Part shown: piece by piece, positions 1 through 52,684 of the stretch
How positions within the stretch are numbered: position 1 is the stretch's first letter
How the letters are laid out: every line of letters begins with the position of its first letter
From: a virus
Strand: one strand, 5' to 3'
Virus record (IMG/VR): IMGVR_UViG_3300044455_000043
Span: 1-52,684 of that record
DNA: 52,684 nucleotides
The notes under the pieces: model-generated
What the model was told of the DNA's origin: nothing
The model's database searches: none
The model's input: the letters and a program-made list of their open reading frames with translations, nothing else
Made by a program: the position numbers and the translations under genes

Positions 1-127
1 CTCAAAGACGGTGACGGAACCAAAACCCAGCCGATGCTCGTGCAATCCGACTTCATCGGCACCGTCACAGTCGGCAAACTGGAGAAGGCGACAGCCGGCG
101 GCATCCATCTGATCGGCAAGACGGAGA
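1..127. repeat. Terminal overlap, copy 1. It is identical to 52558-52684, so the contig closes on itself.
   Basis: Base-by-base comparison of both window ends gives a perfect 127-bp match. Confidence 0.95.
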
Positions 128-216
128 TTCAAGAACTGACGTTTATCACCCTGAAAAATAACGTCGGCATCTTCGTCGAGGAATCGCTCGACAAGATCGA
201 AGCACTGGTCGGCTGA
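1..216 (+). CDS. 3' part of the wrap-around ORF that starts at 52528 (hypothetical; lies between the scaffold-like and capsid genes).
   Basis: Frame 1 is open from base 1 to the stop at 214-216. The tracked ORF 34..216 is an internal-Met truncation of it. Confidence 0.5.
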   Translation, partial: LKDGDGTKTQPMLVQSDFIGTVTVGKLEKATAGGIHLIGKTEIQELTFITLKNNVGIFVEESLDKIEALVG

Positions 217-227
217 GAGATAATCTT

Positions 228-437
228 ATGACAAGCTTCCAAATTAGACTGTTACAAAAATCCGCGCCGGGACGAAGCCTCCAGATTCGTTGGTCGGATG
301 AGCCGGATATTATCGGATACGGACTCCATTTCGATATGGCGGTCAGCGATCTTGCTGAGCGTCGCGACAAGGCTGGATTATCACATCGACCCACTGAACC
401 CGTTATCACGGAGTTCCGTTTTCCGGTTCATATATAA
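228..437 (+). CDS. Hypothetical protein, 69 aa.
   Basis: ATG is preceded by GAGAG. It is on the same strand as the flanking late genes. No motif was recognised. Confidence 0.35.
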   Translation: MTSFQIRLLQKSAPGRSLQIRWSDEPDIIGYGLHFDMAVSDLAERRDKAGLSHRPTEPVITEFRFPVHI

Positions 438-446
438 AAGATTTGC

Positions 447-474
447 TTGACGCGCCGCGTGCTCGCGTTATAAG
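447..474 (+). promoter_or_regulatory. Sigma70-like promoter candidate upstream of the capsid gene.
   Basis: TTGACG (447-452), a 16-nt spacer, then TATAAG (469-474). It sits in a 216-nt non-coding gap and leaves a leader of about 180 nt before ATG 654. Confidence 0.35.
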
Positions 475-653
475 CACGTCTCAGGCGTAAGGGAGTCGAG
501 TCCGAGCCTGCTCGACAAAGTATCGGCGTAAGTGGCTAGTCGGGACCGAGCCGCCCGGCAAACTGGATCGTACCGGATTTCATCACCGGAAAACGCGGGT
601 GCCCGAAAGGGACCTTCATTCGCGAAACAGTTTGCAACGAAAGGGCAATCCAA

Positions 654-1874
654 ATGCCAGCTTACGACTACGATTGCGCAGAGATCAATAACATGCTCCT
701 CGCAGAAACCGGGAGGTACATGCAGGGCAAGCTCGCCCGGCGTCTCTCTCCCCGCGGGAAATGGCGCAACGCCATCCCCTTTGAAAAATGGCAGGACGGC
801 ATGGGCGTCGTCCATAACTCGATCGTGTGGGAACGCACGGTCCCGACCAACGAAGGCGACGAGTGGACCGAAAACACTCCCTCGACCGGCACCGCCGACA
901 GTCAGTGCGACCTGACGCCGGAGATCATCGAGTTCGGCCAGAGCACCCGCTCCTGGCGCAAATCCTCGCGCAACATTCGGACGCCTTGGTTCTGTCTCGA
1001 AGATCTGCGCGACGATCACCGCGTCAAGGACATGCTCACCGCGCTCCAGAAGAATCTGGGTTGGGTGGCGCATTACGTGTGGGAAAATCGGATTCAGGAC
1101 GAGTACGACCGCCTGATGGAGCACAAGCTCACCGAAAACAACCACATGGACATCGAGGGCACCGCCTTCGATCCCGGCAGTCCGCCGACCTCGAAACTCA
1201 CCGTCGGCACGCTCCGACAAATCTATCAGTACCTCATGGCCGACGGAGCCGGGGAAGAGGGTGCAATCGGTCTGACGACCGGCGGCCACCCCGTTCTTCA
1301 ACTCTTCACGGACATGAACACCGACGTGGACCTGATCCAGCAAGACCCCGAATTGCGACAGGACTTCCGGTACGACCCCGAGAAGGTCAAACTGCTCACC
1401 CGCGCCTACGGGATGGAACGTTCCTGGGACGGCTACCAGCACGTTTACAACCCGTTCCAGCCACGGTTCGAGATCGTGAACGGCGAGTACGTCCGCATCC
1501 AGCCGTTCAGTGACCCCGAAGCGGCCACTAAAGGCAAAAAGCAGTTGCTCCAAAAAGAGTACCTCTACGCGACCTACGCGAAATCGTATGTCGTGATTCC
1601 GCAGGTGTTCACGATGGAAGTCCCCAACGCGATCACGTCGCCTGGCGGACGCCTCGAGTTCAAGGCCGTCGATTACATGGGCGACTTCGCGTGGCTCAAC
1701 ATCCTCGATGCCAAGTGCAATCCGCGCGGGCAAAAAGGGTTCTTCGACGCTGTGTTCACGTCGGCCGCGAGGCCCGAGGACACCTGGTTCGGGTTCGGCA
1801 TCATGCACCTGAACTGTCCTCCACTCCGCACTGGCGTTGACTGCTACGAGTACGAGCAGTACCAAGTCAGCTAA
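654..1874 (+). CDS. Putative major capsid protein, 406 aa.
   Basis: On the circular map it follows the portal, the scaffold-like protein and one small ORF. Its size is typical for a capsid protein and it is followed by a strong hairpin. There is no motif-level proof. Confidence 0.6.
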   Translation: MPAYDYDCAEINNMLLAETGRYMQGKLARRLSPRGKWRNAIPFEKWQDGMGVVHNSIVWERTVPTNEGDEWTENTPSTGTADSQCDLTPEIIEFGQSTRSWRKSSRNIRTPWFCLEDLRDDHRVKDMLTALQKNLGWVAHYVWENRIQDEYDRLMEHKLTENNHMDIEGTAFDPGSPPTSKLTVGTLRQIYQYLMADGAGEEGAIGLTTGGHPVLQLFTDMNTDVDLIQQDPELRQDFRYDPEKVKLLTRAYGMERSWDGYQHVYNPFQPRFEIVNGEYVRIQPFSDPEAATKGKKQLLQKEYLYATYAKSYVVIPQVFTMEVPNAITSPGGRLEFKAVDYMGDFAWLNILDAKCNPRGQKGFFDAVFTSAARPEDTWFGFGIMHLNCPPLRTGVDCYEYEQYQVS

Positions 1875-1933
1875 AGTTTAATCTCAACCCCGGCAGGTGA
1901 CTCCCGAGTTTCCTGCCGGGCCGAGATTAAACT
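1875..1933 (+). terminator. Long stem-loop immediately after the capsid stop codon (terminator, attenuator or RNA-stabilising hairpin).
   Basis: AGTTTAATCTC (1875-1885) pairs with GAGATTAAACT (1923-1933). CCCGGCAGG (1889-1897) pairs with CCTGCCGGG (1912-1920). That gives about 20 bp of stem and a 14-nt loop. No U-tract follows. Confidence 0.45.
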
Positions 1934-1988
1934 CACTGCCAATCTGAAAATACCAATCCACTTTCTCAGCGTACCGAAAGGAAAAACC

Positions 1989-2120
1989 ATGTTAACCATC
2001 CCGTTTGTTTGTGTTCTGGCAGCCGGAGCTTGCGCGATTTCATTCCTCATTTGGGGAAAGATGCCGCTGCTTCCGGTTGCGATCTTGCTGCTCTGCATTG
2101 CGCTGGTCGTGCCGAAATAA
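1989..2120 (+). CDS. Small membrane protein with two hydrophobic segments, 43 aa (holin or antiholin candidate). It is below the ORF-track size cutoff.
   Basis: Sequence: MLTIPFVCVLAAGACAISFLIWGKMPLLPVAILLLCIALVVPK. AGGA lies upstream of the ATG. The stop at 2118-2120 abuts the GTG start of the next gene. Confidence 0.5.
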   Translation: MLTIPFVCVLAAGACAISFLIWGKMPLLPVAILLLCIALVVPK

Positions 2121-2768
2121 GTGAGGCTGCTCGCTCTCTCACTCTCGACGATGTTGCTGGTCGGGTGCGCCACCCGGCCGCACACGTACGAGGCGCCGGA
2201 CCAGACGAAGGTCGTGGAATCGACGCGGCAGGTGAAAGAGGGCGTGCGGAAGTCGCGGGCGGCTGCGGGTGAGGCCAAGGCTATCGTCCAGAAAGAGCAG
2301 GAACGCACGGACAAGCTCATCGTTCAATCACGCACGCTCGCCGGCAAGCTGGACGAGATTATCGCCGCGGCGCCGGAAGAATTGAAGCTGCCATTGGAAG
2401 TCGCCAAGTCCGACCTGGGCGAGCTCCAGCGGGAGCAGGAAGATCTCAAACTCGGCCTTGGCAACGCTTGGACGAAGCAGAACGAGACGGAGCAGCATTT
2501 GAGCGGCACCGAGACACGGATTGCCGAGCTTGAAAACCGGCAGGTGACATATTACGCCGAGGCACAAAAGCTTGCCGCGACCGCGACCGAGGAGCGCAAT
2601 TACCGGATCGCGGCCGAGAAACAGCTTTCGACGCAGCGTTGGTTCGGCTGGCTCTGGAAACTTGGCGCCTTTCTGCTTATCGGCCTTGTGATCGCGTTCT
2701 TCGCGGCAAAAGCGTTAGGCAAACTCGGATGGTTAGCAGCTAAAATCGGACTGAAAGCAACGATATGA
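2121..2768 (+). CDS. Lipoprotein with a central coiled coil and a C-terminal transmembrane helix, 215 aa (unimolecular-spanin-like).
   Basis: N-terminal signal with lipobox L-V-G-C (Cys codon at 2166-2168). Long heptad-rich E/K/Q/L region. C-terminal WFGWLWKLGAFLLIGLVIAFFAA. It is coupled to the neighbouring lysis-type genes. Confidence 0.55.
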   Translation: MRLLALSLSTMLLVGCATRPHTYEAPDQTKVVESTRQVKEGVRKSRAAAGEAKAIVQKEQERTDKLIVQSRTLAGKLDEIIAAAPEELKLPLEVAKSDLGELQREQEDLKLGLGNAWTKQNETEQHLSGTETRIAELENRQVTYYAEAQKLAATATEERNYRIAAEKQLSTQRWFGWLWKLGAFLLIGLVIAFFAAKALGKLGWLAAKIGLKATI

Positions 2769-3022
2769 AACAACCGAAACCCATCGTTAACATCGTGGTG
2801 GACCGTCTGAGTGTTATGGCGGTCGTCTTTGCCATAACGGGCGGTTTGCTCATTTACCGTGGTTTTCACGGCGACCTGCTTATTGGCGGGGCGATTACGT
2901 GCGCGGGGGCGATCGGAGCAATTCTTTCAAAAACCTCACCGACCACCACGCAGGACGTGAAGGTGGTCAACGATCCCGATAAGCCGGAGGAACGGGTGCC
3001 GGTCGATGATAAGAAGGCATGA
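2765..3022 (+). CDS. Class-II-like holin candidate, 85 aa.
   Basis: Two hydrophobic helices (LSVMAVVFAITGGLLIY and LLIGGAITCAGAIGAIL) plus a charged C-terminal tail. ATGA overlaps occur at both ends. Confidence 0.5.
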   Translation: MKQPKPIVNIVVDRLSVMAVVFAITGGLLIYRGFHGDLLIGGAITCAGAIGAILSKTSPTTTQDVKVVNDPDKPEERVPVDDKKA

Positions 3023-3567
3023 GCGCCATCATTCCACCATCACGGCCAATGCAGAAGCGTGCCGATACGGCTCGTGAACTCTCTGGTTTCGCTGTAACCG
3101 AGAAGGTGGCGCTTCTCGGGGTTCGTGGCTATTACCGTGACACGATGGGCGTTCCAGGGAAAAACGACCGTGGAATTTATGATGATGCGATCTTCCTGTA
3201 TTCACCGGAAGCGCACGTCGCTTTCAACGCAAACACCGACCCGAGCGTTACCAGGAAACATATCGCCGTGCTCAGGCAGGGCTTGTGGTATTACAAGGTG
3301 GGCATTCACGGCCTGAGTAAGCCAAAAGCGCAGCAATACACCGCACTCGTGCAAGCCGGCGAAGTCACGGTTATCCGAGATGACGAAGGATCGGACAAGG
3401 GATATTTCGGGATCAACATTCACCGCGGCAGCTACGGAAGCACCAGTTCGCTTGGGTGCCAGACTATTTTCCCGGATCAATGGCCGGCATTTATCGCGCT
3501 CGTGCAAAGTGAGATGAAGCGGGCTGGGCAAAAAACAATTCCGTACTTACTCGTGGAGAACTCCTAA
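3019..3567 (+). CDS. Putative endolysin or cell-wall hydrolase, 182 aa.
   Basis: No transmembrane segment. The motif GINIHRGSYGSTSSLGCQTI resembles the His...Ser-x-Gly-Cys catalytic signature of YkuD-type L,D-peptidases. It is translationally coupled to the holin-like gene. Confidence 0.5.
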   Translation: MSAIIPPSRPMQKRADTARELSGFAVTEKVALLGVRGYYRDTMGVPGKNDRGIYDDAIFLYSPEAHVAFNANTDPSVTRKHIAVLRQGLWYYKVGIHGLSKPKAQQYTALVQAGEVTVIRDDEGSDKGYFGINIHRGSYGSTSSLGCQTIFPDQWPAFIALVQSEMKRAGQKTIPYLLVENS

Positions 3568-4208
3568 TGTCCTGCACCCCACATCCTCAAGTCATGTATC
3601 CCTGCGCCGACGATTCAGTGTCGATCGGGCAGGCGCTCGGCGCGCAAGGTGACGTGAATTTTGCGGAATACGGCGAGACGACGCTCGACCCTGGAGACAC
3701 CGAAAAAGTGGTGACGTTCGACTACCAGAAGGAATCGAGCCTCTACGTTTTCGAGTATCTCTACGTCAAGGGGAGCAACGATCCGCCGGACGCGATTATC
3801 GCGGTGCCGTATGCCCAGACGACAAGGACGTTCACGGTGCGGTTCTCGGGCGCGCCGATTGCGACTGGCGCAAAGCTGGTCTGGCGCGTCAAGATTCCCG
3901 ATCCGCTGCGAATCGTCTGCGAAGGCAACGGGCCGCAATATTCGATTGTGCCCGAGGAGCGGCATGGTGCGACCGCGCTAACCAACGGATCAGCCTTCAT
4001 CATTGTCACGTTCGACACGGTCATGCCGAGCAGCGATTGGCTGATGGAGGCGTTCTCGATTGAGAAAGCTTTCAGCGAAGCCAATACGTTCGGTTTCGGC
4101 TGGACGATAACGAGCCGATCAGTTTCCGGTTTTACCGTGGCGCTTAGCGGCACTCCAGACAGTTCAGACTACACCTTGCGCTGGCAGGTGCGAGGAACCC
4201 CAAGCTAA
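3567..4208 (+). CDS. Hypothetical virion protein with two tandem beta-sandwich-like halves, 213 aa.
   Basis: Internal repeat: FTVRFSGAPIATGAKLVWRV versus FTVALSGTPDSSDYTLRWQV. TAATG overlap with the upstream gene. Confidence 0.4.
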   Translation: MSCTPHPQVMYPCADDSVSIGQALGAQGDVNFAEYGETTLDPGDTEKVVTFDYQKESSLYVFEYLYVKGSNDPPDAIIAVPYAQTTRTFTVRFSGAPIATGAKLVWRVKIPDPLRIVCEGNGPQYSIVPEERHGATALTNGSAFIIVTFDTVMPSSDWLMEAFSIEKAFSEANTFGFGWTITSRSVSGFTVALSGTPDSSDYTLRWQVRGTPS

Positions 4209-5807
4209 ATGGCAACAGGCGCTAAAACTCCAATTCTCCACGGTGTCGCGCAGGGCGACATCGACATGGCCGGGTGGCGGCTGCTTAACCTCGACCTGAG
4301 TCAGCTTGCTAGCGGAGCGCCATTTATAGACGACACGGCGCTCCTGAAGTCGTCTTCCGAACCAACCGCGCTTGCTCATTTCAAGCTGAGTTGGACGACG
4401 CCGGGGGTTCATCGGACGTTCGAGTTGCCGAACTATAACGCGACCCTCGCCACAGTTGATGGCGTTGAAGATTTAACCAACAAGTCGATCAACGGCATCA
4501 CGTTGACTGGCACTGGCGGATTTACGCTGACTGATGCGATTGTTTCGTTGACCGGCGGGCTGATTACAAACGGCGATTTGGACTTAGGAAGTGGCCACGA
4601 ACTACGAATTGATACTACGGGCGATACGTTCGTCACCCTTCCGGTCGCCGGCACGCTCGCCACAACCGCACAACTCCCCGTCATTTCCGATGTCGCGTAC
4701 GATGCGACGACATGGAACGGGAACCTGGATGGCGCCACGAAGAACGCGCTGCGCGATAAGTTTGAGAGCCTGACCTCATTACAGCCTCCGTTCCTTGATG
4801 ATATCGCGTTGATCGCTAATTCTGTTGATCCGACGAAGTTAATAAAATTTAGCGCCGCGGCCCTTTCCTCGGCAGGAACCAGAACATTCACTTTGCCGGA
4901 TAAAAATGGTACAGTGGCAACGCTGGATGATCTCCCGTTCACCGCTGGCATCTTATTCGGCTCAGACGAAGATGGCCGATCTCTGAGCTTAGCTGGAGAC
5001 GTAGCGTTTTACGGAACATTCACGGTAGCTGGTGGCTTCCCGATTTTACTAAACGGCACGGCTGTTACAGAGCTTACATTGCCGATAGAGGGCACTCTCG
5101 CTACATGGGCAGGCGCCGAAACGTTGACCAACAAGACGATCATTGGCGGAAGTGTTACGCAGCTTACCGGACTGAGCCTTCGTTCGACCTTGGCATCGTA
5201 TGATATGTTGCTGGCAACAGCGTCCTCTTTATCCAGTAATCGCACGCTCACGCTGAACATTGCGGATAAGGACACCACTCTTTCGCTCGGAGGCAATCTT
5301 ACTACGTCCGGCGATTTCAATACGACACTGACCGTGACAGGCAACACGGCACTTACACTGCCGACGGCAGGGACATTGGCTACTCTCGCTGGGGTTGAGA
5401 CGTTTACCAACAAAGAGATACTCGGTGGGACAGCGATTAGCATTGAGACGCTAAGCATTTTGCAATTCGGATCTCCCTACTCTCTTGAACTGTTCTCCAA
5501 CGGAGATATGGGCGCCGACAGGGCGCTCTCGATCAGCGTTGACGGTGCAGACCGGGCGGTGGTACTGGCGGGCGACTTGACGCTCGCGAACAATTTCACG
5601 ACCTCGGGAGATTTTGCTTTAACCCTGACTCAGACTGGCGCAACCAATGTTACGCTGCCGACAACCGGCCTGTTAGCTTCGTGGGTTGCCGTTCCGGCAA
5701 CAGCATCCTCCACTGGAATAACAGGGCAAATGGCGTACCAAACCGGATTTCTGTACGTTTGCATTGCACCGTCTGAATGGCAGCGAGCGGTTCTTGCATC
5801 CTGGTGA
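4209..5807 (+). CDS. Tail fibre protein, 532 aa.
   Basis: At least five copies of a TLP-x(2,3)-GTLAT-type repeat (TLPVAGTLAT, TLPDKNGTVAT, TLPIEGTLAT, TLPTAGTLAT, TLPTTGLLAS), often followed by ETLTNK or ETFTNK. Confidence 0.75.
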   Translation: MATGAKTPILHGVAQGDIDMAGWRLLNLDLSQLASGAPFIDDTALLKSSSEPTALAHFKLSWTTPGVHRTFELPNYNATLATVDGVEDLTNKSINGITLTGTGGFTLTDAIVSLTGGLITNGDLDLGSGHELRIDTTGDTFVTLPVAGTLATTAQLPVISDVAYDATTWNGNLDGATKNALRDKFESLTSLQPPFLDDIALIANSVDPTKLIKFSAAALSSAGTRTFTLPDKNGTVATLDDLPFTAGILFGSDEDGRSLSLAGDVAFYGTFTVAGGFPILLNGTAVTELTLPIEGTLATWAGAETLTNKTIIGGSVTQLTGLSLRSTLASYDMLLATASSLSSNRTLTLNIADKDTTLSLGGNLTTSGDFNTTLTVTGNTALTLPTAGTLATLAGVETFTNKEILGGTAISIETLSILQFGSPYSLELFSNGDMGADRALSISVDGADRAVVLAGDLTLANNFTTSGDFALTLTQTGATNVTLPTTGLLASWVAVPATASSTGITGQMAYQTGFLYVCIAPSEWQRAVLASW

Positions 5808-5851
5808 TTATGAAACCACCCTCCACAAAGACCAGTGACGAGAAAGACTAG

Positions 5852-6112
5852 ATGACATCACAGAACGGCATTAAAAAGGTCAGCACAAATGTTCTAGTGG
5901 CGGTATGCACTGCCGTACTTATTGGCATTCTGGCTTGGAGTGGTCGTACTACTGCAAACACGAACGAGAGCGTCATCATACTGGAAAACAATCAGCAGCA
6001 CATTCAGTCAGACATAGCTGCCATCAAAGCCGGGATGATTACCAAGGACGGATTGGCTATTGAACTTTTGAAGCTACAAGTCCCGGCGCCGAAAGAGACG
6101 AAAGATAAATGA
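5852..6112 (+). CDS. Type-II membrane protein, 86 aa.
   Basis: N-terminal transmembrane segment (VLVAVCTAVLIGILAW) followed by a helical region. Confidence 0.45.
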   Translation: MTSQNGIKKVSTNVLVAVCTAVLIGILAWSGRTTANTNESVIILENNQQHIQSDIAAIKAGMITKDGLAIELLKLQVPAPKETKDK

Positions 6113-6124
6113 CCCCTCAAACGT

Positions 6125-6514
6125 ATGAATGAAACCAGTAACGGGAACGGCAACGGAAAGGGTTATATGCGAGCGGGCTCTGCAACCGATATGATATTGG
6201 CCTACGCCTTTCGCTCGTTCGTGATGATCGCGCAAGGCATCGCCGTCCTTCTGCTTTGGGCGCTCCTGAATATGGCGATCACGATTCGGGACGACACCCG
6301 CGATCTCAAAAAGGAGTGGCCCGAGATGCAGAAAGCGATGAAGGACATGAAAGACGATATCGCCGTTCTCAAAAGGCAGGGGGAAACGTTTGCCACGAAA
6401 AAGGAATTAGAGAACGCGACGACCCAAGTGACAGCCGAATTTAAAAAACTTCTCGACGAGCAGTTAAAACAAAATGCAGCCACAACCAAGGACAAATTGA
6501 ACTATGCCCGATGA
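6125..6514 (+). CDS. Membrane-anchored coiled-coil protein, 129 aa.
   Basis: Transmembrane segment (FVMIAQGIAVLLLWALLNMAI) followed by a K/E/D-rich heptad region. Confidence 0.45.
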   Translation: MNETSNGNGNGKGYMRAGSATDMILAYAFRSFVMIAQGIAVLLLWALLNMAITIRDDTRDLKKEWPEMQKAMKDMKDDIAVLKRQGETFATKKELENATTQVTAEFKKLLDEQLKQNAATTKDKLNYAR

Positions 6515-6633
6515 ACCACCACCTGATCCGACGCCGCCAGAGGAGCCCTCTCCTTCGCCAACTCCGATCCCGGTGAAGAATCCTGACTGAGTAGGCAAAA
6601 CAGTGGCCGCGAGGGAACTCAGCGGCTACTCTT

Positions 6634-6855
6634 TTGAATATGACACCAGCAAAAATCAACGAAACGATCAAGGCGCGCGAAGCCGAGATCGCAGCAATCG
6701 ACTCAGCGTTCACCAAACAAAAGGCCGAAGTGCAGAAGATCAACGACCAGTTTCGTGAGTACTTCGGCAACGCGCAGTTGAAGGTTGCGAACCTCAACGG
6801 GTGCATCGCCGAGCTGCGCCGGATGCTGCCGAAGCCAAAGGAAAAGGGGAAGTAA
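6634..6855 (+). CDS. Small coiled-coil protein, 73 aa.
   Basis: The ORF abuts the next fibre gene (TAAATG). Helical, K/E-rich sequence. Confidence 0.4.
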   Translation: MNMTPAKINETIKAREAEIAAIDSAFTKQKAEVQKINDQFREYFGNAQLKVANLNGCIAELRRMLPKPKEKGK

Positions 6856-7761
6856 ATGGATTGGGTTTGTACACGTCTCGTTCTGCAAGGTGACGCCGAT
6901 GCCGGCGGTTTCACGATCAACAATCTCGACCTGTCGGGGTTAAACCTCACGGCAGACTCGGTTGGCCTCGGGAACGTGGATAACACGTCCGACGCGAACA
7001 AGCCCGTCTCGACGGCAACGAACGTCGCGCTGGGCCTGAAAGAGCCGACGATCGTAGCGGGCACGACCGCGCAATACTGGCGCGGAGACAAGACGTGGCA
7101 GACTTTGGGAGCCCTTGGATTGCAGGCGGGCGACACCAGTCTCCAGTCTTTGTCGGTAATCGGGCTGAACGCTTTGGGTGGAGCTGGCGTGTCGGCACGT
7201 CGGCATGATTACGTCTCCGGCCCTTCCTTTGCTAAAAGCTCGCTCGACTACTACGGAGCGTCCTACGCGAGTTCATTGCTCGGTATATCCGCCGCGAACG
7301 CCGGAGCAGTGGCGTTCATCAACGCCTCCTACGGATTCATCTATTCCAACAACACTGCGCCGTTAATTTTCGGATATAATGGCGGTCGCCGTATGCGGTT
7401 GATGACTGGCTTGAACGTCGGCGGGGACACGGATCCCGGCGCGGGCTGCATCGAAGCGGCCGACACAATTACGGCACCCGAGCTTGAGGGAGACAATCTC
7501 ACGTTGACCGGCGACATCAGTTCCAGTGGAGGGGCGTCATTCGGTGGCAGCAACGTCGTCATCGAAGCCGCAGGAGACATCACAACGGGCGGAGAAGTTG
7601 TAGCAGCACTTGGCTTTACCACTGCCAGCCAGATAGTCGCCGCCGGCAACCTGGCAGTCGGAGGTTCCATCGTCTCTTTTTCTGGTTTACCGACATCCAA
7701 TCCAGGCGTGGCTGGCCGACTTTGGAGAAGCGGTAATGACGTGAAGATCAGCACCGGATAA
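6856..7761 (+). CDS. Tail fibre protein, 301 aa.
   Basis: GLGNVDNTSDANKPVSTATNVAL, followed by YWRGDKTW. This is a conserved N-terminal signature of phage tail fibres. Confidence 0.7.
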   Translation: MDWVCTRLVLQGDADAGGFTINNLDLSGLNLTADSVGLGNVDNTSDANKPVSTATNVALGLKEPTIVAGTTAQYWRGDKTWQTLGALGLQAGDTSLQSLSVIGLNALGGAGVSARRHDYVSGPSFAKSSLDYYGASYASSLLGISAANAGAVAFINASYGFIYSNNTAPLIFGYNGGRRMRLMTGLNVGGDTDPGAGCIEAADTITAPELEGDNLTLTGDISSSGGASFGGSNVVIEAAGDITTGGEVVAALGFTTASQIVAAGNLAVGGSIVSFSGLPTSNPGVAGRLWRSGNDVKISTG

Positions 7762-7762
7762 C

Positions 7763-9322
7763 ATGGCTGAACCAACTTATTTCGGAGGACTGGTGAACCC
7801 GAATCTATTCGGGAACCAGTCGAACCGTGATTGGTGGCAGCGACCAAGGGACACTTCAAATCGTCCACACTCAGCAATGGACTTCGGCGCTTCCTCTGGG
7901 GGATCAGGACGGGAAGCTCGCGTTGCTACCGTCAATCGCCCGCGTCCAGCACAATTCGATGATCTTAGCGGGGACTTCCCACCGATTGGCTTCTCGGGAG
8001 GAGGAACATCTGGCGTTGATTACCGCGACTCGATCGGCGGGCCGACACTTGGACCGAGTATCAGTCCAAACGTTCTGCCGGTTCAAAACCGACCCCACGC
8101 CGCGATGGATTTCGGGCCCGAGGCATCCGGCAGTGCAGTTGTGTCGCCACGCACGGCTTTTGGCGGCGAAGCTCTGGCATCCGGCAACAGCCTTGGACTC
8201 CCAACCAATCCCGGCTTGGACACTGGCCCCGACTTGTTCGGGAACAACCGCGCGATCAACGCGTTCGATGAATGGTGGAGAACGGGCGAACGCACTGCAC
8301 CGTCTCTCACGGTCAACCCCGGCGAATCGTCCAATACTGGCGGGAGCATCTGGGAGGGGTCTGACACGCTCGGCAGCTTTGTTGGCGATACGTCGATCGG
8401 GCGCGATCTCAGCGCGGACCTCGCCTCTCTTGGCTACGGTGAAGGCTATCCAGAAACGCTGCCAGCTACCGACCCCAACCTGATCGTCGGGAACGGCGAT
8501 CCGACTGGCATCCCTGTCGAACCAGACCCGCTCAACCAGAACCCCGATACTGAGTGGACGACTTCACCGGAAGAGAGACGCTTTCTGCCAACGCCAGAGG
8601 ATACGACGACGCCAGACCCCGCCGCGGAGCGCACGGCCGTCAGCGGCCTCGACCTGCGCACATTCGGTGCGCCATCGAACAATATGTCTCTCGGAGCGTT
8701 CCTGAACGCTTCGCTTGGTTCGATGCGGTTCGGAGAAAGCTATCCAAACATCCGAGGCGACGGATTGATGACCGGGGTTGTGACCGCCGGAGGTCAAGTG
8801 GATATGTGGGGCAACCAAATCGACGACGTTGGCGGTAGGTGGGTTTCCGGTCCCACTGGAGATACATGGGTCGAGGATTCGCCGGGGAGCACTCGATCTA
8901 CCGCAGGCGGTCAACCTTCTTCAACTGGAACTTCAACTGGAACCAGCCCGTCGGTCGGTTATTACGATTGGGGTTCTGGTGGAGTAAGAGCACTGCACGG
9001 CACCGCTACGGCGCGCGATCCAAATCCTAATCAGCGAGACGGTAGGGGGCCGAGCGGCCTGTCCGAGTTTGCCAACTTTCATATGTGGTTCGCTGGTCTC
9101 CCCGGCACTCCCAACAATACCGGCACCAACAGCGAAAACGAGCGGACGCTATTTCCAGGCCAGATCGGGCGTCTCAACGAGTTTGGCGAGTACGAGCAGA
9201 CTGGCTCTTTCCCGACTGGTTTTCGCACCACAGAGACAGAGGGCAATCGGAATGTGAGAAGGTCACTCATTTACGGCTCTGGCGCTCGGGCCGGCGTCGG
9301 CGGCAGAGGGAGGGGCGGCTGA
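7763..9322 (+). CDS. Low-complexity G/P/S/T/N-rich virion-module protein, 519 aa.
   Basis: No long hydrophobic or helical runs. Duplicated NRPH(S/A)AMDFG motif at 7859-7888 and 8087-8116. RGG-rich C-terminus. Confidence 0.5.
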   Translation: MAEPTYFGGLVNPNLFGNQSNRDWWQRPRDTSNRPHSAMDFGASSGGSGREARVATVNRPRPAQFDDLSGDFPPIGFSGGGTSGVDYRDSIGGPTLGPSISPNVLPVQNRPHAAMDFGPEASGSAVVSPRTAFGGEALASGNSLGLPTNPGLDTGPDLFGNNRAINAFDEWWRTGERTAPSLTVNPGESSNTGGSIWEGSDTLGSFVGDTSIGRDLSADLASLGYGEGYPETLPATDPNLIVGNGDPTGIPVEPDPLNQNPDTEWTTSPEERRFLPTPEDTTTPDPAAERTAVSGLDLRTFGAPSNNMSLGAFLNASLGSMRFGESYPNIRGDGLMTGVVTAGGQVDMWGNQIDDVGGRWVSGPTGDTWVEDSPGSTRSTAGGQPSSTGTSTGTSPSVGYYDWGSGGVRALHGTATARDPNPNQRDGRGPSGLSEFANFHMWFAGLPGTPNNTGTNSENERTLFPGQIGRLNEFGEYEQTGSFPTGFRTTETEGNRNVRRSLIYGSGARAGVGGRGRGG

Positions 9323-11103
9323 TGCCAGCGCAAGAGAGACTGATTCGGGATGGGTGGAAAAGCCTGGCTGGTGGCGCCGACGCTGGACGCCGGCCGAGCG
9401 AGATCGGGAAGAACCAGTACGAACGCGGCAACAACCTTGTTTGCCGCGGCGGAATCGGCGCCGAGGTGCGCCCGCCCATCCGCGCGCACGAGTTGAATTT
9501 CTCTCGGCGCAACATGACCTATCTCGCCAACGGACAATTCAGCACGGTCGATGGTGTTCCAGATCAGTCAGTTACGAATTTTCACGACGAAACTTTGCAG
9601 TGCGCCAGCTATTTTGCTCCACGTGGAACAAAAGCGTCGATCATGGCGGTTGTCGGCGGGCGGCTCTACCAGCTTACGCCGAAAAAGTCTCGTGGCGTGG
9701 ACATTACGGAGATCGAACTGCCATACCGCAACCGAAAGGCGATCCCGCTGGCCTTCATGTATCAGGCTGACAGGTTCCACATCACGCAGGACGGCGAATC
9801 CAAGCCGATCATCTTCGACGGCGTGGCAGCGCGCAGGGCGACGGAAGGTCAGATTCCGGTCGGGACCATCGGGGAATACGGCCAGGGGCGCATTTGCCAG
9901 GTGGTCAACGGGCGCGAGATTGCGTTTGGCGATCTGTTCGGGAGTCACGACGGCCGAGAAGGCAAAAAGGTCTTCACCGATCCAGGCGAGTCGGTCTTGG
10001 AATTTAGCGAGACGACGTATTTGAACGAAGGTTTCAACGCCTCGATTGCGTTCACGCTTGGGCCGATCACCGGCCTCCGGTTCGCGCCACAGCAAGACTC
10101 AGCCGTTGGTGACGGCGAACTATTGGCTTTCTCTGAAAACGGCATCTCGAGCTTTTTTCTGTCGCAGCCTCGGGAGTTCTGGAAGGACTCGGCGTTCCAA
10201 CGCATCACCGCGGAGGGTAGCGGTGGCCGAAGCCACGACATGATTGTGACGGTGAACGGGGATCTCTGGTATCGGAGCGACGACGGCGCGCGCACGTATC
10301 GGCAGGCGCGCGCGGAGATTCAGGGCTGGGCTCATCTGCCGCTCAGCACGGAAGTCAGACCGTGGATGATGTCCGACACGCCGCAACTGCTCAAATACGG
10401 GAGCGCAATCCTGTTCAACAACCGGCTGATTATGACGTGTAGCCCAAGGACCAATCAGGGTCGGGTTTACCACAAAGGGCTGATCTCTCTCGATTTTGAT
10501 GTGCTTTCGACCTTTGGGCAGGCGACCAAGCCGGCGTGGGACGGGCATTGGGACGGGCTGAAATTTGTTCGGCTTGTCACCGGCAAGTTCGACGGCGTGA
10601 ATCGCGCCTTTGCTTTTGCGATCGACTCTCAAGGCAGAAATCAGATTTACGAGCTAATGCCGGAACCAGGCGGGGAAGATTCAAGCGGGCCGATTTCTTG
10701 GCAGCTCGACATGCGCTCGATGGATTTCGAGACGCCGTTCAACGAGAAGCGGATTCAAGGCGCAGATTTGTGGGTAGATAACGTGACCACCGAGGTCGTC
10801 ATTTACGCGAAGTATAAATCCGATCAGGAACCGGACTGGCAGGACTGGCAGACTTTGAACGTTATCGAGCCCGTCGGCGAATGCCAGGCGGTAGATTGCG
10901 GCGGGGTGCCGACGATCAAGAAAGGCTACTTCCCTCGTCGGACTTTGCAGACGCCGCCGGATTCGTGCAACGAACAGACGCGACGAATGGGACGGCGCTG
11001 CTTTGAATTTCAGACGCAACTCTACGGAACTGGTCATTGTGTCTTGAACCGCTATCGCTTAAATGCTGTCATGGTCGATGAAGACGAAAGGGCAAACTGC
11101 TAA
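9322..11103 (+). CDS. Large tail structural protein, 593 aa (nozzle or tubular candidate).
   Basis: ATG 9322 overlaps the upstream stop (TGATG). The tracked start at 9085 lies inside the previous gene. Beta-rich sequence with a Cys-rich C-terminus. Function is assigned from position only. Confidence 0.45.
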   Translation: MPAQERLIRDGWKSLAGGADAGRRPSEIGKNQYERGNNLVCRGGIGAEVRPPIRAHELNFSRRNMTYLANGQFSTVDGVPDQSVTNFHDETLQCASYFAPRGTKASIMAVVGGRLYQLTPKKSRGVDITEIELPYRNRKAIPLAFMYQADRFHITQDGESKPIIFDGVAARRATEGQIPVGTIGEYGQGRICQVVNGREIAFGDLFGSHDGREGKKVFTDPGESVLEFSETTYLNEGFNASIAFTLGPITGLRFAPQQDSAVGDGELLAFSENGISSFFLSQPREFWKDSAFQRITAEGSGGRSHDMIVTVNGDLWYRSDDGARTYRQARAEIQGWAHLPLSTEVRPWMMSDTPQLLKYGSAILFNNRLIMTCSPRTNQGRVYHKGLISLDFDVLSTFGQATKPAWDGHWDGLKFVRLVTGKFDGVNRAFAFAIDSQGRNQIYELMPEPGGEDSSGPISWQLDMRSMDFETPFNEKRIQGADLWVDNVTTEVVIYAKYKSDQEPDWQDWQTLNVIEPVGECQAVDCGGVPTIKKGYFPRRTLQTPPDSCNEQTRRMGRRCFEFQTQLYGTGHCVLNRYRLNAVMVDEDERANC

Positions 11104-11834
11104 TGGCCATTGATGTCGAGATTTCCTTTGCCACTCCCGCACCAGAGGATTGCCCAACGACGTTTACCGAAAACGTCGAACTGTTGAACGAACTGGTCAG
11201 CGGCTCAATCGTTGCGAACATCACGCCGTACGTTCGCCAAGCCGCGACTCCCGGCGTCGATCAGCAAAACCTTGTCTGGCACAAGATCGACGTGGATGGG
11301 CGCCCGATTGGGACGTTTCACTTTTACAGCGGTTCATGGCGCCGCGAGTACTCGGGCCGGCAGGATGAGATTCGCTATTACATGGGCGACCCAGCGATTC
11401 ATTTCGAGAGCAACGGTCGCGGGATTGTCGGCGGTGAATGGGACGGATTCGCTCTTTGCAACGGCAACAACGGCACGCCGAATCTCTCGGACAAGTTCAT
11501 TGTGGGCGCGAAGATGGATGATCTCGGCGTCGGCTATCCGACGAACGGGCCGTGGAAAACGAACGTCTCGGGATCAGCGGAATCGACCGGCGGCGTTAAC
11601 GAAATCACGCTGACGGACGACACGACTTATCGGCCAGCGAAACCTGCGGTCGAACTCTTCCGACGAACGGCAGATGGCGAGACTCCCGATGCAGCGGGCG
11701 GTCTATTCGGATTTGGACCGGACGGGGCGAGCGAGATTATTGCGGCTGATCCAGGCAACGAAACGCCAGACGCTATTCCTACACTGCCTCCGTTTTACGC
11801 GCTCGCGATCACAAAATGGATCGGCTACATCTGA
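11103..11834 (+). CDS. Tail protein with a tail-collar-like motif, 243 aa.
   Basis: WDGFALCNGNNGTPNLSDKFIVGA resembles the phage tail collar signature (W..CDG....PdLr.rF..G). Confidence 0.5.
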   Translation: MAIDVEISFATPAPEDCPTTFTENVELLNELVSGSIVANITPYVRQAATPGVDQQNLVWHKIDVDGRPIGTFHFYSGSWRREYSGRQDEIRYYMGDPAIHFESNGRGIVGGEWDGFALCNGNNGTPNLSDKFIVGAKMDDLGVGYPTNGPWKTNVSGSAESTGGVNEITLTDDTTYRPAKPAVELFRRTADGETPDAAGGLFGFGPDGASEIIAADPGNETPDAIPTLPPFYALAITKWIGYI

Positions 11835-11836
11835 AC

Positions 11837-12100
11837 ATGAAGGCACCGAAGAACTCATTCAGAAACTTGACACTCAAGCCGGCTGTACAGAGTTTCTCCG
11901 CAACGGATGAGACGCCGGCTGGTGCGATTGACGGAAGCAACAAATTTTTCACGACCATCAAATCCTTCTCGAAAATCCTTGTCTATTATAACGGGCAACG
12001 GCTTTGCACGGCGGAAGATTTTACTATCATCGGCCCGAACTCATTCAGACTTCTAACGCCTCCCCACCCTGGAGAAAAACTCAGGGTGGATACCTGGTAG
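11837..12100 (+). CDS. Small Ig-like/beta-sandwich protein, 87 aa.
   Basis: The pattern GAIDGSNKFFT...VYYNGQRL...DFTI...LRVDTW matches the C-terminal domain of the next fibre (SNKIFT...VFLNGQLL...DYVY...IRVYGAY). Confidence 0.45.
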   Translation: MKAPKNSFRNLTLKPAVQSFSATDETPAGAIDGSNKFFTTIKSFSKILVYYNGQRLCTAEDFTIIGPNSFRLLTPPHPGEKLRVDTW

Positions 12101-12109
12101 CAATTTAAC

Positions 12110-13153
12110 ATGGCAGCAACAAAAATTTGGGGTAGTCGGCAGATCGCCGCGGCAAGTCTCACCAACACTGAGCAAGCCTTCGGCACACCTTCGTCCGCCA
12201 GTGATGTGGCGACCAAAGGATACGTTGACTCAGTAGCACAAGGTTTATCAGCCAAACCTTCTGCTGTCGCAGGAACAACCACGGCATTGTCCCCGACGAA
12301 CACTTATTCGTCTGGTGTTCTGACCGCTACCGGCGTTGGTACGTTGACGGTTGACGGCATACTAACAGCACTGAACGACTACATCCTGGTCAAGAACGAA
12401 GCATCAGGATTGAAGAACGGTTTGTACAAAGTCACCACCGCGGGCACTGCGGGCGTGCCTTACGTCCTTACCCGTGCGGTTGAAATGGATATCTCTGCCG
12501 AGTTCACAGGAGCATTTGTCTTTGTGGAAGGCGGGACCGTCAACGAAGGCAGCGGCTGGATTCAAACTTCCGCGGCACCTACGGTTGGAACTACCGCGAT
12601 TGTGTTCGTCCAGTTCTCGGGCGCTGGGTCAATCACTGCTGGCAACGGTTTGTCCAAGTCGGGCAATACCCTGTCGATTGACACTGCCATCACTGCGGAT
12701 CTCACAACGGTGCAGACGCTGGCAAACAAGAACTTTAGTTCTCCGTTCTCCATTGATACTTTTTCCGTGACTTTGGGGGGCGCTGTTGACTTTGGTAGTG
12801 ATGTTACCCTAGATGGCGTTTTCACTACGATCGGAGCCTCTGATCTTGTATTGCGCACGGCTGTTGGTGGCACGGATGTTACTTTCCCTTCTAGCGGTAC
12901 CCTCGCCACCCTTACCGATCTCAAAGCACAAAAGTCAACCGCAGTTTCTGGTACCCAAGACTCCTCAAACAAGATTTTCACAATTGCCAACACCCTGATT
13001 TCCGGCAGCGAGCAAGTGTTCTTGAACGGCCAGCTTCTCATGCCGGGGGCTTCAAATGACTACGTTTACAACGGCACGACCACAATCACCTTCCAAGCTG
13101 GTTTCACCGCTCCGTCCGCTACGGACGTGATCCGCGTTTACGGCGCTTACTAA
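12110..13153 (+). CDS. Tail fibre protein, 347 aa.
   Basis: G/T/S/A-rich beta-type sequence. FPSSGTLATLTDL repeat unit. C-terminal Ig-like domain shared with 11837..12100. Confidence 0.6.
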   Translation: MAATKIWGSRQIAAASLTNTEQAFGTPSSASDVATKGYVDSVAQGLSAKPSAVAGTTTALSPTNTYSSGVLTATGVGTLTVDGILTALNDYILVKNEASGLKNGLYKVTTAGTAGVPYVLTRAVEMDISAEFTGAFVFVEGGTVNEGSGWIQTSAAPTVGTTAIVFVQFSGAGSITAGNGLSKSGNTLSIDTAITADLTTVQTLANKNFSSPFSIDTFSVTLGGAVDFGSDVTLDGVFTTIGASDLVLRTAVGGTDVTFPSSGTLATLTDLKAQKSTAVSGTQDSSNKIFTIANTLISGSEQVFLNGQLLMPGASNDYVYNGTTTITFQAGFTAPSATDVIRVYGAY

Positions 13154-14103
13154 TGGCTGCTACTCAACTCACTGGCAAACAAATCAAGGATACCACGATT
13201 GACATCGTTGATATTAACGCCTCCGGTACGCCCGGGGCCAGTAATTACCTGCGCGGCGATGGGACGTGGAGCGCGTTGGACGCAGATTTGACGAGTTGGG
13301 CTGGTGTCACGCGTGCTTCTGGTTTTGACACGTTTGCGACAACGCCCACTAGCGCAAATCTTGACGCTTTAGTTACCGACGATACGGGTTCAGGTGCGCT
13401 CGTGTTCGCGACCTCTCCAACACTTGTGACTCCAGTGCTGGGCGTAGCGATTGCAACCAGCATGGACGTTGCCGGGGTGGTGCGATCCACCAGCTCTAGC
13501 GTGCCAGCAGCCGGAGCCGGGATAGAGTTAATCTACTCTACCCCTCGCGGATACCTGCAAGCTTACGATAGAACCGGGAGCGCCTACAAAGAGTTTGCGA
13601 TGGAGGCGTCAGCCGCGATTATCAATCCCAACTCCGGCGGCACTGCCGGTGTTGGAGCGTTTGGAGTATCTAACCTTCCAACGAACACATGGCACGTGGT
13701 CGGTACCTCCGGCACGCCGTCCTTGCGCATTGGTTCGACCAATCTGAACTACTATTGGGATTTGGGAAGAGAAAATGCCTCTACCGGAGATTTCGTGCTA
13801 CTCACGCATGAAAACGTTGCGTCCACGGAAGCGATGCGAGTCACAACAACCAAAAATCTCCTGATTGGTGGAGTAACGGCTGCCGGAACTTCTGCCGTGG
13901 GAGTGCTGGGTATAGGGAACAGCACAGTTCCATCAACGTCCCCAGCGGATATGATCCAAATTTTCAGTGTGGACCTGAGCGCGGGTAACGCAACTTTAGG
14001 TCTAAGAACGGAAACCGCCGTAGTCACTGAGTCTGTCGTCAGCGACAGAACGCTCAGCGTGAAAATCAACGGAACGACTTACAAAATTTGTCTGAAAGCT
14101 TGA
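13153..14103 (+). CDS. Tail fibre protein, 316 aa.
   Basis: NYLRGDGTWSAL is a fibre N-terminal signature. TAATG coupling to the previous fibre gene. Confidence 0.6.
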   Translation: MAATQLTGKQIKDTTIDIVDINASGTPGASNYLRGDGTWSALDADLTSWAGVTRASGFDTFATTPTSANLDALVTDDTGSGALVFATSPTLVTPVLGVAIATSMDVAGVVRSTSSSVPAAGAGIELIYSTPRGYLQAYDRTGSAYKEFAMEASAAIINPNSGGTAGVGAFGVSNLPTNTWHVVGTSGTPSLRIGSTNLNYYWDLGRENASTGDFVLLTHENVASTEAMRVTTTKNLLIGGVTAAGTSAVGVLGIGNSTVPSTSPADMIQIFSVDLSAGNATLGLRTETAVVTESVVSDRTLSVKINGTTYKICLKA

Positions 14104-14104
14104 T

Positions 14105-15850
14105 ATGGCACTAGCCGCAGGAGGATTGCAGTGGGAAGACGTGAAAGCGGAGATCGCGACCGTCGTCGCCAACGGCGTATGCGCCGATGACGCGCGTGTG
14201 CTTCCGCGTTTCAACGAAGCGACCCGCATCCTGCTTAGCAAGCTCGTGCCCGTCGGGGGAATGGCCACGTACGATGTGGTAGCGCAGGGAACAACGTTGC
14301 TCCTACCGAAGCAGATCGAGAACGCAATCGAGGTCGAAGTGCTCAATGATGCGCAAGTGCGCAACCAGGTTGACGTGACGCAAGGCTGGCAGTTGGTAAC
14401 GAACAGCACCTACATCGACCCATCGAATGCGCACGACAGTCCGCTCGTGGATTTGTTTCTCCATCCCGATCCACAAGATCCTTCGATCCGCCGGCGGAAG
14501 TACGATTTCCCCGGTCTTCAATCTGGCGCAACGGTGCGAGTGACGGGCAAAAAGCAATACGTGCCAATCACCGGGGATGACGATTATCTGATTATCCAGA
14601 ACATCCCGGCGGTAAAGCTTGAGATTCTGGCACGCGAATATCTGGAGCGCGGCGCGCAGTACGCGGACGACGCGCGCAAATATCACCAGATGGCCGTCGA
14701 AGATTTGCAGGAAGAAGTGCGAACGCACATGCTCGACCCGACCAATTCAATGAAGCGCAAGGCAGCGTATCAGAAGGATTTGATCGACTTCGCGGAAGGA
14801 ACGCTTGGCCGGACACGCGCTCGCCTTGCGCTTGAATTGCCGGGACTGATGGCAAAAGGCAAATCGGAGATCACGTATCTGGTCAATCGCGCGGTGCAAA
14901 TGCTGGTCGATAACCGGAACCAGCTTGCGATTGCCGGCCGAATCAGCGTTCACGGCACGACCGACGAAATTGCGTATGTGCCGACAAATGTCGCAGCGAC
15001 CGCGCTGCCGTGGGGAGACTTCAATCAGATCCGTCTGATGGCGCAAAGCTTTATGTCGGAGAGCGGAGAACCGCAGGCGCTTGCCGTCGCGGAGGAGTAC
15101 CAGAAAAAGGCGTTTGAATTGCAGCGCGCGCAGTTGATTGAGGCGACCGAGAAAGCAAGGCACGGCGCTTACACGAGCGCGCTCAGCGAGTTTCCAGACG
15201 GGACGCACGGACACGCTGTTGCGCGTTTGGCGCTTGAGATGCCAGGCGGACTCGCGTTGACCGAGACGGAACTAGATCGGCTTGTCGGGACGGCCGAGAA
15301 GCGAATAATGGAGAAGGGCAAGTACAAGGGGACGCTCAAAACACTTTCAGGAACAATTCATGGCGGAGAAATTCTATTTCCAAGAGATGTCGAGGCGGTG
15401 CTGGTCGCGGACATCTGCGGCTATTCCACGGACTTGAGAAACATATTTTTCGAGTATCAACGGAACGGCCCCGGCCACTGCTTCGAGTGCGAAGGCCGCT
15501 TCGTGGATGCCGGTGAGGTCTATTTTGCCGACACCGCAAGCAAGCGGAGGAAATATATCTACCGGGGAAATTGCGAGCAGGACGTGAGTTTCAGTGCGGT
15601 TGCAAAGATTCGGTACGTGGTCAAAGAAAACTGCGATCCTCTCGTTATCAAAAACTTCCCAGCCTTGCTACTCTACGCGCAGGGGATTAAATACGAGCGC
15701 GAGGAGAAATGGAAAGAGGCGCAAGTCGCGCAGGCTGATTCGATCTCGATTCTGGAGGCTGAGTTGCAGGAATATTTGAGTGGCCTCCAGCATTCTCAGA
15801 ACGTGGACACGGAAGCCTTCGGTTTCGCCGGGTTGGGTGAAATGCTATGA
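14105..15850 (+). CDS. Virion protein with internally repeated domains, 581 aa (adaptor or connector candidate).
   Basis: The N- and C-terminal thirds align: RRRKYDFPG...YLIIQNIPAVKLEILAREY versus KRRKYIYRG...PLVIKNFPALLLYAQGIKY. ARLALELPG aligns with ARLALEMPG. Confidence 0.4.
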   Translation: MALAAGGLQWEDVKAEIATVVANGVCADDARVLPRFNEATRILLSKLVPVGGMATYDVVAQGTTLLLPKQIENAIEVEVLNDAQVRNQVDVTQGWQLVTNSTYIDPSNAHDSPLVDLFLHPDPQDPSIRRRKYDFPGLQSGATVRVTGKKQYVPITGDDDYLIIQNIPAVKLEILAREYLERGAQYADDARKYHQMAVEDLQEEVRTHMLDPTNSMKRKAAYQKDLIDFAEGTLGRTRARLALELPGLMAKGKSEITYLVNRAVQMLVDNRNQLAIAGRISVHGTTDEIAYVPTNVAATALPWGDFNQIRLMAQSFMSESGEPQALAVAEEYQKKAFELQRAQLIEATEKARHGAYTSALSEFPDGTHGHAVARLALEMPGGLALTETELDRLVGTAEKRIMEKGKYKGTLKTLSGTIHGGEILFPRDVEAVLVADICGYSTDLRNIFFEYQRNGPGHCFECEGRFVDAGEVYFADTASKRRKYIYRGNCEQDVSFSAVAKIRYVVKENCDPLVIKNFPALLLYAQGIKYEREEKWKEAQVAQADSISILEAELQEYLSGLQHSQNVDTEAFGFAGLGEML

Positions 15851-16680
15851 AAGACGACATTTGTTTCAAGCAGTCGAAGCGGCTGGCACACACTCGCGCG
15901 TTCGTTGTTTTCGATTGGATGGCGAACCTCGCAATCGACTCCGCTGGTGGCGGCGACAAGGTGTTCGGCCGGAAGCCGGGCGTGGCCGAGTTTACGCCAA
16001 CCGATCTCAGCGAGGAGACGCGCCGTGCGACGCGCGGGAACCTCGCAAACATTGGAGATATTCAGGCGTTGCTCGAGCGCATCCTGCCAGGCTACAAAAA
16101 CATCGTCGGGCAGGAAGGTCGGAACATTCAATCGCTCCTCCGCGGTGAAATTCCGCAGGATGTGCAGGACTCGATCAAGCGGACGGCGGCGTTCCGTTCT
16201 CTTCAAGGCGGGTACGGTGGCTCTGGCATGAGCCGTGCGCTGACCGCGCGGGATCTTGGGCGAACGAGTCTCGACTTGATGGACCGCGGCGGAAACGCCG
16301 CTCAGCGTTGGATGGCGACGACGCAAAACTCTGTCGCACCTTTCATCGTCACGACTCCAATGCAGGCCGCGCAGACTGAGCGGAACAATCTTTACAAGCA
16401 GGTAACCGAGCAATTCAAGTTCAACGTGGAAGCAGCGCCAGACCCCGGTGCCGCAGGACTGTTCAACACGATCAGCACGATCGGCAGCACAGCGGCGTCG
16501 TTCGGTTTGAGTTCAATGGGTGGCGCTGGTGGCGGCGCACGGCCAGCCTCCGCTCCGGCAGCAACCACCAACTCAGGCAGCGCCTTGGCGACCGGAGCAG
16601 CGGCGGGCGCCGGCTACATTCCGCAGACGCAATACGCCTACGGGCCGTGGGACCAAGGCTACAGATGGGGGGGCGGATAA
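15847..16680 (+). CDS. Internal-virion-like protein with a Gly/Ala-rich C-terminus, 277 aa.
   Basis: ATGA overlap with the upstream gene. Assigned from its position before the giant protein. Confidence 0.35.
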   Translation: MKDDICFKQSKRLAHTRAFVVFDWMANLAIDSAGGGDKVFGRKPGVAEFTPTDLSEETRRATRGNLANIGDIQALLERILPGYKNIVGQEGRNIQSLLRGEIPQDVQDSIKRTAAFRSLQGGYGGSGMSRALTARDLGRTSLDLMDRGGNAAQRWMATTQNSVAPFIVTTPMQAAQTERNNLYKQVTEQFKFNVEAAPDPGAAGLFNTISTIGSTAASFGLSSMGGAGGGARPASAPAATTNSGSALATGAAAGAGYIPQTQYAYGPWDQGYRWGGG

Positions 16681-17727
16681 ATGGACTTGGTTGCTCCTCT
16701 CATTCCAGACGCGCAGCGGAATCAAGGCCCTGCCTTGTTTCTCCAAGGGCTCGGGCAAGGTTTGCAGGCGTTCACGCGCATGGCCGAGCAACGTCGGCAG
16801 AGCGAATCTGAGATCGCGCGCATGGCGTTGCAGGAACGGCTCGCGACTCAAGAGCATGATTTGCAGGCGCAGCGGTTGGCTCAAAGTTACGAGTTAGACA
16901 ACCGTCGAATTTTGAACGAGGAGGCGCTGATGCCCGCTCGCAAGGCTGAGTTGGAGGCGCGCGCGGATTACCAGACGAATACCCGAGGCGTGATCGCTCG
17001 CAAGGCAACGGCTCAGATCGCGGCGATGAACGACTTCAACCTGCGCGTGGCGAAGTATGGACTGGACGACCCGAATCCGAAAGATCCGGTGAAGTTCTAC
17101 GCGAACGCGCGTCGGCTGAAAGACGAGTTTAGCTGGGCGAACATTCCCGACATCAAGCTGGCGATAAAAGACATCGACATGCGGACGAAGGAGCACACCG
17201 TTCCATTGTTAATAAATCAGCGCACTACCGATGAGGCCGGGAATGTTCTAATTCAACCAATCACCAAGCAAGTTCCGATTGGCGAGGTTATCGAGAATAT
17301 CAAAGACCCGAAGAAATACGACCAGATGATTGATCTCTTGCGTCGAAACGGACTCTTCCCGAAATACATCGACCCGAACATCGACCCAGAGGGGGAGAAG
17401 GCGGAGACGGACAAGGTCAATGCTAGTCCTACAGTAAAAGCGTTACGGGCGGCTATTCAGGCAGAAACGAAAGCGGTTGAATCGGGCGGCGGAACAGATT
17501 TCAGCCGCGGACAACGCCGTGTTCAGCCTGGTGGATTGATGGCCGAACCGGAAGCGACGCCTGCGCCACCGCAGGACATTGACGAATCCGACCTGTTCAG
17601 CTCGATCGGGCAGACCGAGAAGTATCTCGGGTTCGCCAAGGCTGCTCTCGCCAAGGGCGCAGACCCGCGCGCGGTAGCGGCTAAGCTTCAAGGGTTTGGC
17701 GTGGATCCAGCGCAGCTTTGGGCATGA
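16681..17727 (+). CDS. Coiled-coil internal-virion-like protein, 348 aa.
   Basis: Long helical Q/E/R/A-rich N-terminal half. Assigned from position. Confidence 0.35.
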   Translation: MDLVAPLIPDAQRNQGPALFLQGLGQGLQAFTRMAEQRRQSESEIARMALQERLATQEHDLQAQRLAQSYELDNRRILNEEALMPARKAELEARADYQTNTRGVIARKATAQIAAMNDFNLRVAKYGLDDPNPKDPVKFYANARRLKDEFSWANIPDIKLAIKDIDMRTKEHTVPLLINQRTTDEAGNVLIQPITKQVPIGEVIENIKDPKKYDQMIDLLRRNGLFPKYIDPNIDPEGEKAETDKVNASPTVKALRAAIQAETKAVESGGGTDFSRGQRRVQPGGLMAEPEATPAPPQDIDESDLFSSIGQTEKYLGFAKAALAKGADPRAVAAKLQGFGVDPAQLWA

Positions 17728-17731
17728 AGCC

Positions 17732-20700
17732 ATGCCGACTGTCGAAGAAGTAGGGCCTTTTGCGGACCTCCTGCCAGACAATTTGCTTGGCGGCGAGAAC
17801 GGCCAGCCGGCATTCCAGACGGTCGGCGGTCGGTTCGAGCAGGTGCCACATGCCGAGATTGCTACTCCGACAGAGCTCGGCGCCTTTGCTGATTTGGTCC
17901 CGGCCGATGCGCCGTCGGCGCGCAGCATGGAAGGCGGCGACTATCTGGCGGGGAACCTCGGGCCGTTTACTGACCTGATCCCGGCGCCGAAGACCGAGAC
18001 GGAGAAAGCCGTCCGCGAGACGCCGGTATTCAATCCTCGGAACGAACAGATTCGGGCTGCACCGACATTCTTTGGAGAACTGCACGCTGGCAGACTCGGA
18101 AGCGCCTTTCACTTAGCGAAAGAGATGATCGTCAATGCGTTACCGGAGGAGCGCGGGTTGTCATGGGGTGAAGGTCCAAAGTCCCTACTCGGCACGACCG
18201 AAAGGCTGGAGGACGCTGTTATCAATCCAGACGATCCGCCTGAAATCGCATCGGCGAAGGCGCTCTACAACTCGACTCCCCTGCGAGCTGCGCGCGCTTT
18301 CATCAACGTCGCCAACCGGACGATGGCAGGGCTGACAACGCCTGGCATGATTCCACTGGCGGTGATTGGCGGCGGCGGCGGGATGGCCGGGAAACTGGTC
18401 GCTGGCGCTTTTGCGGGTGACATTGCCATGCACGCTCCAGAGACGTGGAAGGCGATTCAGGAGGCCGACAAGACCGAGCCGATGTCGCTGGAACGCTTCG
18501 AGACGGGCATGGATACCGTTTTGCAGGGGATGATGCTTCACGGCACAGCACGCCACGCCCTCAAGAAAACGCCTACAAAGCCCGCCAGCACGTCGGAACC
18601 AGCGCCGGCCGCAACGTCAGGGCCAGCTACGGAGACGGCACGCTACGCTGAGCCTGAGCGACCGATGGTGCCGATTAAGGAGATTCCGCCTGAAACTCCG
18701 CCTGCTCCTACCGTTCCCGAGAACGTGCGTCGCAATCCAGAGGTTGACCGTCTGATAAACGAGGAGCCGGTTGGCAACGATTGGACGAGGGCGACCGAGG
18801 AGATTCCCGAGGCCAGAGTTCAGCCGGAAGTCGCGCCAGAATCGCCGCGATCTCCCGCCGAGACTTCAACCGCTCCGGTTGAAACCATTGCTCGGGAGAC
18901 TCCCGTAGAGGTAGAACGTCCGCCACAGACCGAACCTGCCCGCGTTTCGCCGGAAGAACAAGCCGAATTGCAGCGGGATCTCGCGGAGGAGAGCGCGTTA
19001 CCGGAGACGGTCGAGCCGCCAGTCGAACCTGCGAAGCCTGCACCCGAGCCCAAAGTGCCGCCCGTCGTCGAACCCGCACCCGAGGTCGCACCGCTGGTTG
19101 TCGAGCCAGTTAAACCTGCGCCGGTCGCTCCGCAGAAGGTCGCGCCTCCGGTTACGCCAGAGGTTCGTAAGGCCGTGAATGCCCCAGACACGTCCTCCCA
19201 AAAACTGCGAGTTCAAAAGGCGTATCTTCTCGACGCGCTCGATGAGGCAGTTAAGAAAGCGCCGAGAGAGGAGGCGCTAACGGAGTCCGCTCGCGAATCA
19301 TTAAACGACGCGCGCAATACTCACTCCTCGCGATACCTGAGTGAAAGCGGCCAAGGCGAAAGAGCGAAAGACCTTGAAAACAAGTGGCAGGCTGTAAAGA
19401 GCACTGTTCCGACCATCGAGATTGAAGTGCCCGGCGATGGCACGTTCACCATCGTCAACACCACCGAGGCGATAAAGACATTCCGCGACCTTGTTAAAAA
19501 GAAATTCCCTTCGACCTCGGCAAAGCCTGACTCCCTCGGAGGGAATCTGCGCGCGACTGAGACGAAGATTGCTGCACCTGGCAAACCGAAAACGGAAAGC
19601 GATTTGGTTAAGATCGCACAGACCGCGGCGAGTAAGGATTTCGAGGGTCGGTTCGTGATTACGCACGTCAAGAGCGACGGCAAGACAATTACCGCAACAG
19701 ATGGTCGGCGGCTACTAATAGTTGAAGGTAAGGCCGGCGGCACCGAAGCGAAGCCCGTTTTTTACAACGAAGGCGGCAAGGCCGTTCCATTGATGGATAA
19801 GCGAGGAGAGGGCGCAACCAAGGGGAACTACCCAAATACCAAAGTCGTCACTCCGGACTATGGCCCAAAGAATGTCGTGGCCGAAGTGGACACCGCGGCT
19901 ATGCAAAAGCTGTTGGTGCAAGCGATGGAGATGACTAGCGACCGAAGCAAGTCCGTCAATCTGTGGATCGACAAGGAAGGGAAGATTGGCGTCACTAGCC
20001 AGCATCCCGATGTGGGAGAATTTGTCGGCGGAGAGGCAAACCCGGCAACTGCTAAGTTTGCGGCTTCCTACGATCCTCAATTTTTGCTCGACGGCATCCG
20101 AGCGGCACGCTCACTCGGACACGAAAAAGTCAGTTGGCAGCTAGACAAGAAACAGCCGGCGGAAAGCCCCGGCGTATTTACCGCAAAGGGAATGAAATAC
20201 GTCCTCATGCCGATGCGCATGGAAGCCGGAGGAGTTCACCCATTAGCCAAGGCGAAGATGGCCGTCGAAAGCAAGGCGTCGAAGATCAAACTGAAAGCGG
20301 AAAAAGAGGGCGGTTTCGTTTCCACTGATATCCTGAGCGAAGTCGCGGACTTCGGTCGCAGTATCTACAAAAAAGGGGTAACATTCGCAGAGTGGTCTGC
20401 CGAGATGGTGTCGCGTCTCGGGAGCAAGGTAAAGGCGCATCTGAAAAGCGTGTGGGACGGGATTCAGAAGATCACCGGCGACGAGCGCGGCGCGATCGGC
20501 GGCAACATCGGCCTGAATATCAAGGGAAAAAAGACACATCTGGACGCGGCGACGGCGAAGCACAGCGCCAAGCTTCAAGTGTCCGTGCGCGATGCTGAGC
20601 GCGCTGGGAAGGAAATCGGCAAGATCGCAAATGAGCGACGGCAGAACGCGATGAGCGTGTGGATGGAAGCCAAAGGCGATCCGGCGTTGCTCGCGCAGTG

Positions 20701-23005
20701 GGAGCAGGCCGGGAAAGGCAAGATGTTCAAACGCGCAGCCAAAGACGCGCAATCATTGAAGCCCGAGGAGATCGCGATGGCGCAAAAAGTCGCGCAGACT
20801 TTCGACGTTCTAGAGAAGCGCGGCAACACTTACGACGTTTTACAGGGGCACAAAGATAACTACGTGCCGCACGTTTGGGATGTGTCGAAAAAGTTTACGG
20901 GCATCGGCAGCGGCAAACTACAAGACCGTTTCAAATTCAACAAGGCGCGCACATTCGAGACGTTCTTTGAGGGTGACCAGGCTGGATTCAAGCCCAAGAC
21001 TCTCGCGATTGGGAAACTTCTCCCGAGCTACCTGCACGAGATGAATCGGGTGATTGCCGACCGGCAGTTCGTTCAAGACGTGACTTCGGGTACGGCGCCG
21101 GACGGTCGCCCGCTTGTCATCCCGCGCGGCAACGCAAAGACGGTGGACACAACCGACTACATCGTGCGCAATGCCGACGGTTCGCCCCTTCCGAAATTCA
21201 AGAAAGCCGTTTATGACACCGCTGCCGAGGCGCAGGCGGCATTGCTGCCGGGCCAGATCGTCGAGAAGCGGCCAACGTCCGCTGCGCTGGTCAACCCGAA
21301 AGGCTTTGCTTCGGCCAAGGACGCGGCCGGCAATCCGATCGAGCAAGGCGATTATCAAGTGACGAATCAGCCGGCGTTGTCGAATTGGCGATGGGTCGAG
21401 ACGGATCCGAAAGGCAATACGACCGTGCTGAAATCCGATCTTGCCGTTCATCCGAATCTGGCGAAACGGTTAAACTCGATGCTGGGACAGTCGGCGCTTC
21501 GCCAGTGGTACAATGAACCTTCCACTGGCCTCGCGACCATCCCGCGCGCGATTGCCAAGGGACTCGACACCGCGCAGTCAGTAATGAAGCGGGAAATGTT
21601 CGGTTCGCTGGCGCCGTTCCACCAGGTTCAAGAAGGAACGCATGCCGTCGGGCACATGGTCAATCCGTTCTTCGGCATCCCTGAAATGAGTCGTCCGACC
21701 GGAGCGCACATCGACGCGATGCAGCACGGACTAATGTTGATGCCCGAGAAGTTGGGTAGCAATTACTCCGAGGGGCTCGGTGGGCGAAACACGTTCTTGT
21801 CGCAACTCTCCAAGAAGTATGGAGGGAAGGCAGGGCGGGCGGTGTCCAACGTGCTCGATGGCTACCAGGATTATTTGTTCCACCAATATATTCCCGGCCT
21901 CAAATTCAAGACCTACGAGCACATGGTTCAGCGCAATGCCAAGCGTTACGCCAAGGAATTGGCGAGCGGTGAAGTCACGATGGGCGACGTGAAGATGCTT
22001 TCCGCGGAGCAATCGAACGCGGCTTACGGACACCTAAATTACAAGCTCCTTGACCGCAACCCAACCATTCAACACATCATGCAGTTAACGATGCTTGCCC
22101 CTGACTTTCTCGAAGCTCGCACCCGCTTCGTCGGACAGGCTTTGCGACCGAGCAAGGCAGGCTTTGAGCAGTTTCGCGCGATCGCGTTACTGGCAGCGAT
22201 TCAGGCCGGCAGCGCCTTTACGTTGTCCAAACTGATTCCCGAGGCCGAATACGATCCGAAACACCCGTTTGAATTGAGAGTCGGGAACCGCACCTACTTC
22301 ATGCGGAGCGTGCCGGAAGATTTGTTCCGCCTGTTCTTTAGTGGCACCGACAAAACCCGAGAGTTCGTCTCCGCGCGCATCAATCCGATGACGCAAAAGG
22401 CATGGCAGGCGGTGTCTGGTTTGAACTATCGCGGAGAAAAAGTGGATTGGACTGACACGATCGGAGAACTGGTCGCCAATTACATTCCGATCATGGCGCG
22501 ACCGTTGCCTGGCATCAATCAACTGACGGAAACCAGCCGAAACAATCCGGTTTCTCCGCTCGAGCAATGGGCGGGTTCTGCCGGCCTCAAGATCAGCCGA
22601 TATTCCCCTATCTCGAAAACCTATCAGATGGCGAAAGAATGGAAGGCCGAGAAAGGGTTGCCCGATGACGCCGGCTCCTATCCTGTCTCAAAATATCAGC
22701 AACTCCGGTACGCCTTGGAGGACAACGATTCTGAGAAAGCGTTGAAGGAATTTCAAAAGCTGCGCGCCTCTGGCATGGAACGGTCGAAGATCACCAGCGG
22801 CTTCAAGGAAAGCTTGCACCATTCCTTTACCGGCTCGCGTAAGACCGATGCCGAGTTTCGGGATTCACTGCCGAAGCACAAGCGGGCACTCTACGATCTC
22901 GCGGTTGAACGTCGGAAGAACATTCTCGATCGGTACAACAAGATCACGTGGCCTACCTCATCCTCTGAATCAACCGACTCGACGATTGTCGTTCCTTCGG
23001 AGTGA
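17732..23005 (+). CDS. Giant multidomain virion-module protein, 1757 aa (ejection or polyvalent-protein candidate).
   Basis: ATG 17732 lies 5 nt after the upstream stop; the tracked TTG at 17696 overlaps the previous gene. Domains in order: three G(P/A)F(A/T)DL(L/V/I)P motifs, a Gly-zipper hydrophobic segment, a P/E/A/V-rich linker, a DnaN-like domain, and a helical C-terminal region of about 900 aa. Confidence 0.6.
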   Translation: MPTVEEVGPFADLLPDNLLGGENGQPAFQTVGGRFEQVPHAEIATPTELGAFADLVPADAPSARSMEGGDYLAGNLGPFTDLIPAPKTETEKAVRETPVFNPRNEQIRAAPTFFGELHAGRLGSAFHLAKEMIVNALPEERGLSWGEGPKSLLGTTERLEDAVINPDDPPEIASAKALYNSTPLRAARAFINVANRTMAGLTTPGMIPLAVIGGGGGMAGKLVAGAFAGDIAMHAPETWKAIQEADKTEPMSLERFETGMDTVLQGMMLHGTARHALKKTPTKPASTSEPAPAATSGPATETARYAEPERPMVPIKEIPPETPPAPTVPENVRRNPEVDRLINEEPVGNDWTRATEEIPEARVQPEVAPESPRSPAETSTAPVETIARETPVEVERPPQTEPARVSPEEQAELQRDLAEESALPETVEPPVEPAKPAPEPKVPPVVEPAPEVAPLVVEPVKPAPVAPQKVAPPVTPEVRKAVNAPDTSSQKLRVQKAYLLDALDEAVKKAPREEALTESARESLNDARNTHSSRYLSESGQGERAKDLENKWQAVKSTVPTIEIEVPGDGTFTIVNTTEAIKTFRDLVKKKFPSTSAKPDSLGGNLRATETKIAAPGKPKTESDLVKIAQTAASKDFEGRFVITHVKSDGKTITATDGRRLLIVEGKAGGTEAKPVFYNEGGKAVPLMDKRGEGATKGNYPNTKVVTPDYGPKNVVAEVDTAAMQKLLVQAMEMTSDRSKSVNLWIDKEGKIGVTSQHPDVGEFVGGEANPATAKFAASYDPQFLLDGIRAARSLGHEKVSWQLDKKQPAESPGVFTAKGMKYVLMPMRMEAGGVHPLAKAKMAVESKASKIKLKAEKEGGFVSTDILSEVADFGRSIYKKGVTFAEWSAEMVSRLGSKVKAHLKSVWDGIQKITGDERGAIGGNIGLNIKGKKTHLDAATAKHSAKLQVSVRDAERAGKEIGKIANERRQNAMSVWMEAKGDPALLAQWEQAGKGKMFKRAAKDAQSLKPEEIAMAQKVAQTFDVLEKRGNTYDVLQGHKDNYVPHVWDVSKKFTGIGSGKLQDRFKFNKARTFETFFEGDQAGFKPKTLAIGKLLPSYLHEMNRVIADRQFVQDVTSGTAPDGRPLVIPRGNAKTVDTTDYIVRNADGSPLPKFKKAVYDTAAEAQAALLPGQIVEKRPTSAALVNPKGFASAKDAAGNPIEQGDYQVTNQPALSNWRWVETDPKGNTTVLKSDLAVHPNLAKRLNSMLGQSALRQWYNEPSTGLATIPRAIAKGLDTAQSVMKREMFGSLAPFHQVQEGTHAVGHMVNPFFGIPEMSRPTGAHIDAMQHGLMLMPEKLGSNYSEGLGGRNTFLSQLSKKYGGKAGRAVSNVLDGYQDYLFHQYIPGLKFKTYEHMVQRNAKRYAKELASGEVTMGDVKMLSAEQSNAAYGHLNYKLLDRNPTIQHIMQLTMLAPDFLEARTRFVGQALRPSKAGFEQFRAIALLAAIQAGSAFTLSKLIPEAEYDPKHPFELRVGNRTYFMRSVPEDLFRLFFSGTDKTREFVSARINPMTQKAWQAVSGLNYRGEKVDWTDTIGELVANYIPIMARPLPGINQLTETSRNNPVSPLEQWAGSAGLKISRYSPISKTYQMAKEWKAEKGLPDDAGSYPVSKYQQLRYALEDNDSEKALKEFQKLRASGMERSKITSGFKESLHHSFTGSRKTDAEFRDSLPKHKRALYDLAVERRKNILDRYNKITWPTSSSESTDSTIVVPSE
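19601..20221 (+). other. DnaN (DNA polymerase III beta sliding clamp)-like domain inside the giant protein.
   Basis: ITATDGRRLLIV resembles E. coli DnaN VATDGHRLAV. GNYPNTKVVTPDY resembles GRFPDYRRVLP. ASYDPQFLLDGI resembles GFNVSYVLDVL. YVLMPMRM resembles YVVMPMRL. The blocks occur in the same order and with similar spacing. Confidence 0.65.
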
Positions 23006-23738
23006 GCCGAGGATAGAGCCGCATTATCAGCGTTCTCGACGTAGGTCCGTCCGGGGTGTAAACGCAGTTCGGCCTCTGGACAATCGAGTTGGGATCGAAC
23101 TCAAAGCTCTCCTGAATCAGCGGCATCCCGAGGCCGGCCGCAATCCAGTACGGAGCGGATTGATTCCCGATGAACAGCTTCGCCCCTCGAATCACCATTG
23201 CCAGTTCGAGCAGATTCGCGGTCGGCTGATGCGGGAAGTTCCAATGCGTCTCTTTCTGCAATGCGACGTGCTCAGTCGGCAGACCGACAAAGACGACCGG
23301 CGCGTTCTTCACGATCAGTTCCGGCCAAGGGAAGAAGAAGTTGTGATACCGCAGGCTGCGCGCGATTACAGTTTTGTCATGTTGCACGAAGTCCGGCACG
23401 GTCAGCCACGGATCCAAGTCGATCTCGACGCCGACATACCGCGCCTGCCAGGTCGCCAGATTCTCGCCCTTTTTGAACGGAAGCTGCCGGAAGTGCGAGA
23501 GATCGTGCGTAATGCCCTGTGGCTCGTCCTGCCATTCGACCCCGGTCACATAAGGCTGGGCCAATAAAAGCGGCCGTATCGCCTCGTAGCGAGCGCCACG
23601 CATCGTTTCCCGAGGGCTTCGTCCTCTGTCCTTGAACTTGGACTCGGAGATTACGATGTCGCCGCCGCCGAGGGCGCGGAGGATAGGGAGCGAGGCAATC
23701 ACATCCCCGAGGTCGCCTTGGTGCTGTAGCCGGATCAT
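22953..23738 (-). CDS. Glycosyltransferase family 9 (heptosyltransferase)-like protein, 261 aa.
   Basis: N-terminal GDLGDVIASLPILRAL and C-terminal LLELAMVIRGAKLFIGNQSAPYWIAAGLGMPLI match GT9 signatures. Strong AAGGAGGG Shine-Dalgarno sequence. Confidence 0.6.
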   Translation of the reverse strand: MIRLQHQGDLGDVIASLPILRALGGGDIVISESKFKDRGRSPRETMRGARYEAIRPLLLAQPYVTGVEWQDEPQGITHDLSHFRQLPFKKGENLATWQARYVGVEIDLDPWLTVPDFVQHDKTVIARSLRYHNFFFPWPELIVKNAPVVFVGLPTEHVALQKETHWNFPHQPTANLLELAMVIRGAKLFIGNQSAPYWIAAGLGMPLIQESFEFDPNSIVQRPNCVYTPDGPTSRTLIMRLYPRLTPKERQSSSRLIQRMR

Positions 23739-23883
23739 TCCCGACCCTCCTTATTGGGCCGTCCGATAACTATTTCAGAACGATAGCATTCGTATCGAAA
23801 GATATTATCGAGTGATAAAGCGGCCACGAATAACCTCCACCGTATCCGCGGCGTTTTCTCAAATGCAAATATCCACTTTCGAT

Positions 23884-24519
23884 TCATGGCTTATCCATCT
23901 CAAAACTTCCGCTTTCGCTGGCGAAGCGATCAAGGTGCCGCAGTTCCGGCACGTCGCTGCATCCGAATTGCATCACGCGAAAGCCGACGAACCCAGCCTG
24001 CTCTGCCAGCATTCGGAGCAGGCGTTCGTCGAACAGGACCGTGTGCTCCCATCCTCGCGCGAACGCCATGAACCGTGTCGCTGCGCAGTCCGGCCCTGTC
24101 ACCTTGAAGTCCGGCCCGTAAACGCCCTTCAAATCGTCGCCTTCGACGTAGAGCTTGGCGACCTTCATCAGATCGGGGACGACAAGGCGAAGGGTGCCGC
24201 CGGGTTTCAGGATTTTGTGTGCCACAGAAAAGAATTTCGTCACACCTTCCGGCCATGACAGGTGCTCTATTGAGTGCAGGCTTATGATCCCGTCAACCGA
24301 ATCGGCAAGATCCAATTCGAGATAGTCCATCACTACGTCCGGTTGATGCGATTGCTCTTTATCAATGTTGATCCACTCGACGCCATCCTGCCGGATGTGA
24401 CATTTTCCTGACCCTAAATTAAGGAATCGCTTCATTGGAACTCGGGCAGCGTTTTCCATGTAACAACGTACATGTAATGAGAATAAAACGTCATGGTGTT
24501 CGCCTTTGGATTTCGCCAT
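23884..24519 (-). CDS. Class I SAM-dependent methyltransferase, about 211 aa. The start is uncertain (alternatives at 24459 and 24435).
   Basis: FLNLGSG (motif I), IISLHSIEHL and ILKPGGTLRLVVPD are Methyltransf_11/23-type signatures. Confidence 0.65.
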   Translation of the reverse strand: MAKSKGEHHDVLFSLHVRCYMENAARVPMKRFLNLGSGKCHIRQDGVEWINIDKEQSHQPDVVMDYLELDLADSVDGIISLHSIEHLSWPEGVTKFFSVAHKILKPGGTLRLVVPDLMKVAKLYVEGDDLKGVYGPDFKVTGPDCAATRFMAFARGWEHTVLFDERLLRMLAEQAGFVGFRVMQFGCSDVPELRHLDRFASESGSFEMDKP

Positions 24520-24594
24520 TGCCAAACCCCGAAGGCGATAGAGTGGTACGCCATCACCGCGCACAACAGTAAATAAAGGCAGTGATTAACGCCT

Positions 24595-25206
24595 TCATTT
24601 CAGATACTTCCTGAAAACCTCAACCCGTTTCTCGACCGTCATGCCGGGAAGGTGCATCGCGAAATCACCGGGAGTCCAGTTGCCTTCGGTTGTCGCTGGC
24701 ATGTCGTAATCCTCGTAGGCGTACGAATTGAACCGCTTCTGAGGAACGTGCGTCACCAAGCACCGCTCGCAGTCCCGCATCGCCTCGACAATCGCGTGCT
24801 GCTCGCTGCCAATGTCCGCTCGATCCCGCATGTGCCAGGCGTCGGACAAGATCACTCGCGCAGCTACCGAATTGCGAACGAAGAACACCCCGAGGTTCGG
24901 CCCGTTCATGTCGTGCGACAAAACGAAGTCAGATTGAATCGGCACGTCGATCAGAAATTCCTCCAGCTTGAGCATCGGATTCGTAATCAGCACGTCCGAG
25001 TCGATGAAGAACGACCAGTTGTTTTCGTGCAGATTTTCCAAGAGCAGTGGAATCTTGTCCCACACAATCCGCTGAGTGGACAGGCGCTCCGTCGCGACGG
25101 TCAGCGGGTAGCCGTGACGCTCGCAGTAGGCTCGCAGGACCGGCACCGTAATGTCGGCGACCGGCTGGAATAGAGAATCGTGGAAGGTGAATACTCCGAT
25201 TGTCAT
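24595..25206 (-). CDS. GT-A glycosyltransferase resembling the GT34 / GMA12-MNN10 family, 203 aa.
   Basis: WDKIPLL, the DxD-type IDSDVLI, NLGVFFVRNS, EQHAIVEAM and GDFAMHLPG. ATGA overlap with the upstream gene. Confidence 0.5.
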   Translation of the reverse strand: MTIGVFTFHDSLFQPVADITVPVLRAYCERHGYPLTVATERLSTQRIVWDKIPLLLENLHENNWSFFIDSDVLITNPMLKLEEFLIDVPIQSDFVLSHDMNGPNLGVFFVRNSVAARVILSDAWHMRDRADIGSEQHAIVEAMRDCERCLVTHVPQKRFNSYAYEDYDMPATTEGNWTPGDFAMHLPGMTVEKRVEVFRKYLK

Positions 25207-26006
25207 ACGGTTGGCAGTTCTAGGCACGCAACGTCATTTGGTCCGCAAATCCCCTGCTTGAGAATGAAGTCGCGGACCATCGGATACGGCATCGAGTTGA
25301 GAGATTTCAAAACTCCGCGTCGGTAGGTTTGCCAGCTTATCACCATGTAGTCGTCCCAATTCGCAGGAGGGTAGAGAACGCCGCCGAGCCTCCCGAGAAC
25401 ATGTTCCAGCGCAGGCGCGTGACCGTACTTCGCGAACCGTTTATCTTCGTTCACAACCGCCTCGTCGAGCTTCACGAAGTCCAACGTCTCGCGTTTGCAG
25501 ATGAAGAACCGCGTCGAAGCCCAATACATCTTGTGCTCAGCAAGCGTCATCGTCGTCGGCTGGCAAACGAACTGGTACCCGTCGTCCAGCCACCGGAGAT
25601 ATTGCGATACGATGTCAGAGTTGGGATCGCGGAACGCTGCGCAGTCCTGGTCGAAGTGCGCGACGTAGCTCCCGGTAGCGAGCTTGAGCGCAGCCACCGT
25701 GATCTTGTCGTACCAGAATTTGCTTTTCCTTTCGTGCGGCTGGCAAATAAACGTGTCGATCTCGCCGCGGCGGATCATCTCGTGGATCTCAGACTGCACT
25801 GAATCAGGCAGCGGTTCGTGTTCGTCGCACGCAACGATGACCTCGACAGTGTGGCCGGCGAAGAATTGAATCTTGTTCCGAATCCCGTCCGTCAACAGGT
25901 CGTAACTGCGAACGCCTTGCAAGGAACCGGGGCCGAAGTCACCGACGGTGCTTTGCTCGGCACCGGCACCTTTGCGAGAATCAACGTTACAGACTATCGA
26001 GATCAT
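25203..26006 (-). CDS. GT-A-like (GT2-type) putative glycosyltransferase, 267 aa.
   Basis: N-terminal ISIVCNVDSR and the DxD-type HFDQDCAAF. ATGA overlaps at both ends. Confidence 0.4.
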   Translation of the reverse strand: MISIVCNVDSRKGAGAEQSTVGDFGPGSLQGVRSYDLLTDGIRNKIQFFAGHTVEVIVACDEHEPLPDSVQSEIHEMIRRGEIDTFICQPHERKSKFWYDKITVAALKLATGSYVAHFDQDCAAFRDPNSDIVSQYLRWLDDGYQFVCQPTTMTLAEHKMYWASTRFFICKRETLDFVKLDEAVVNEDKRFAKYGHAPALEHVLGRLGGVLYPPANWDDYMVISWQTYRRGVLKSLNSMPYPMVRDFILKQGICGPNDVACLELPTV

Positions 26007-26695
26007 TCGTGTTCCCCAGGCGGTAGGTCAGTATTGAAACTCGGCTCATCCTTGATTTTCTCGCAGAGCGCGATGAAAACTCCGTTCCACCAAATTTTGT
26101 CGTCCTGCTTCCGCTTTCCGCTCAGCTTCCACTCCTGCACGATCTTCACTTTGCCTTCAAGAGTCTCGAAGCCAGTCTTTACCCCGGCGGAAACTTGCGG
26201 CCAGTGAAAATCATCGACGATGAAGATGAAGCGGTCGGCGAGCAGGTCAAAGAAAGCAGGAAGCGCGTTTGATGTAGGCTCGAAATCGTGATGGCCGTCG
26301 TAGCAAAATACGTCGTAACGACTGCCGATCTCTTCCGGCTTCTCGGCCAGCTCGAAACAATCTCCCTCGATGAAGTGAACGTAATTCCCGGTGTCTCGCC
26401 ACTTCTGTAGATTTGCGGCCAGTTCTTCCCGCACTCCCTGGCGGGAAAAGTCCTGCGCGAAGTTGTCGATCCCGACTGCCGCAGTGCAGAGGTTTTTGTT
26501 GAACGCCGCGATGAACGTCCCACCGCAATACACGCCGACTTCAAGATAATGCAGCCCGTCGATGTTGCACAGGTTGGAAAATAAATGGCGCATTGCGGGG
26601 GTACTAAAGCCGTGAATCTTTAGAACCTCGGGGTCGAGATGGCTCTCGCCTTTCAGGGCGCGGGCGATACTGGAATTGATGTGCTCGGGTGTCAT
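26003..26695 (-). CDS. Class I SAM-dependent methyltransferase (Methyltransf_24 / TylF-CmcI-like), 230 aa.
   Basis: YLEVGVYCGGTFIAAF, AVGIDNF, FIEGDCFE and YDVFCYDGHHDFE. The start was chosen at the ATGA overlap (26695). Confidence 0.55.
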   Translation of the reverse strand: MTPEHINSSIARALKGESHLDPEVLKIHGFSTPAMRHLFSNLCNIDGLHYLEVGVYCGGTFIAAFNKNLCTAAVGIDNFAQDFSRQGVREELAANLQKWRDTGNYVHFIEGDCFELAEKPEEIGSRYDVFCYDGHHDFEPTSNALPAFFDLLADRFIFIVDDFHWPQVSAGVKTGFETLEGKVKIVQEWKLSGKRKQDDKIWWNGVFIALCEKIKDEPSFNTDLPPGEHE

Positions 26696-26973
26696 TCGAT
26701 TACCTCGCGGACGTGGATGCACTTATCGCAGTGACTTCGATCTGATTGAATATCTGCGCTATCATTGCTTATGAAATGTATCCACCACTCTCTCGGCTTC
26801 GGTGGTTCGGGTTTAATCCGATATTCAAAGTGATCGAACATCCACCGGCAGGTTGGATCGGCACTGACAGGCATCCAATGTCGCCCACGAGTAGAGTGAT
26901 CTAACTGTCTCGCCTCTATTGGCTTTCCGTCGCGATGCGCTTCAAGAACCCGAATCATTTCGTTGTGAGTCAT
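26692..26973 (-). CDS. Hypothetical protein, 93 aa.
   Basis: ATGA overlaps at both ends. No motif was recognised. Confidence 0.4.
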   Translation of the reverse strand: MTHNEMIRVLEAHRDGKPIEARQLDHSTRGRHWMPVSADPTCRWMFDHFEYRIKPEPPKPREWWIHFISNDSADIQSDRSHCDKCIHVREVIE

Positions 26974-27944
26974 AGGCGTGCTTCGATCAGAGGCAAAATG
27001 TAATTCTCGCAATACGGCTTGGTCTGATATTTCCGAACCGTGTCCTGACTGGCGAGATAAATCTGGTAGAGATCGGGCCGGCGCGTCGCGGCATCCAAGT
27101 CGGTGAAAACCTTTTCGTTGTCAGTGGACACCCGAATGCAATTCACTCCGTCAATCCAGTCGTAGGACCACGCCAGTTTATCGTGCATCATCGCCATGAT
27201 CGTGCCGACGGGCGCCTCGGCCATTCGGAAGCACTTAGCTCCGCATCCTGGCAGGCTCACGCTCATCTTTGACCGTTCTTGGTACCACTCGATTGTCGTG
27301 ATGGGTCGCCTGGCGTAGTGCGGCGCGAAGATCGAGGCCCATGTGCGCGCTGCCGGGCTTTTGAAATACTCATGGAATTGATCCGACTCCGAGATTACTC
27401 CAATGCCGTGCGTCGTCATGGCGTGGAAGATCGCGGCATGAAGGATCGGCCGGCTGGGATGGGAAAATCCCCAGCAATGAAACACGTCAATCGGCCGCTC
27501 GTTGAATTGATCTTCCGTTTGCGGCGCCGGGATTTCCAATCTGCACGGCCAGTCGCACGGCTTTACCGTGTCGCTCTCATCGACTGCCAATAGCTCACGT
27601 TTCAGATACAGGATCGGCGGATTCTCCCGCACGAAGTTGTCGAGATGATGCCAGTGCGGAGTCAGCCAACGACATTCTTTCGCGTTCTTGCCGAACAGCA
27701 TTGTCGGACTTCCGAGATCGAAATAGTTGTGCTCCATCTCGGTAAAATCGAGCAGGACGTACGGCTTTTTGAAATCCAGTAACCGCGGATTGAATCGGTA
27801 ATCCTGCCAGGTCGTGACGGGAACTAAGACGACATCGCAGTTGTATGGCGACGAGCTCCGTTCTGGGAAGCCCGCGAACAGATGCGCTTGCAGGGTGCCG
27901 TCGATTCTCAACTGCGAATCGCAGCTCATCACGTGGACTCTCAT
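26970..27944 (-). CDS. Hypothetical protein, 324 aa (possible GT-B-type glycosyltransferase).
   Basis: The C-terminal MSVSLPGCGAKCFRMAEAPVGTIMAM resembles the exostosin/GT-B donor-binding motif (S.f.L.p.G....R..Ea...G.iPv). This is weak evidence. Confidence 0.35.
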   Translation of the reverse strand: MRVHVMSCDSQLRIDGTLQAHLFAGFPERSSSPYNCDVVLVPVTTWQDYRFNPRLLDFKKPYVLLDFTEMEHNYFDLGSPTMLFGKNAKECRWLTPHWHHLDNFVRENPPILYLKRELLAVDESDTVKPCDWPCRLEIPAPQTEDQFNERPIDVFHCWGFSHPSRPILHAAIFHAMTTHGIGVISESDQFHEYFKSPAARTWASIFAPHYARRPITTIEWYQERSKMSVSLPGCGAKCFRMAEAPVGTIMAMMHDKLAWSYDWIDGVNCIRVSTDNEKVFTDLDAATRRPDLYQIYLASQDTVRKYQTKPYCENYILPLIEARL

Positions 27945-28474
27945 AGCCGTTGCAGCACAAACTCGCAGAACGCTTCCACGCCATCCTCGAAACGAAATGT
28001 CTGGTCGATCGCCGCCGGTTTTGATCGGTCGTAATTTGTGTCGACCTCGACACACCGCATCACCCTCGCCGGAAATTGCCTCAACCATTCCGGTAACTTG
28101 CAGTGAACCTCGGCCGGCGACGCGTTGGCGTACAAGCTCCACGTGCTGATATGGCCCGCGTTGTACTCAGACGGCCAGACGCGCTTTTCATACAACTCCC
28201 ACGACGGAACGCTGGCGACGATGTAGCCGCCAGGCTTCACGACTTTCAGCCACGAGTGCAGGGCGACAACCGGATCCCGCATGTGTTCGAGCACCTGGCT
28301 ACCTGTCACAACGTCGAAGGAGTTAGGCGGATAGAACTTCGTGAGGTCATCCCCGCCACCGTCCGGCAGGTCGAAGCCGATCGTGTTCGGCAATGGCAGA
28401 ATATCATCCGCGCATCCGACATCCAGGATCCACCCTTGGAAAATCTCTTTCCACGGAAACGTCGTGTCCGCCAT
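27941..28474 (-). CDS. Class I SAM-dependent methyltransferase, 177 aa from ATG 28474. An alternative TTG start at 28507 overlaps the upstream stop.
   Basis: ILDVGCA (motif I), FDVVTGSQVLEHMRDP and LKVVKPGGYIVASVP. Confidence 0.65.
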   Translation of the reverse strand: MADTTFPWKEIFQGWILDVGCADDILPLPNTIGFDLPDGGGDDLTKFYPPNSFDVVTGSQVLEHMRDPVVALHSWLKVVKPGGYIVASVPSWELYEKRVWPSEYNAGHISTWSLYANASPAEVHCKLPEWLRQFPARVMRCVEVDTNYDRSKPAAIDQTFRFEDGVEAFCEFVLQRL

Positions 28475-28503
28475 GCGGCGACGGTGAGCTTTACTTGCCT
28501 CCT

Positions 28504-28983
28504 TCAACGCGCGACCTCCATGCTCACAACCTTTTGTGGCGCGGGTAACGCCAGCCCCGAGAACTTCTTTTCCACGAGCGCATCGTAAACCGTCTGCCCA
28601 CTGGCGTTCTGAGCGTAAGGTAAAAACACCTGCTCGACCGTGACCATTCCGGTTTCGATCAGCGCCAGTTGCGCCTCTATCCAATCTTTCAAGATCCGCC
28701 ATGCGACACGGGCGGCCTGCGCCGAATCCTTGTCGAACTTGCGCGGTATTTTCCCTGCGCGTGCCTGCTTTGAAAGCGTTGCTTCCACTGCGTCTATCCG
28801 AGCGGGCAACTGGAATGCCATCTCACCGAATTGCGTGTTAATTCGGAACGAGACGGAAGACACGTTGCCGAACCCGTCATATTCGTGCAGCACTTGGCGA
28901 GCACCAGCCGAAGCAAGTTTGGCCTGAATCTCTGAGACAGTTTTCTCTCCCGAGATCGACGTTGTGTAATTAAGCAGTCCCAC
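28504..28983 (-). CDS. Hypothetical protein, 159 aa.
   Basis: GTG start with a GAGGAGGAAGAGGA Shine-Dalgarno sequence that is embedded in the poly-basic tail codons of the upstream gene. Confidence 0.5.
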   Translation of the reverse strand: MGLLNYTTSISGEKTVSEIQAKLASAGARQVLHEYDGFGNVSSVSFRINTQFGEMAFQLPARIDAVEATLSKQARAGKIPRKFDKDSAQAARVAWRILKDWIEAQLALIETGMVTVEQVFLPYAQNASGQTVYDALVEKKFSGLALPAPQKVVSMEVAR

Positions 28984-30148
28984 GTTTCCTCTTCCTCCTC
29001 TTAACCGGCTTCGGAATCACGCCGGCCTCTGCGAGCAGTGATCGGACTGCGTGTGTCGCCATCGGCGCTGTCTGGAACTGGCGCAGGCGACCCGCGAGAC
29101 ACTTGATTTCGTGGATCGCTCCGTCGCGGTCGGCCCAAAGATTCGGTGTGTCCTTGGTCAGCTTCTCGTAGATGTCTCGCAGAAACTCAGCGGTGAATGC
29201 CGAGCTTTCCGGTTGGGACGTAGAGTTTTGAGTGGGCGGGGCGCTACTCCCGCATCCTGCCATTGAAGAAGAACTTAGAACCTCCGCGCTTTGGGTCTCG
29301 GAGCGACCGAGAACCTCTCTGCGAATTTGCTCCTCAACCGGACCTTGGTTTCCTGACCCTTCGTTTGCAACCTCCGAGTCAGAAGCAGGCGTAACCGTCG
29401 AATAAGAGGCGGGTCTGCTTCCCCCGCCGCCACTCAAATTCTTTCGCTCCCGCAGCAATCCGAGGAGCGTTCCGGTCTTGTCCGAATGAAACAGAGCGCA
29501 CTTCGGACGCCTCGCGAAAATCTTGGCCTCAACGTCGGACCAGTCCTTGAACGGCGCGAGTCCTTGGCCGTTCTGGTTCCAAACGTGGAAAATCAATTCG
29601 CTCTGCTTCGCCTGCGAGTGGATCGCTGGGCCGGCCACGATGTCCCACGGCGTCTTGTCGTCCGCGTAAAAGACTTCGCCTGCGTATTGCGTCATGTTGC
29701 CAGGGAAAACGCCGCACCCACTCATGTGCAAGACCGAGCCGGGCAACTGTTTGCGGTGGTCGATCAGATCCCCGAGGAAATACTTCTTCTCTCTGAGCGC
29801 AACGAGATACTCCACTTCGATCTCATCGAACGCAGACGCACGCAGGACCACGGCATCCGGTTCGAGTAGCAGGAACGGCCGCGCTCTCATCGCATACTGC
29901 ACGTGTTTCGCGATCTTCTTGAAAGCGTGATTCGCCGAAGCGGGCCAGGAGTTTGCCGTGTCATCGGCAATTACGATCTCGTTAAACACCGGCAGATTCT
30001 TGTGACCGACGAAAACCATCGGATCGCACTGACGCTCGCGTGCGATCAGGAATTGGTGGTTAGGAAACGGCCCGAGTTCATCCAGCCACTCGGCCAACTT
30101 GGATGCCAAGTGTTGATCTTTCCGGCAGTAATGGAGAGCTACGATCAT
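28970..30148 (-). CDS. Hypothetical protein, 392 aa. It has a globular N-terminal domain (possible GT-A), an S/G-rich disordered linker and a basic C-terminus.
   Basis: Start at the ATGA overlap (30148). LLLEPDAVV is a possible ExD/DxD motif and WPASANHAF is also present. C-terminal KRRKRKRG. Confidence 0.4.
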   Translation of the reverse strand: MIVALHYCRKDQHLASKLAEWLDELGPFPNHQFLIARERQCDPMVFVGHKNLPVFNEIVIADDTANSWPASANHAFKKIAKHVQYAMRARPFLLLEPDAVVLRASAFDEIEVEYLVALREKKYFLGDLIDHRKQLPGSVLHMSGCGVFPGNMTQYAGEVFYADDKTPWDIVAGPAIHSQAKQSELIFHVWNQNGQGLAPFKDWSDVEAKIFARRPKCALFHSDKTGTLLGLLRERKNLSGGGGSRPASYSTVTPASDSEVANEGSGNQGPVEEQIRREVLGRSETQSAEVLSSSSMAGCGSSAPPTQNSTSQPESSAFTAEFLRDIYEKLTKDTPNLWADRDGAIHEIKCLAGRLRQFQTAPMATHAVRSLLAEAGVIPKPVKRRKRKRGTA

Positions 30149-30405
30149 TTTGGCAGTTCGATGAAGCTTCGGTCTTGGTAAAATGACTCCAATGGTTTCC
30201 AAAATTTGTAAACCATCTGATCGTAACTGACAGTCTCGTAGATTTCGTAGCGCCACTCCCAGTCCCGCCCGGCTTCTATGTCTGCTTTGGCAGCGGCGCT
30301 TATCTGCTTTATGAGCTTGTGACGAAAAGCCAACACGTAATCATTCCGAATCATTATCGTTATGCTGCCGACCAACACGATCACACTGCAAATCAGCAGA
30401 ATCAC
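30145..30405 (-). CDS. Signal-anchor membrane protein, 86 aa.
   Basis: GTG start in a GTGA overlap with the upstream stop. N-terminal ILLICSVIVLVGSITIMI. Confidence 0.4.
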   Translation of the reverse strand: MILLICSVIVLVGSITIMIRNDYVLAFRHKLIKQISAAAKADIEAGRDWEWRYEIYETVSYDQMVYKFWKPLESFYQDRSFIELPK

Positions 30406-30575
30406 GGCACGATCTCCAGAGAAGGTTTCGCGTCGCGGGTAGCGTAGGTCGCCCACTCGGTCGTATGTTTGCTTCCCATGTGGACGAGCGCGGCCCATCC
30501 GAGAAGCGTAAACGCCAGGCACACGAGCAACCCTTGCTTCAAGACTCGCGTCTCTCGATCAGTTTCTTCGATCAT
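30402..30575 (-). CDS. Small membrane protein, 57 aa.
   Basis: ATG in an ATGA overlap with the GIY-YIG gene stop. Transmembrane segment LLVCLAFTLLGWAALV. Confidence 0.4.
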   Translation of the reverse strand: MIEETDRETRVLKQGLLVCLAFTLLGWAALVHMGSKHTTEWATYATRDAKPSLEIVP

Positions 30576-31039
30576 TTCCTGCCTTTCTTCGGCCACCGAC
30601 TCTTACGAGCGTGCGCCATTTGTTTCCTGCTGTAAGAAAAACTTAAACCTCTGTGCGTCTCGCCTTTGACCGCGAGTAGTGTTTTGGCTCTACTGTCGCA
30701 AATCCCTAAGCACCGCGCCATTTCAGCGCGAGATGGAAATGATGTCCCATTGCTGCACCAAACTTTTCGTCCGGCCAATGAATCGTGCAGTGGCACCGCG
30801 TTTTTGAAACCGGAATTGAGATTGTGTTTCGCTTGCCCGATTGCCTTGAAGTGAGCAATCCATCTGCGTTCCGAATCCTTCAATGTATTCCTGTTCCACG
30901 TCTCAATAATTCGGAATTTAAGATGAGGATATTTTCGTCGATGCGTTACCGATCTACCGGCTGGGTCGATAGTGATTCCGACATAATCGCATTGCTCTCC
31001 ATCGAACAGACCGTAAACGTAAATAGGAAGCACCTTCAC
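30572..31039 (-). CDS. GIY-YIG family nuclease (homing-endonuclease-like), 155 aa.
   Basis: IYVYGLF...YVGIT (GIY-YIG), R...H and E..WI. C-terminal NGTSFPSRAEMARCLGI is a NUMOD1/IENR1-like helix-turn-helix. GTGA overlap with the XRE gene. Confidence 0.65.
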   Translation of the reverse strand: MKVLPIYVYGLFDGEQCDYVGITIDPAGRSVTHRRKYPHLKFRIIETWNRNTLKDSERRWIAHFKAIGQAKHNLNSGFKNAVPLHDSLAGRKVWCSNGTSFPSRAEMARCLGICDSRAKTLLAVKGETHRGLSFSYSRKQMAHARKSRWPKKGRK

Positions 31040-31242
31040 TTCACAGCCCTTTCAAACCGGCTCAGCAAATCCGCGTTCCAGTTGCGGCGACCACGCTCAA
31101 GGTCGCTCAGGAACGAGGCGGTGAATCCAAGTGCGGTCGCAACCTTACGTAATGATTTGCCAGACTTGATGCGCTTCGCTCGCGCCATTGCGCCAGTCGC
31201 AACGTTGTCGATTTGTTCGACCTGTTGAGTCTGCAATTTCAT
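31036..31242 (-). CDS. XRE/Cro-type helix-turn-helix transcriptional regulator, 68 aa.
   Basis: RIKSGKSLRKVATALGFTASFLSDLERGRR is a canonical HTH_3 pattern. Confidence 0.75.
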   Translation of the reverse strand: MKLQTQQVEQIDNVATGAMARAKRIKSGKSLRKVATALGFTASFLSDLERGRRNWNADLLSRFERAVK

Positions 31243-31251
31243 CTGTCAGCG

Positions 31252-31281
31252 AGATTACGCGAACGTGTGCGGAATTGTCAA
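31252..31281 (-). promoter_or_regulatory. Sigma70-like promoter candidate directly upstream of the XRE gene. It would give a near-leaderless mRNA.
   Basis: On the minus strand: TTGACA (31281-31276), an 18-nt spacer, TAATCT (31257-31252), then 9 nt before ATG 31242. Confidence 0.35.
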
Positions 31282-31284
31282 CGT

Positions 31285-31554
31285 CTATTTTCGCAGGTAA
31301 CAATCCAGCGCGGGCGGCACAAACATTTTCAACGTCTTGCGACCACATGGCCCCATCTTGCGCGGGAAGAATCCGCCAGCTTTCTCAAACCTTCGGAGTC
31401 GCATCGTGAACGCGCTCGGCTTGAGATGTGGGTAGCGTGCTCGAATCGTGGCGTAGGCGGTCAGCTTCGGACTCGCCAACAGCTTCGTGAGCAGCGCGTC
31501 GAGCTGACGAATCAGGTCGTCTTGATCGCGATAGCGGAAGGTGTGGACGTGCAT
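31285..31554 (-). CDS. Hypothetical basic protein, 89 aa.
   Basis: ATG 31554 overlaps the upstream stop (TGATG). Confidence 0.4.
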   Translation of the reverse strand: MHVHTFRYRDQDDLIRQLDALLTKLLASPKLTAYATIRARYPHLKPSAFTMRLRRFEKAGGFFPRKMGPCGRKTLKMFVPPALDCYLRK

Positions 31555-32021
31555 CACTCGCCGCCCTCCATTACTTTTTTGACGTGCCGACAATGATCTC
31601 CTGGTTGATAAGCCTTGGAGGCAGGGTTGCGGGCGCGCAGTTGCTCAAGAAATCGTTCGCGTTGCGCTTCATCCTCGGCGCTCAGTATCAGCGGTGCGCT
31701 CGGGACCGGCGGGAGCGGGATGATCTTGCGTGGCGGCGGCTTGAGTTGGTGCTGCTCGCCCCACGCTGTTGCGCGATCCATCTCCCCCTGCCAGTTATTC
31801 AGGAGCGTTATCAGATCACGCCGATGTCGTCCATGCTCGCCCCTCCTGCGCTCGAAAGCGTAGTAACGCTCCATGAGTGCCAAGTCATCGAGGTCATTGA
31901 AGCAACCGTCTTTGTAGAGCCTCTTGTACTGCTTATATTCTTTCTCCGACCAATGAGTTGTCAGTTTTCGGTGCATCATTGTGGCGATGCGCTTCGTTAT
32001 CTCGACGGTTGGCAGGCTCAT
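31554..32021 (-). CDS. Hypothetical protein, 155 aa.
   Basis: ATG 32021 is in an ATGA overlap with the upstream stop. The longer tracked ORF would overlap the previous gene. Confidence 0.4.
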   Translation of the reverse strand: MSLPTVEITKRIATMMHRKLTTHWSEKEYKQYKRLYKDGCFNDLDDLALMERYYAFERRRGEHGRHRRDLITLLNNWQGEMDRATAWGEQHQLKPPPRKIIPLPPVPSAPLILSAEDEAQRERFLEQLRARNPASKAYQPGDHCRHVKKVMEGGE

Positions 32022-32344
32022 GGGATGAGTCGATATTCCCAAAGTCCAGCCGACTCCTCGCCTCGATGCCGTTTCTCGATTTGATGCGAACCGAATCGAG
32101 GCTTTCGCAGGTGTCGGAGTTGAGCGGAAATTGACGCTTGAGGATCGCCGGTGATTGCTTCGATCTCGCCAAGGGTTAGCCATTTTCCGTCCCGCATCGC
32201 ATCCCACACTCGCCCGATTTGCTTACGTAGCCGGTCATCGTCATTGGCCGGATCGTAAACCTCGCCGTTAAACCGGGCGCGAGAGAAATCTGCGGCTACC
32301 AATGTTCCGCCCACGTTCGCGAACATATCAGCTTGATCTGTCAT
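32018..32344 (-). CDS. Winged-helix DNA-binding-like protein, 108 aa.
   Basis: WLTLGEIEAITGDPQASISAQLRHLRKPRFG....WEYRL is a wHTH-like pattern common in phage early regions. Confidence 0.45.
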   Translation of the reverse strand: MTDQADMFANVGGTLVAADFSRARFNGEVYDPANDDDRLRKQIGRVWDAMRDGKWLTLGEIEAITGDPQASISAQLRHLRKPRFGSHQIEKRHRGEESAGLWEYRLIP

Positions 32345-32523
32345 TTCGCCTGAAACTCGTTGAACCGCCGCACTCGTATCTCTGGGTTTTTAATCAGCCA
32401 GAACGAGCACGCGGCGCCGACCAGCTCGGCCAGGCGATCAGCCGTTGACCCCGGTCTGTAGCCGCAACGGATTTGATGAGCTTTTTGACGGTGATTCTTC
32501 ACGAGTTGGGGTTTCGTTTTCAT
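32341..32523 (-). CDS. Hypothetical protein, 60 aa.
   Basis: ATGA overlaps at both ends. Confidence 0.35.
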   Translation of the reverse strand: MKTKPQLVKNHRQKAHQIRCGYRPGSTADRLAELVGAACSFWLIKNPEIRVRRFNEFQAK

Positions 32524-32984
32524 TTTCTAGGTAGGTTTCTGACATCTTCCGGCGTCGCTTGCCGGACACTGAAATTCGTGCTGCCGGGGCTGGGGTCGCC
32601 ACGGAACACCCAGTCTTTGCCGAATATCGTCCCGATCCACAGATCAGAAGGCTCTGCCGCGCTCGCAGGCGCCTCGTCGTTTCGTGGCCCGGCCTCGCAT
32701 AAGATGCCGTGCGCAGCATCAACGCATTCCTCGAGGCTGTATGCCACAACAACTCGGTTGCCGGCCGATCGCAGGTAGGCAATCCGCTTTTCCTGATCCT
32801 CCGATAGCTTGCCGCCGGGGATCTTGCACTCGACGTATAGGCAACGGTTGCACCAGGTGAGCAGAAAATCGGGGTCGCCCTTAACGGCGGTGGTTGCCTT
32901 ATCGGGGCGGTTTCGATGAAAAGGGATGCCGCGCTGGTCAAGCCAGGCGATGAACGGCAGGTGGATGTCCGCAATTTCCCTCAC
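32520..32984 (-). CDS. VRR-NUC domain nuclease, 154 aa.
   Basis: GDPDFLL....LYVECKIPGGKLSEDQ...YLRSAG is the PD-(D/E)xK motif in VRR-NUC arrangement. GTG start in a GTGA overlap. Confidence 0.65.
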   Translation of the reverse strand: MREIADIHLPFIAWLDQRGIPFHRNRPDKATTAVKGDPDFLLTWCNRCLYVECKIPGGKLSEDQEKRIAYLRSAGNRVVVAYSLEECVDAAHGILCEAGPRNDEAPASAAEPSDLWIGTIFGKDWVFRGDPSPGSTNFSVRQATPEDVRNLPRK

Positions 32985-33352
32985 ACTTTCCCCTCCCCTT
33001 TGGCATCCTGTTTCAACATGGCGGCGCTGGCTGCTTTTCGGAGCATTTGCCGGTCATTAGTCGGGTTACACGTAAATGAACCTTGTGGGGATGCCGATTC
33101 AGGCACAATTACGCAAATTGTGTCGCTTGGATGATCGTCAGGGAAGTAACATCTGTCGGCTAACCAATCCAGAATCCGCGTGTCCTCCGTATCTTTGGCC
33201 GCGTCTCCTGTTCTTGATTTGTGGAGAGCGGTGACTATCACTTTTTCGACAACCTGCGCGCTGTCATTAAATCGCAAATGCCCAATCTCCTTTAGGTAAA
33301 CTGCCGCCTCTCTTGCTATTTCCTTGTCAGCTTCAAGTGTGTCGGGGTTCAT
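32981..33352 (-). CDS. Hypothetical protein, 123 aa.
   Basis: ORF coupled within the operon. No motif was recognised. Confidence 0.4.
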   Translation of the reverse strand: MNPDTLEADKEIAREAAVYLKEIGHLRFNDSAQVVEKVIVTALHKSRTGDAAKDTEDTRILDWLADRCYFPDDHPSDTICVIVPESASPQGSFTCNPTNDRQMLRKAASAAMLKQDAKGEGKV

Positions 33353-33355
33353 AAA

Positions 33356-33523
33356 TCAGTTTTTTGGAATGTTCAAAATATCCTGTAACTTCTCCACCGC
33401 TTCGGCAGGCATTTTAGTTCTCCAATAACCAAGCCAAACCAGTATCGCGTCGTAGGTATCCTCTACTGCCCGCCAGTCACTTCCTTTTGGTGGAAATTCA
33501 TCGAATGGGTAAGGTCTGTTCAT
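33356..33523 (-). CDS. Hypothetical protein, 55 aa (below the track cutoff).
   Basis: The ATG at 33523..33521 fills an otherwise empty 170-nt gap. Sequence: MNRPYPFDEFPPKGSDWRAVEDTYDAILVWLGYW... Confidence 0.35.
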   Translation of the reverse strand: MNRPYPFDEFPPKGSDWRAVEDTYDAILVWLGYWRTKMPAEAVEKLQDILNIPKN

Positions 33524-33526
33524 AAA

Positions 33527-33997
33527 TTAGGATATGTGTTTACCGGATGCGCCATCGGACTTCGACCGTTCTTGGACAGAATCCGCCGCCTCCGGTCGGC
33601 TCGCTTCCATTACTGCTACGAAAGCGCGGCAGCGTTGTTCTGCGGTGGCAGCCACGAGTCCGTAACGGCTGAGGGTTCCATTATCTGGCAAGGAATGGTC
33701 GCGGAGTTCATTAACGTATTCCACGCACAGACCCGTCGCCTTGATAACTTTTTCCATCTCCGCGCAGGCGTTCAGGTCGTTGGGGTAGTCGGGGAGACGG
33801 GACCAATCATACAAGTTTCTTGCGGCCCTTTCCTGTGGCGAGATTATTCGCGCAACTCCACGAATCCCGTGGTAATCCGCGTTGTTGGGACAGTCGTTAT
33901 TGCGCCATTCGATGCACTGCCACCCACACAACTCCGCAACCTTCACTCGCAAAGCCTGTGTCTCGACGGTCTTTTCTGATGGTGGCTCTTTTTTCAT
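33527..33997 (-). CDS. Phage ABA-sandwich-domain-like protein, 156 aa.
   Basis: VAELCGWQ... and LPDYPNDLNACAEMEKVI resemble the signature of that family (PDYSTDiaAAWEvvEk). Confidence 0.45.
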   Translation of the reverse strand: MKKEPPSEKTVETQALRVKVAELCGWQCIEWRNNDCPNNADYHGIRGVARIISPQERAARNLYDWSRLPDYPNDLNACAEMEKVIKATGLCVEYVNELRDHSLPDNGTLSRYGLVAATAEQRCRAFVAVMEASRPEAADSVQERSKSDGASGKHIS

Positions 33998-34022
33998 AAA
34001 TTTGGGAAACTGGCGTCGGCGT

Positions 34023-34229
34023 TCAATGCCCTTTCAGGTTAGACGGTTTCCCTGCGTCACGATGGGGTAATTCTCGCCGTTGCACGCGCTCGCCGCATTT
34101 CTTGCACTTCGCCCACCGCTTGCTGGTAACTCGCGTTCCGAATCCACATTTCGGACACATCGCCCCTTGAAACAGCAGAAGCCGAAACATCAAATTGAGT
34201 CCGTCAAGACTGGCGAGAGGGTGCTTCAT
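34023..34229 (-). CDS. Zinc-ribbon protein, 68 aa.
   Basis: CPKCG...CKKCG. The start at Met 34229 avoids overlapping the upstream gene. Confidence 0.4.
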   Translation of the reverse strand: MKHPLASLDGLNLMFRLLLFQGAMCPKCGFGTRVTSKRWAKCKKCGERVQRRELPHRDAGKPSNLKGH

Positions 34230-34278
34230 GTCATCGAATACAAGGTTGAGGTAATCTGTGTCTTGACGGTCACTTGCT

Positions 34279-35154
34279 TTATTCGCCTCCCGGTAATCCC
34301 AAAGCTTTCTTCCATTCCTCCTGCTCCCCTGCTGTGGGAACGGATTTAGGATTACCGGGAGGGGCACCCGCAACGGTGGAGTGCAAGGACAGAAGTCGCT
34401 GAATTGTTTCTCGAAGTGCGGGCATGTCGCACTCGCAACCTTTCGCGCTGTCTCCGATGAACTCAGGGCAATCAACGTGATGTGTGAAATGTCCCACTGA
34501 TTGCCGGAGCAGGTGAAGCGCCTTCTGTAGGACGGCGTTAACGTTGTCCGATACCGCCTCTGTTTCCCCCGAAAACCTTTTCTTCACCCATTGTTTAAGC
34601 TCTCCCTCTGCTGTCAGGTGAGAAGCCTTTTGCGTTTCTAGTAAACCCGAAGTCTTGAGAACATAAGTGGCAATTCTCCAATGCAGATTTGGCATCCCGC
34701 CTTCGTTATTGGCCGCAATTCGAGTCAGGCTGTATTGTTGGACCACTTCGGAGTGATCCTTTGATGCGAACTGAGAGTGCCACTCAATGCCATTAGAGGA
34801 CCATTCCAGGCTGTGCAGTTTTTCCTCCGAAGCCTTTTGCGTCTCCGTTAATACGGGGGAGGGGCGAGCGTTCCAGCGTTCAATCAGTTGCGATAACTGG
34901 AACGTTGCACCCTTGCCGATCGACTCGACAATCTCAATTCCGCACCCGTCAACGTCTCCGCAAAACACGAGCATGTCCGTTCCACCATCTGCACGAGGAG
35001 TGACCAGCGTATCAGCTTCATGGTGACAGCGCGGACAGGGCAATAACTTCCCCGCCTCAACGCTTCCAGCTTCCGCTTCGACTAAGGGTTTGAAAGTTGG
35101 GGTAACGTAGTCGCCCTTGATTTGACCAATGCCGTGATTTTGTGCGTCTTTCAT
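34279..35154 (-). CDS. Protein with an N-terminal Lar-like (restriction alleviation) zinc ribbon fused to a C-terminal domain of about 190 aa; 291 aa in total.
   Basis: LLPCPRCHHEA...MLVFCGDVDGCG...LIERWNARP matches the Lar family pattern (CPfCG...V.C..C....Ai..WNrR). Confidence 0.5.
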   Translation of the reverse strand: MKDAQNHGIGQIKGDYVTPTFKPLVEAEAGSVEAGKLLPCPRCHHEADTLVTPRADGGTDMLVFCGDVDGCGIEIVESIGKGATFQLSQLIERWNARPSPVLTETQKASEEKLHSLEWSSNGIEWHSQFASKDHSEVVQQYSLTRIAANNEGGMPNLHWRIATYVLKTSGLLETQKASHLTAEGELKQWVKKRFSGETEAVSDNVNAVLQKALHLLRQSVGHFTHHVDCPEFIGDSAKGCECDMPALRETIQRLLSLHSTVAGAPPGNPKSVPTAGEQEEWKKALGLPGGE

Positions 35155-35660
35155 ATCTTTGGAGTTGCTTCCGCTTCTGTTGGGGAGGCTGATTTGGGAG
35201 ATAACGGAGCCGCAAGGTGTTCGTCGGTGCCACGTCCGACAGAAGGCGCTTTCCGTAGCAGTCGGTCGATTTCAGCCGCGATCAACGCGCCAGCCTTTTC
35301 GAGATTGCGAATCTGGTTGTGAGACGGTTTCCACCAAGGCGCGCCCCACGGCCAATTTTCGTCATCCGCTCCGAATGCGACCTCGGCGGCTTCCTCGAAA
35401 GTTAGACCTACAGCCAACCCCCTCGACAAAACCGCATAACAAGCGGCAGCCATCGCCATTGAACCATCTCGGTGCAGGTCGTCGTGATCGGAGGTCCAGC
35501 CTTTAACAGAAAGTTGACGTTGCCGCTCGGCAGCGATTAAGGCTATGCCGTCCTTCTGTCGGACGTGCCCACCGTGGTCCGTTGGCGCATCCGTTATCCC
35601 CGAAGCATTTTCCCTCTCCGCTTTCTCGGCAGGACGGGACTCTCGTGGATTAGTGTTCAT
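35151..35660 (-). CDS. Conserved phage hypothetical protein, 169 aa.
   Basis: LIAAERQRQLSVKGWTSDHDDLH....AAACY....KAGALIAAEIDRL recurs in phage early regions. Its function is unknown to me. Confidence 0.45.
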   Translation of the reverse strand: MNTNPRESRPAEKAERENASGITDAPTDHGGHVRQKDGIALIAAERQRQLSVKGWTSDHDDLHRDGSMAMAAACYAVLSRGLAVGLTFEEAAEVAFGADDENWPWGAPWWKPSHNQIRNLEKAGALIAAEIDRLLRKAPSVGRGTDEHLAAPLSPKSASPTEAEATPKI

Positions 35661-36264
35661 ATTCTGCGAGACGTTCCTTGGCGGCTGATAGCCTTTCATG
35701 GAACTGCGCTACGGCTTCCGCGATCTTCGCGATGATCGCTTCGTCGCGCTTGACCTCGAGGATAAAAGGCGGAAAGCCGCGGCGATAGGAAAGGAAGGTC
35801 CAGCGCGGGTATCCAGTTACGAACATCGAGCCGTGAACCTGGGCGGCATAATCGTCCGGCAGTTCTCCGGTGATTAAATATTTAAGATGAACCTGGGCGC
35901 TCGGGCATTTAATCTCCAGCCCGTTGTCGTCGCCCATCAATCCATCGGGAGAGCAGCCGAAAAGTCCGTCGTCGGTCGTGATAAACCCGACGTCGCGCAC
36001 CTTCTGATTGGTTTCGAGTTCGTAGAATGGCCGGGCCTCAATTTCCAGAATCTCTCCCTGCTCGATCGAAAATGTTGTGAGATCCATGAGCGGCGCCCCG
36101 GTCCATAGCTCGGCGAGTTTCGTGTAAAGGTAAGTCCGCGGCATCTCGCCGTCGCGAACCTTCCATTTCGGCGTGATGAGATTACTTAGGCCGGAAGCGG
36201 TCGGGATCCCTAAATGAAGGTTGACCCAATCGAGGGTTCTTTGCGAGACATTGTGGATTTTCAT
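35650..36264 (-). CDS. YqaJ-type (lambda-exonuclease-like) recombination exonuclease, 204 aa.
   Basis: LDWVNLHLGIPTASGLSNL and SPDGL...GLEIKCP (PD-(D/E)xK). It lies adjacent to the ERF gene. Confidence 0.7.
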   Translation of the reverse strand: MKIHNVSQRTLDWVNLHLGIPTASGLSNLITPKWKVRDGEMPRTYLYTKLAELWTGAPLMDLTTFSIEQGEILEIEARPFYELETNQKVRDVGFITTDDGLFGCSPDGLMGDDNGLEIKCPSAQVHLKYLITGELPDDYAAQVHGSMFVTGYPRWTFLSYRRGFPPFILEVKRDEAIIAKIAEAVAQFHERLSAAKERLAEYEH

Positions 36265-36374
36265 TTTCGGCTTTCGACGTATTGCACCAAGGCCCGAAAA
36301 ACTTCAGACTCCAGAACTATCGCATTCGACGGTGGTGAGAATAATGCGTTCGGCGCAGGGAGAGATAGACACAT
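36261..36374 (-). CDS. Possible small ORF, 37 aa.
   Basis: Its stop forms an ATGA overlap with the exonuclease start. C-terminus: NAIVLESEVFRALVQYVESRK. Weak call. Confidence 0.25.
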   Translation of the reverse strand: MCLSLPAPNALFSPPSNAIVLESEVFRALVQYVESRK

Positions 36375-36416
36375 AAACCGAATCGCCAAGGTACTGCTTG
36401 TTTACAGTCGGCTCGT

Positions 36417-37208
36417 TCACCAGATTACCCCTTGTTCGCCGCCGACAGGCTCCTCGCTTTTGCGCTCCGCCTTGCCCGATTCCTTGCGCTTAAGCATGGC
36501 GTCCAGTGCATCCCAGCGTTCATCCCCGACCGACTCGTAATTCGCTGCGCCGGCGAACTTCAAGAACGCTTGTTCATCAGCGCCGCACGCTTTAACGCGC
36601 GCTTGCAATTCCTCGCCGAGCGCCTTGCCGATAGGTTTCCCGATCATCCTAGCGTCATCATCATGCTCGACTGTGATATTCAGCGCGTCGCAGAGCGCCC
36701 CTCGTTTAGCGTAAGACTTCGTGCTCATATCGCCTTGCGCATCGCTCGACCCCGGCGGCTTGCCGTAGCGTACCGCGAACTTATTGGACCGGGAATGCCC
36801 GCTTTTGTGCGTGAGAGTGCAAACGCTGGTCAGCCGGGCGTCGCCCTCTTCCGTGTCGAAAGTGATGCTGAAACCGTGTCGCGTGAGCATCGGCTGAACG
36901 GTCGCCATGATTTCCTCGTACGGCGCAAAGCGATAGCGGCAACTGCCGTCCGCCTTTTGATCGACGGCCTTTGTCGCCTGCACGCGGATCGTCTCGCCTT
37001 GCAGATCGACCAGCGCGGCCGCGAAGTCCTTTTCTGCCACTCGTTTCTCGTTTCGCTCGTAAAGGTCCATCATGCGCGACAAGACCTCGACATGCTGGCC
37101 AGTAACTTCTCCGGCCTGAATGCTGGTCAGCGCGCCTTGCAGCATCAGCGCAACAGACGGTTCGGCGGTCTGCACCGCTAGTTGTGAATCTTCGCTTGTT
37201 TTTTTCAT
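36417..37208 (-). CDS. erf: ERF-family single-strand annealing protein, 263 aa.
   Basis: YRFAPYEEIMATVQPMLTRHGFSITF and STKSYAKRGALCDALNI are ERF-like blocks. It is paired with the exonuclease. Confidence 0.65.
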   Translation of the reverse strand: MKKTSEDSQLAVQTAEPSVALMLQGALTSIQAGEVTGQHVEVLSRMMDLYERNEKRVAEKDFAAALVDLQGETIRVQATKAVDQKADGSCRYRFAPYEEIMATVQPMLTRHGFSITFDTEEGDARLTSVCTLTHKSGHSRSNKFAVRYGKPPGSSDAQGDMSTKSYAKRGALCDALNITVEHDDDARMIGKPIGKALGEELQARVKACGADEQAFLKFAGAANYESVGDERWDALDAMLKRKESGKAERKSEEPVGGEQGVIW

Positions 37209-37211
37209 AGG

Positions 37212-37460
37212 TTATTGGTTCCAGAAAGCCTCCTCGCATGCCTGCCATTCGGCCGGAGTTAGCTCGATCGTGTTTCCGGTGGCGACGTTGACCGCATCGC
37301 CGAAATCTACTTCGCCGGGATCCGCTGCCGGGTCGCGTTCCGAAATGGCGCCGTGTTTGTTCGGCGCTTGGAAGTGGCGTACCTGAATCGCCAGGTTGAT
37401 CTCCTGCCCGCCCTCGAATGAGCGTTCGAGCGTCCAGGGGAAGTCCGGCCAATCGCTCAT
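37212..37460 (-). CDS. Hypothetical acidic protein, 82 aa.
   Basis: Coupled ORF. Confidence 0.4.
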   Translation of the reverse strand: MSDWPDFPWTLERSFEGGQEINLAIQVRHFQAPNKHGAISERDPAADPGEVDFGDAVNVATGNTIELTPAEWQACEEAFWNQ

Positions 37461-37633
37461 CGTGCCGATCTCCGCGCTGTTCGGCGCTGGCGCGCGTTGC
37501 CTTTAACCTTGCCGGCGGCACGCTTCGCTTGCCGTTTTGCTACCAGTCCGGAGTAATACGCGCTGTCGCCGCGGACCTTCGCCGCGCCCGTCCCGGCCTT
37601 CCCTCCCATGCTGCTAAATTTTGCGTGATCCAT
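37457..37633 (-). CDS. Small, highly basic protein, 58 aa (below the track cutoff).
   Basis: ATGA overlap downstream and TGATG overlap upstream. Sequence: MDHAKFSSMGGKAGTGAAKVRG... Confidence 0.4.
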   Translation of the reverse strand: MDHAKFSSMGGKAGTGAAKVRGDSAYYSGLVAKRQAKRAAGKVKGNARQRRTARRSAR

Positions 37634-37917
37634 CAAACTTTGTTGATCGCCAAAATTACCGCCCGCAAGTCCATGTCGCTCACGCGCTGCTTCAATATCT
37701 CGTGCTCGGTTTCGACCTCTTTCTCTACGTCCGGCGCGTAACCGTAGATCGGCTTTGTTTCGCCAGCCTTGCCCGCGTTGCTGCTCATCCAGCCCTTAGA
37801 TTCTTCAAGTTCGGCGTCAGTATAAGGGCGCCGGTCGATAACCGTATGCTCGCCGTGAACGGTTTTCGTCTCGGTCGTGATTTCCTTTATCGTGATCTCA
37901 AACATGGCGGAAACCAT
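37633..37917 (-). CDS. Hypothetical protein, 94 aa.
   Basis: ATG at 37917 was preferred over the tracked TTG at 37941. Confidence 0.4.
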   Translation of the reverse strand: MVSAMFEITIKEITTETKTVHGEHTVIDRRPYTDAELEESKGWMSSNAGKAGETKPIYGYAPDVEKEVETEHEILKQRVSDMDLRAVILAINKV

Positions 37918-37951
37918 CGCAAGCGGTTGCGAAACCGTCAAGTCTTTATTT

Positions 37952-38101
37952 TCACGGCCACCGAACCGGATCGCAGTCGTGCGGTCGCAGGATGTAGCCG
38001 GCGAGACATCGCATCTCGACCAGCAACGCGAGATATTCCTGCGTGAGCCCGCGCATCTGGATGCGCTTCCCGTTGCGGAGAATCAGAATTACCGTGCTCA
38101 T
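37952..38101 (-). CDS. Hypothetical protein, 49 aa (below the track cutoff).
   Basis: ATG 38101 is in an ATGA overlap with the upstream stop. The 64-aa tracked ORF in another frame looks non-coding. Confidence 0.35.
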   Translation of the reverse strand: MSTVILILRNGKRIQMRGLTQEYLALLVEMRCLAGYILRPHDCDPVRWP

Positions 38102-38403
38102 GGCAAATCAGCTTTCGGTAGCACGCTTTCAAATTGGATAACGAACTTCCCGTTTTCCATCGGGAGAACGACCGGACGAAAGTCGCTCACAATCGACACG
38201 TAGGACGGATCCCAGCCGCGTTGATCGTGTGCCTTCGTATTACTCCGCTGCACTCTCAGCCATTGCCCAGCGACCCCGCCGGCAAAGTCAACGTAGGGCG
38301 GCTCCTGCGCTTCCGGCGCCGCCTCCATTACGACGATCGCTCCGCAGATAAGCGTGACGACGCCACACGCGAAGCCTGCCAGGATTTTATTGGCGGCGAT
38401 CAT
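38098..38403 (-). CDS. Signal-anchor membrane protein, 101 aa. Its first 35 codons lie in 108-bp repeat copy 1.
   Basis: MIAANKILAGFACGVVTLICGAIVVMEAAPEAQEP followed by a unique 66-aa domain. Confidence 0.5.
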   Translation of the reverse strand: MIAANKILAGFACGVVTLICGAIVVMEAAPEAQEPPYVDFAGGVAGQWLRVQRSNTKAHDQRGWDPSYVSIVSDFRPVVLPMENGKFVIQFESVLPKADLP

Positions 38404-38406
38404 TGG
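38299..38406. repeat. 108-bp perfect direct repeat, copy 1.
   Basis: Identical base for base to 39165-39272. Confidence 0.95.
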
Positions 38407-38464
38407 CTCATTAAGATCAGGCTCTTCTGATGCGGAAATAGAAATCCGCCTGAATATGTGCCGC

Positions 38465-38854
38465 TCAAGCGACAGCCAAGAGTCCTTCATCGCGTAGGCG
38501 AACCGGAACAGGGGGACATGACGCCGTCGGCGGCTTCATGTCCCCATAACCTTTTTTGGATTGTATAATCGCAATCCATTGGTCATCAAACTCATCTATA
38601 TGGCGCCATTCCGTCCATTGAACCGCCGCCGCAGTGGGAAGCATAAATTCAACGCGCAACGGCACTTCTGTAGGCTGACGGATTCGCTTAATTTCAGAAC
38701 GAACGGTCAGCCAAACGATTAGTGCGACAGGAAACCCGGCAAGCCACGGCAAGCGATCGCCCCACAACATCAATGGAATAGCGAAGACCGCCGCAACCAT
38801 TAAAATGGTTCCGATACTCGGTAGACTGGGAGCGGTGCGCTGATCCTTTTTCAT
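38465..38854 (-). CDS. Membrane protein, 129 aa.
   Basis: Two hydrophobic helices in the N-terminal half. Confidence 0.45.
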   Translation of the reverse strand: MKKDQRTAPSLPSIGTILMVAAVFAIPLMLWGDRLPWLAGFPVALIVWLTVRSEIKRIRQPTEVPLRVEFMLPTAAAVQWTEWRHIDEFDDQWIAIIQSKKGYGDMKPPTASCPPVPVRLRDEGLLAVA

Positions 38855-38859
38855 GTTAT

Positions 38860-39135
38860 TTACTGTTTAAAAAACTCTGCCAACTCTCTGAATGTAGCCA
38901 CCGCCACGCGGATTAGCAAGGCGACCGCCAAACACACTACGGTCAATGCGTCGCACAGCACAAGTAAAGCAAAAACCCACCCCAAGAGAAGCATAATCCA
39001 TGCGGGTAAATGAGCCGCCTCACACGCGGACATTAAATAATGCAGCGCAGCTGCGCACACCGTCAGGATAAGGGCCAAAAGGAATTTCTCGGCGATACCT
39101 TGGAATGCGTCGCGGAAGTGTCTGGAGAGGGGCAT
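38860..39135 (-). CDS. Polytopic small membrane protein, 91 aa.
   Basis: About three hydrophobic helices. Confidence 0.45.
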   Translation of the reverse strand: MPLSRHFRDAFQGIAEKFLLALILTVCAAALHYLMSACEAAHLPAWIMLLLGWVFALLVLCDALTVVCLAVALLIRVAVATFRELAEFFKQ

Positions 39136-39269
39136 ATACGGGTCTCACGACGTTTTAGACGATTCGGCTCCTGCGCTTCCGGCGCCGCCTCCATTACGAC
39201 GATCGCTCCGCAGATAAGCGTGACGACGCCACACGCGAAGCCTGCCAGGATTTTATTGGCGGCGATCAT
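39063..39269 (-). CDS. Possible 68-aa membrane protein starting in 108-bp repeat copy 2. Its tail overlaps the start of the next gene.
   Basis: Same 35 N-terminal codons as 38098..38403. Its ATG forms an ATGA overlap with the stop of 39266..39667. The unique tail looks low quality. Confidence 0.3.
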   Translation of the reverse strand: MIAANKILAGFACGVVTLICGAIVVMEAAPEAQEPNRLKRRETRICPSPDTSATHSKVSPRNSFWPLS

Positions 39270-39272
39270 TGG
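39165..39272. repeat. 108-bp perfect direct repeat, copy 2.
   Basis: Identical base for base to 38299-38406. Confidence 0.95.
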
Positions 39273-39667
39273 TTGCCCTCCGCTTTGGCAATTGCGGCGC
39301 GAAACTTCTTTCCGGCAATCGTGGTGAAAAATGTCGCCCATTGCGGGTGGTTCCCGTTGTCGCAAAATTGGGCGAATTGCTTGCACGCCTCAAGTAATTC
39401 AGGCGCGGAAGATATCAACGCGGCATTTGCTTCGGCCTCGTCGTCATCGCCTCGCACTAACCCGAAGTCTCGCGCGCCGCGTCCGTCTCTGCCGTCGCTA
39501 TCCTCGCAGATTCCGAAGTCGGAACCGGCATAATTGAAATAGCGCCACGGCCCCGGCGTATGCCGCTGTCGTTCTGGCGTGTAAATCAATCCGCAGAGAT
39601 CGCACTTCCATTCATTACCTTTTCCTGTGCGCGTTGTTTCTTCGTGCCCGCATTCTGTGTCGCTCAT
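39266..39667 (-). CDS. Conserved phage hypothetical protein, 133 aa.
   Basis: GPW... and AEANAALISSAPELLEACK are a recurrent phage early-protein signature. Confidence 0.45.
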   Translation of the reverse strand: MSDTECGHEETTRTGKGNEWKCDLCGLIYTPERQRHTPGPWRYFNYAGSDFGICEDSDGRDGRGARDFGLVRGDDDEAEANAALISSAPELLEACKQFAQFCDNGNHPQWATFFTTIAGKKFRAAIAKAEGNQ

Positions 39668-39700
39668 GTTTTTGTTTTCTTTCTGTTGTGGTTTAACTGC

Positions 39701-40180
39701 TCAGTTGATCCGGTAAATGTAGAACTCGCCCTCCTCGTTCTCTTCTCCGTCGTAACTGCTCATAAAATGCCCGCGGCCATCCGCTCCGATGGCATCTTCC
39801 ACGAACGATTCGAGACCTCCATCTCCGCGTTCAATCAACGCAAGCACTGCGTCGTTCGAGCTTTCGCACTGCGGCTGGAGTGCCGTAAAGACTTCCTCGG
39901 GCAAGTCCGTAAAGCTCGCCAGAAATGAAGAGTTGAACGCCCATGCGCTGTCTTTGATATATTCTGCTGCGGCCTTGTCGCACTCCGAATCGGTCCCGAT
40001 CGCGTATTCCCGCGAGCCTTGCGAGTAAAGCGCAAGACCGTAATGGTCGTAGCTTTCGCGATCCAGGTCGCCCGGCTCGCAATCGAGATACGCACACAAG
40101 GCGCGCACAATTTCGCCATCCGTGCTGGCGTCATGTCCAGCCTCTTCGATTTGTTCGTCCGTGATTTTGTCCGTCGTCAT
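39701..40180 (-). CDS. Highly acidic protein, 159 aa (ArdA-like antirestriction or DNA-mimic candidate).
   Basis: About 38 Asp+Glu against about 10 Lys+Arg. The C-terminus (DAIGADGRGHFMSSYDGEE..EFYIYRIN) resembles the ArdA C-terminal block. It is the second gene of the leftward operon. Confidence 0.4.
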   Translation of the reverse strand: MTTDKITDEQIEEAGHDASTDGEIVRALCAYLDCEPGDLDRESYDHYGLALYSQGSREYAIGTDSECDKAAAEYIKDSAWAFNSSFLASFTDLPEEVFTALQPQCESSNDAVLALIERGDGGLESFVEDAIGADGRGHFMSSYDGEENEEGEFYIYRIN

Positions 40181-40204
40181 GTTGTTTTTCTTTCTATTTT
40201 AGGT

Positions 40205-40384
40205 TTATCGGTTCGCGCTTCGTGCGCTCTGCCGGTTTTTCGCTTTGTGTTTGTGAACGGCTCCGGCTGCGATTCCAGCCGCAACCGCAATCTCCCGCCG
40301 GCGCGCTTTGCTCAGTTTGGCTGAGCGCGCCTTCCCGCCGAGACTCGCAAACTCGGCCAGCGTCAGTGGTTTCTTCTCTGTCAT
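40205..40384 (-). CDS. Small basic protein, 59 aa; first gene of the leftward operon.
   Basis: ATG 40384 is preceded by AGAGGG. SLGGKARSAKLSKARRREIA motif. The tracked start at 40411 lacks a Shine-Dalgarno sequence. Confidence 0.4.
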   Translation of the reverse strand: MTEKKPLTLAEFASLGGKARSAKLSKARRREIAVAAGIAAGAVHKHKAKNRQSARSANR

Positions 40385-40404
40385 GCCCTCTATATAATAG
40401 AGCG

Positions 40405-40562
40405 TAATCATGCCCGCAAGCTAAATCATGCAAGCAAGAAAATAAAGATAAAACTGGCACGCGCCCTGCCTAAAGCCTGAATCATGCCAGAAAGATAAAA
40501 CGACCGAAAAGAAAAGTAGAAATAAATCTTGCTTGCACGTTTGCGCGTAGTAATCTTGGGGC
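40405..40562. promoter_or_regulatory. Divergent early/late control region with repeated operator-like motifs.
   Basis: AATCATGC occurs three times (40406, 40424, 40480). An 11-bp perfect inverted repeat joins TGCAAGCAAGA (40429-40439) and TCTTGCTTGCA (40527-40537). The region is A/T-rich and sits between oppositely oriented first genes. Confidence 0.45.
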
Positions 40563-40919
40563 ATGCAATTAGAGAAAAACATTCAAGCTGGCGAGCGGCA
40601 CGCACATCAATTCACACGTTCAAAGCCAACGGCATCCGTTGAGACTTGCGCATGCGGCAAGTTTCGGTTTACGGAGCACGCCGGAGAGCCGATCGTGGAA
40701 CAACCCGCGCAATGCACGATGATCGTGCCGTCAAATATCCAAGCGGCAATAACCGGAGTAGGCTACGCCCGCATTTTCGGAAGTGGGATCGTGGAACTGA
40801 ATTACACGGACGGCTCGAAAGAATCGGCCGCAATCGCCACGCCAACGCCCAGCGAGTTCTTTGCGCTCGTTTCCGCGGTTCAAGATAAGCGCACCAAGGC
40901 AGAAGGGCGGGCCCTGTGA
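40563..40919 (+). CDS. Hypothetical protein, 118 aa.
   Basis: First ORF of the rightward arm. Confidence 0.4.
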   Translation: MQLEKNIQAGERHAHQFTRSKPTASVETCACGKFRFTEHAGEPIVEQPAQCTMIVPSNIQAAITGVGYARIFGSGIVELNYTDGSKESAAIATPTPSEFFALVSAVQDKRTKAEGRAL

Positions 40920-41212
40920 GCAACGCCGAAATGGATGCCGCAATGACCAAAATGCGCGCAAACATCGTTCCAGATCTAAGTATCTGCGTTATCGCGGAGC
41001 ACGTTGACAATATCAAACGGCGCTTGAAGCAATGGGAGGCAGAACTTGAGCGCGTTCGTGCCGACCGCGACCGTTTAGCGGCAGCATGCCAGCGAGTCTC
41101 TTGCGCTCCTTACGGCCTTGCGCTTGGCGATCTTGAAGTTGTCCGCGACGCAATCCGCAAATCCGGCTTAGAGCCATTAATGTCACCATCCGAACATCCA
41201 GACACGCACTAA
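40916..41212 (+). CDS. Hypothetical coiled-coil protein, 98 aa.
   Basis: GTG start in a GTGA overlap with the upstream stop. Confidence 0.4.
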   Translation: MSNAEMDAAMTKMRANIVPDLSICVIAEHVDNIKRRLKQWEAELERVRADRDRLAAACQRVSCAPYGLALGDLEVVRDAIRKSGLEPLMSPSEHPDTH

Positions 41213-41431
41213 TCCTCTCCAGTTGCACATCGGGCGCCGCGGGACTTCAACCGGGCGCCCTTTCCGTTTCCCCTTGCGCCACTCCGCCAGATGTGGCAAA
41301 TCCTCAAGCGTGACGGCAACCTTGCCACTTCCGCCAGTCCGACCATACCGACATAGCCAAAGCCTCGTTCCGCGCAATCCTGGGGCATTCTCGAAAGCTT
41401 TTCTCGGCCAGTTTCGGCCAAAAAGGGCGAA

Positions 41432-42049
41432 ATGACCGTTTCCGACGATTCAGGCGGCAATCCGGCCAAGCCGAAACGCATCCTGCGACCTCTGACCCCG
41501 CTCCAATGGCGCCAAGCGCGCATCATGTTCGAGACTGCCGGCCTCGACGTTACCCTGGCCAGCATTGCCCAGTCTTTCGACACTTCCCTTTCCGCTGTTC
41601 AGAAGCGATCCGCGGCTGAAAAATGGTCGAAAGGCGCCCAGCTTGTCGTTGACGCGCGCAAGCACATTGCATCCGCGACCGACTCCGCGATGGCCAAGGC
41701 AGCCGAGAAGGTTGGCGCCGACATGGCAAATAAGATCGCCAAGGAACTACAACCGTGGATCGAGAAGGAGAAGCGCGCCCATATTCAGAGAGCGATCAAA
41801 CGTTCTAAGCGCGCCATGAAACGCCTCGACCGTGTTTCGGAAGGTTATCAGGTTTACGACGCCAAGCGCGGTGAACTGGTGGATTGCGAGACTACTCCCA
41901 AGGATGAAATGAGCATTGCCACTGCCGAAGATAAGTACGACGGCATTATACGACGCAACCTGGGCATGAACGACTCAACCGGCCTGGACGGCTCTCTGTC
42001 CGTGCGCGTGCTAACAGCCGGCGCTGCGATCGAGATCCAGCAAGGTTAG
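41432..42049 (+). CDS. Helix-turn-helix DNA-binding protein, 205 aa (terminase small subunit candidate).
   Basis: LTPLQWRQARIMFETAGLDVTLASIAQSFDTSLSAVQKRSAAEKW resembles the Terminase_2-type N-terminal HTH, and a helical region follows. It is separated from terL by the inverted MTase island. Confidence 0.4.
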   Translation: MTVSDDSGGNPAKPKRILRPLTPLQWRQARIMFETAGLDVTLASIAQSFDTSLSAVQKRSAAEKWSKGAQLVVDARKHIASATDSAMAKAAEKVGADMANKIAKELQPWIEKEKRAHIQRAIKRSKRAMKRLDRVSEGYQVYDAKRGELVDCETTPKDEMSIATAEDKYDGIIRRNLGMNDSTGLDGSLSVRVLTAGAAIEIQQG

Positions 42050-42343
42050 CCTGGTCTGGTCTGATAACATCAGACAATGACTCTAATGTAAAGTCGGCGA
42101 GCGTTGATTGCCAAGGCTTTACACTGAATCAGGCCGATCTTAGAGGAACCATAGAGACCAGAGAGCTCTGCGGTGGGAAGATTGAGTAAGGAATCTCTTA
42201 TTCTCGAGGCCGGACCGTGGCAGCCGGCACCCCGGCGCCCCGCTGGTGGGCAGCGCGGGTGGGTATCTATACTCCCCTGCATAGAAATTTAGGGTTCGGG
42301 TAAGTTGGACACCTTTGCAGAGAGATTCTACTCCCGGGTGAGA

Positions 42344-42577
42344 TCAAATGAAGTCGTCGACAGTGAATTTCCCTGTGACTTTGGTGCGCTGGCGCTCAGC
42401 TTCCCAGATGGCGTAGGCATCGTCGTCGACCTGTGCCGCTGATTTTTTTCTCACGCGCGCGCGGCGCTTGCGCTGACTGCGGGGAGAATGTCGGAGCACA
42501 CCAGGTATGGCTGGGGATTGGAGAAAGATGAGGAAAGCATCGTCTCGCATTGGATAAAGGTAAGGCTGTCGCCCCAC
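42344..42577 (-). CDS. Possible small basic protein (up to 77 aa).
   Basis: ORF downstream of the MTase genes on the same strand. The C-terminal part looks protein-like and the start is unclear. Confidence 0.25.
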   Translation of the reverse strand: MGRQPYLYPMRDDAFLIFLQSPAIPGVLRHSPRSQRKRRARVRKKSAAQVDDDAYAIWEAERQRTKVTGKFTVDDFI

Positions 42578-42676
42578 ACAAGGAAGATAGAGGGGATACT
42601 TCCTTGAAAGCGCGAGTCTTGCTCTCGCTCGATTCCTTGGTGCGCTGTTCGGATCCCCAAAGGGAAAGGCGGCGCG

Positions 42677-42976
42677 TCACGTCAGCCGGGGGAGGTTTGG
42701 CTGGTGCTCGGCCCTGCTGACCGGCAGGGTAGGAAGTCGCGTGGGGCCAGCGTGCGGTGTCTCGCTTTTTTCTCGCTTCCAGGTTTGCCGCACCGGAGCG
42801 TTACCGGCTGAGCCATCCTCGGGCTTCTGCTCGTGCTCGCCTTTTTCGTTTCCGCGGAAGAGGTCGGGCGCAGTCGCTTTCATCCGCTTTTCCCGCCGGC
42901 CGAGTTGCCCCGACCGGCGGTTAAAAGGCGAGAGCACGAATGCCCATGTCTTCGGCGGATATGAGACGAATCGCAA
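42677..42976 (-). CDS. Possible small disordered protein. The likely start is the internal MKATAPDLF, giving about 68 aa.
   Basis: ORF immediately downstream of the MTase. Low-complexity composition. Confidence 0.2.
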   Translation of the reverse strand: MRFVSYPPKTWAFVLSPFNRRSGQLGRREKRMKATAPDLFRGNEKGEHEQKPEDGSAGNAPVRQTWKREKSETPHAGPTRLPTLPVSRAEHQPNLPRLT

Positions 42977-43006
42977 ATACCTTGGGCGGCGTCAAGAACT
43001 TTTTTG

Positions 43007-44128
43007 CTACGCGAGCGCGAGGCCAGGCGTCACGTCACAGCGTTGGTGGATGAGTTTGACGTATTCGGGGTTGAGTTCGATGAGGAGGGCTTTGCGGCCG
43101 AGTTCCAGGGCGACCATGCCGGTTGTGCCGCTGCCGGCGAAGGGGTCGAGGATCGTATCGCCTGGTTTGCTCCCGGCGAGAATGCAGGGCTTTATCAGGT
43201 CGGGCGGGTAGGTGGCGAAGTGGGCGTCTGGAAACGACCGCGTTGTTACCGTCCACACGCTCCGTTTGTTTCGCGTCTCTCCAAAGGGGGAATCATGACT
43301 GCCGCCGCGGAGCCGAGCTGTCGCGACATTATCGACCATGCGCCGTCCGCTCGACTGCGACGGGGTCGTGGAATGCTTTCCATTCGTCCGCTTACGATAA
43401 TCGCCGTGGCTACCAACGTCGTTCCTGCCGGTGCCAGGCTGCACTATCGGCCCAGACCCACGCAAACGCTCACACGTCACGCCCTCCGCTATCGCCTTGG
43501 CATCGTAATAATACCGCTCCGACTTCGTGAGGAGGAATAGGTATTCGTGCGCCTTCGTGCAGCGATCAGTGACGCTCTCCGGCATCGGGTTCGGTTTCGA
43601 CCAGATGATGTCTTGCCGTAGCCACCAACCTTCCGATCTCAAAGCGAAGGCGACCATCCAAGGAATTCCGACCAGGTCCTTCGGTTTGAGGCCAGCTATC
43701 GGCATCCGCTTCGGTTGCGTCATTGGCCCGACGCCAATCCCGTCGCCGATGTAGTTATGCTTTCCCATCGCGCCACGTTTGACTCTGTTCTGCGCCTCCC
43801 CTCTCCCATGCGACGCCGGGCCACGAGCCCACCGCTCGCCCTGCTTTCCGCCGCCTGGACAATTTCCCACCGCGCCGCCGCCCGTCGCGTAACTATCCCC
43901 GAGATTCAGCCAGAGCGTCCCGTCACTCTTGAGCACACGCCGCACTTCCCGAAACACTTCGACCATCTTCGCCACGTATTCGTCAGGCGTTTTCTCGAGG
44001 CCAAGTTGACCGGCGTTGCCGTAATCGCGCAGGCCCCAATACGGTGGGGAGGTCACACAGCACTGCACACTCTCATCCGGCAGCAACCGGAGCTGCGCCA
44101 AGGCATCACCCTGCTTGATCGTCAGCAT
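43007..44128 (-). CDS. DNA methyltransferase, N6_N4_Mtase family (beta class), 373 aa. It is N4-cytosine or N6-adenine specific.
   Basis: Motif IV is CVTSPPYWGLRDY and lies near the N-terminus. Motif I is ILDPFAGSGTTGMVALELGRKALLIELNPEY and lies near the C-terminus. Start at Met 44128, after the upstream stop at 44140. Confidence 0.85.
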   Translation of the reverse strand: MLTIKQGDALAQLRLLPDESVQCCVTSPPYWGLRDYGNAGQLGLEKTPDEYVAKMVEVFREVRRVLKSDGTLWLNLGDSYATGGGAVGNCPGGGKQGERWARGPASHGRGEAQNRVKRGAMGKHNYIGDGIGVGPMTQPKRMPIAGLKPKDLVGIPWMVAFALRSEGWWLRQDIIWSKPNPMPESVTDRCTKAHEYLFLLTKSERYYYDAKAIAEGVTCERLRGSGPIVQPGTGRNDVGSHGDYRKRTNGKHSTTPSQSSGRRMVDNVATARLRGGSHDSPFGETRNKRSVWTVTTRSFPDAHFATYPPDLIKPCILAGSKPGDTILDPFAGSGTTGMVALELGRKALLIELNPEYVKLIHQRCDVTPGLALA

Positions 44129-44139
44129 AATATTTTCTT

Positions 44140-44754
44140 TCAAGCTTTTATTTTTGGGTCGCGCGCGAGGCCCCACTGCTCGGCCATCGCCTTTGCTACG
44201 CCCGGCAGCGTGCGACTGCGTTCCTTCCAGCGGTTCGGGCCAGGAGACGCTCGATGGACGGCGGACCAGTTCTTCCATTCGTCACTTCCCCTTTCTGGCC
44301 GCGGCAGAACGTTGGTTGGAACGAGAGGAGCAACGCCGCGAAGCCATAGGCATGTAGCCTTGAATCGTGGCTCTCCGAACATCCACGGCTGAATCGTCTG
44401 ATCCTGCCGTCGGCCAATTAGTTTTTTTGCGTGGCAGTGCATGATCGAGTTTTCGCTGTAACCGGGCCGCGGGTCTGTGAGTGTGAGGCGAAATATCTCG
44501 GCCGCTTCCTCCAACTCGATCCATCGAGCGGGATTTTCTTTCAACCATCTCACGCCGGAGTTTGCCATGACGCGACACTCAAAATGGAATCCGATGAAGT
44601 CCCAGGATTCTTGAATGACGCTGCGGAAATCTCCGATGATATGCTTGCCGTCTCGCTCGCTCGGCAGGAGATCGCAGCTATAGGCATCGTGCCCTTGTCG
44701 TGAAAAGGCGTCACGCACGACGCCAGAAAACTCACACGCGATCAATACCCTCAT
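44140..44754 (-). CDS. Short C5-cytosine-methyltransferase-like protein, 204 aa.
   Basis: MRVLIACEFSGVVRDAF (motif-I-like), FHFECRVMANSG (motif-IV position), GYSENS (ENV-like), QTIQPWMFGEP..KATCLWLRG and GVAKAMAEQWG. Confidence 0.5.
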   Translation of the reverse strand: MRVLIACEFSGVVRDAFSRQGHDAYSCDLLPSERDGKHIIGDFRSVIQESWDFIGFHFECRVMANSGVRWLKENPARWIELEEAAEIFRLTLTDPRPGYSENSIMHCHAKKLIGRRQDQTIQPWMFGEPRFKATCLWLRGVAPLVPTNVLPRPERGSDEWKNWSAVHRASPGPNRWKERSRTLPGVAKAMAEQWGLARDPKIKA

Positions 44755-44857
44755 ATTTTTCTTTCTAAAGCGTCTGCCGATCGGAAGTAGAAAGGGAAAG
44801 CATAATAACCCTGCCGGCATTACTGCTTGGGCCTTCCGACCGACGGACGAGCTGAGA

Positions 44858-45094
44858 GTGACGGAAGCGATAAAGCTTGTCGAATCTTTTTTTTGGGGTA
44901 TTCGTCGAGGCGTGGCATCCGACTCTCCGCTGCCTGAGAGCTACCCGATAAAGTTCACCGCGCGCCGCGGCAAAGTTGTGATTCGGTTCAAGTGCCGTCA
45001 ACTGACCGTAAGCGGTGAGGCTGGGGTAAAGATCGCGCACGACCTGATGGCTGTTGCGGAGAAGGCGTTGGGAGGAAGGATCGCAAAAGCATGA
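44858..45094 (+). CDS. Hypothetical protein, 78 aa.
   Basis: GTG start. Coupled to the following ORFs. Confidence 0.4.
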   Translation: MTEAIKLVESFFWGIRRGVASDSPLPESYPIKFTARRGKVVIRFKCRQLTVSGEAGVKIAHDLMAVAEKALGGRIAKA

Positions 45095-45285
45095 AAGACG
45101 TATCAGATCAGGTTGAAACGGGCGACATTGACGGAGGAATCATTGTCATTCGGAAATGTGTTTGCGGAAACCGCTGGGCGAATTGGGAGCGCACCATGAG
45201 TCTTGAGGGCGACGATTTTGAGTGCGAGCACTGCCATCGAAAACTTCGCGCTAGCTACACCGTCAAAGTCGAAGAAGTCGAATGA
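45091..45285 (+). CDS. Zinc-ribbon protein, 64 aa.
   Basis: CVCG...CEHC Cys pairs. ATGA overlaps. Confidence 0.4.
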   Translation: MKDVSDQVETGDIDGGIIVIRKCVCGNRWANWERTMSLEGDDFECEHCHRKLRASYTVKVEEVE

Positions 45286-45509
45286 AAAGCTCAACACTGA
45301 CAAAGGCGGCACTCAATCGGATTGGATGTGAACTCGCGAAGGCTCCGTCGTTACCCAGGCGATTGTCGATCCGCCAACTCTTTCATCGCTTCGTACATCG
45401 CCTCGGCTGGAACCGTCGCACCATGACGATCTCGGCCGACAAGAAGAAGCGGATCCGACGGACCTACCGCTGCATGACGTGCGGGCAGTTCGAGTCGCGG
45501 TTCAACTGA
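45282..45509 (+). CDS. Hypothetical basic protein, 75 aa.
   Basis: Coupled ORF ending 1 nt before terL. C-terminal CMTCG. Confidence 0.4.
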   Translation: MKSSTLTKAALNRIGCELAKAPSLPRRLSIRQLFHRFVHRLGWNRRTMTISADKKKRIRRTYRCMTCGQFESRFN

Positions 45510-45510
45510 G

Positions 45511-47286
45511 ATGGGCTTCAAGCGTTACGGCGCGATCTTCGCCGATCCCGAGGCTGGCTGCGACCCGTCGGCGTCGATCGAGTTGCAGATGGCGTTTAAT
45601 CCTTTGCTCGCGCAGGCCAGCGGATTCCTTGGGCGGTTTCAGCATTTGAAAAACGCCATCGACCTGATCTGGAACGAGCCGCGTCGCAAATATTTCGCCG
45701 AACGTCGAATGGCTTTCGATGAGCGCAAACACGACGTTTTTATTTGGAACGAGTGGAGCTTAGAAATGATGGAAGCTTTTTGCGAGCACCACTGGTCCAC
45801 GACAATCTGGAGCGGCAACGCGAGCTGGAAAACAACGTGCTGCGCCATGTATGCGATCTGCGCGTTCTTCGCTTCCCCGGCCGACACGGTTGTTGTGCTG
45901 ACGACAACGACTCTGCCAGGTTTGCGCAAACGAATCTGGAAAGAGGTCTTGAAGTTCCACCGGCTGTCCCGCGCCGGCATCGGCCAGGTTCATGCGAGCG
46001 ATTACGCAATCCGTTTTCAAAAGGGTTCGGATGAATCGGGTTTGTTCGGTATCGCGACCGGCCAGAACGACGGCGATATTCAGAAAGCGGTCGATAAGAT
46101 CATCGGCTTCCACTCGAAACACGTCATCGCAGTCGTGGACGAAATGCAGGCGACCAACGAAGCTATCGTGAAAGGCTGTCTATCGCTCGAGGCCGGCGCC
46201 GAGAGTTTTCAACTCCTGGGCCCCGGCAACCCAGATTCGGAGTTGGACACGCTCGGCCAGATGTCGGAGCCGGTCGGCGGTTACGAGTCGATCACACCGG
46301 AAGACGATAGGTGGGAGACGAAGAAAGGAATCTGCCTCCATTTCGACGGAGAAGAATGCCCGCGGGTGAAAGAGGGCGATGAATTTTATCCTGGCATGTT
46401 GACTCGGCGCGATCTGGAATCCGCGAAAAAGCAGTACGGCGAGGATTCCCCTGAGTATTGGAGGACGCGAAAAGGTTTCATCGCACCGCAAGGCATCTCT
46501 AAAATCGTGCTCACCCCGTCGATCATCAATAAATTCAGAGCGAAAGAAAAAGCGATCTGGGTTTCAGGCTACGAGATGGGCGCTGGGCTGGATCCCGCGT
46601 TCGAGGGCGGCGACCGTTGTATGCTTCGATTCGGCAAGTGCGGCCAGATGCTCGAAAATCAGGTGGGCATCGAGTTGAACGAACTGGTTCAGATAAAAGT
46701 TAGCGCCACATCCTCGACCCCGCTTCACTATCAAATCGTCGAGCAAGTGAGGCTCTGTTGCGAGCAGCACGATCCACCTGTTAGGCCGGAGAACTTCGCG
46801 CTTGATTCTACCGGGGAGGGAGGTGGCCTCGCGTCGATCTTTCAACGTGAATGGTCGCCGGCGATTACGCTGGTCGAGTTCGGCGGCGGCGCGAGCACGC
46901 TGCCGGTTAGCGAATTCAATCCGAAGCCGTCGAATCAGGAGTATCTGAATCGCGTCACGGAACTGTGGTACACGTTTCGGACGATGGTGCAGAACGGACT
47001 GATTCGTGGCCTCGACAACGAAACTGCTTTCGAGTTCTGCCGCCGCATCTACGAGAATCGCGGCAACCTCAAGATGCTGGAAACCAAAGCGAAGATGAAG
47101 CTTCGCACGCGGCGCAGTCCCGATTTGGCCGACGCGACCGTTGTGCTCGTGGAGCTTTTTAGGCAAACCCAAAACTTGGGGTCAACTGGAGAAAAGGTAA
47201 CTCAAACAGATGACGCTTGGGCTAAATTTCGTAGAGAGCAAACAGAACTGCTTGACGAGGAGCACGCTTACCTGCAAGAAGCATGA
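45511..47286 (+). CDS. terL: Terminase large subunit, 591 aa.
   Basis: Size and position upstream of the portal. Walker-B-like IAVVDEMQ. Nuclease-domain-like LDSTGEGGGLASIF and DLADATV. Confidence 0.8.
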   Translation: MGFKRYGAIFADPEAGCDPSASIELQMAFNPLLAQASGFLGRFQHLKNAIDLIWNEPRRKYFAERRMAFDERKHDVFIWNEWSLEMMEAFCEHHWSTTIWSGNASWKTTCCAMYAICAFFASPADTVVVLTTTTLPGLRKRIWKEVLKFHRLSRAGIGQVHASDYAIRFQKGSDESGLFGIATGQNDGDIQKAVDKIIGFHSKHVIAVVDEMQATNEAIVKGCLSLEAGAESFQLLGPGNPDSELDTLGQMSEPVGGYESITPEDDRWETKKGICLHFDGEECPRVKEGDEFYPGMLTRRDLESAKKQYGEDSPEYWRTRKGFIAPQGISKIVLTPSIINKFRAKEKAIWVSGYEMGAGLDPAFEGGDRCMLRFGKCGQMLENQVGIELNELVQIKVSATSSTPLHYQIVEQVRLCCEQHDPPVRPENFALDSTGEGGGLASIFQREWSPAITLVEFGGGASTLPVSEFNPKPSNQEYLNRVTELWYTFRTMVQNGLIRGLDNETAFEFCRRIYENRGNLKMLETKAKMKLRTRRSPDLADATVVLVELFRQTQNLGSTGEKVTQTDDAWAKFRREQTELLDEEHAYLQEA

Positions 47287-47912
47287 TCCTCAAGCGCCGA
47301 GATCAAACGCCTCCCGACGGCTTCCGGTACGTCCATCAGGAAACGGGCTACGTCTCATGGGCCATCGACATTCATACTTGGTTCGAGAACATCGTCGCTC
47401 ACCGCAACGCGAACAATCTCCCGCCGATCACGCTTGAGATGGCCGAGGCGCAGCTTTGCGAGACGATCGGGCCGAGTTGGTGCGCTCATTCGCCGTCGGT
47501 TCAGAAGGGACACGGCTTTGTCAGCACGCGCCTGCGCTGGCGGGATATTGTCGAAGGCACGAAAGCGTATCTCTCGTTTATCGCCTCGGGATTTCAGACT
47601 GTCAGCCAGGCGGAAGCTGATCGGCGCGCGGGCATTTGCGCCGGCTGCTTCCTTCAAGTTGTGCCGCAAGGATGCGGCGCGTGCGTCAAAATCGGTCGGC
47701 TGATTACTGGCAACGTAGCCACCAAAACGACCGCGCACGACCGACTCCTCGCAAATAAGGCTTGCGCTGTCTGCCATTGCGGAACAAAATCCATCGTTCA
47801 TTTCCCAATGCCGCTACTCGAAAAAGCAGACACGCCGGAGAAGCAAGCAGCTTATCCCTCGTTCTGTTGGCGCAAGCAGGGCGGCGAGGCATACCAACCC
47901 GAGGCCGTCTAA
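47283..47912 (+). CDS. Cys-rich hypothetical protein, 209 aa.
   Basis: CAGC, CGAC and CAVCHC clusters. ATGA overlap with terL. Confidence 0.45.
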   Translation: MILKRRDQTPPDGFRYVHQETGYVSWAIDIHTWFENIVAHRNANNLPPITLEMAEAQLCETIGPSWCAHSPSVQKGHGFVSTRLRWRDIVEGTKAYLSFIASGFQTVSQAEADRRAGICAGCFLQVVPQGCGACVKIGRLITGNVATKTTAHDRLLANKACAVCHCGTKSIVHFPMPLLEKADTPEKQAAYPSFCWRKQGGEAYQPEAV

Positions 47913-48143
47913 ATGCAAACCATCACCGACCCTAAGAACAGCAACGTCAAGCGCATCGAGTACGACATCAGCACGCGCAAGCTGACGATCCATTTCAAGA
48001 ACGCGATCACGTATCTCTACACCGGCTTTCCGCCGAGGGCGTGGCACCGGCTGTTCACCGCGCGCAACATCGGGAATTGGGTACAGGATCATGTGATCGG
48101 CGTCTATCGCGGGCGCCGACTGCGGTTCGTGCCCGCTGCGTAA
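47913..48143 (+). CDS. KTSC-domain protein, 76 aa.
   Basis: VKRIEYDISTRKLTIHFKNAITYLYTGFPPRAWHRLFTARNIGNW matches the KTSC pattern. Confidence 0.6.
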   Translation: MQTITDPKNSNVKRIEYDISTRKLTIHFKNAITYLYTGFPPRAWHRLFTARNIGNWVQDHVIGVYRGRRLRFVPAA

Positions 48144-48152
48144 CACATCCCG

Positions 48153-48392
48153 TTGAAGAAACTTTTCGTGATTGCAATCGGCGAGGTTGACGGCGAGTAC
48201 TTCGCCAACGTCGATTCACTCACCGACAACAAGCACGCGACGGTCAATGACACGAGTCCGAAACGGATGCTGGCGAAGATGAACAAGCTGATTCGGGTGA
48301 AGGCGCGGCAGGAACGTCTGTTGCCGATGCCGAAACGGAATTTGGTCCGCGGCGCTAACGGCCACGAGGTTGCTCTCGTAGAACGGAACTGA
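48153..48392 (+). CDS. Hypothetical protein, 79 aa.
   Basis: TTG start as tracked. Confidence 0.35.
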   Translation: MKKLFVIAIGEVDGEYFANVDSLTDNKHATVNDTSPKRMLAKMNKLIRVKARQERLLPMPKRNLVRGANGHEVALVERN

Positions 48393-48393
48393 T

Positions 48394-48501
48394 ATGTGGA
48401 TCGTGATTGCTCTCGTTGTTGGAATTTTGCTCGGAGCTGTCGCAACGTTTTTAATCGTGGCGTGGGCAACTGGTGAGGCAGTTGGGAGGACTCTCTGGTA
48501 A
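48394..48501 (+). CDS. Single-pass membrane peptide, 35 aa (below the track cutoff).
   Basis: Sequence: MWIVIALVVGILLGAVATFLIVAWATGEAVGRTLW. Its TAA overlaps the portal ATG (TAATG). Confidence 0.35.
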   Translation: MWIVIALVVGILLGAVATFLIVAWATGEAVGRTLW

Positions 48502-50855
48502 TGGACGCTGTTGCTACGATTACTCAGGAGCCGGACGGGAAGTTTGAAATTCCCGAGAGTTGCATCGGCAGCGCCGCCGACGCCCGCACGACAATCTCGA
48601 CCCTCGTGCAAGCCGAGGGACTTCGCGCGACCCGCCGCGCCAAGATTAACGGCATGTGGAACGGCAACCCGCCCTGGCCGGGACTACTCAAGGCTAAAGG
48701 GCAAGGCGAACGAGCCAACTTCACCCTGCGCGAGTTTGAAGGATTCGTCTCGGCCGCGAAGACGCCGTATTACGCGCTCGCGTTCAAGGCAGACCGATTT
48801 GCGCAGTTCACCATCGACTACGGCAACGCCGACCCTGGGCAGCTCGCGGAATGGGCTGGCAAGATCGCCACGCGCTACCAGTACGCGCTGGAGGATTGGG
48901 ACGGCTTGGACATGAACATGCAGCATTCGCAGGTCCAGATGGTCGTCCACGGCATCGGGCCGATGATGTGGGAGGACGAATGGGATTGGAGGTCAGATTC
49001 GCGAAATGCCGGTCAACTACTACTGCCAGACGACGCGTCTGCCGACATTGACAAGTGGGATACCGCTGGCTGTAGGCGTTCGTATCTTCCGAGTGAGTTG
49101 TGGAAGAAGATTCGGAACGAAAGTGCTGCGACGGCTCGCAAGTGGAACGTTCCGGCGGTCAAGCGCGCGATTATGAACGCTGGCCCCGAAAACCTCAAGA
49201 CCGGCTTCGGGATGAATTACGAGTATTACGAGGCCGAGCTTCGCAAAGGCTCAATGGGTTACGACGCCAAGTCAAAACGCATCTTCGTCGCCGACCTGTT
49301 CCAGAAAGAGTTCGACGGCAAGATAAGTCACTTCATCGTTTTACAGGTGGATGAACCGACGACCGAGGATAATTCCGAGAAGCCGGCTGACGACGATTTT
49401 GGTTTTCTGTTTCGCAAGATTGGCCGTTTTGATTCCTACGCACAAATCGTCTGCCCGTTCCTATTCGACGTTGGCCCCGACAAACAGGCGCTCTCGGTCA
49501 AGGGTGCTGGCCCAAAGATATTCGACTTTTGCAGCGCCAGCGATCGGTTGACGATGCGCACTCTGGACGGCGCGATGAAGGCTGCGGGCATCATCGTGCA
49601 GGCGAAAGACGGCAAATCTTTACAGGAAGCCGCCTTCACTGATACCTCCGGCGGCACAATCATCGGCCCAGGCTACGACGCGCAGCAACAGCGCATCGCG
49701 CCCGACTTGCAATCGCCGCTCCTCGCCAAGCGCACTCTCAGCATGATCCTTTCCGATAACACCGGGAATTACATGCAGCGATTGAAGGAATCGAATCCCG
49801 CGCCAACGCTCGGCCAAGAACAGTTGACCGTGCAACGCGAATCAGTCTTGGGCGATCACGACGCCAGCCGGTACTGCAAATATCTCGACCGCTTTCACCG
49901 CGAAACTTTCCGGCGTTTATTGGCGATGGGTAAAAAACTCTTCGCGAGCCGGAAAGACGTGGCGCCGGACAAGGACGAAAAGAGCGAGTCGCTTACCACG
50001 AGCGAGAAGGGTGCGTTGAAATTCTACAAAAGCCTCGTCGTCAACGATGGAATCCCCGAGGAAATCTTGGAGTTCGAGAATTTCTGCCGGATCATGGCAA
50101 CTCGGCTGGTCGGCAATGGCAGTTCGCAGATGCGGACGATCATCGGGGAAAAGATGCTCGGCATGATTCCGATGATGAACGAGCGCGGTCGCACCTTTAC
50201 GCAGCGCATGGTTGTTTCTGGCCTCGCCGGGGAAACCGTGGCCGACGCGACGTTCCCGGCTTACGACACGCCGGACATCGTGGACCAAAACGTTTCAGTC
50301 GCCACGATGGAAAACAACTTCCTGCGAATGCCAGGCGCGAAACTTCGAGTGTCGCCCGATCAGGATGATATCGCGCATTTCGGGATTCACATGCAATTCG
50401 TCGGCGAAGTCGGGCAAGGCGTGCAGGCAGGTCAAGTTGATCCGCACGAACTATTGGTCGTGCTCGAGCAAGCCGGCCCACACACGTACGAGCATATTCA
50501 GGAAGTCGCAGGCGACCCCACTCGCAAACAACAGGTCAAAGGGATGATGGAAGCTTGGATGCAGATGTCCAAGATGACCGACCAACTCGCGCAACAGGTG
50601 GCCGAGATGGATGCCGCCGCCGCCGCGCAACAGCCGCAACAGGCGCCCGACCCAGATTTGATTGCCGCGCTCGCGAAGGTCAACGGCGACCTTGCCATTA
50701 AGGCGCGCGCGCAGGAAGGGAAGTTCCTCCTTCAAGCGCAGAAACAGAACTTCACGATGAGTCAGAAGGACAAAGAGGCTGCACATTCAATGCGCCTCAA
50801 GAACTTTGAAGCGGCGACCGACGCCGCGCGGCAACCGCAGGAGCAAGCCGCTTGA
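48501..50855 (+). CDS. Portal protein, 784 aa.
   Basis: Large ORF between terL and the scaffold-like gene. Q/A-rich helical C-terminus. Assigned from position. Confidence 0.7.
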   Translation: MDAVATITQEPDGKFEIPESCIGSAADARTTISTLVQAEGLRATRRAKINGMWNGNPPWPGLLKAKGQGERANFTLREFEGFVSAAKTPYYALAFKADRFAQFTIDYGNADPGQLAEWAGKIATRYQYALEDWDGLDMNMQHSQVQMVVHGIGPMMWEDEWDWRSDSRNAGQLLLPDDASADIDKWDTAGCRRSYLPSELWKKIRNESAATARKWNVPAVKRAIMNAGPENLKTGFGMNYEYYEAELRKGSMGYDAKSKRIFVADLFQKEFDGKISHFIVLQVDEPTTEDNSEKPADDDFGFLFRKIGRFDSYAQIVCPFLFDVGPDKQALSVKGAGPKIFDFCSASDRLTMRTLDGAMKAAGIIVQAKDGKSLQEAAFTDTSGGTIIGPGYDAQQQRIAPDLQSPLLAKRTLSMILSDNTGNYMQRLKESNPAPTLGQEQLTVQRESVLGDHDASRYCKYLDRFHRETFRRLLAMGKKLFASRKDVAPDKDEKSESLTTSEKGALKFYKSLVVNDGIPEEILEFENFCRIMATRLVGNGSSQMRTIIGEKMLGMIPMMNERGRTFTQRMVVSGLAGETVADATFPAYDTPDIVDQNVSVATMENNFLRMPGAKLRVSPDQDDIAHFGIHMQFVGEVGQGVQAGQVDPHELLVVLEQAGPHTYEHIQEVAGDPTRKQQVKGMMEAWMQMSKMTDQLAQQVAEMDAAAAAQQPQQAPDPDLIAALAKVNGDLAIKARAQEGKFLLQAQKQNFTMSQKDKEAAHSMRLKNFEAATDAARQPQEQAA

Positions 50856-51154
50856 CTTGTCGCCAATTCAGGGAATCGACCGAGCTTGTGTCTCGGATGC
50901 GCCAGATATTCGAGGACGACGTTTTTAAGCTCTGGCTTTCGACATTCGAGCAGGACGACAATCCAATGAATCAGGTTGCGCCGACCGACATCACGCCTCA
51001 CGGTGCTTACATTATGCTGGGCGAGCAAACGGGCTGGCGACAATGCCTGACTCGATTCGTGCTCGGCGGCGTGCCAATCGAGACGCCGAAGCCCGTCGGA
51101 ACGCAGGACGACCAGACTTACGCAGACCCGTTAGCCGAAGAAGCCGAACAGTAG
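50852..51154 (+). CDS. Hypothetical head-module protein (100 aa from TTG; 85 aa from ATG 50897).
   Basis: TTGA overlap with the portal stop. Confidence 0.4.
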   Translation: MTCRQFRESTELVSRMRQIFEDDVFKLWLSTFEQDDNPMNQVAPTDITPHGAYIMLGEQTGWRQCLTRFVLGGVPIETPKPVGTQDDQTYADPLAEEAEQ

Positions 51155-51164
51155 AAAGCCCACC

Positions 51165-52403
51165 ATGCCAGAATTAGCCGACGCACCAGCGCCAACGAAA
51201 GATCAGGTCAATCCAGGGTTGCGTGCCCTTTTCGACATCGAGACGCCGACTGACTATCCCGTCTCTACAACCGAGGAGGACGGCACGGAAACGACGGTCG
51301 GCAAGACGAAGCGCGAGGAACCTGCTCCCGCGCCTACGCCCGCGCCTGAACCGGAACCCAAGCCAGAACCGAAGCCCGCCGAGGACGCGCTGAAACTGCG
51401 CCTGGCACCAGACTTCGCCGCGAAAGACACGACGCCAGCGCCTCCGACGGAACCTCCCATTAAGATCACGGACGAGATGATCGCTGAGGCCAAGACGCCA
51501 AAGGCGCAGGCCGACATGCGGAAGTTTCGCGATTCGTACGACACGCTGCAAAAGGAAGTCGAGACTCTCCGTTCGCGGACAGCCGCGCCGCCCGAGGATG
51601 CCGTAGCGACCAAGATGCTCCTCGAAACGGTGACAAAAGAGCGAGACGAACTGCTCTCCAAAGTCGAACGCGCCAACCTTTTCGACAGTCCGAAGTTCCA
51701 ACAGGAACATCTGCTCCCGCGGCAGAAGCAATTCGACCGCTTGCAGGGCATCGTGAAGGACGGAGGGGCCGATCCCGCCGCGCTTCAACGGGCAATCGCC
51801 ATGCCTGCCGGAAAAGGCCGCATCGCCGCCTTGGATGAGATTCGCGAGGAACTCTCGTCTCCGACGCTTCAAGGCCAGTTCGACCGGCTGGTTGAGGACA
51901 TCGACGCCAAGACGGAAACAATTAACGAGAAGGTGCGCAACGCCCGCCAGACGGCCGAGGAACTGAAACGGACGGAGACGGTCCAAACGCACGAACAGCG
52001 TATCGCGATGCAGAAACAGTTCGAGGCGTTGCTGGGATCCGCGATCACGGACCTGAAAGACAACGTGGGCCTCGAAGTGTTGCACAAGACTGGCAAGCCC
52101 GAATTTCAGTGGTACGACGACCAGGCCGACGAAATTATGTCGGTCGCGAAAGAAATCCTGCTCGACGCCACACCAGAGAAAGCCGCGATCGCTTCGGTCC
52201 TGGCAGCGTCCGCCGGCCCGTATCGGACGATGTGGCAGGCGGAACGCAAAGCACGGATGGCCGTCGAAGCCGAGAACCGCGAACTGAAAGGCGCCGACCC
52301 GAGTCTGACCGCCGAGCGCAAAACCTCGACCGTGCCGGACGCCGACGCGGGCGACGCCGACAAGATCCTCGAAAAGCTTCGCTCCGGCGGCTATCGCAAG
52401 TGA
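51165..52403 (+). CDS. Scaffolding-like protein, 412 aa.
   Basis: PAPAPTPAPEPEPKPEPKP spacer followed by a long E/K/A/L/Q helical region. It lies between the portal and capsid genes. Confidence 0.55.
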   Translation: MPELADAPAPTKDQVNPGLRALFDIETPTDYPVSTTEEDGTETTVGKTKREEPAPAPTPAPEPEPKPEPKPAEDALKLRLAPDFAAKDTTPAPPTEPPIKITDEMIAEAKTPKAQADMRKFRDSYDTLQKEVETLRSRTAAPPEDAVATKMLLETVTKERDELLSKVERANLFDSPKFQQEHLLPRQKQFDRLQGIVKDGGADPAALQRAIAMPAGKGRIAALDEIREELSSPTLQGQFDRLVEDIDAKTETINEKVRNARQTAEELKRTETVQTHEQRIAMQKQFEALLGSAITDLKDNVGLEVLHKTGKPEFQWYDDQADEIMSVAKEILLDATPEKAAIASVLAASAGPYRTMWQAERKARMAVEAENRELKGADPSLTAERKTSTVPDADAGDADKILEKLRSGGYRK

Positions 52404-52527
52404 AGGTCGGCGTCACAGTCACAACCACGTTGACGTGGGGCAATCGGTGGCGATTCCTTAAACTCGCGTTCTCCCTTTGTAAACAAGCAACCATCAAATT
52501 CCCAAAATCAGAATGGAAACCAGACCC

Positions 52528-52684
52528 ATGCCAAAGCTCATCAGATTAACCGAAGTTCTCAAAGACGGTGACGGAACCAAAACCCAGCCGATGCTCGTGC
52601 AATCCGACTTCATCGGCACCGTCACAGTCGGCAAACTGGAGAAGGCGACAGCCGGCGGCATCCATCTGATCGGCAAGACGGAGA
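52528..52684 (+). CDS. 5' part of a small hypothetical head-module protein. It continues at 1..216 and is 81 aa counted from ATG 52528.
   Basis: The frame opens after TAA at 52480-52482. In-frame ATGs lie at 52513 and 52528. The frame is continuous with frame 1 of the window start through the 127-bp overlap. Confidence 0.5.
   Translation, partial: MPKLIRLTEVLKDGDGTKTQPMLVQSDFIGTVTVGKLEKATAGGIHLIGKTE
52558..52684. repeat. Terminal overlap, copy 2 (identical to 1-127).
   Basis: Same comparison as copy 1. An ORF reads through the junction in frame. Confidence 0.95.

Follow-up and report, generated by a model that had tools for sequence, protein, structure and literature searches.

This locus raises the question of what a segment resembling the bacterial β sliding clamp, DnaN, might do inside a 1757-aa protein encoded at the end of a tail-containing phage gene block. 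The window (the whole stretch of DNA analysed, 52.6 kb) is a complete phage-like genome, in which the giant gene closes a co-directional block containing tail-fibre-like genes, the setting from which the original prediction had started. Among the ~40 window ORFs scanned, many of which carry no annotation, none was recognised as a polymerase or clamp loader, in agreement with that prediction, and no portal, capsid or terminase was recognised in the window (PHROGs at E ≤ 1, Pfam, PDB sequence search and a Walker A scan). Bacterial β clamps engage their partners through clamp-binding motifs, carried by Pol III α, clamp-loader δ, Pol II/IV/V, MutS, MutL and Hda; a C-terminal motif of this kind was found on none of the window ORFs.

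The open frame around the giant gene opens upstream of its first ATG, at TTG 17696, and the encoded protein is ordered as an N-terminal region, a Pro/Glu/Ala-rich linker, the clamp-derived cassette and a conserved C-terminal domain, with the following features:

17732–23005, + strand: giant ORF of 1757 aa, counted from the first ATG; a small one among large polyvalent proteins
17732–18031, + strand: first 100 aa of the protein, in which G.F.DL[IVL]P occurs three times (aa 10–15, 52–57 and 79–84)
18599–19180, + strand: low-complexity linker rich in Pro/Glu/Ala/Val (aa 290–483), running into the variable central cassette slot
19181–19411, + strand: helical N-part of the cassette (aa 484–560), conserved in most family members
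19412–19510, + strand: ‘VPGDG’ hairpin-helix element (aa 561–593), where conservation within the cassette is highest
19592–19819, + strand: DnaN domain II remnant (aa 621–696), first half alone, including R640, I643 and T656–L661
19688–19714, + strand: ITATDGRRL block (aa 653–661), collinear with DnaN
19820–20221, + strand: complete DnaN domain III (aa 697–830), terminating in YVLMPMRM
19823–19861, + strand: GNYPNTKVVTPDY block (aa 698–710), collinear with DnaN
20063–20098, + strand: ASYDPQFLLDGI block (aa 778–789), collinear with DnaN
20198–20221, + strand: YVLMPMRM block (aa 823–830), collinear with DnaN
20519–22981, + strand: conserved C-terminal domain (aa ~930–1750), with 140 relatives at 38–68% identity

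Residues 624–830 are homologous to DnaN domains II–III, and the similarity is far above chance; the four blocks on which the original prediction was built are all present within the 1757-aa protein, and in the expected order. A phmmer search of aa 557–856 against 5.8 billion proteins returned 73 matches (best E 2.5e-8, ~29% identity), every one of them 284–391 aa long (most 364–375 aa) with three DnaN Pfam domains, and the best matches of the cassette are verrucomicrobial DnaN; BLASTP against P0001 gave 31% identity across DnaN residues 143–367. Phage clamp homologues are also matched, by phrog_947 (‘DNA polymerase processivity factor’, E 1.8e-11), aligned at profile positions 236–366 of 368 only, its domain III part, and by phrog_6615 (a 214-position profile, E 3e-7). 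Aligned as a family against DnaN with hhalign, the cassette covers DnaN residues 86–371 (probability 99.9, E 2.1e-32), and the anticipated clamp fold was recovered by Foldseek, where all of the top 50 PDB matches are bacterial β clamps (E ~5e-10), all DnaN and none PCNA. Other searches with the window copy gave less: it scores below the Pfam and NCBIfam thresholds that recognise DnaN (PF00712/PF02767/PF02768; TIGR00663), with no Pfam DnaN match even at E ≤ 1 and no NCBIfam match, TIGR00663 included; the PDB searched by sequence yielded a chance match alone (E 0.14); and nothing was found in GenBank phages by megablast and tblastn, or in an IMG/VR scan with the single window cassette sequence.

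The homologous unit extends over ~aa 561–835, possibly from ~484, so that the originally proposed extent of 19601–20221 is sound as to homology and too short as to the unit. Its N-part is collinear with the DnaN N-terminus (KLRVQKAYLLDAL versus KFTVEREHLLKPL), a similarity that lacks statistical significance (E 0.14 taken alone), and the N-part was rejected as a recognisable domain I remnant. The VPGDG element (P567 99%, D569 96% and G570 94% conserved in the family) aligns to the final strands of DnaN domain I plus a conserved ‘FP’. Domain II is reduced to one helix and three strands, its second helix and adjoining strands having been deleted (MAFFT alignment to E. coli DnaN; AF2), and domain III adopts the canonical two-fold beta-alpha-beta-beta-beta layout in the AF2 model, which is confident for this domain only (pLDDT 80–91, against 44–74 for the domain II remnant and averages of ~50 or lower upstream of it, VPGDG hairpin included). 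At a median of 203 aa, the module falls ~30 aa short of the equivalent part of DnaN (234 aa). Of the two DnaN domains originally assigned, domain III is therefore complete and domain II lacks its second half, giving one and a half clamp subdomains in the model rather than two or three. Three complete tandem clamp domains (~366 aa) are not present, significant alignment beginning at DnaN residue 86, and neither are two complete PCNA-type domains with a conserved interface, the edge residues of the modelled one and a half being variable. Reduction has gone further in P0151, which retains domain III alone; at least one lineage can thus do without half of the partner-binding pocket, a point against docking. 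By its sequence, then, the cassette is an apparent descendant of a bacterial β sliding clamp gene and not a clamp.

The window copy is also no one-off feature of this phage, but belongs to a cassette that is widespread. In an exhaustive profile search there were 1490 matches, of which the top ~130 are nearly all giants of 1,000–5,800 aa with a single internal match each; the cassette (~290–380 aa) lies inside at least 127 unrelated giant proteins of uncultured phages, with ~27–43% identity to the window copy in a 21-member sample, and stand-alone short versions of 203–305 aa are present in metagenomes. Pfam domains seen in several of the other cassette-bearing giants include LPD1, LPD5, LPD38, ART-PolyVal, Kinase-PolyVal, InPase, Acb1, MutS_I and Sigma70_r4_2, and the ~290–380-aa unit is a mobile cassette recurring in giant polyvalent proteins. 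Another, word-indexed protein search returned mostly canonical DnaN and almost no giants, its yield being limited to P0342 (465 aa) and P0343 (220 aa). When the family consensus was run by tblastn against GenBank phages and PLSDB plasmids, it matched canonical dnaN alone, in chromosomal or mislabelled records, and tblastn of a stand-alone cassette copy against GenBank phages found nothing. Clamp, DnaN, PCNA and processivity are nowhere mentioned in the 2017 survey of polyvalent proteins (PMC5512222), and a clamp-derived cassette in such proteins appears to be new to the literature.

Polyvalent character, proposed originally from gene position, is borne out for the window protein by its giant multidomain architecture with shuffled domains and by its C-terminal ~820 aa, the fold of which matches fragments of ‘large polyvalent protein associated domain-containing’ proteins (best E 8.4e-14), as well as by the company that the cassette keeps in other giants. 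This C-terminal domain carries an invariant motif, PFHQVQEGTHAxGH (window 21617–21655), and is present on 29 IMG/VR viral contigs; its fold has no match in the PDB (best E 0.29), and tblastn against GenBank phages returned nothing. Pfam and NCBIfam scans of the giant protein, whole and by segments, gave no match, so that no LPD/PolyVal signature is seen at the level of sequence. In close relatives both terminal parts are kept (the G.F.DL[IVL]P motif is common to ~18 of them) and the central slot differs, holding other cassettes, such as Sigma70_r4 in the sister protein P0147. The sole virion precedent is the polyvalent protein gp47 of phi24B, found in virions by proteomics; P0211 was considered as a gp47 relative and rejected, the equal length being a coincidence and tblastn of P0211 against phages returning nothing.

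What the truncated module may still do can be read from the surfaces that it conserves. With the residues of the clamp-binding-motif pocket (subsites I and II) defined as in PMC11139829, the window copy has R640, I643, T656, G658, R659, R660, L661, P701, V706, V824, M826, P827, M828 and R829. Across the family the pocket positions are 84–98% conserved and among the best-conserved positions of the cassette; in DnaN numbering, the 127 cassettes keep R152 in 121, T172 in 122, G174 in 125, L177 as L/M in 115, P242 in 123, V247 as V/I in 117, V360 as V/I/L in 122, M362 in 122, P363 in 115 and R365 as R/K in 107, with H175 replaced by R in 107. The same positions are the slowest-evolving in DnaN generally, which weighs against reading their conservation as a sign of docking. 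The ring-closing surface has fared otherwise: the hydrophobic head-to-tail dimer interface (I272/L273) is not retained and its partner surface on domain I is missing, the I272 equivalent being I or L in all 73 verrucomicrobial DnaN, E733 in the window copy and, among the 127 cassettes, A in 32, E in 21, Q in 21, V in 18, S in 12 and L in 5. The channel lysines K198 and K235 are lost or deleted (the K235 column in 75 of 127), and the family median pI of 6.2 indicates a module that is not consistently basic, the window copy standing at 8.9.

What the cassette retains (domain I’s final hairpin, domain II’s first half and the whole of domain III) is exactly what builds the hydrophobic partner cleft, and what it has shed (the rest of domain I, domain II’s channel helix and the hydrophobic ring-closing interface) points most likely to a monomeric peptide-docking module and not a DNA ring. 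The reading that we favour, with about an even chance of being right, is that of a clamp-derived module, monomeric and serving as a dock or decoy, which probably arrives with the DNA and would capture clamp-binding-motif proteins of the host; the original suggestion that host clamp partners are hijacked would fit the conserved pocket. The cassette occupies the exchangeable central slot of a polyvalent-type giant encoded at the end of the late, tail-containing block. In the most likely course of events the protein would be packaged and enter the cell alongside the DNA, after which the cassette would capture such host proteins, either tethering scarce replication or repair factors to an incoming genome that itself appears to lack a polymerase or, alternatively, withholding the same factors from the host clamp. 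Further points weigh against docking: the AF2 model is of low confidence over the parts of the pocket outside domain III; the C-terminal carboxylate that is free in DnaN is not free in the cassette, because the chain continues; host proteins that are abundant could not be titrated by the few copies injected; and the failure to recognise a portal, capsid or terminase gene bears on whether this protein is packaged.

The other half of the original suggestion, a DNA-binding module that holds the incoming DNA end, fits the remnant poorly. A clamp fold is present, the window copy is basic, monomeric β still binds DNA (PMC11139829), and two domains might in principle result if the hairpin-helix were added to the half of domain II beside domain III, so that the cassette might oligomerise (perhaps into a PCNA-like trimer in which each protomer has two domains, the VPGDG hairpin-helix making up the missing half) and ring or cap the incoming DNA; the deleted channel helix, the variable and often polar I272 equivalent, the lost lysines, the family median pI of 6.2, the single domain of P0151 and the tethering of the module at both sides within a 1757-aa chain make such encirclement distinctly unlikely. 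Binding of a single-stranded or primed DNA end in the pocket, marking or protecting the entering genome end, has a precedent in 3BEP, where a neighbouring clamp accommodates ssDNA in its clamp-binding-motif pocket, and in the tighter binding of primed DNA (PMC11139829), yet the 3BEP contact is a crystal-lattice observation of modest affinity and further DNA-binding features are not conserved in the cassette, so that we regard this as most unlikely.

Readings that leave DNA aside are weighed against the same surfaces. The conserved pocket might instead receive a peptide from the phage’s own proteins or from the same giant, serving packaging, assembly or auto-inhibition until ejection, and conserved linear motifs are available in the protein (the three G.F.DL[IVL]P copies, and QK.YLL in the N-part of the cassette). 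We consider internal docking unlikely: G.F.DL.P occurs mostly in relatives without the cassette and is missing from the cassette-bearing P0188, the N-terminal repeats being rejected as in-cis pocket ligand because motif and cassette do not co-occur; none of the window ORFs terminates in anything like a clamp-binding motif; and the cassette moves among unrelated giants, from which it is argued that the partner is constant, that is, a host protein. In DnaN dimers domain III touches domain I of the partner subunit, and the intact domain III of the cassette might accordingly pair with domain I of host DnaN, blocking ring closure or tethering the giant to host clamps; since most copies have E, Q, A or S in place of I272, and vary at neighbouring positions too, this is only a slim prospect. 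Decay of a captured host dnaN into a functionless relic would explain the erosion of domains I and II and the further loss in P0151, and is barely credible given that at least 127 cluster representatives share the truncation and near-invariant residues despite their low identity, a pattern that implies purifying selection.

Set beside known systems, the favoured docking or decoy module has partial parallels. It shares with DnaN the homology over residues ~86–366, the domain III fold and the pocket residues, including the C-terminal V.MPMR motif, and differs in lacking domain I (the hairpin aside), the second half of domain II and the interface hydrophobic, in being buried in a giant protein where DnaN is a free 366-aa subunit, and in lying outside a replication operon. 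From the phage clamp homologues, whose two profiles match it, the window copy is set apart by its fusion inside a late tail-block protein and by having no close relative in GenBank phages. Herpesvirus UL42 and UL44, PCNA-like and from viruses of eukaryotes, bind both DNA and the cognate viral polymerase, with a clamp fold and no closed homotrimeric or dimeric ring; the cassette, for which a clamp fold without a ring is proposed, would resemble them in that general respect. The I272A/L273A variant of E. coli β is a monomer that binds δ ~50-fold more tightly than the dimer and supports no processive synthesis (PMC11139829); it forms no ring, as is proposed for the cassette, and its pocket is intact and of the kind conserved by sequence in the cassette, although the variant is engineered and has all three domains at full length, whereas the cassette is natural and truncated. 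Large polyvalent proteins (PMC5512222) offer the closest architectural likeness (phage giant multidomain proteins with exchangeable cassettes, an LPD-type fold in the C-terminal domain, and the cassette itself beside LPD1, LPD5, LPD38, ART-PolyVal and Kinase-PolyVal in other giants), unlike which the window protein has no Pfam LPD/PolyVal match; a clamp domain is not described in that survey.

In its broadest form, which we hold tentatively and at somewhat less than an even chance, the proposal is that many phage lineages inject a monomeric ‘clamp decoy’ within their polyvalent proteins, intercepting δ, Pol III α, translesion polymerases or MutS/MutL and so redirecting or disarming the host replisome or repair machinery in the first moments of infection. 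Replication and repair in bacteria centre on the β clamp, whose partner pocket is an antibiotic target. With the cassette, a largely uncharacterised polyvalent repertoire gains a domain that is well defined and easy to test, and that may provide a minimal scaffold for the study or inhibition of clamp–partner interactions. If the proposal is true, a natural, ring-less, pocket-only clamp derivative in probably injected giants would represent a new phage strategy, in which the clamp interaction network is hijacked or blocked from DNA entry onward, and would constitute a class of delivered host-takeover effector not recognised before, beside the MutS domain I and sigma-70 region 4 fragments of sister proteins.

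The giant protein is encoded by a single long ORF on the forward strand (window 17732-23005 (+), 1757 aa counted from the first ATG), and all four DnaN-like blocks of the original prediction are present, in the same order, on translation of 19601-20221. Homology to DnaN is borne out by phmmer, BLASTP, PHROGs and AlphaFold2 combined with Foldseek. Among 5.8 billion proteins, phmmer matched aa 557-856 to 73 (best E 2.5e-8), all with the three DnaN Pfam domains, most of them 364-375 aa long with a few truncated, and those with named sources mostly from Verrucomicrobiota; BLASTP paired the segment with residues 143-367 of DnaN (31% identity), and phrog_947, 'DNA polymerase processivity factor', was matched in PHROGs at E 1.8e-11. 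Domain III was modelled by AlphaFold2 with a pLDDT of 80-91, and the 50 best PDB matches identified by Foldseek were, without exception, bacterial beta clamps. Neither Pfam nor NCBIfam recognised the segment. The similarity to DnaN is beyond chance.

Alignment of the segment with E. coli DnaN (from MG1655) and verrucomicrobial DnaN, checked against predicted secondary structure, gives the following anatomy.

Components of the clamp-derived unit within the giant protein
From about aa 484: helical stretch collinear with the DnaN N-terminus; alone not significant
aa 561-593, window 19412-19510: upstream element 'TIEIEVPGDGTFTIVNT...FP', aligned with the last strands of DnaN domain I
aa 621-696: domain II, first half only, comprising one helix and three strands bearing TATDGRRL
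aa 697-830: domain III, complete, with two beta-alpha-beta-beta-beta motifs and the C-terminal end YVLMPMRM

The second helix of domain II and its neighbouring strands are deleted; where the original prediction had left one, two or three clamp subdomains to structure prediction, about one and a half are found, domain III being whole and domain II halved. Since these are accompanied by domain I-like strands and a collinear N-terminal part, the unit is a whole-gene derivative of DnaN, worn down so far that roughly one and a half clamp domains are left. The element at aa 561-593, with the pattern 'I.VPGDG.F.I.N.K.AL..F......FP', is the best-conserved part of this cassette (P 99%, D 96% and G 94% across 127 copies) and has no conserved DnaN counterpart; the protein P0182 features the VPGDG element without clamp domains.

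An exhaustive search of 1.84 billion cluster representatives, using a profile of three sequences, the window copy and its relatives P0188 and P0151, gave 1490 matches, 229 of them at E <= 1e-10. Nearly all of the top ~130 are giants of 1,000-5,800 aa with one internal match of ~200 aa each, a few stand-alone proteins of 203-305 aa were found, and canonical DnaN (~370 aa) first turns up at about E 1e-15 and further down the ranking. The homologous unit corresponds to residues ~551-835 of the window protein in most giants and to ~450-835 in about one third; aligned with DnaN by hhalign, the family matches residues 86-371 (probability 99.9, E 2.1e-32). Contigs bearing cassette giants are metagenomic and phage-sized (46-78 kb). 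Pfam searches of 12 large cassette members identified DNA_pol3_beta_3 in seven, LPD1, LPD5, ART-PolyVal, Kinase-PolyVal, InPase, 2H phosphoesterase and Acb1 among the set, and one match each for MutS domain I and Sigma70_r4_2; LPD38 lies alongside the cassette in P0203. Cassette-bearing giants thus include true polyvalent proteins. Neither GenBank phages nor PLSDB plasmids were found to carry the cassette, a clamp goes unmentioned in the polyvalent-protein survey of 2017 (PMC5512222), and literature combining clamp and polyvalent-protein terms does not describe the cassette; on the evidence of the libraries and papers covered, it is undescribed. One cassette-bearing giant, P0242, is encoded on a 54.5-kb phage contig (L017) that also carries, two genes downstream (16412-17572), the gene of a separate DnaN-like protein of 386 aa, full-length and divergent; this protein has no MPMR tail, and the cassette HMM does not match it.

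The partner-binding pocket of DnaN has been assigned to subsite I (R152, L155, T172, G174, H175, R176, L177, P242, R246, V247, V360, M362) and subsite II (H175, N320, Y323, V344, M362, P363, M364, R365) in a 2024 review (PMC11139829), and these positions were counted in the 127 cassettes. R152, T172, G174, P242, M362 and P363 are kept at 91-98%, hydrophobic positions show conservative substitutions and, the VPGDG element aside, many pocket residues rank among the positions conserved best; all domain II contributors lie within the retained half of that domain, and the window copy has every conserved pocket position. Joint mutation of I272 and L273 renders E. coli beta monomeric (PMC11139829); the I272 position in cassettes is A, E, Q, V or S. 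Channel lysines have likewise been lost or deleted; across the family, the median pI is 6.2.

The C-terminal ~820 aa of the giant form a conserved family (140 relatives, with the domain on 29 IMG/VR viral contigs), modelled with a pLDDT of 86 and a pTM of 0.84; no PDB counterpart was found, and BFVD matches are fragments of 'large polyvalent protein associated domain-containing' phage proteins (best E 8.4e-14). Within this domain, PFHQVQEGTHAxGH (window 21617-21655, aa 1296-1308), with H, Q, H and H invariant in 80 aligned relatives, suggests a putative metal-binding or catalytic site. In the closest relatives, the C-terminal domain and the N-terminal ~400 aa are shared and the middle differs; among the 120 relatives listed, the clamp unit occurs only in P0188, which has the whole cassette, and in P0151, which has domain III alone at 72% identity, and in none of the 29 IMG/VR loci. 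A sister protein with the same C-terminal domain, P0147, carries Sigma70_r4 in the central slot (aa 577-629; 25.1 bits, cut-off 24.1). This makes the clamp unit an exchangeable insert, and polyvalent proteins seem to gather fragments of host core machinery. At the giant's N-terminus, G.F.DL[IVL]P occurs three times (window 17759-17776, 17885-17902 and 17966-17983; aa 10-15, 52-57 and 79-84), and about 18 close relatives, the majority of them without the cassette, have two to three copies within their first ~100 aa; it may be a candidate docking motif.

An exact 127-nt direct repeat at the window ends (1-127 = 52558-52684) shows that the genome is complete and circularly assembled, with a length of 52,557 bp. 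As originally proposed, the giant gene closes a long plus-strand block in which several upstream genes match tail or tail-fibre PHROGs; synteny of the three genes directly upstream is kept in a relative. The opposite strand encodes the following.

Minus-strand block
35650-37208, 43007-44820, 34279-35154 and 24595-25227 (-): YqaJ exonuclease and Erf annealing protein pair, two DNA methyltransferases, Lar-like restriction-alleviation protein and glycosyltransferase

Two small minus-strand ORFs share a hydrophobic segment (PMIAANKILAGFACGVVTLICGAIVVMEAAPEAQEP) encoded by an exact 108-nt direct repeat (38299-38406 and 39165-39272, spacing 866 nt). Consistent with the earlier reading, no recognisable polymerase or clamp loader was found in the window, where many ORFs are without any match; there are no tRNA genes, and terminase, portal and major capsid protein were not identified among the large plus-strand proteins of 45511-52403 and 654-17727 (PHROGs E <= 1, Pfam, PDB sequence search). 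The lineage is very far from cultured phages. A verrucomicrobial host is hinted at by MAG matches, though phage contigs are not reliably binned. On L006, a 144-kb bacterial-looking contig, the giant's relative P0084 adjoins a DUF3987 protein and a phage integrase, a setting that suggests some relatives reside in prophages or integrated elements.

Of the two functions originally proposed, a clamp holding the DNA is unsupported, with the ring interface lost and the channel lysines lost or deleted, and capture of clamp partners by a polyvalent protein is the better. A DNA-encircling oligomer and a clamp poison both conflict with the lost interface, and a relic conflicts with conservation in at least 127 diverged copies; ssDNA binding by the cassette and a docking site for an intra-phage partner were also weighed. 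The best-supported interpretation is a clamp-derived, monomeric peptide-docking module in a probably packaged polyvalent protein, packaging being judged from gene position and the precedent of phi24B gp47, a polyvalent protein of 2811 aa that has been detected in virions. On entry, the docking module would bind host proteins via their clamp-binding motifs; as monomeric beta binds the delta subunit of the clamp loader about 50-fold tighter than the ring does (PMC11139829), delta and Pol III alpha would be attractive candidate targets. The feature represents a non-ring DnaN derivative that adds a new type of domain to those of polyvalent proteins.

Follow-up and report, generated by a model that had tools for sequence, protein, structure and literature searches.

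A recurrent glycosyltransferase and methyltransferase island of uncultured phages with a possible role in decorating the phage particle

Introduction

In mycobacteriophage Corndog, gp35-38, which comprise an O-methyltransferase, two glycosyltransferases and a GlcNAc-transferase, are encoded between the genes for the portal and the protease (PMC4351075), and they are reported, as cited in a later paper, to modify both capsid and tail tube (Freeman 2023, cited in PMC11600133). In Che8-type phages the glycosyltransferase genes lie near the far genome end, and the capsid is nonetheless glycosylated (PMC11256854). The PBCV-1 proteins A064R and A061L provide a GT-A domain with a GT34-like fold, a second glycosyltransferase, from a new family, and sugar O-methyltransferases of the class I SAM type, with the capsid-glycan enzymes of this virus working serially in the cytoplasm (PMC9614988).

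Phage-carried glycosyltransferases are also a feature of GtrABC/Oac lysogenic conversion. Phage GT-A and GT-B enzymes have been described as acting on 5-hydroxymethylcytosine. DNA hypermodification clusters combine a C5-methyltransferase or ThyS, 5mYOX and glycosyltransferases, the T4 alpha/beta-glucosyltransferases being examples of the last, and phage enzymes that glycosylate DNA can add heptose, di- or trisaccharides (10.1101/2023.12.21.572611).

Here we describe ten packed same-strand genes (g1-g10) in the complete 52.6 kb genome of an uncultured phage (IMG/VR record IMGVR_UViG_3300044455_000043; the window analysed is the whole stretch of 52,684 nucleotides). At least 7 of the 10 encode sugar- or methyl-adding enzymes. 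We propose that they constitute a cytoplasmic glycan-building and sugar-methylating set, the likeliest acceptor of which, with a probability of about 45%, is at least one virion protein. The g4, g7 and g10 N-domain families are unannotated; phage-borne virion glycosylation is already known from Corndog and Che8.

Organization of the island

The genome self-closes via a 127-nt terminal overlap, and its lineage is distant from isolates (best terminase match, 22-25% identity). ORF calls bear out the ten-gene minus-strand run at 22953-30148 described in a sequence-only reading of this DNA. The run is part of the leftward operon of early/recombination genes and is on the opposite strand from the structural genes; recombination and nuclease genes precede it, and the 3' end of g1 overlaps that of a convergent 1769-aa ORF by 53 nt.

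Translational coupling, proposed for the entire run, is supported from the upstream gene u1 through g3, where eight successive junctions all overlap: six are ATGA start/stop overlaps, read directly (u1/g10, g8/g7, g7/g6, g6/g5, g5/g4 and g4/g3), g9/g8 is a TTGA start/stop overlap and g10/g9 is a 14-nt overlap. It does not hold for the last two genes, because true intergenic gaps precede both g2 (~75-160 nt, by choice of g2 start) and g1 (146 nt), the latter having its own ribosome-binding site, AAGGAGG. The u1 product (125 aa; 30145..30522, minus strand) has one predicted transmembrane helix (hydropathy maximum 2.99) and matches phrog_25285, of unknown function. u1 is translationally coupled to g10; its membership of the island is doubtful, and it is not kept 5' of g10 in the related loci L002, L005 or L008.

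In codon usage, the island correlates somewhat less well with the rest of the genome (0.82) than the structural genes do with the early genes (0.91), as might be seen if bacterial DNA had been mis-joined to a phage contig. Such an assembly chimera is, however, highly improbable: the genome closes on itself, the GC content of the island is within the genome range, the upstream junction between the early genes and g10 is repeated in the independent assemblies L002 and L008, the g9-g3 stretch is identical in L001, from a different sample, and homologous islands occur on 34 IMG/VR viral contigs.

Glycosyltransferases

Profile searches, together with AF2 models and Foldseek comparisons for g4 and g7, supported four glycosyltransferases (g1 weakly) and confirmed three methyltransferases among the ten proteins. 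The possible GT-B protein of the sequence-only reading, g7 (324 aa; 26970..27944, minus strand), belongs to an unannotated family (56 protein clusters of homologues, 0 with a Pfam domain), and a GT-B fold is confirmed for its predicted structure (pLDDT 96.0, pTM 0.91). Foldseek gave 98 PDB matches at E<=1e-3, the best 50 of which all have a GT-B fold and are nearly all glycosyltransferases; the neighbours include EXTL3, GtfA, SdgB, BshA, GlgM and MshA (E ~3e-6 to 1e-4, TM ~0.4-0.56).

The g4 family (267 aa in this phage; 25203..26006, minus strand), also unannotated (141 clusters, 0 with Pfam), is that of the core gene with the widest spread; the contigs with g4 and g7 homologues are of all sizes between a few kb and 259 kb. 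Its proposed GT-A fold is likewise confirmed at the level of the AF2 model (pLDDT 92.9), GT-A enzymes matching in both PDB and BFVD, with SpsA, TarP, GtrB, PcManGT and glycogenin as neighbours (E ~1e-4, TM 0.37-0.46); D61 and D119-x-D121 are invariant in the family alignment. A comparison with the DUF6492-like domain of g10-family fusion proteins (hhalign E=1.6e-4) indicates a distant relationship.

The GT34/GMA12-like GT-A assignment of g3 (203 aa; 24595..25206, minus strand) is well founded (PF05637, GT34: E=1.4e-17, 64.7 bits, cut-off 23; Nucleotid_trans: E=1.4e-4); the gene is variable in close relatives, yet found in distant islands. The GT9-like assignment of g1 (261 aa; 22953..23738, minus strand) is tentative. 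Similarity to NCBIfam heptosyltransferase III (TIGR02201, E=1.2e-4) and, by hhalign over 157 columns, to a genuine GT9 domain (E=1.9e-3) weakly favours it, whereas the match to PF01075 (E=1.8e-3, 18.1 bits over 37 residues) falls below the 22-bit cut-off; G11-D12 and Q193-S194 are invariant among 13 aligned family members.

GT9-like and GT34-like enzymes are also typical of pathways that build LPS and cell-wall glycans, and the resemblance of g1 to heptosyltransferases raises the question of host envelope remodelling, in which methylated sugars would be added at the cytoplasmic face to the LPS core, another glycoconjugate or a surface protein such as pilin, flagellin or S-layer, so blocking superinfection or keeping progeny off debris. 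The wider set of GT34, GT4-like and GT2-like enzymes is typical for envelope glycans, TarP and the GtrB catalytic domain are among the g4 neighbours, and the island is located in a non-structural operon. We nevertheless consider such remodelling unlikely, since the ORFs scanned include no acyltransferase, flippase or membrane partner of the GtrA/GtrC type, g1-g10 have no membrane segment and 24 of 33 related loci have the island in or abutting virion morphogenesis genes. A phage-carried glycosyltransferase is common to GtrABC/Oac and this island, and g4 resembles the GtrB catalytic domain at the fold level, but the GtrA flippase, membrane-bound GtrC, transmembrane segments and integrase are lacking here. 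No integrase or lysogeny module was seen among the ORFs scanned, which makes lysogenic conversion less likely and classic seroconversion unlikely.

Methyltransferases

Three class I SAM methyltransferases had been proposed, and by the standard of Pfam gathering cut-offs, which all exceed, g2, g5 and g8 are confirmed as such from their sequences and as being of the small-molecule type. The start of g8 (188 aa; 27941..28507, minus strand; Methyltransf_23, E=1.2e-9, 38.6 bits; Methyltransf_11, E=5.9e-8) is a TTG at 28507 that shares bases with the g9 stop and has GGAGG 6 nt 5' of it; orthologues are present in L002, L005, L007 and L008. The g5 protein (230 aa; 26003..26695, minus strand) is of the Methyltransf_24 type (PF13578, E=4.7e-9, 37.5 bits), and it matches the C-terminal half of phrog_1458 (E=1.8e-25); homologues in 123 cyanomyovirus records form the C-terminal half of a ~527-aa protein encoded in the structural region. 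For g2 (~183-211 aa; 23884..24459, minus strand; Methyltransf_11, E=7.3e-7, 30.2 bits) the start is ambiguous (24435, 24459 or 24519), the alignment with the L002 and L005 orthologues beginning at residue 30-33 when the 211-aa version is used.

The island methyltransferases are similar to small-molecule enzymes, UbiG and UbiE among them, and the g7 neighbours include a methylmannose-polysaccharide mannosyltransferase and the small-molecule glycosyltransferases GtfA, BshA, MshA and LmbT. These similarities, with the Acb3 counter-defence gene beside a distant g10-family member, would suit a product other than a decorated virion, i.e. a free methylated oligo- or polysaccharide or glycoside, or a glycosylated non-virion protein (a host factor or defence protein), serving host takeover or counter-defence. 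We regard this as a rather improbable outcome: the Foldseek neighbours are fold-generic, carrier, export and precursor-synthesis genes were not found among the ORFs scanned, and the gene neighbourhoods of relatives suggest morphogenesis.

Gene content and DNA modification

In agreement with the sequence-only reading, no Wzx/Wzy, flippase, lipid-carrier transferase or sugar-nucleotide synthesis gene was found among the ORFs scanned, and a hydropathy scan of the ten proteins g1-g10 revealed no hydrophobic membrane segment. Ten predicted-soluble proteins, with no export or lipid-carrier machinery, fit the cytoplasmic assembly of a methylated glycan that had been suggested.

The earlier case against DNA hypermodification rested on the lack of a base-hydroxymethylase, and this stands, with no thymidylate-synthase-like hydroxymethylase, 5mYOX/TET-JBP or ParB among the ORFs scanned. 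It is weakened in that the phage encodes two DNA methyltransferases (43007-44278 and 44140-44820) and that DNA glycosyltransferases can be LPS- or teichoic-acid-like. Published DNA-glycosylating phage GT-A and GT-B enzymes are structurally near TarP, BshA, MshA and LPS enzymes (10.1101/2023.12.21.572611), and the same PDB entries recur among the g4 and g7 neighbours; serial action of several glycosyltransferases is possible in both settings, the g10 tail is strongly basic and the island comes after recombination and nuclease genes. The placing of (methylated) sugars on modified phage bases, evading restriction, is nonetheless disfavoured, and we rate it as very unlikely. An enzyme generating hydroxymethylpyrimidine was not found in this genome, the DNA methyltransferases are 13 kb from the island, such pathways usually being clustered, and T4 beta-glucosyltransferase is absent from the best 50 of 98 g7 structural neighbours. 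The published pathways compared include no sugar methyltransferases and have no counterpart of the three small-molecule-type methyltransferases or of the B12-radical SAM enzyme present in island relatives, and those relatives are located amid capsid and tail genes, i.e. in structural, not DNA-metabolic, neighbourhoods.

The g10 family

The 392-aa g10 protein (28970..30148, minus strand) had been credited with a possible GT-A head; this was not substantiated, since searches of Pfam, NCBIfam, PHROG and PDB, family profiles included, gave no match, and the GT-A families compared showed no similarity at the profile level. Residues 1-236 of g10 form a conserved N-domain of an unannotated family; then come a variable linker of low complexity and, at the C-terminus, another conserved module, ~60 aa long, with the basic tail KRRKRKRG. 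Close relatives form 11 clusters only, in the alignment of which W68-P69, E96-P97-D98, G144, D169, H221 and K224 are invariant; E96, D98 and K224 remain so in 28 diverse family members. The family is large (2379 representatives at E<=1e-3), with two tandem copies in 65 of the top 144 members. Of 10 long relatives tested, 7 join the N-domain to a DUF6492/Stealth-like domain and an FkbM methyltransferase in one protein. One distant member adjoins the Acb3 gene mentioned above.

Recurrence of the island and a possible role in virion glycosylation

Homologues of g4 mark islands at 33 non-redundant loci, with g4 identities of 30-45% to the distant relatives. In 24 of these the island adjoins capsid, tail, terminase or portal genes: in 16 it is on the same strand and beside major head and/or major tail and tape-measure genes (between the head and tail gene sets in 7), and in 8 further loci it is immediately 5' of the genes for large terminase and portal. 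Sequence comparison thus indicates that the core genes are a recurrent island among many unrelated uncultured phages, and the view that such a cluster is unusual in a 52-kb phage is not sustained, given the cluster counts for g4 (141) and g7 (56) and the 33 g4 loci. A functional linkage of glycosyltransferases with methyltransferases is argued by a fusion of g8-like methyltransferase and g1-like domain in a single protein in L011 (16494-17825), by the g10-family fusions and by the synteny of g10, g8, g7, g5, g4, g2 and g1 in the independent assemblies L002 and L005.

Because the island recurs, usually in or beside the particle-building genes, in unrelated phages, our best guess is a particle coated with methylated sugars. 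g7 (GT-B), g4 (GT-A), g3 (GT34 GT-A), g1 (GT9-like) and possibly g10 would add sugars from the host nucleotide-sugar pool; g8, g5 and g2 would methylate them using host SAM; and particle proteins would be decorated while the virion assembles, as in Corndog, Che8 and chloroviruses. We infer sugars as the methyl acceptors, the sugar identities, the step order and, above all, the glycan acceptor; what we observe are enzyme folds and families, a tight operon, no membrane segments and recurrence near morphogenesis genes. The virion link is an argument by association from relatives that are distant, and the place of the island in this genome, in an early operon on the strand opposite the structural genes, speaks against it; late-expressed islands could also serve purposes besides virion decoration.

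The parallels drawn earlier with chloroviruses and mycobacteriophages are apt, and the gene fusions and neighbourhoods of relatives strengthen them. The mycobacteriophages likewise use soluble glycosyltransferases and an O-methyltransferase without lipid-carrier or export genes. The location within the head-gene block in Corndog is as in the type A/type B relatives of the island, whereas the distance of the Che8-type glycosyltransferases from structural genes is as in this genome, the position of which is therefore compatible with virion glycosylation. Unlike those systems, the present island is larger (4-5 transferases and 3 methyltransferases) and belongs to a different lineage, unrelated to any isolate; tblastn against GenBank phage records gave no isolate-phage similarity for g4, g7 or the g10 N-domain. 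PBCV-1 is comparable in having a GT34-like enzyme, as is g3, and, by domain logic, in the three-domain order of g10 relatives (N-domain, DUF6492-like, methyltransferase), but it is a eukaryotic virus with an N-linked glycan, and the activities here are mostly in separate, translationally coupled genes.

Accessory ORFs

The two ORFs previously noted as of unknown function match PHROGs of unknown function and, from their distribution, are variable accessories outside the conserved core. g6 (93 aa; 26692..26973, minus strand; phrog_21668, E=5e-9) was seen only in this genome and the identical contig L001. g9 (159 aa; 28504..28983, minus strand; phrog_17260, E=7e-12) is missing from L002, L005 and L007; in L008 it is 97% identical, the flanking genes there being 57-74% identical.

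Organization of the island

The sequence-only reading described a run of ten same-strand genes, and inspection of window positions 22953-30148 confirms ten head-to-tail ORFs on the minus strand, from g10 (28970-30148, 392 residues) through g9 (28504-28983, 159 residues), g8 (27941-28507, 188 residues), g7 (26970-27944, 324 residues), g6 (26692-26973, 93 residues), g5 (26003-26695, 230 residues), g4 (25203-26006, 267 residues), g3 (24595-25206, 203 residues) and g2 (23884 to approximately 24459, a candidate start) to g1 (22953-23738, 261 residues). The junctions, which were read directly, comprise ATGA start/stop overlaps at u1/g10 (u1 being the ORF upstream of g10), g8/g7, g7/g6, g6/g5, g5/g4 and g4/g3, a TTGA overlap at g9/g8 and a 14-nt overlap at g10/g9. 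The start codon of g8 is TTG, with GGAGG six bases 5' to it, and the same start is used in g8 orthologues. The proposal that the entire run is translationally coupled holds for g10 through g3, which overlap, but not for g2 and g1, which lie behind true intergenic gaps of about 75-160 nt (varying with the g2 start chosen) and 146 nt, respectively, g1 having its own AAGGAGG site. A scan of the island for promoters and terminators gave nothing above chance, and its GC content and codon usage are inside the range of the window genome.

No segment of g1-g10 is hydrophobic enough for a membrane helix, hydropathy in a 19-residue window never exceeding 1.53; by hydropathy and Pfam there is no GtrA, GtrC or membrane-anchored GtrB among them, and seroconversion of the GtrABC type was rejected because membrane proteins are absent.

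Enzymes encoded by the island

As proposed from the sequence, g3 is a predicted GT34/GMA12-type GT-A glycosyltransferase (GT), with a PF05637 score of 64.7 bits against a cut-off of 23 (E=1.4e-17) and a DXD motif within IDSDVL. Neither g4 nor g7 has a sequence match in Pfam, NCBIfam, PHROGs or the PDB, and none of their homologous clusters (141 and 56, respectively) carries a Pfam domain; AlphaFold2 models built from the family alignments have pLDDT values of 92.9 for g4 and 96.0 for g7. Foldseek matches of the g4 model include SpsA, TarP, GtrB, PcManGT and glycogenin (E about 1e-4), with a probability of 1.0 to SpsA, TarP, PcManGT and glycogenin at TM scores of 0.37-0.46; the nucleotidyltransferase KdsB, which has the same fold, is also matched, as are many phage and giant-virus GT-A proteins in BFVD. 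The model indicates that g4 is a Rossmann-like, GT-A fold glycosyltransferase with an invariant DXD motif (D119-x-D121 in 56 sequences). The earlier description of g4 as a GT2-like GT-A enzyme is thus upheld with respect to the fold, but not the family, since searches of Pfam, NCBIfam and the PDB with single sequence or profile gave no match to GT2 (Glycos_transf_2); the most fitting label for g4 is that of an unannotated GT-A family with a distant link to DUF6492.

The g7 model matches EXTL3, GtfA, SdgB, BshA, GlgM, MshA and others (E about 3e-6 to 1e-4). There were 98 PDB matches at E<=1e-3, and the 50 listed all have the GT-B fold and are nearly all glycosyltransferases, with a UDP-GlcNAc 2-epimerase and the pseudo-glycosyltransferase VldE/ValL also among those listed. 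Consistent with the suggestion of a possible GT-B protein, g7 is predicted to be a GT-B fold glycosyltransferase with two Rossmann-like domains; a PDB profile search with g7 gave no match, nor did Pfam reveal GT4 (Glycos_transf_1) in g7 or its 56 homologues. With GT-A and GT-B folds that fail the GT2 and GT4 sequence tests, g4 and g7 are unannotated families.

The assignment of g1 as GT9 heptosyltransferase-like is retained tentatively, and at the level of likeness: its scores are all below the cut-offs, i.e. 18.1 bits for PF01075 (cut-off 22, with just 37 residues aligned) and 21.3 bits for the NCBIfam model TIGR02201 (cut-off 170). A 13-member g1 family profile found no match in the PDB, and its hhalign alignment to the GT9 domain of a neighbouring protein family, F7, is collinear but weak (E=1.9e-3, probability 14%). 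Apart from this and the link between g4 and the DUF6492-like domain, hhalign comparisons among g10N (the N-domain of g10), g4, g7, g3, GT_PLOD and a further family, F5, identified no relationships.

All three proteins read as class I SAM methyltransferases exceed their Pfam cut-offs: g2 with PF08241 (Methyltransf_11; 30.2 bits, cut-off 21.2), g5 with PF13578 (Methyltransf_24; 37.5 bits, cut-off 26.3) and g8 with PF13489 (Methyltransf_23; 38.6 bits, cut-off 27), as well as with PF08241 (33.7 bits). In the translations, the glycine-rich SAM-binding motif I follows the first β-strand (LNLGSGK in g2, LDVGCADD in g8 and LEVGVYCGG in g5). From the operon context and fusions with GT-like domains, we infer that the substrate of g2, g5 and g8 is a sugar hydroxyl. 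A g5-like Methyltransf_24 domain also forms the C-terminal half of an approximately 527-residue 'hypothetical protein' in Synechococcus phage S-CAM4 (NC_031900.1, 101841-103424); this protein is kept in 123 cyanomyovirus records, where it sits among virion structural and 2OG-Fe(II) oxygenase genes.

The N-domain of g10 (residues 1-236) belongs to a family of 2,379 representative clusters, in which two tandem copies occur in 65 of the top 144. Residues E96, D98 and K224 do not vary, and D11, N73, D169 and H221 hardly do. The E96-x-D98 motif, D169 and H221 are compatible with, but do not prove, a GT-A enzyme, and the 'GT-A head' earlier ascribed to this protein is unproven, because no library or profile comparison links g10N to a known fold: searches of Pfam, NCBIfam, PHROGs and the PDB with the single sequence or with 11- and 28-member profiles gave no match, nor did a Pfam scan of 28 diverse g10N domains, and hhalign against the g3, g4, GT_PLOD, F5 and DUF6492-like profiles gave E>=0.06. 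The domain may represent a new transferase family or an initiating enzyme. Ten long relatives of g10 were scanned; downstream of the N-domain, nine have a weak or significant match to DUF6492 and/or Stealth_CR2, and seven end in a C-terminal FkbM methyltransferase. The middle, DUF6492-like domain has a distant relationship with g4 (hhalign, 112 columns, E=1.6e-4). These fusions place the g10 domain, a g4-like GT-A domain and methyltransferases in one pathway and, together with a 443-residue protein at another locus (L011) that joins a g8-like methyltransferase to a g1-like domain, suggest which transferase pairs with which methyltransferase.

Other members of the g10 family have different partners. 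In the 784-residue P0271, the g10-type N-domain is separated from the DUF6492-like domain by an HNH endonuclease domain (PF13392) and a sigma-70 region-4-like helix-turn-helix. On contig L003 (6915-14126), a distant 547-residue member directly follows an Acb3 (PF25187) gene and precedes split genes for a thiamine-diphosphate enzyme (Transket_pyr, E1_dh/TPP_enzyme_C) and a zinc alcohol dehydrogenase; this group may be a sugar- or phosphonate-modifying set.

For the two ORFs to which no function had been given, g6 and g9, the only matches are to PHROGs of unknown function, and neither ORF is kept in the closest relatives. In one of the contigs carrying related genes (L008, 5496-5972), g9 is 97% identical to that of the window, whereas the flanking g10, g8 and g7 are just 57-74% identical, which suggests recent exchange of g9.

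The idea of cytoplasmic assembly fits the enzyme content and the absence of membrane, export and precursor genes. As had been noted for Wzx/Wzy, lipid-carrier and sugar-nucleotide genes, no flippase, polymerase-ligase or sugar-nucleotide enzyme is present among the window ORFs scanned. A methylated glycan would be assembled in the cytoplasm from host nucleotide sugars and SAM.

Related islands and the likely acceptor

A cluster of this kind had been thought a rarity, a view that does not stand, since scanning IMG/VR with the g4 family alignment recovered the same island type at 34 loci (33 of them non-redundant). Single-protein scans of IMG/VR with g3 and g7 gave no match, only the g4 alignment yielding loci. 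In GTDB genomes the g7 alignment matched nothing, and the g4 alignment identified a single MAG contig, binned as Ignavibacteriaceae, which is probably itself a phage contig. Among isolate phages, neither blastn with the island nor tblastn with g4, g7 and g10N gave a match. Two independent assemblies, L002 and L005, share with the window the gene order g10, g8, g7, g5, g4, g2 and g1 (41-82% identity), and two more contigs (L007, L008) have parts of this order; the presence of g3, g6 and g9 varies.

The ORFs of 47 fetched loci were clustered and the recurrent families annotated with Pfam and PHROGs, revealing three layouts of the g4 loci. In Type A (17 loci), a major head protein (phrog_29) lies 5' to the island, which begins with a 682-residue GT4+GT9 fusion, a 246-residue protein and Methyltransf_24 or Methyltransf_23 enzymes, continues with g4, a GT4 enzyme and a B12-binding radical SAM enzyme, and is followed by the major tail protein and tape measure; at least one of the flanking structural genes named is within the fetched span in 16 of the 17, and in 7 such genes are on both sides. 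In Type B (8 loci), the order is g7, g3, a PLOD-type GT, g7, Methyltransf_24, g4, Methyltransf_24 and g1, immediately followed by the genes for the large terminase (phrog_6681) and the portal (phrog_6547). Type C comprises the window and its close relatives, with the island at the end of the early operon. Overall, the island is on the same strand as, and beside or inside, particle-building genes at 24 of the 33 non-redundant g4 loci; in the window itself it is in an opposite-strand early operon and merely adjoins the end of the structural block. Island-bearing contigs reach 259 kb, and the phages share little besides the island, which is thus mobile.

The radical SAM enzyme (Radical_SAM E=6.9e-20, B12-binding E=1.4e-15; e.g. 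L036 8958-10169 and L016 12722-13927) is a regular member of the Type A islands between capsid and tail genes. Its presence hints that the glycan is C-methylated or carries some other radical modification, and relatives with this enzyme perhaps make glycans that are also C-methylated.

On the basis of these neighbourhoods and of precedent, we propose, with a probability of about 45%, that virion proteins are the acceptor of the glycan. Synthesis of LPS and wall glycans typically involves GT9-, GT34-, GT4- and GT2-like enzymes, and modification of the host envelope by the island enzymes has therefore to be considered, but it is unlikely given that there are no membrane partners and no lysogeny module and that related islands have structural neighbourhoods. 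It also appears rather improbable that the product is a free methylated oligosaccharide or that the acceptor is a small molecule or a non-virion protein.

Relationship to known systems

With respect to virion glycosylation, the closest precedents are mycobacteriophages, which like the island combine phage-encoded GTs and methyltransferases with no export machinery. The Corndog glycan genes are reported to modify both capsid and tail tube, according to the account of Freeman 2023 in PMC11600133. An association with structural genes is not obligatory, because in Che8-type phages the GTs are near the far end of the genome, yet the capsids are still glycosylated (PMC11256854). In chlorovirus PBCV-1, A064R (a GT-A, a new GT and a methyltransferase) and A061L show the chemistry proposed here on a capsid glycan (PMC9614988), a likeness of domains and chemistry. 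By analogy, the island may work as the mycobacteriophage and chlorovirus systems do; it is larger and more methyltransferase-rich than the phage precedents. We do not class it with either system; no sequence relation to genes of isolate phages was detectable with g4, g7 or g10N.

What is new is the presence of the island in a phage lineage without a cultured relative and as one of a broadly distributed type, of which we found no description in the literature searched. The biology is plausible, and nothing in it contradicts current understanding. In the same literature, glycosylated phage particles are documented by experiment for only a few actinobacteriophages, and giant viruses are the main known source of methylated glycans built by viruses. 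A broader reading, which we regard as possible but doubtful, is that the islands represent a widespread, mobile and undescribed class of virion glycan module, with at least three unannotated enzyme families (the g4 GT-A, the g7 GT-B and g10N, the last with about 2,400 representative clusters), that makes heavily O-methylated and, where the radical SAM enzyme is present, perhaps also C-methylated virion glycans in unrelated tailed phages, including podovirus-like, siphovirus-like and jumbo-sized contigs. Should the islands indeed decorate virions, glycosylated particles would be common in uncultured phages that infect other hosts. This would matter for how hosts, grazers and immune systems recognize phages, for the stability of the particles and for the design of phage therapy. 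Whatever the target, folds are now assigned to two sizeable families without Pfam coverage, g4 and g7, and g10N emerges as a large uncharacterized family linked by gene fusion to glycan synthesis and methylation; all three dark families are worth following up.

Genomic context of the island

The first and last 127 nt of the window (1-127 and 52558-52684) are an exact direct repeat, so the window is a closed genome, circular or circularly assembled, of 52,557 bp. Joining of the island to foreign sequence by misassembly was rejected, this closure and the conserved island junctions making a chimera exceedingly improbable.

The plus strand encodes the large terminase (45511-47286, with weak matches only), a portal-sized protein, a scaffold-like protein, a probable capsid protein and tail-fibre-like proteins. 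The terminase has just 22-25% identity with that of any isolate phage, and the scaffold-like protein has no match. At the end of the structural block, a 1769-residue ORF (17696-23005, plus strand) overlaps the 3' end of g1 with its own 3' end by 53 nt. It has a long Pro/Thr/Glu/Ala-rich region and no Pfam match; its residues 648-842 match phrog_6615 (E=1.8e-6), a family labelled 'DNA polymerase'. Possibly the ORF encodes an internal virion protein that is ejected, and it is conceivable that its Pro/Thr-rich region is an O-glycosylation target. The ORFs at 654-1874 and 51165-52403 are further candidates for virion proteins. No integrase, DNA polymerase or ParB was found among the window ORFs scanned. 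Upstream of the island, the minus strand encodes a VRR-NUC nuclease, a Lar-like protein, a YqaJ exonuclease and an ERF recombinase.

Two adjacent minus-strand genes encode DNA methyltransferases, one of N6_N4 type with a large insertion (43007-44278; Pfam E=2.5e-49) and one of 226 residues (44140-44820; phrog_757, 'DNA methyltransferase', E=2e-49; no Pfam match). Their presence raises the question of glycan hypermodification of DNA, as does the precedent of DNA-modifying phage GTs, which can add heptose and oligosaccharides and also resemble TarP, BshA, MshA and LPS enzymes (10.1101/2023.12.21.572611). We consider this very improbable. In agreement with the earlier remark that a base-hydroxymethylase is lacking, scans of the window ORFs with Pfam, PHROGs and NCBIfam, which a very divergent dioxygenase could escape, revealed neither a thymidylate-synthase-like hydroxymethylase nor a 5mYOX/TET-JBP dioxygenase; the DNA methyltransferases are 13 kb from the island; T4 β-glucosyltransferase is absent from the g7 structural neighbours listed; and the DNA pathways of the literature examined leave no role for sugar methyltransferases.

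A 155-residue ORF at 30572-31039 (minus strand), without a Pfam or PHROG match, has an N terminus that by eye is GIY-YIG-like (YVYGLF...YVGIT). Further along, two small minus-strand ORFs have the same hydrophobic N-terminal segment, MIAANKILAGFACGVVTLICGAIVVMEAAPEAQEP, the coding sequence of which is duplicated as an exact 108-nt direct repeat (38299-38406 and 39165-39272, spacing 866 nt).
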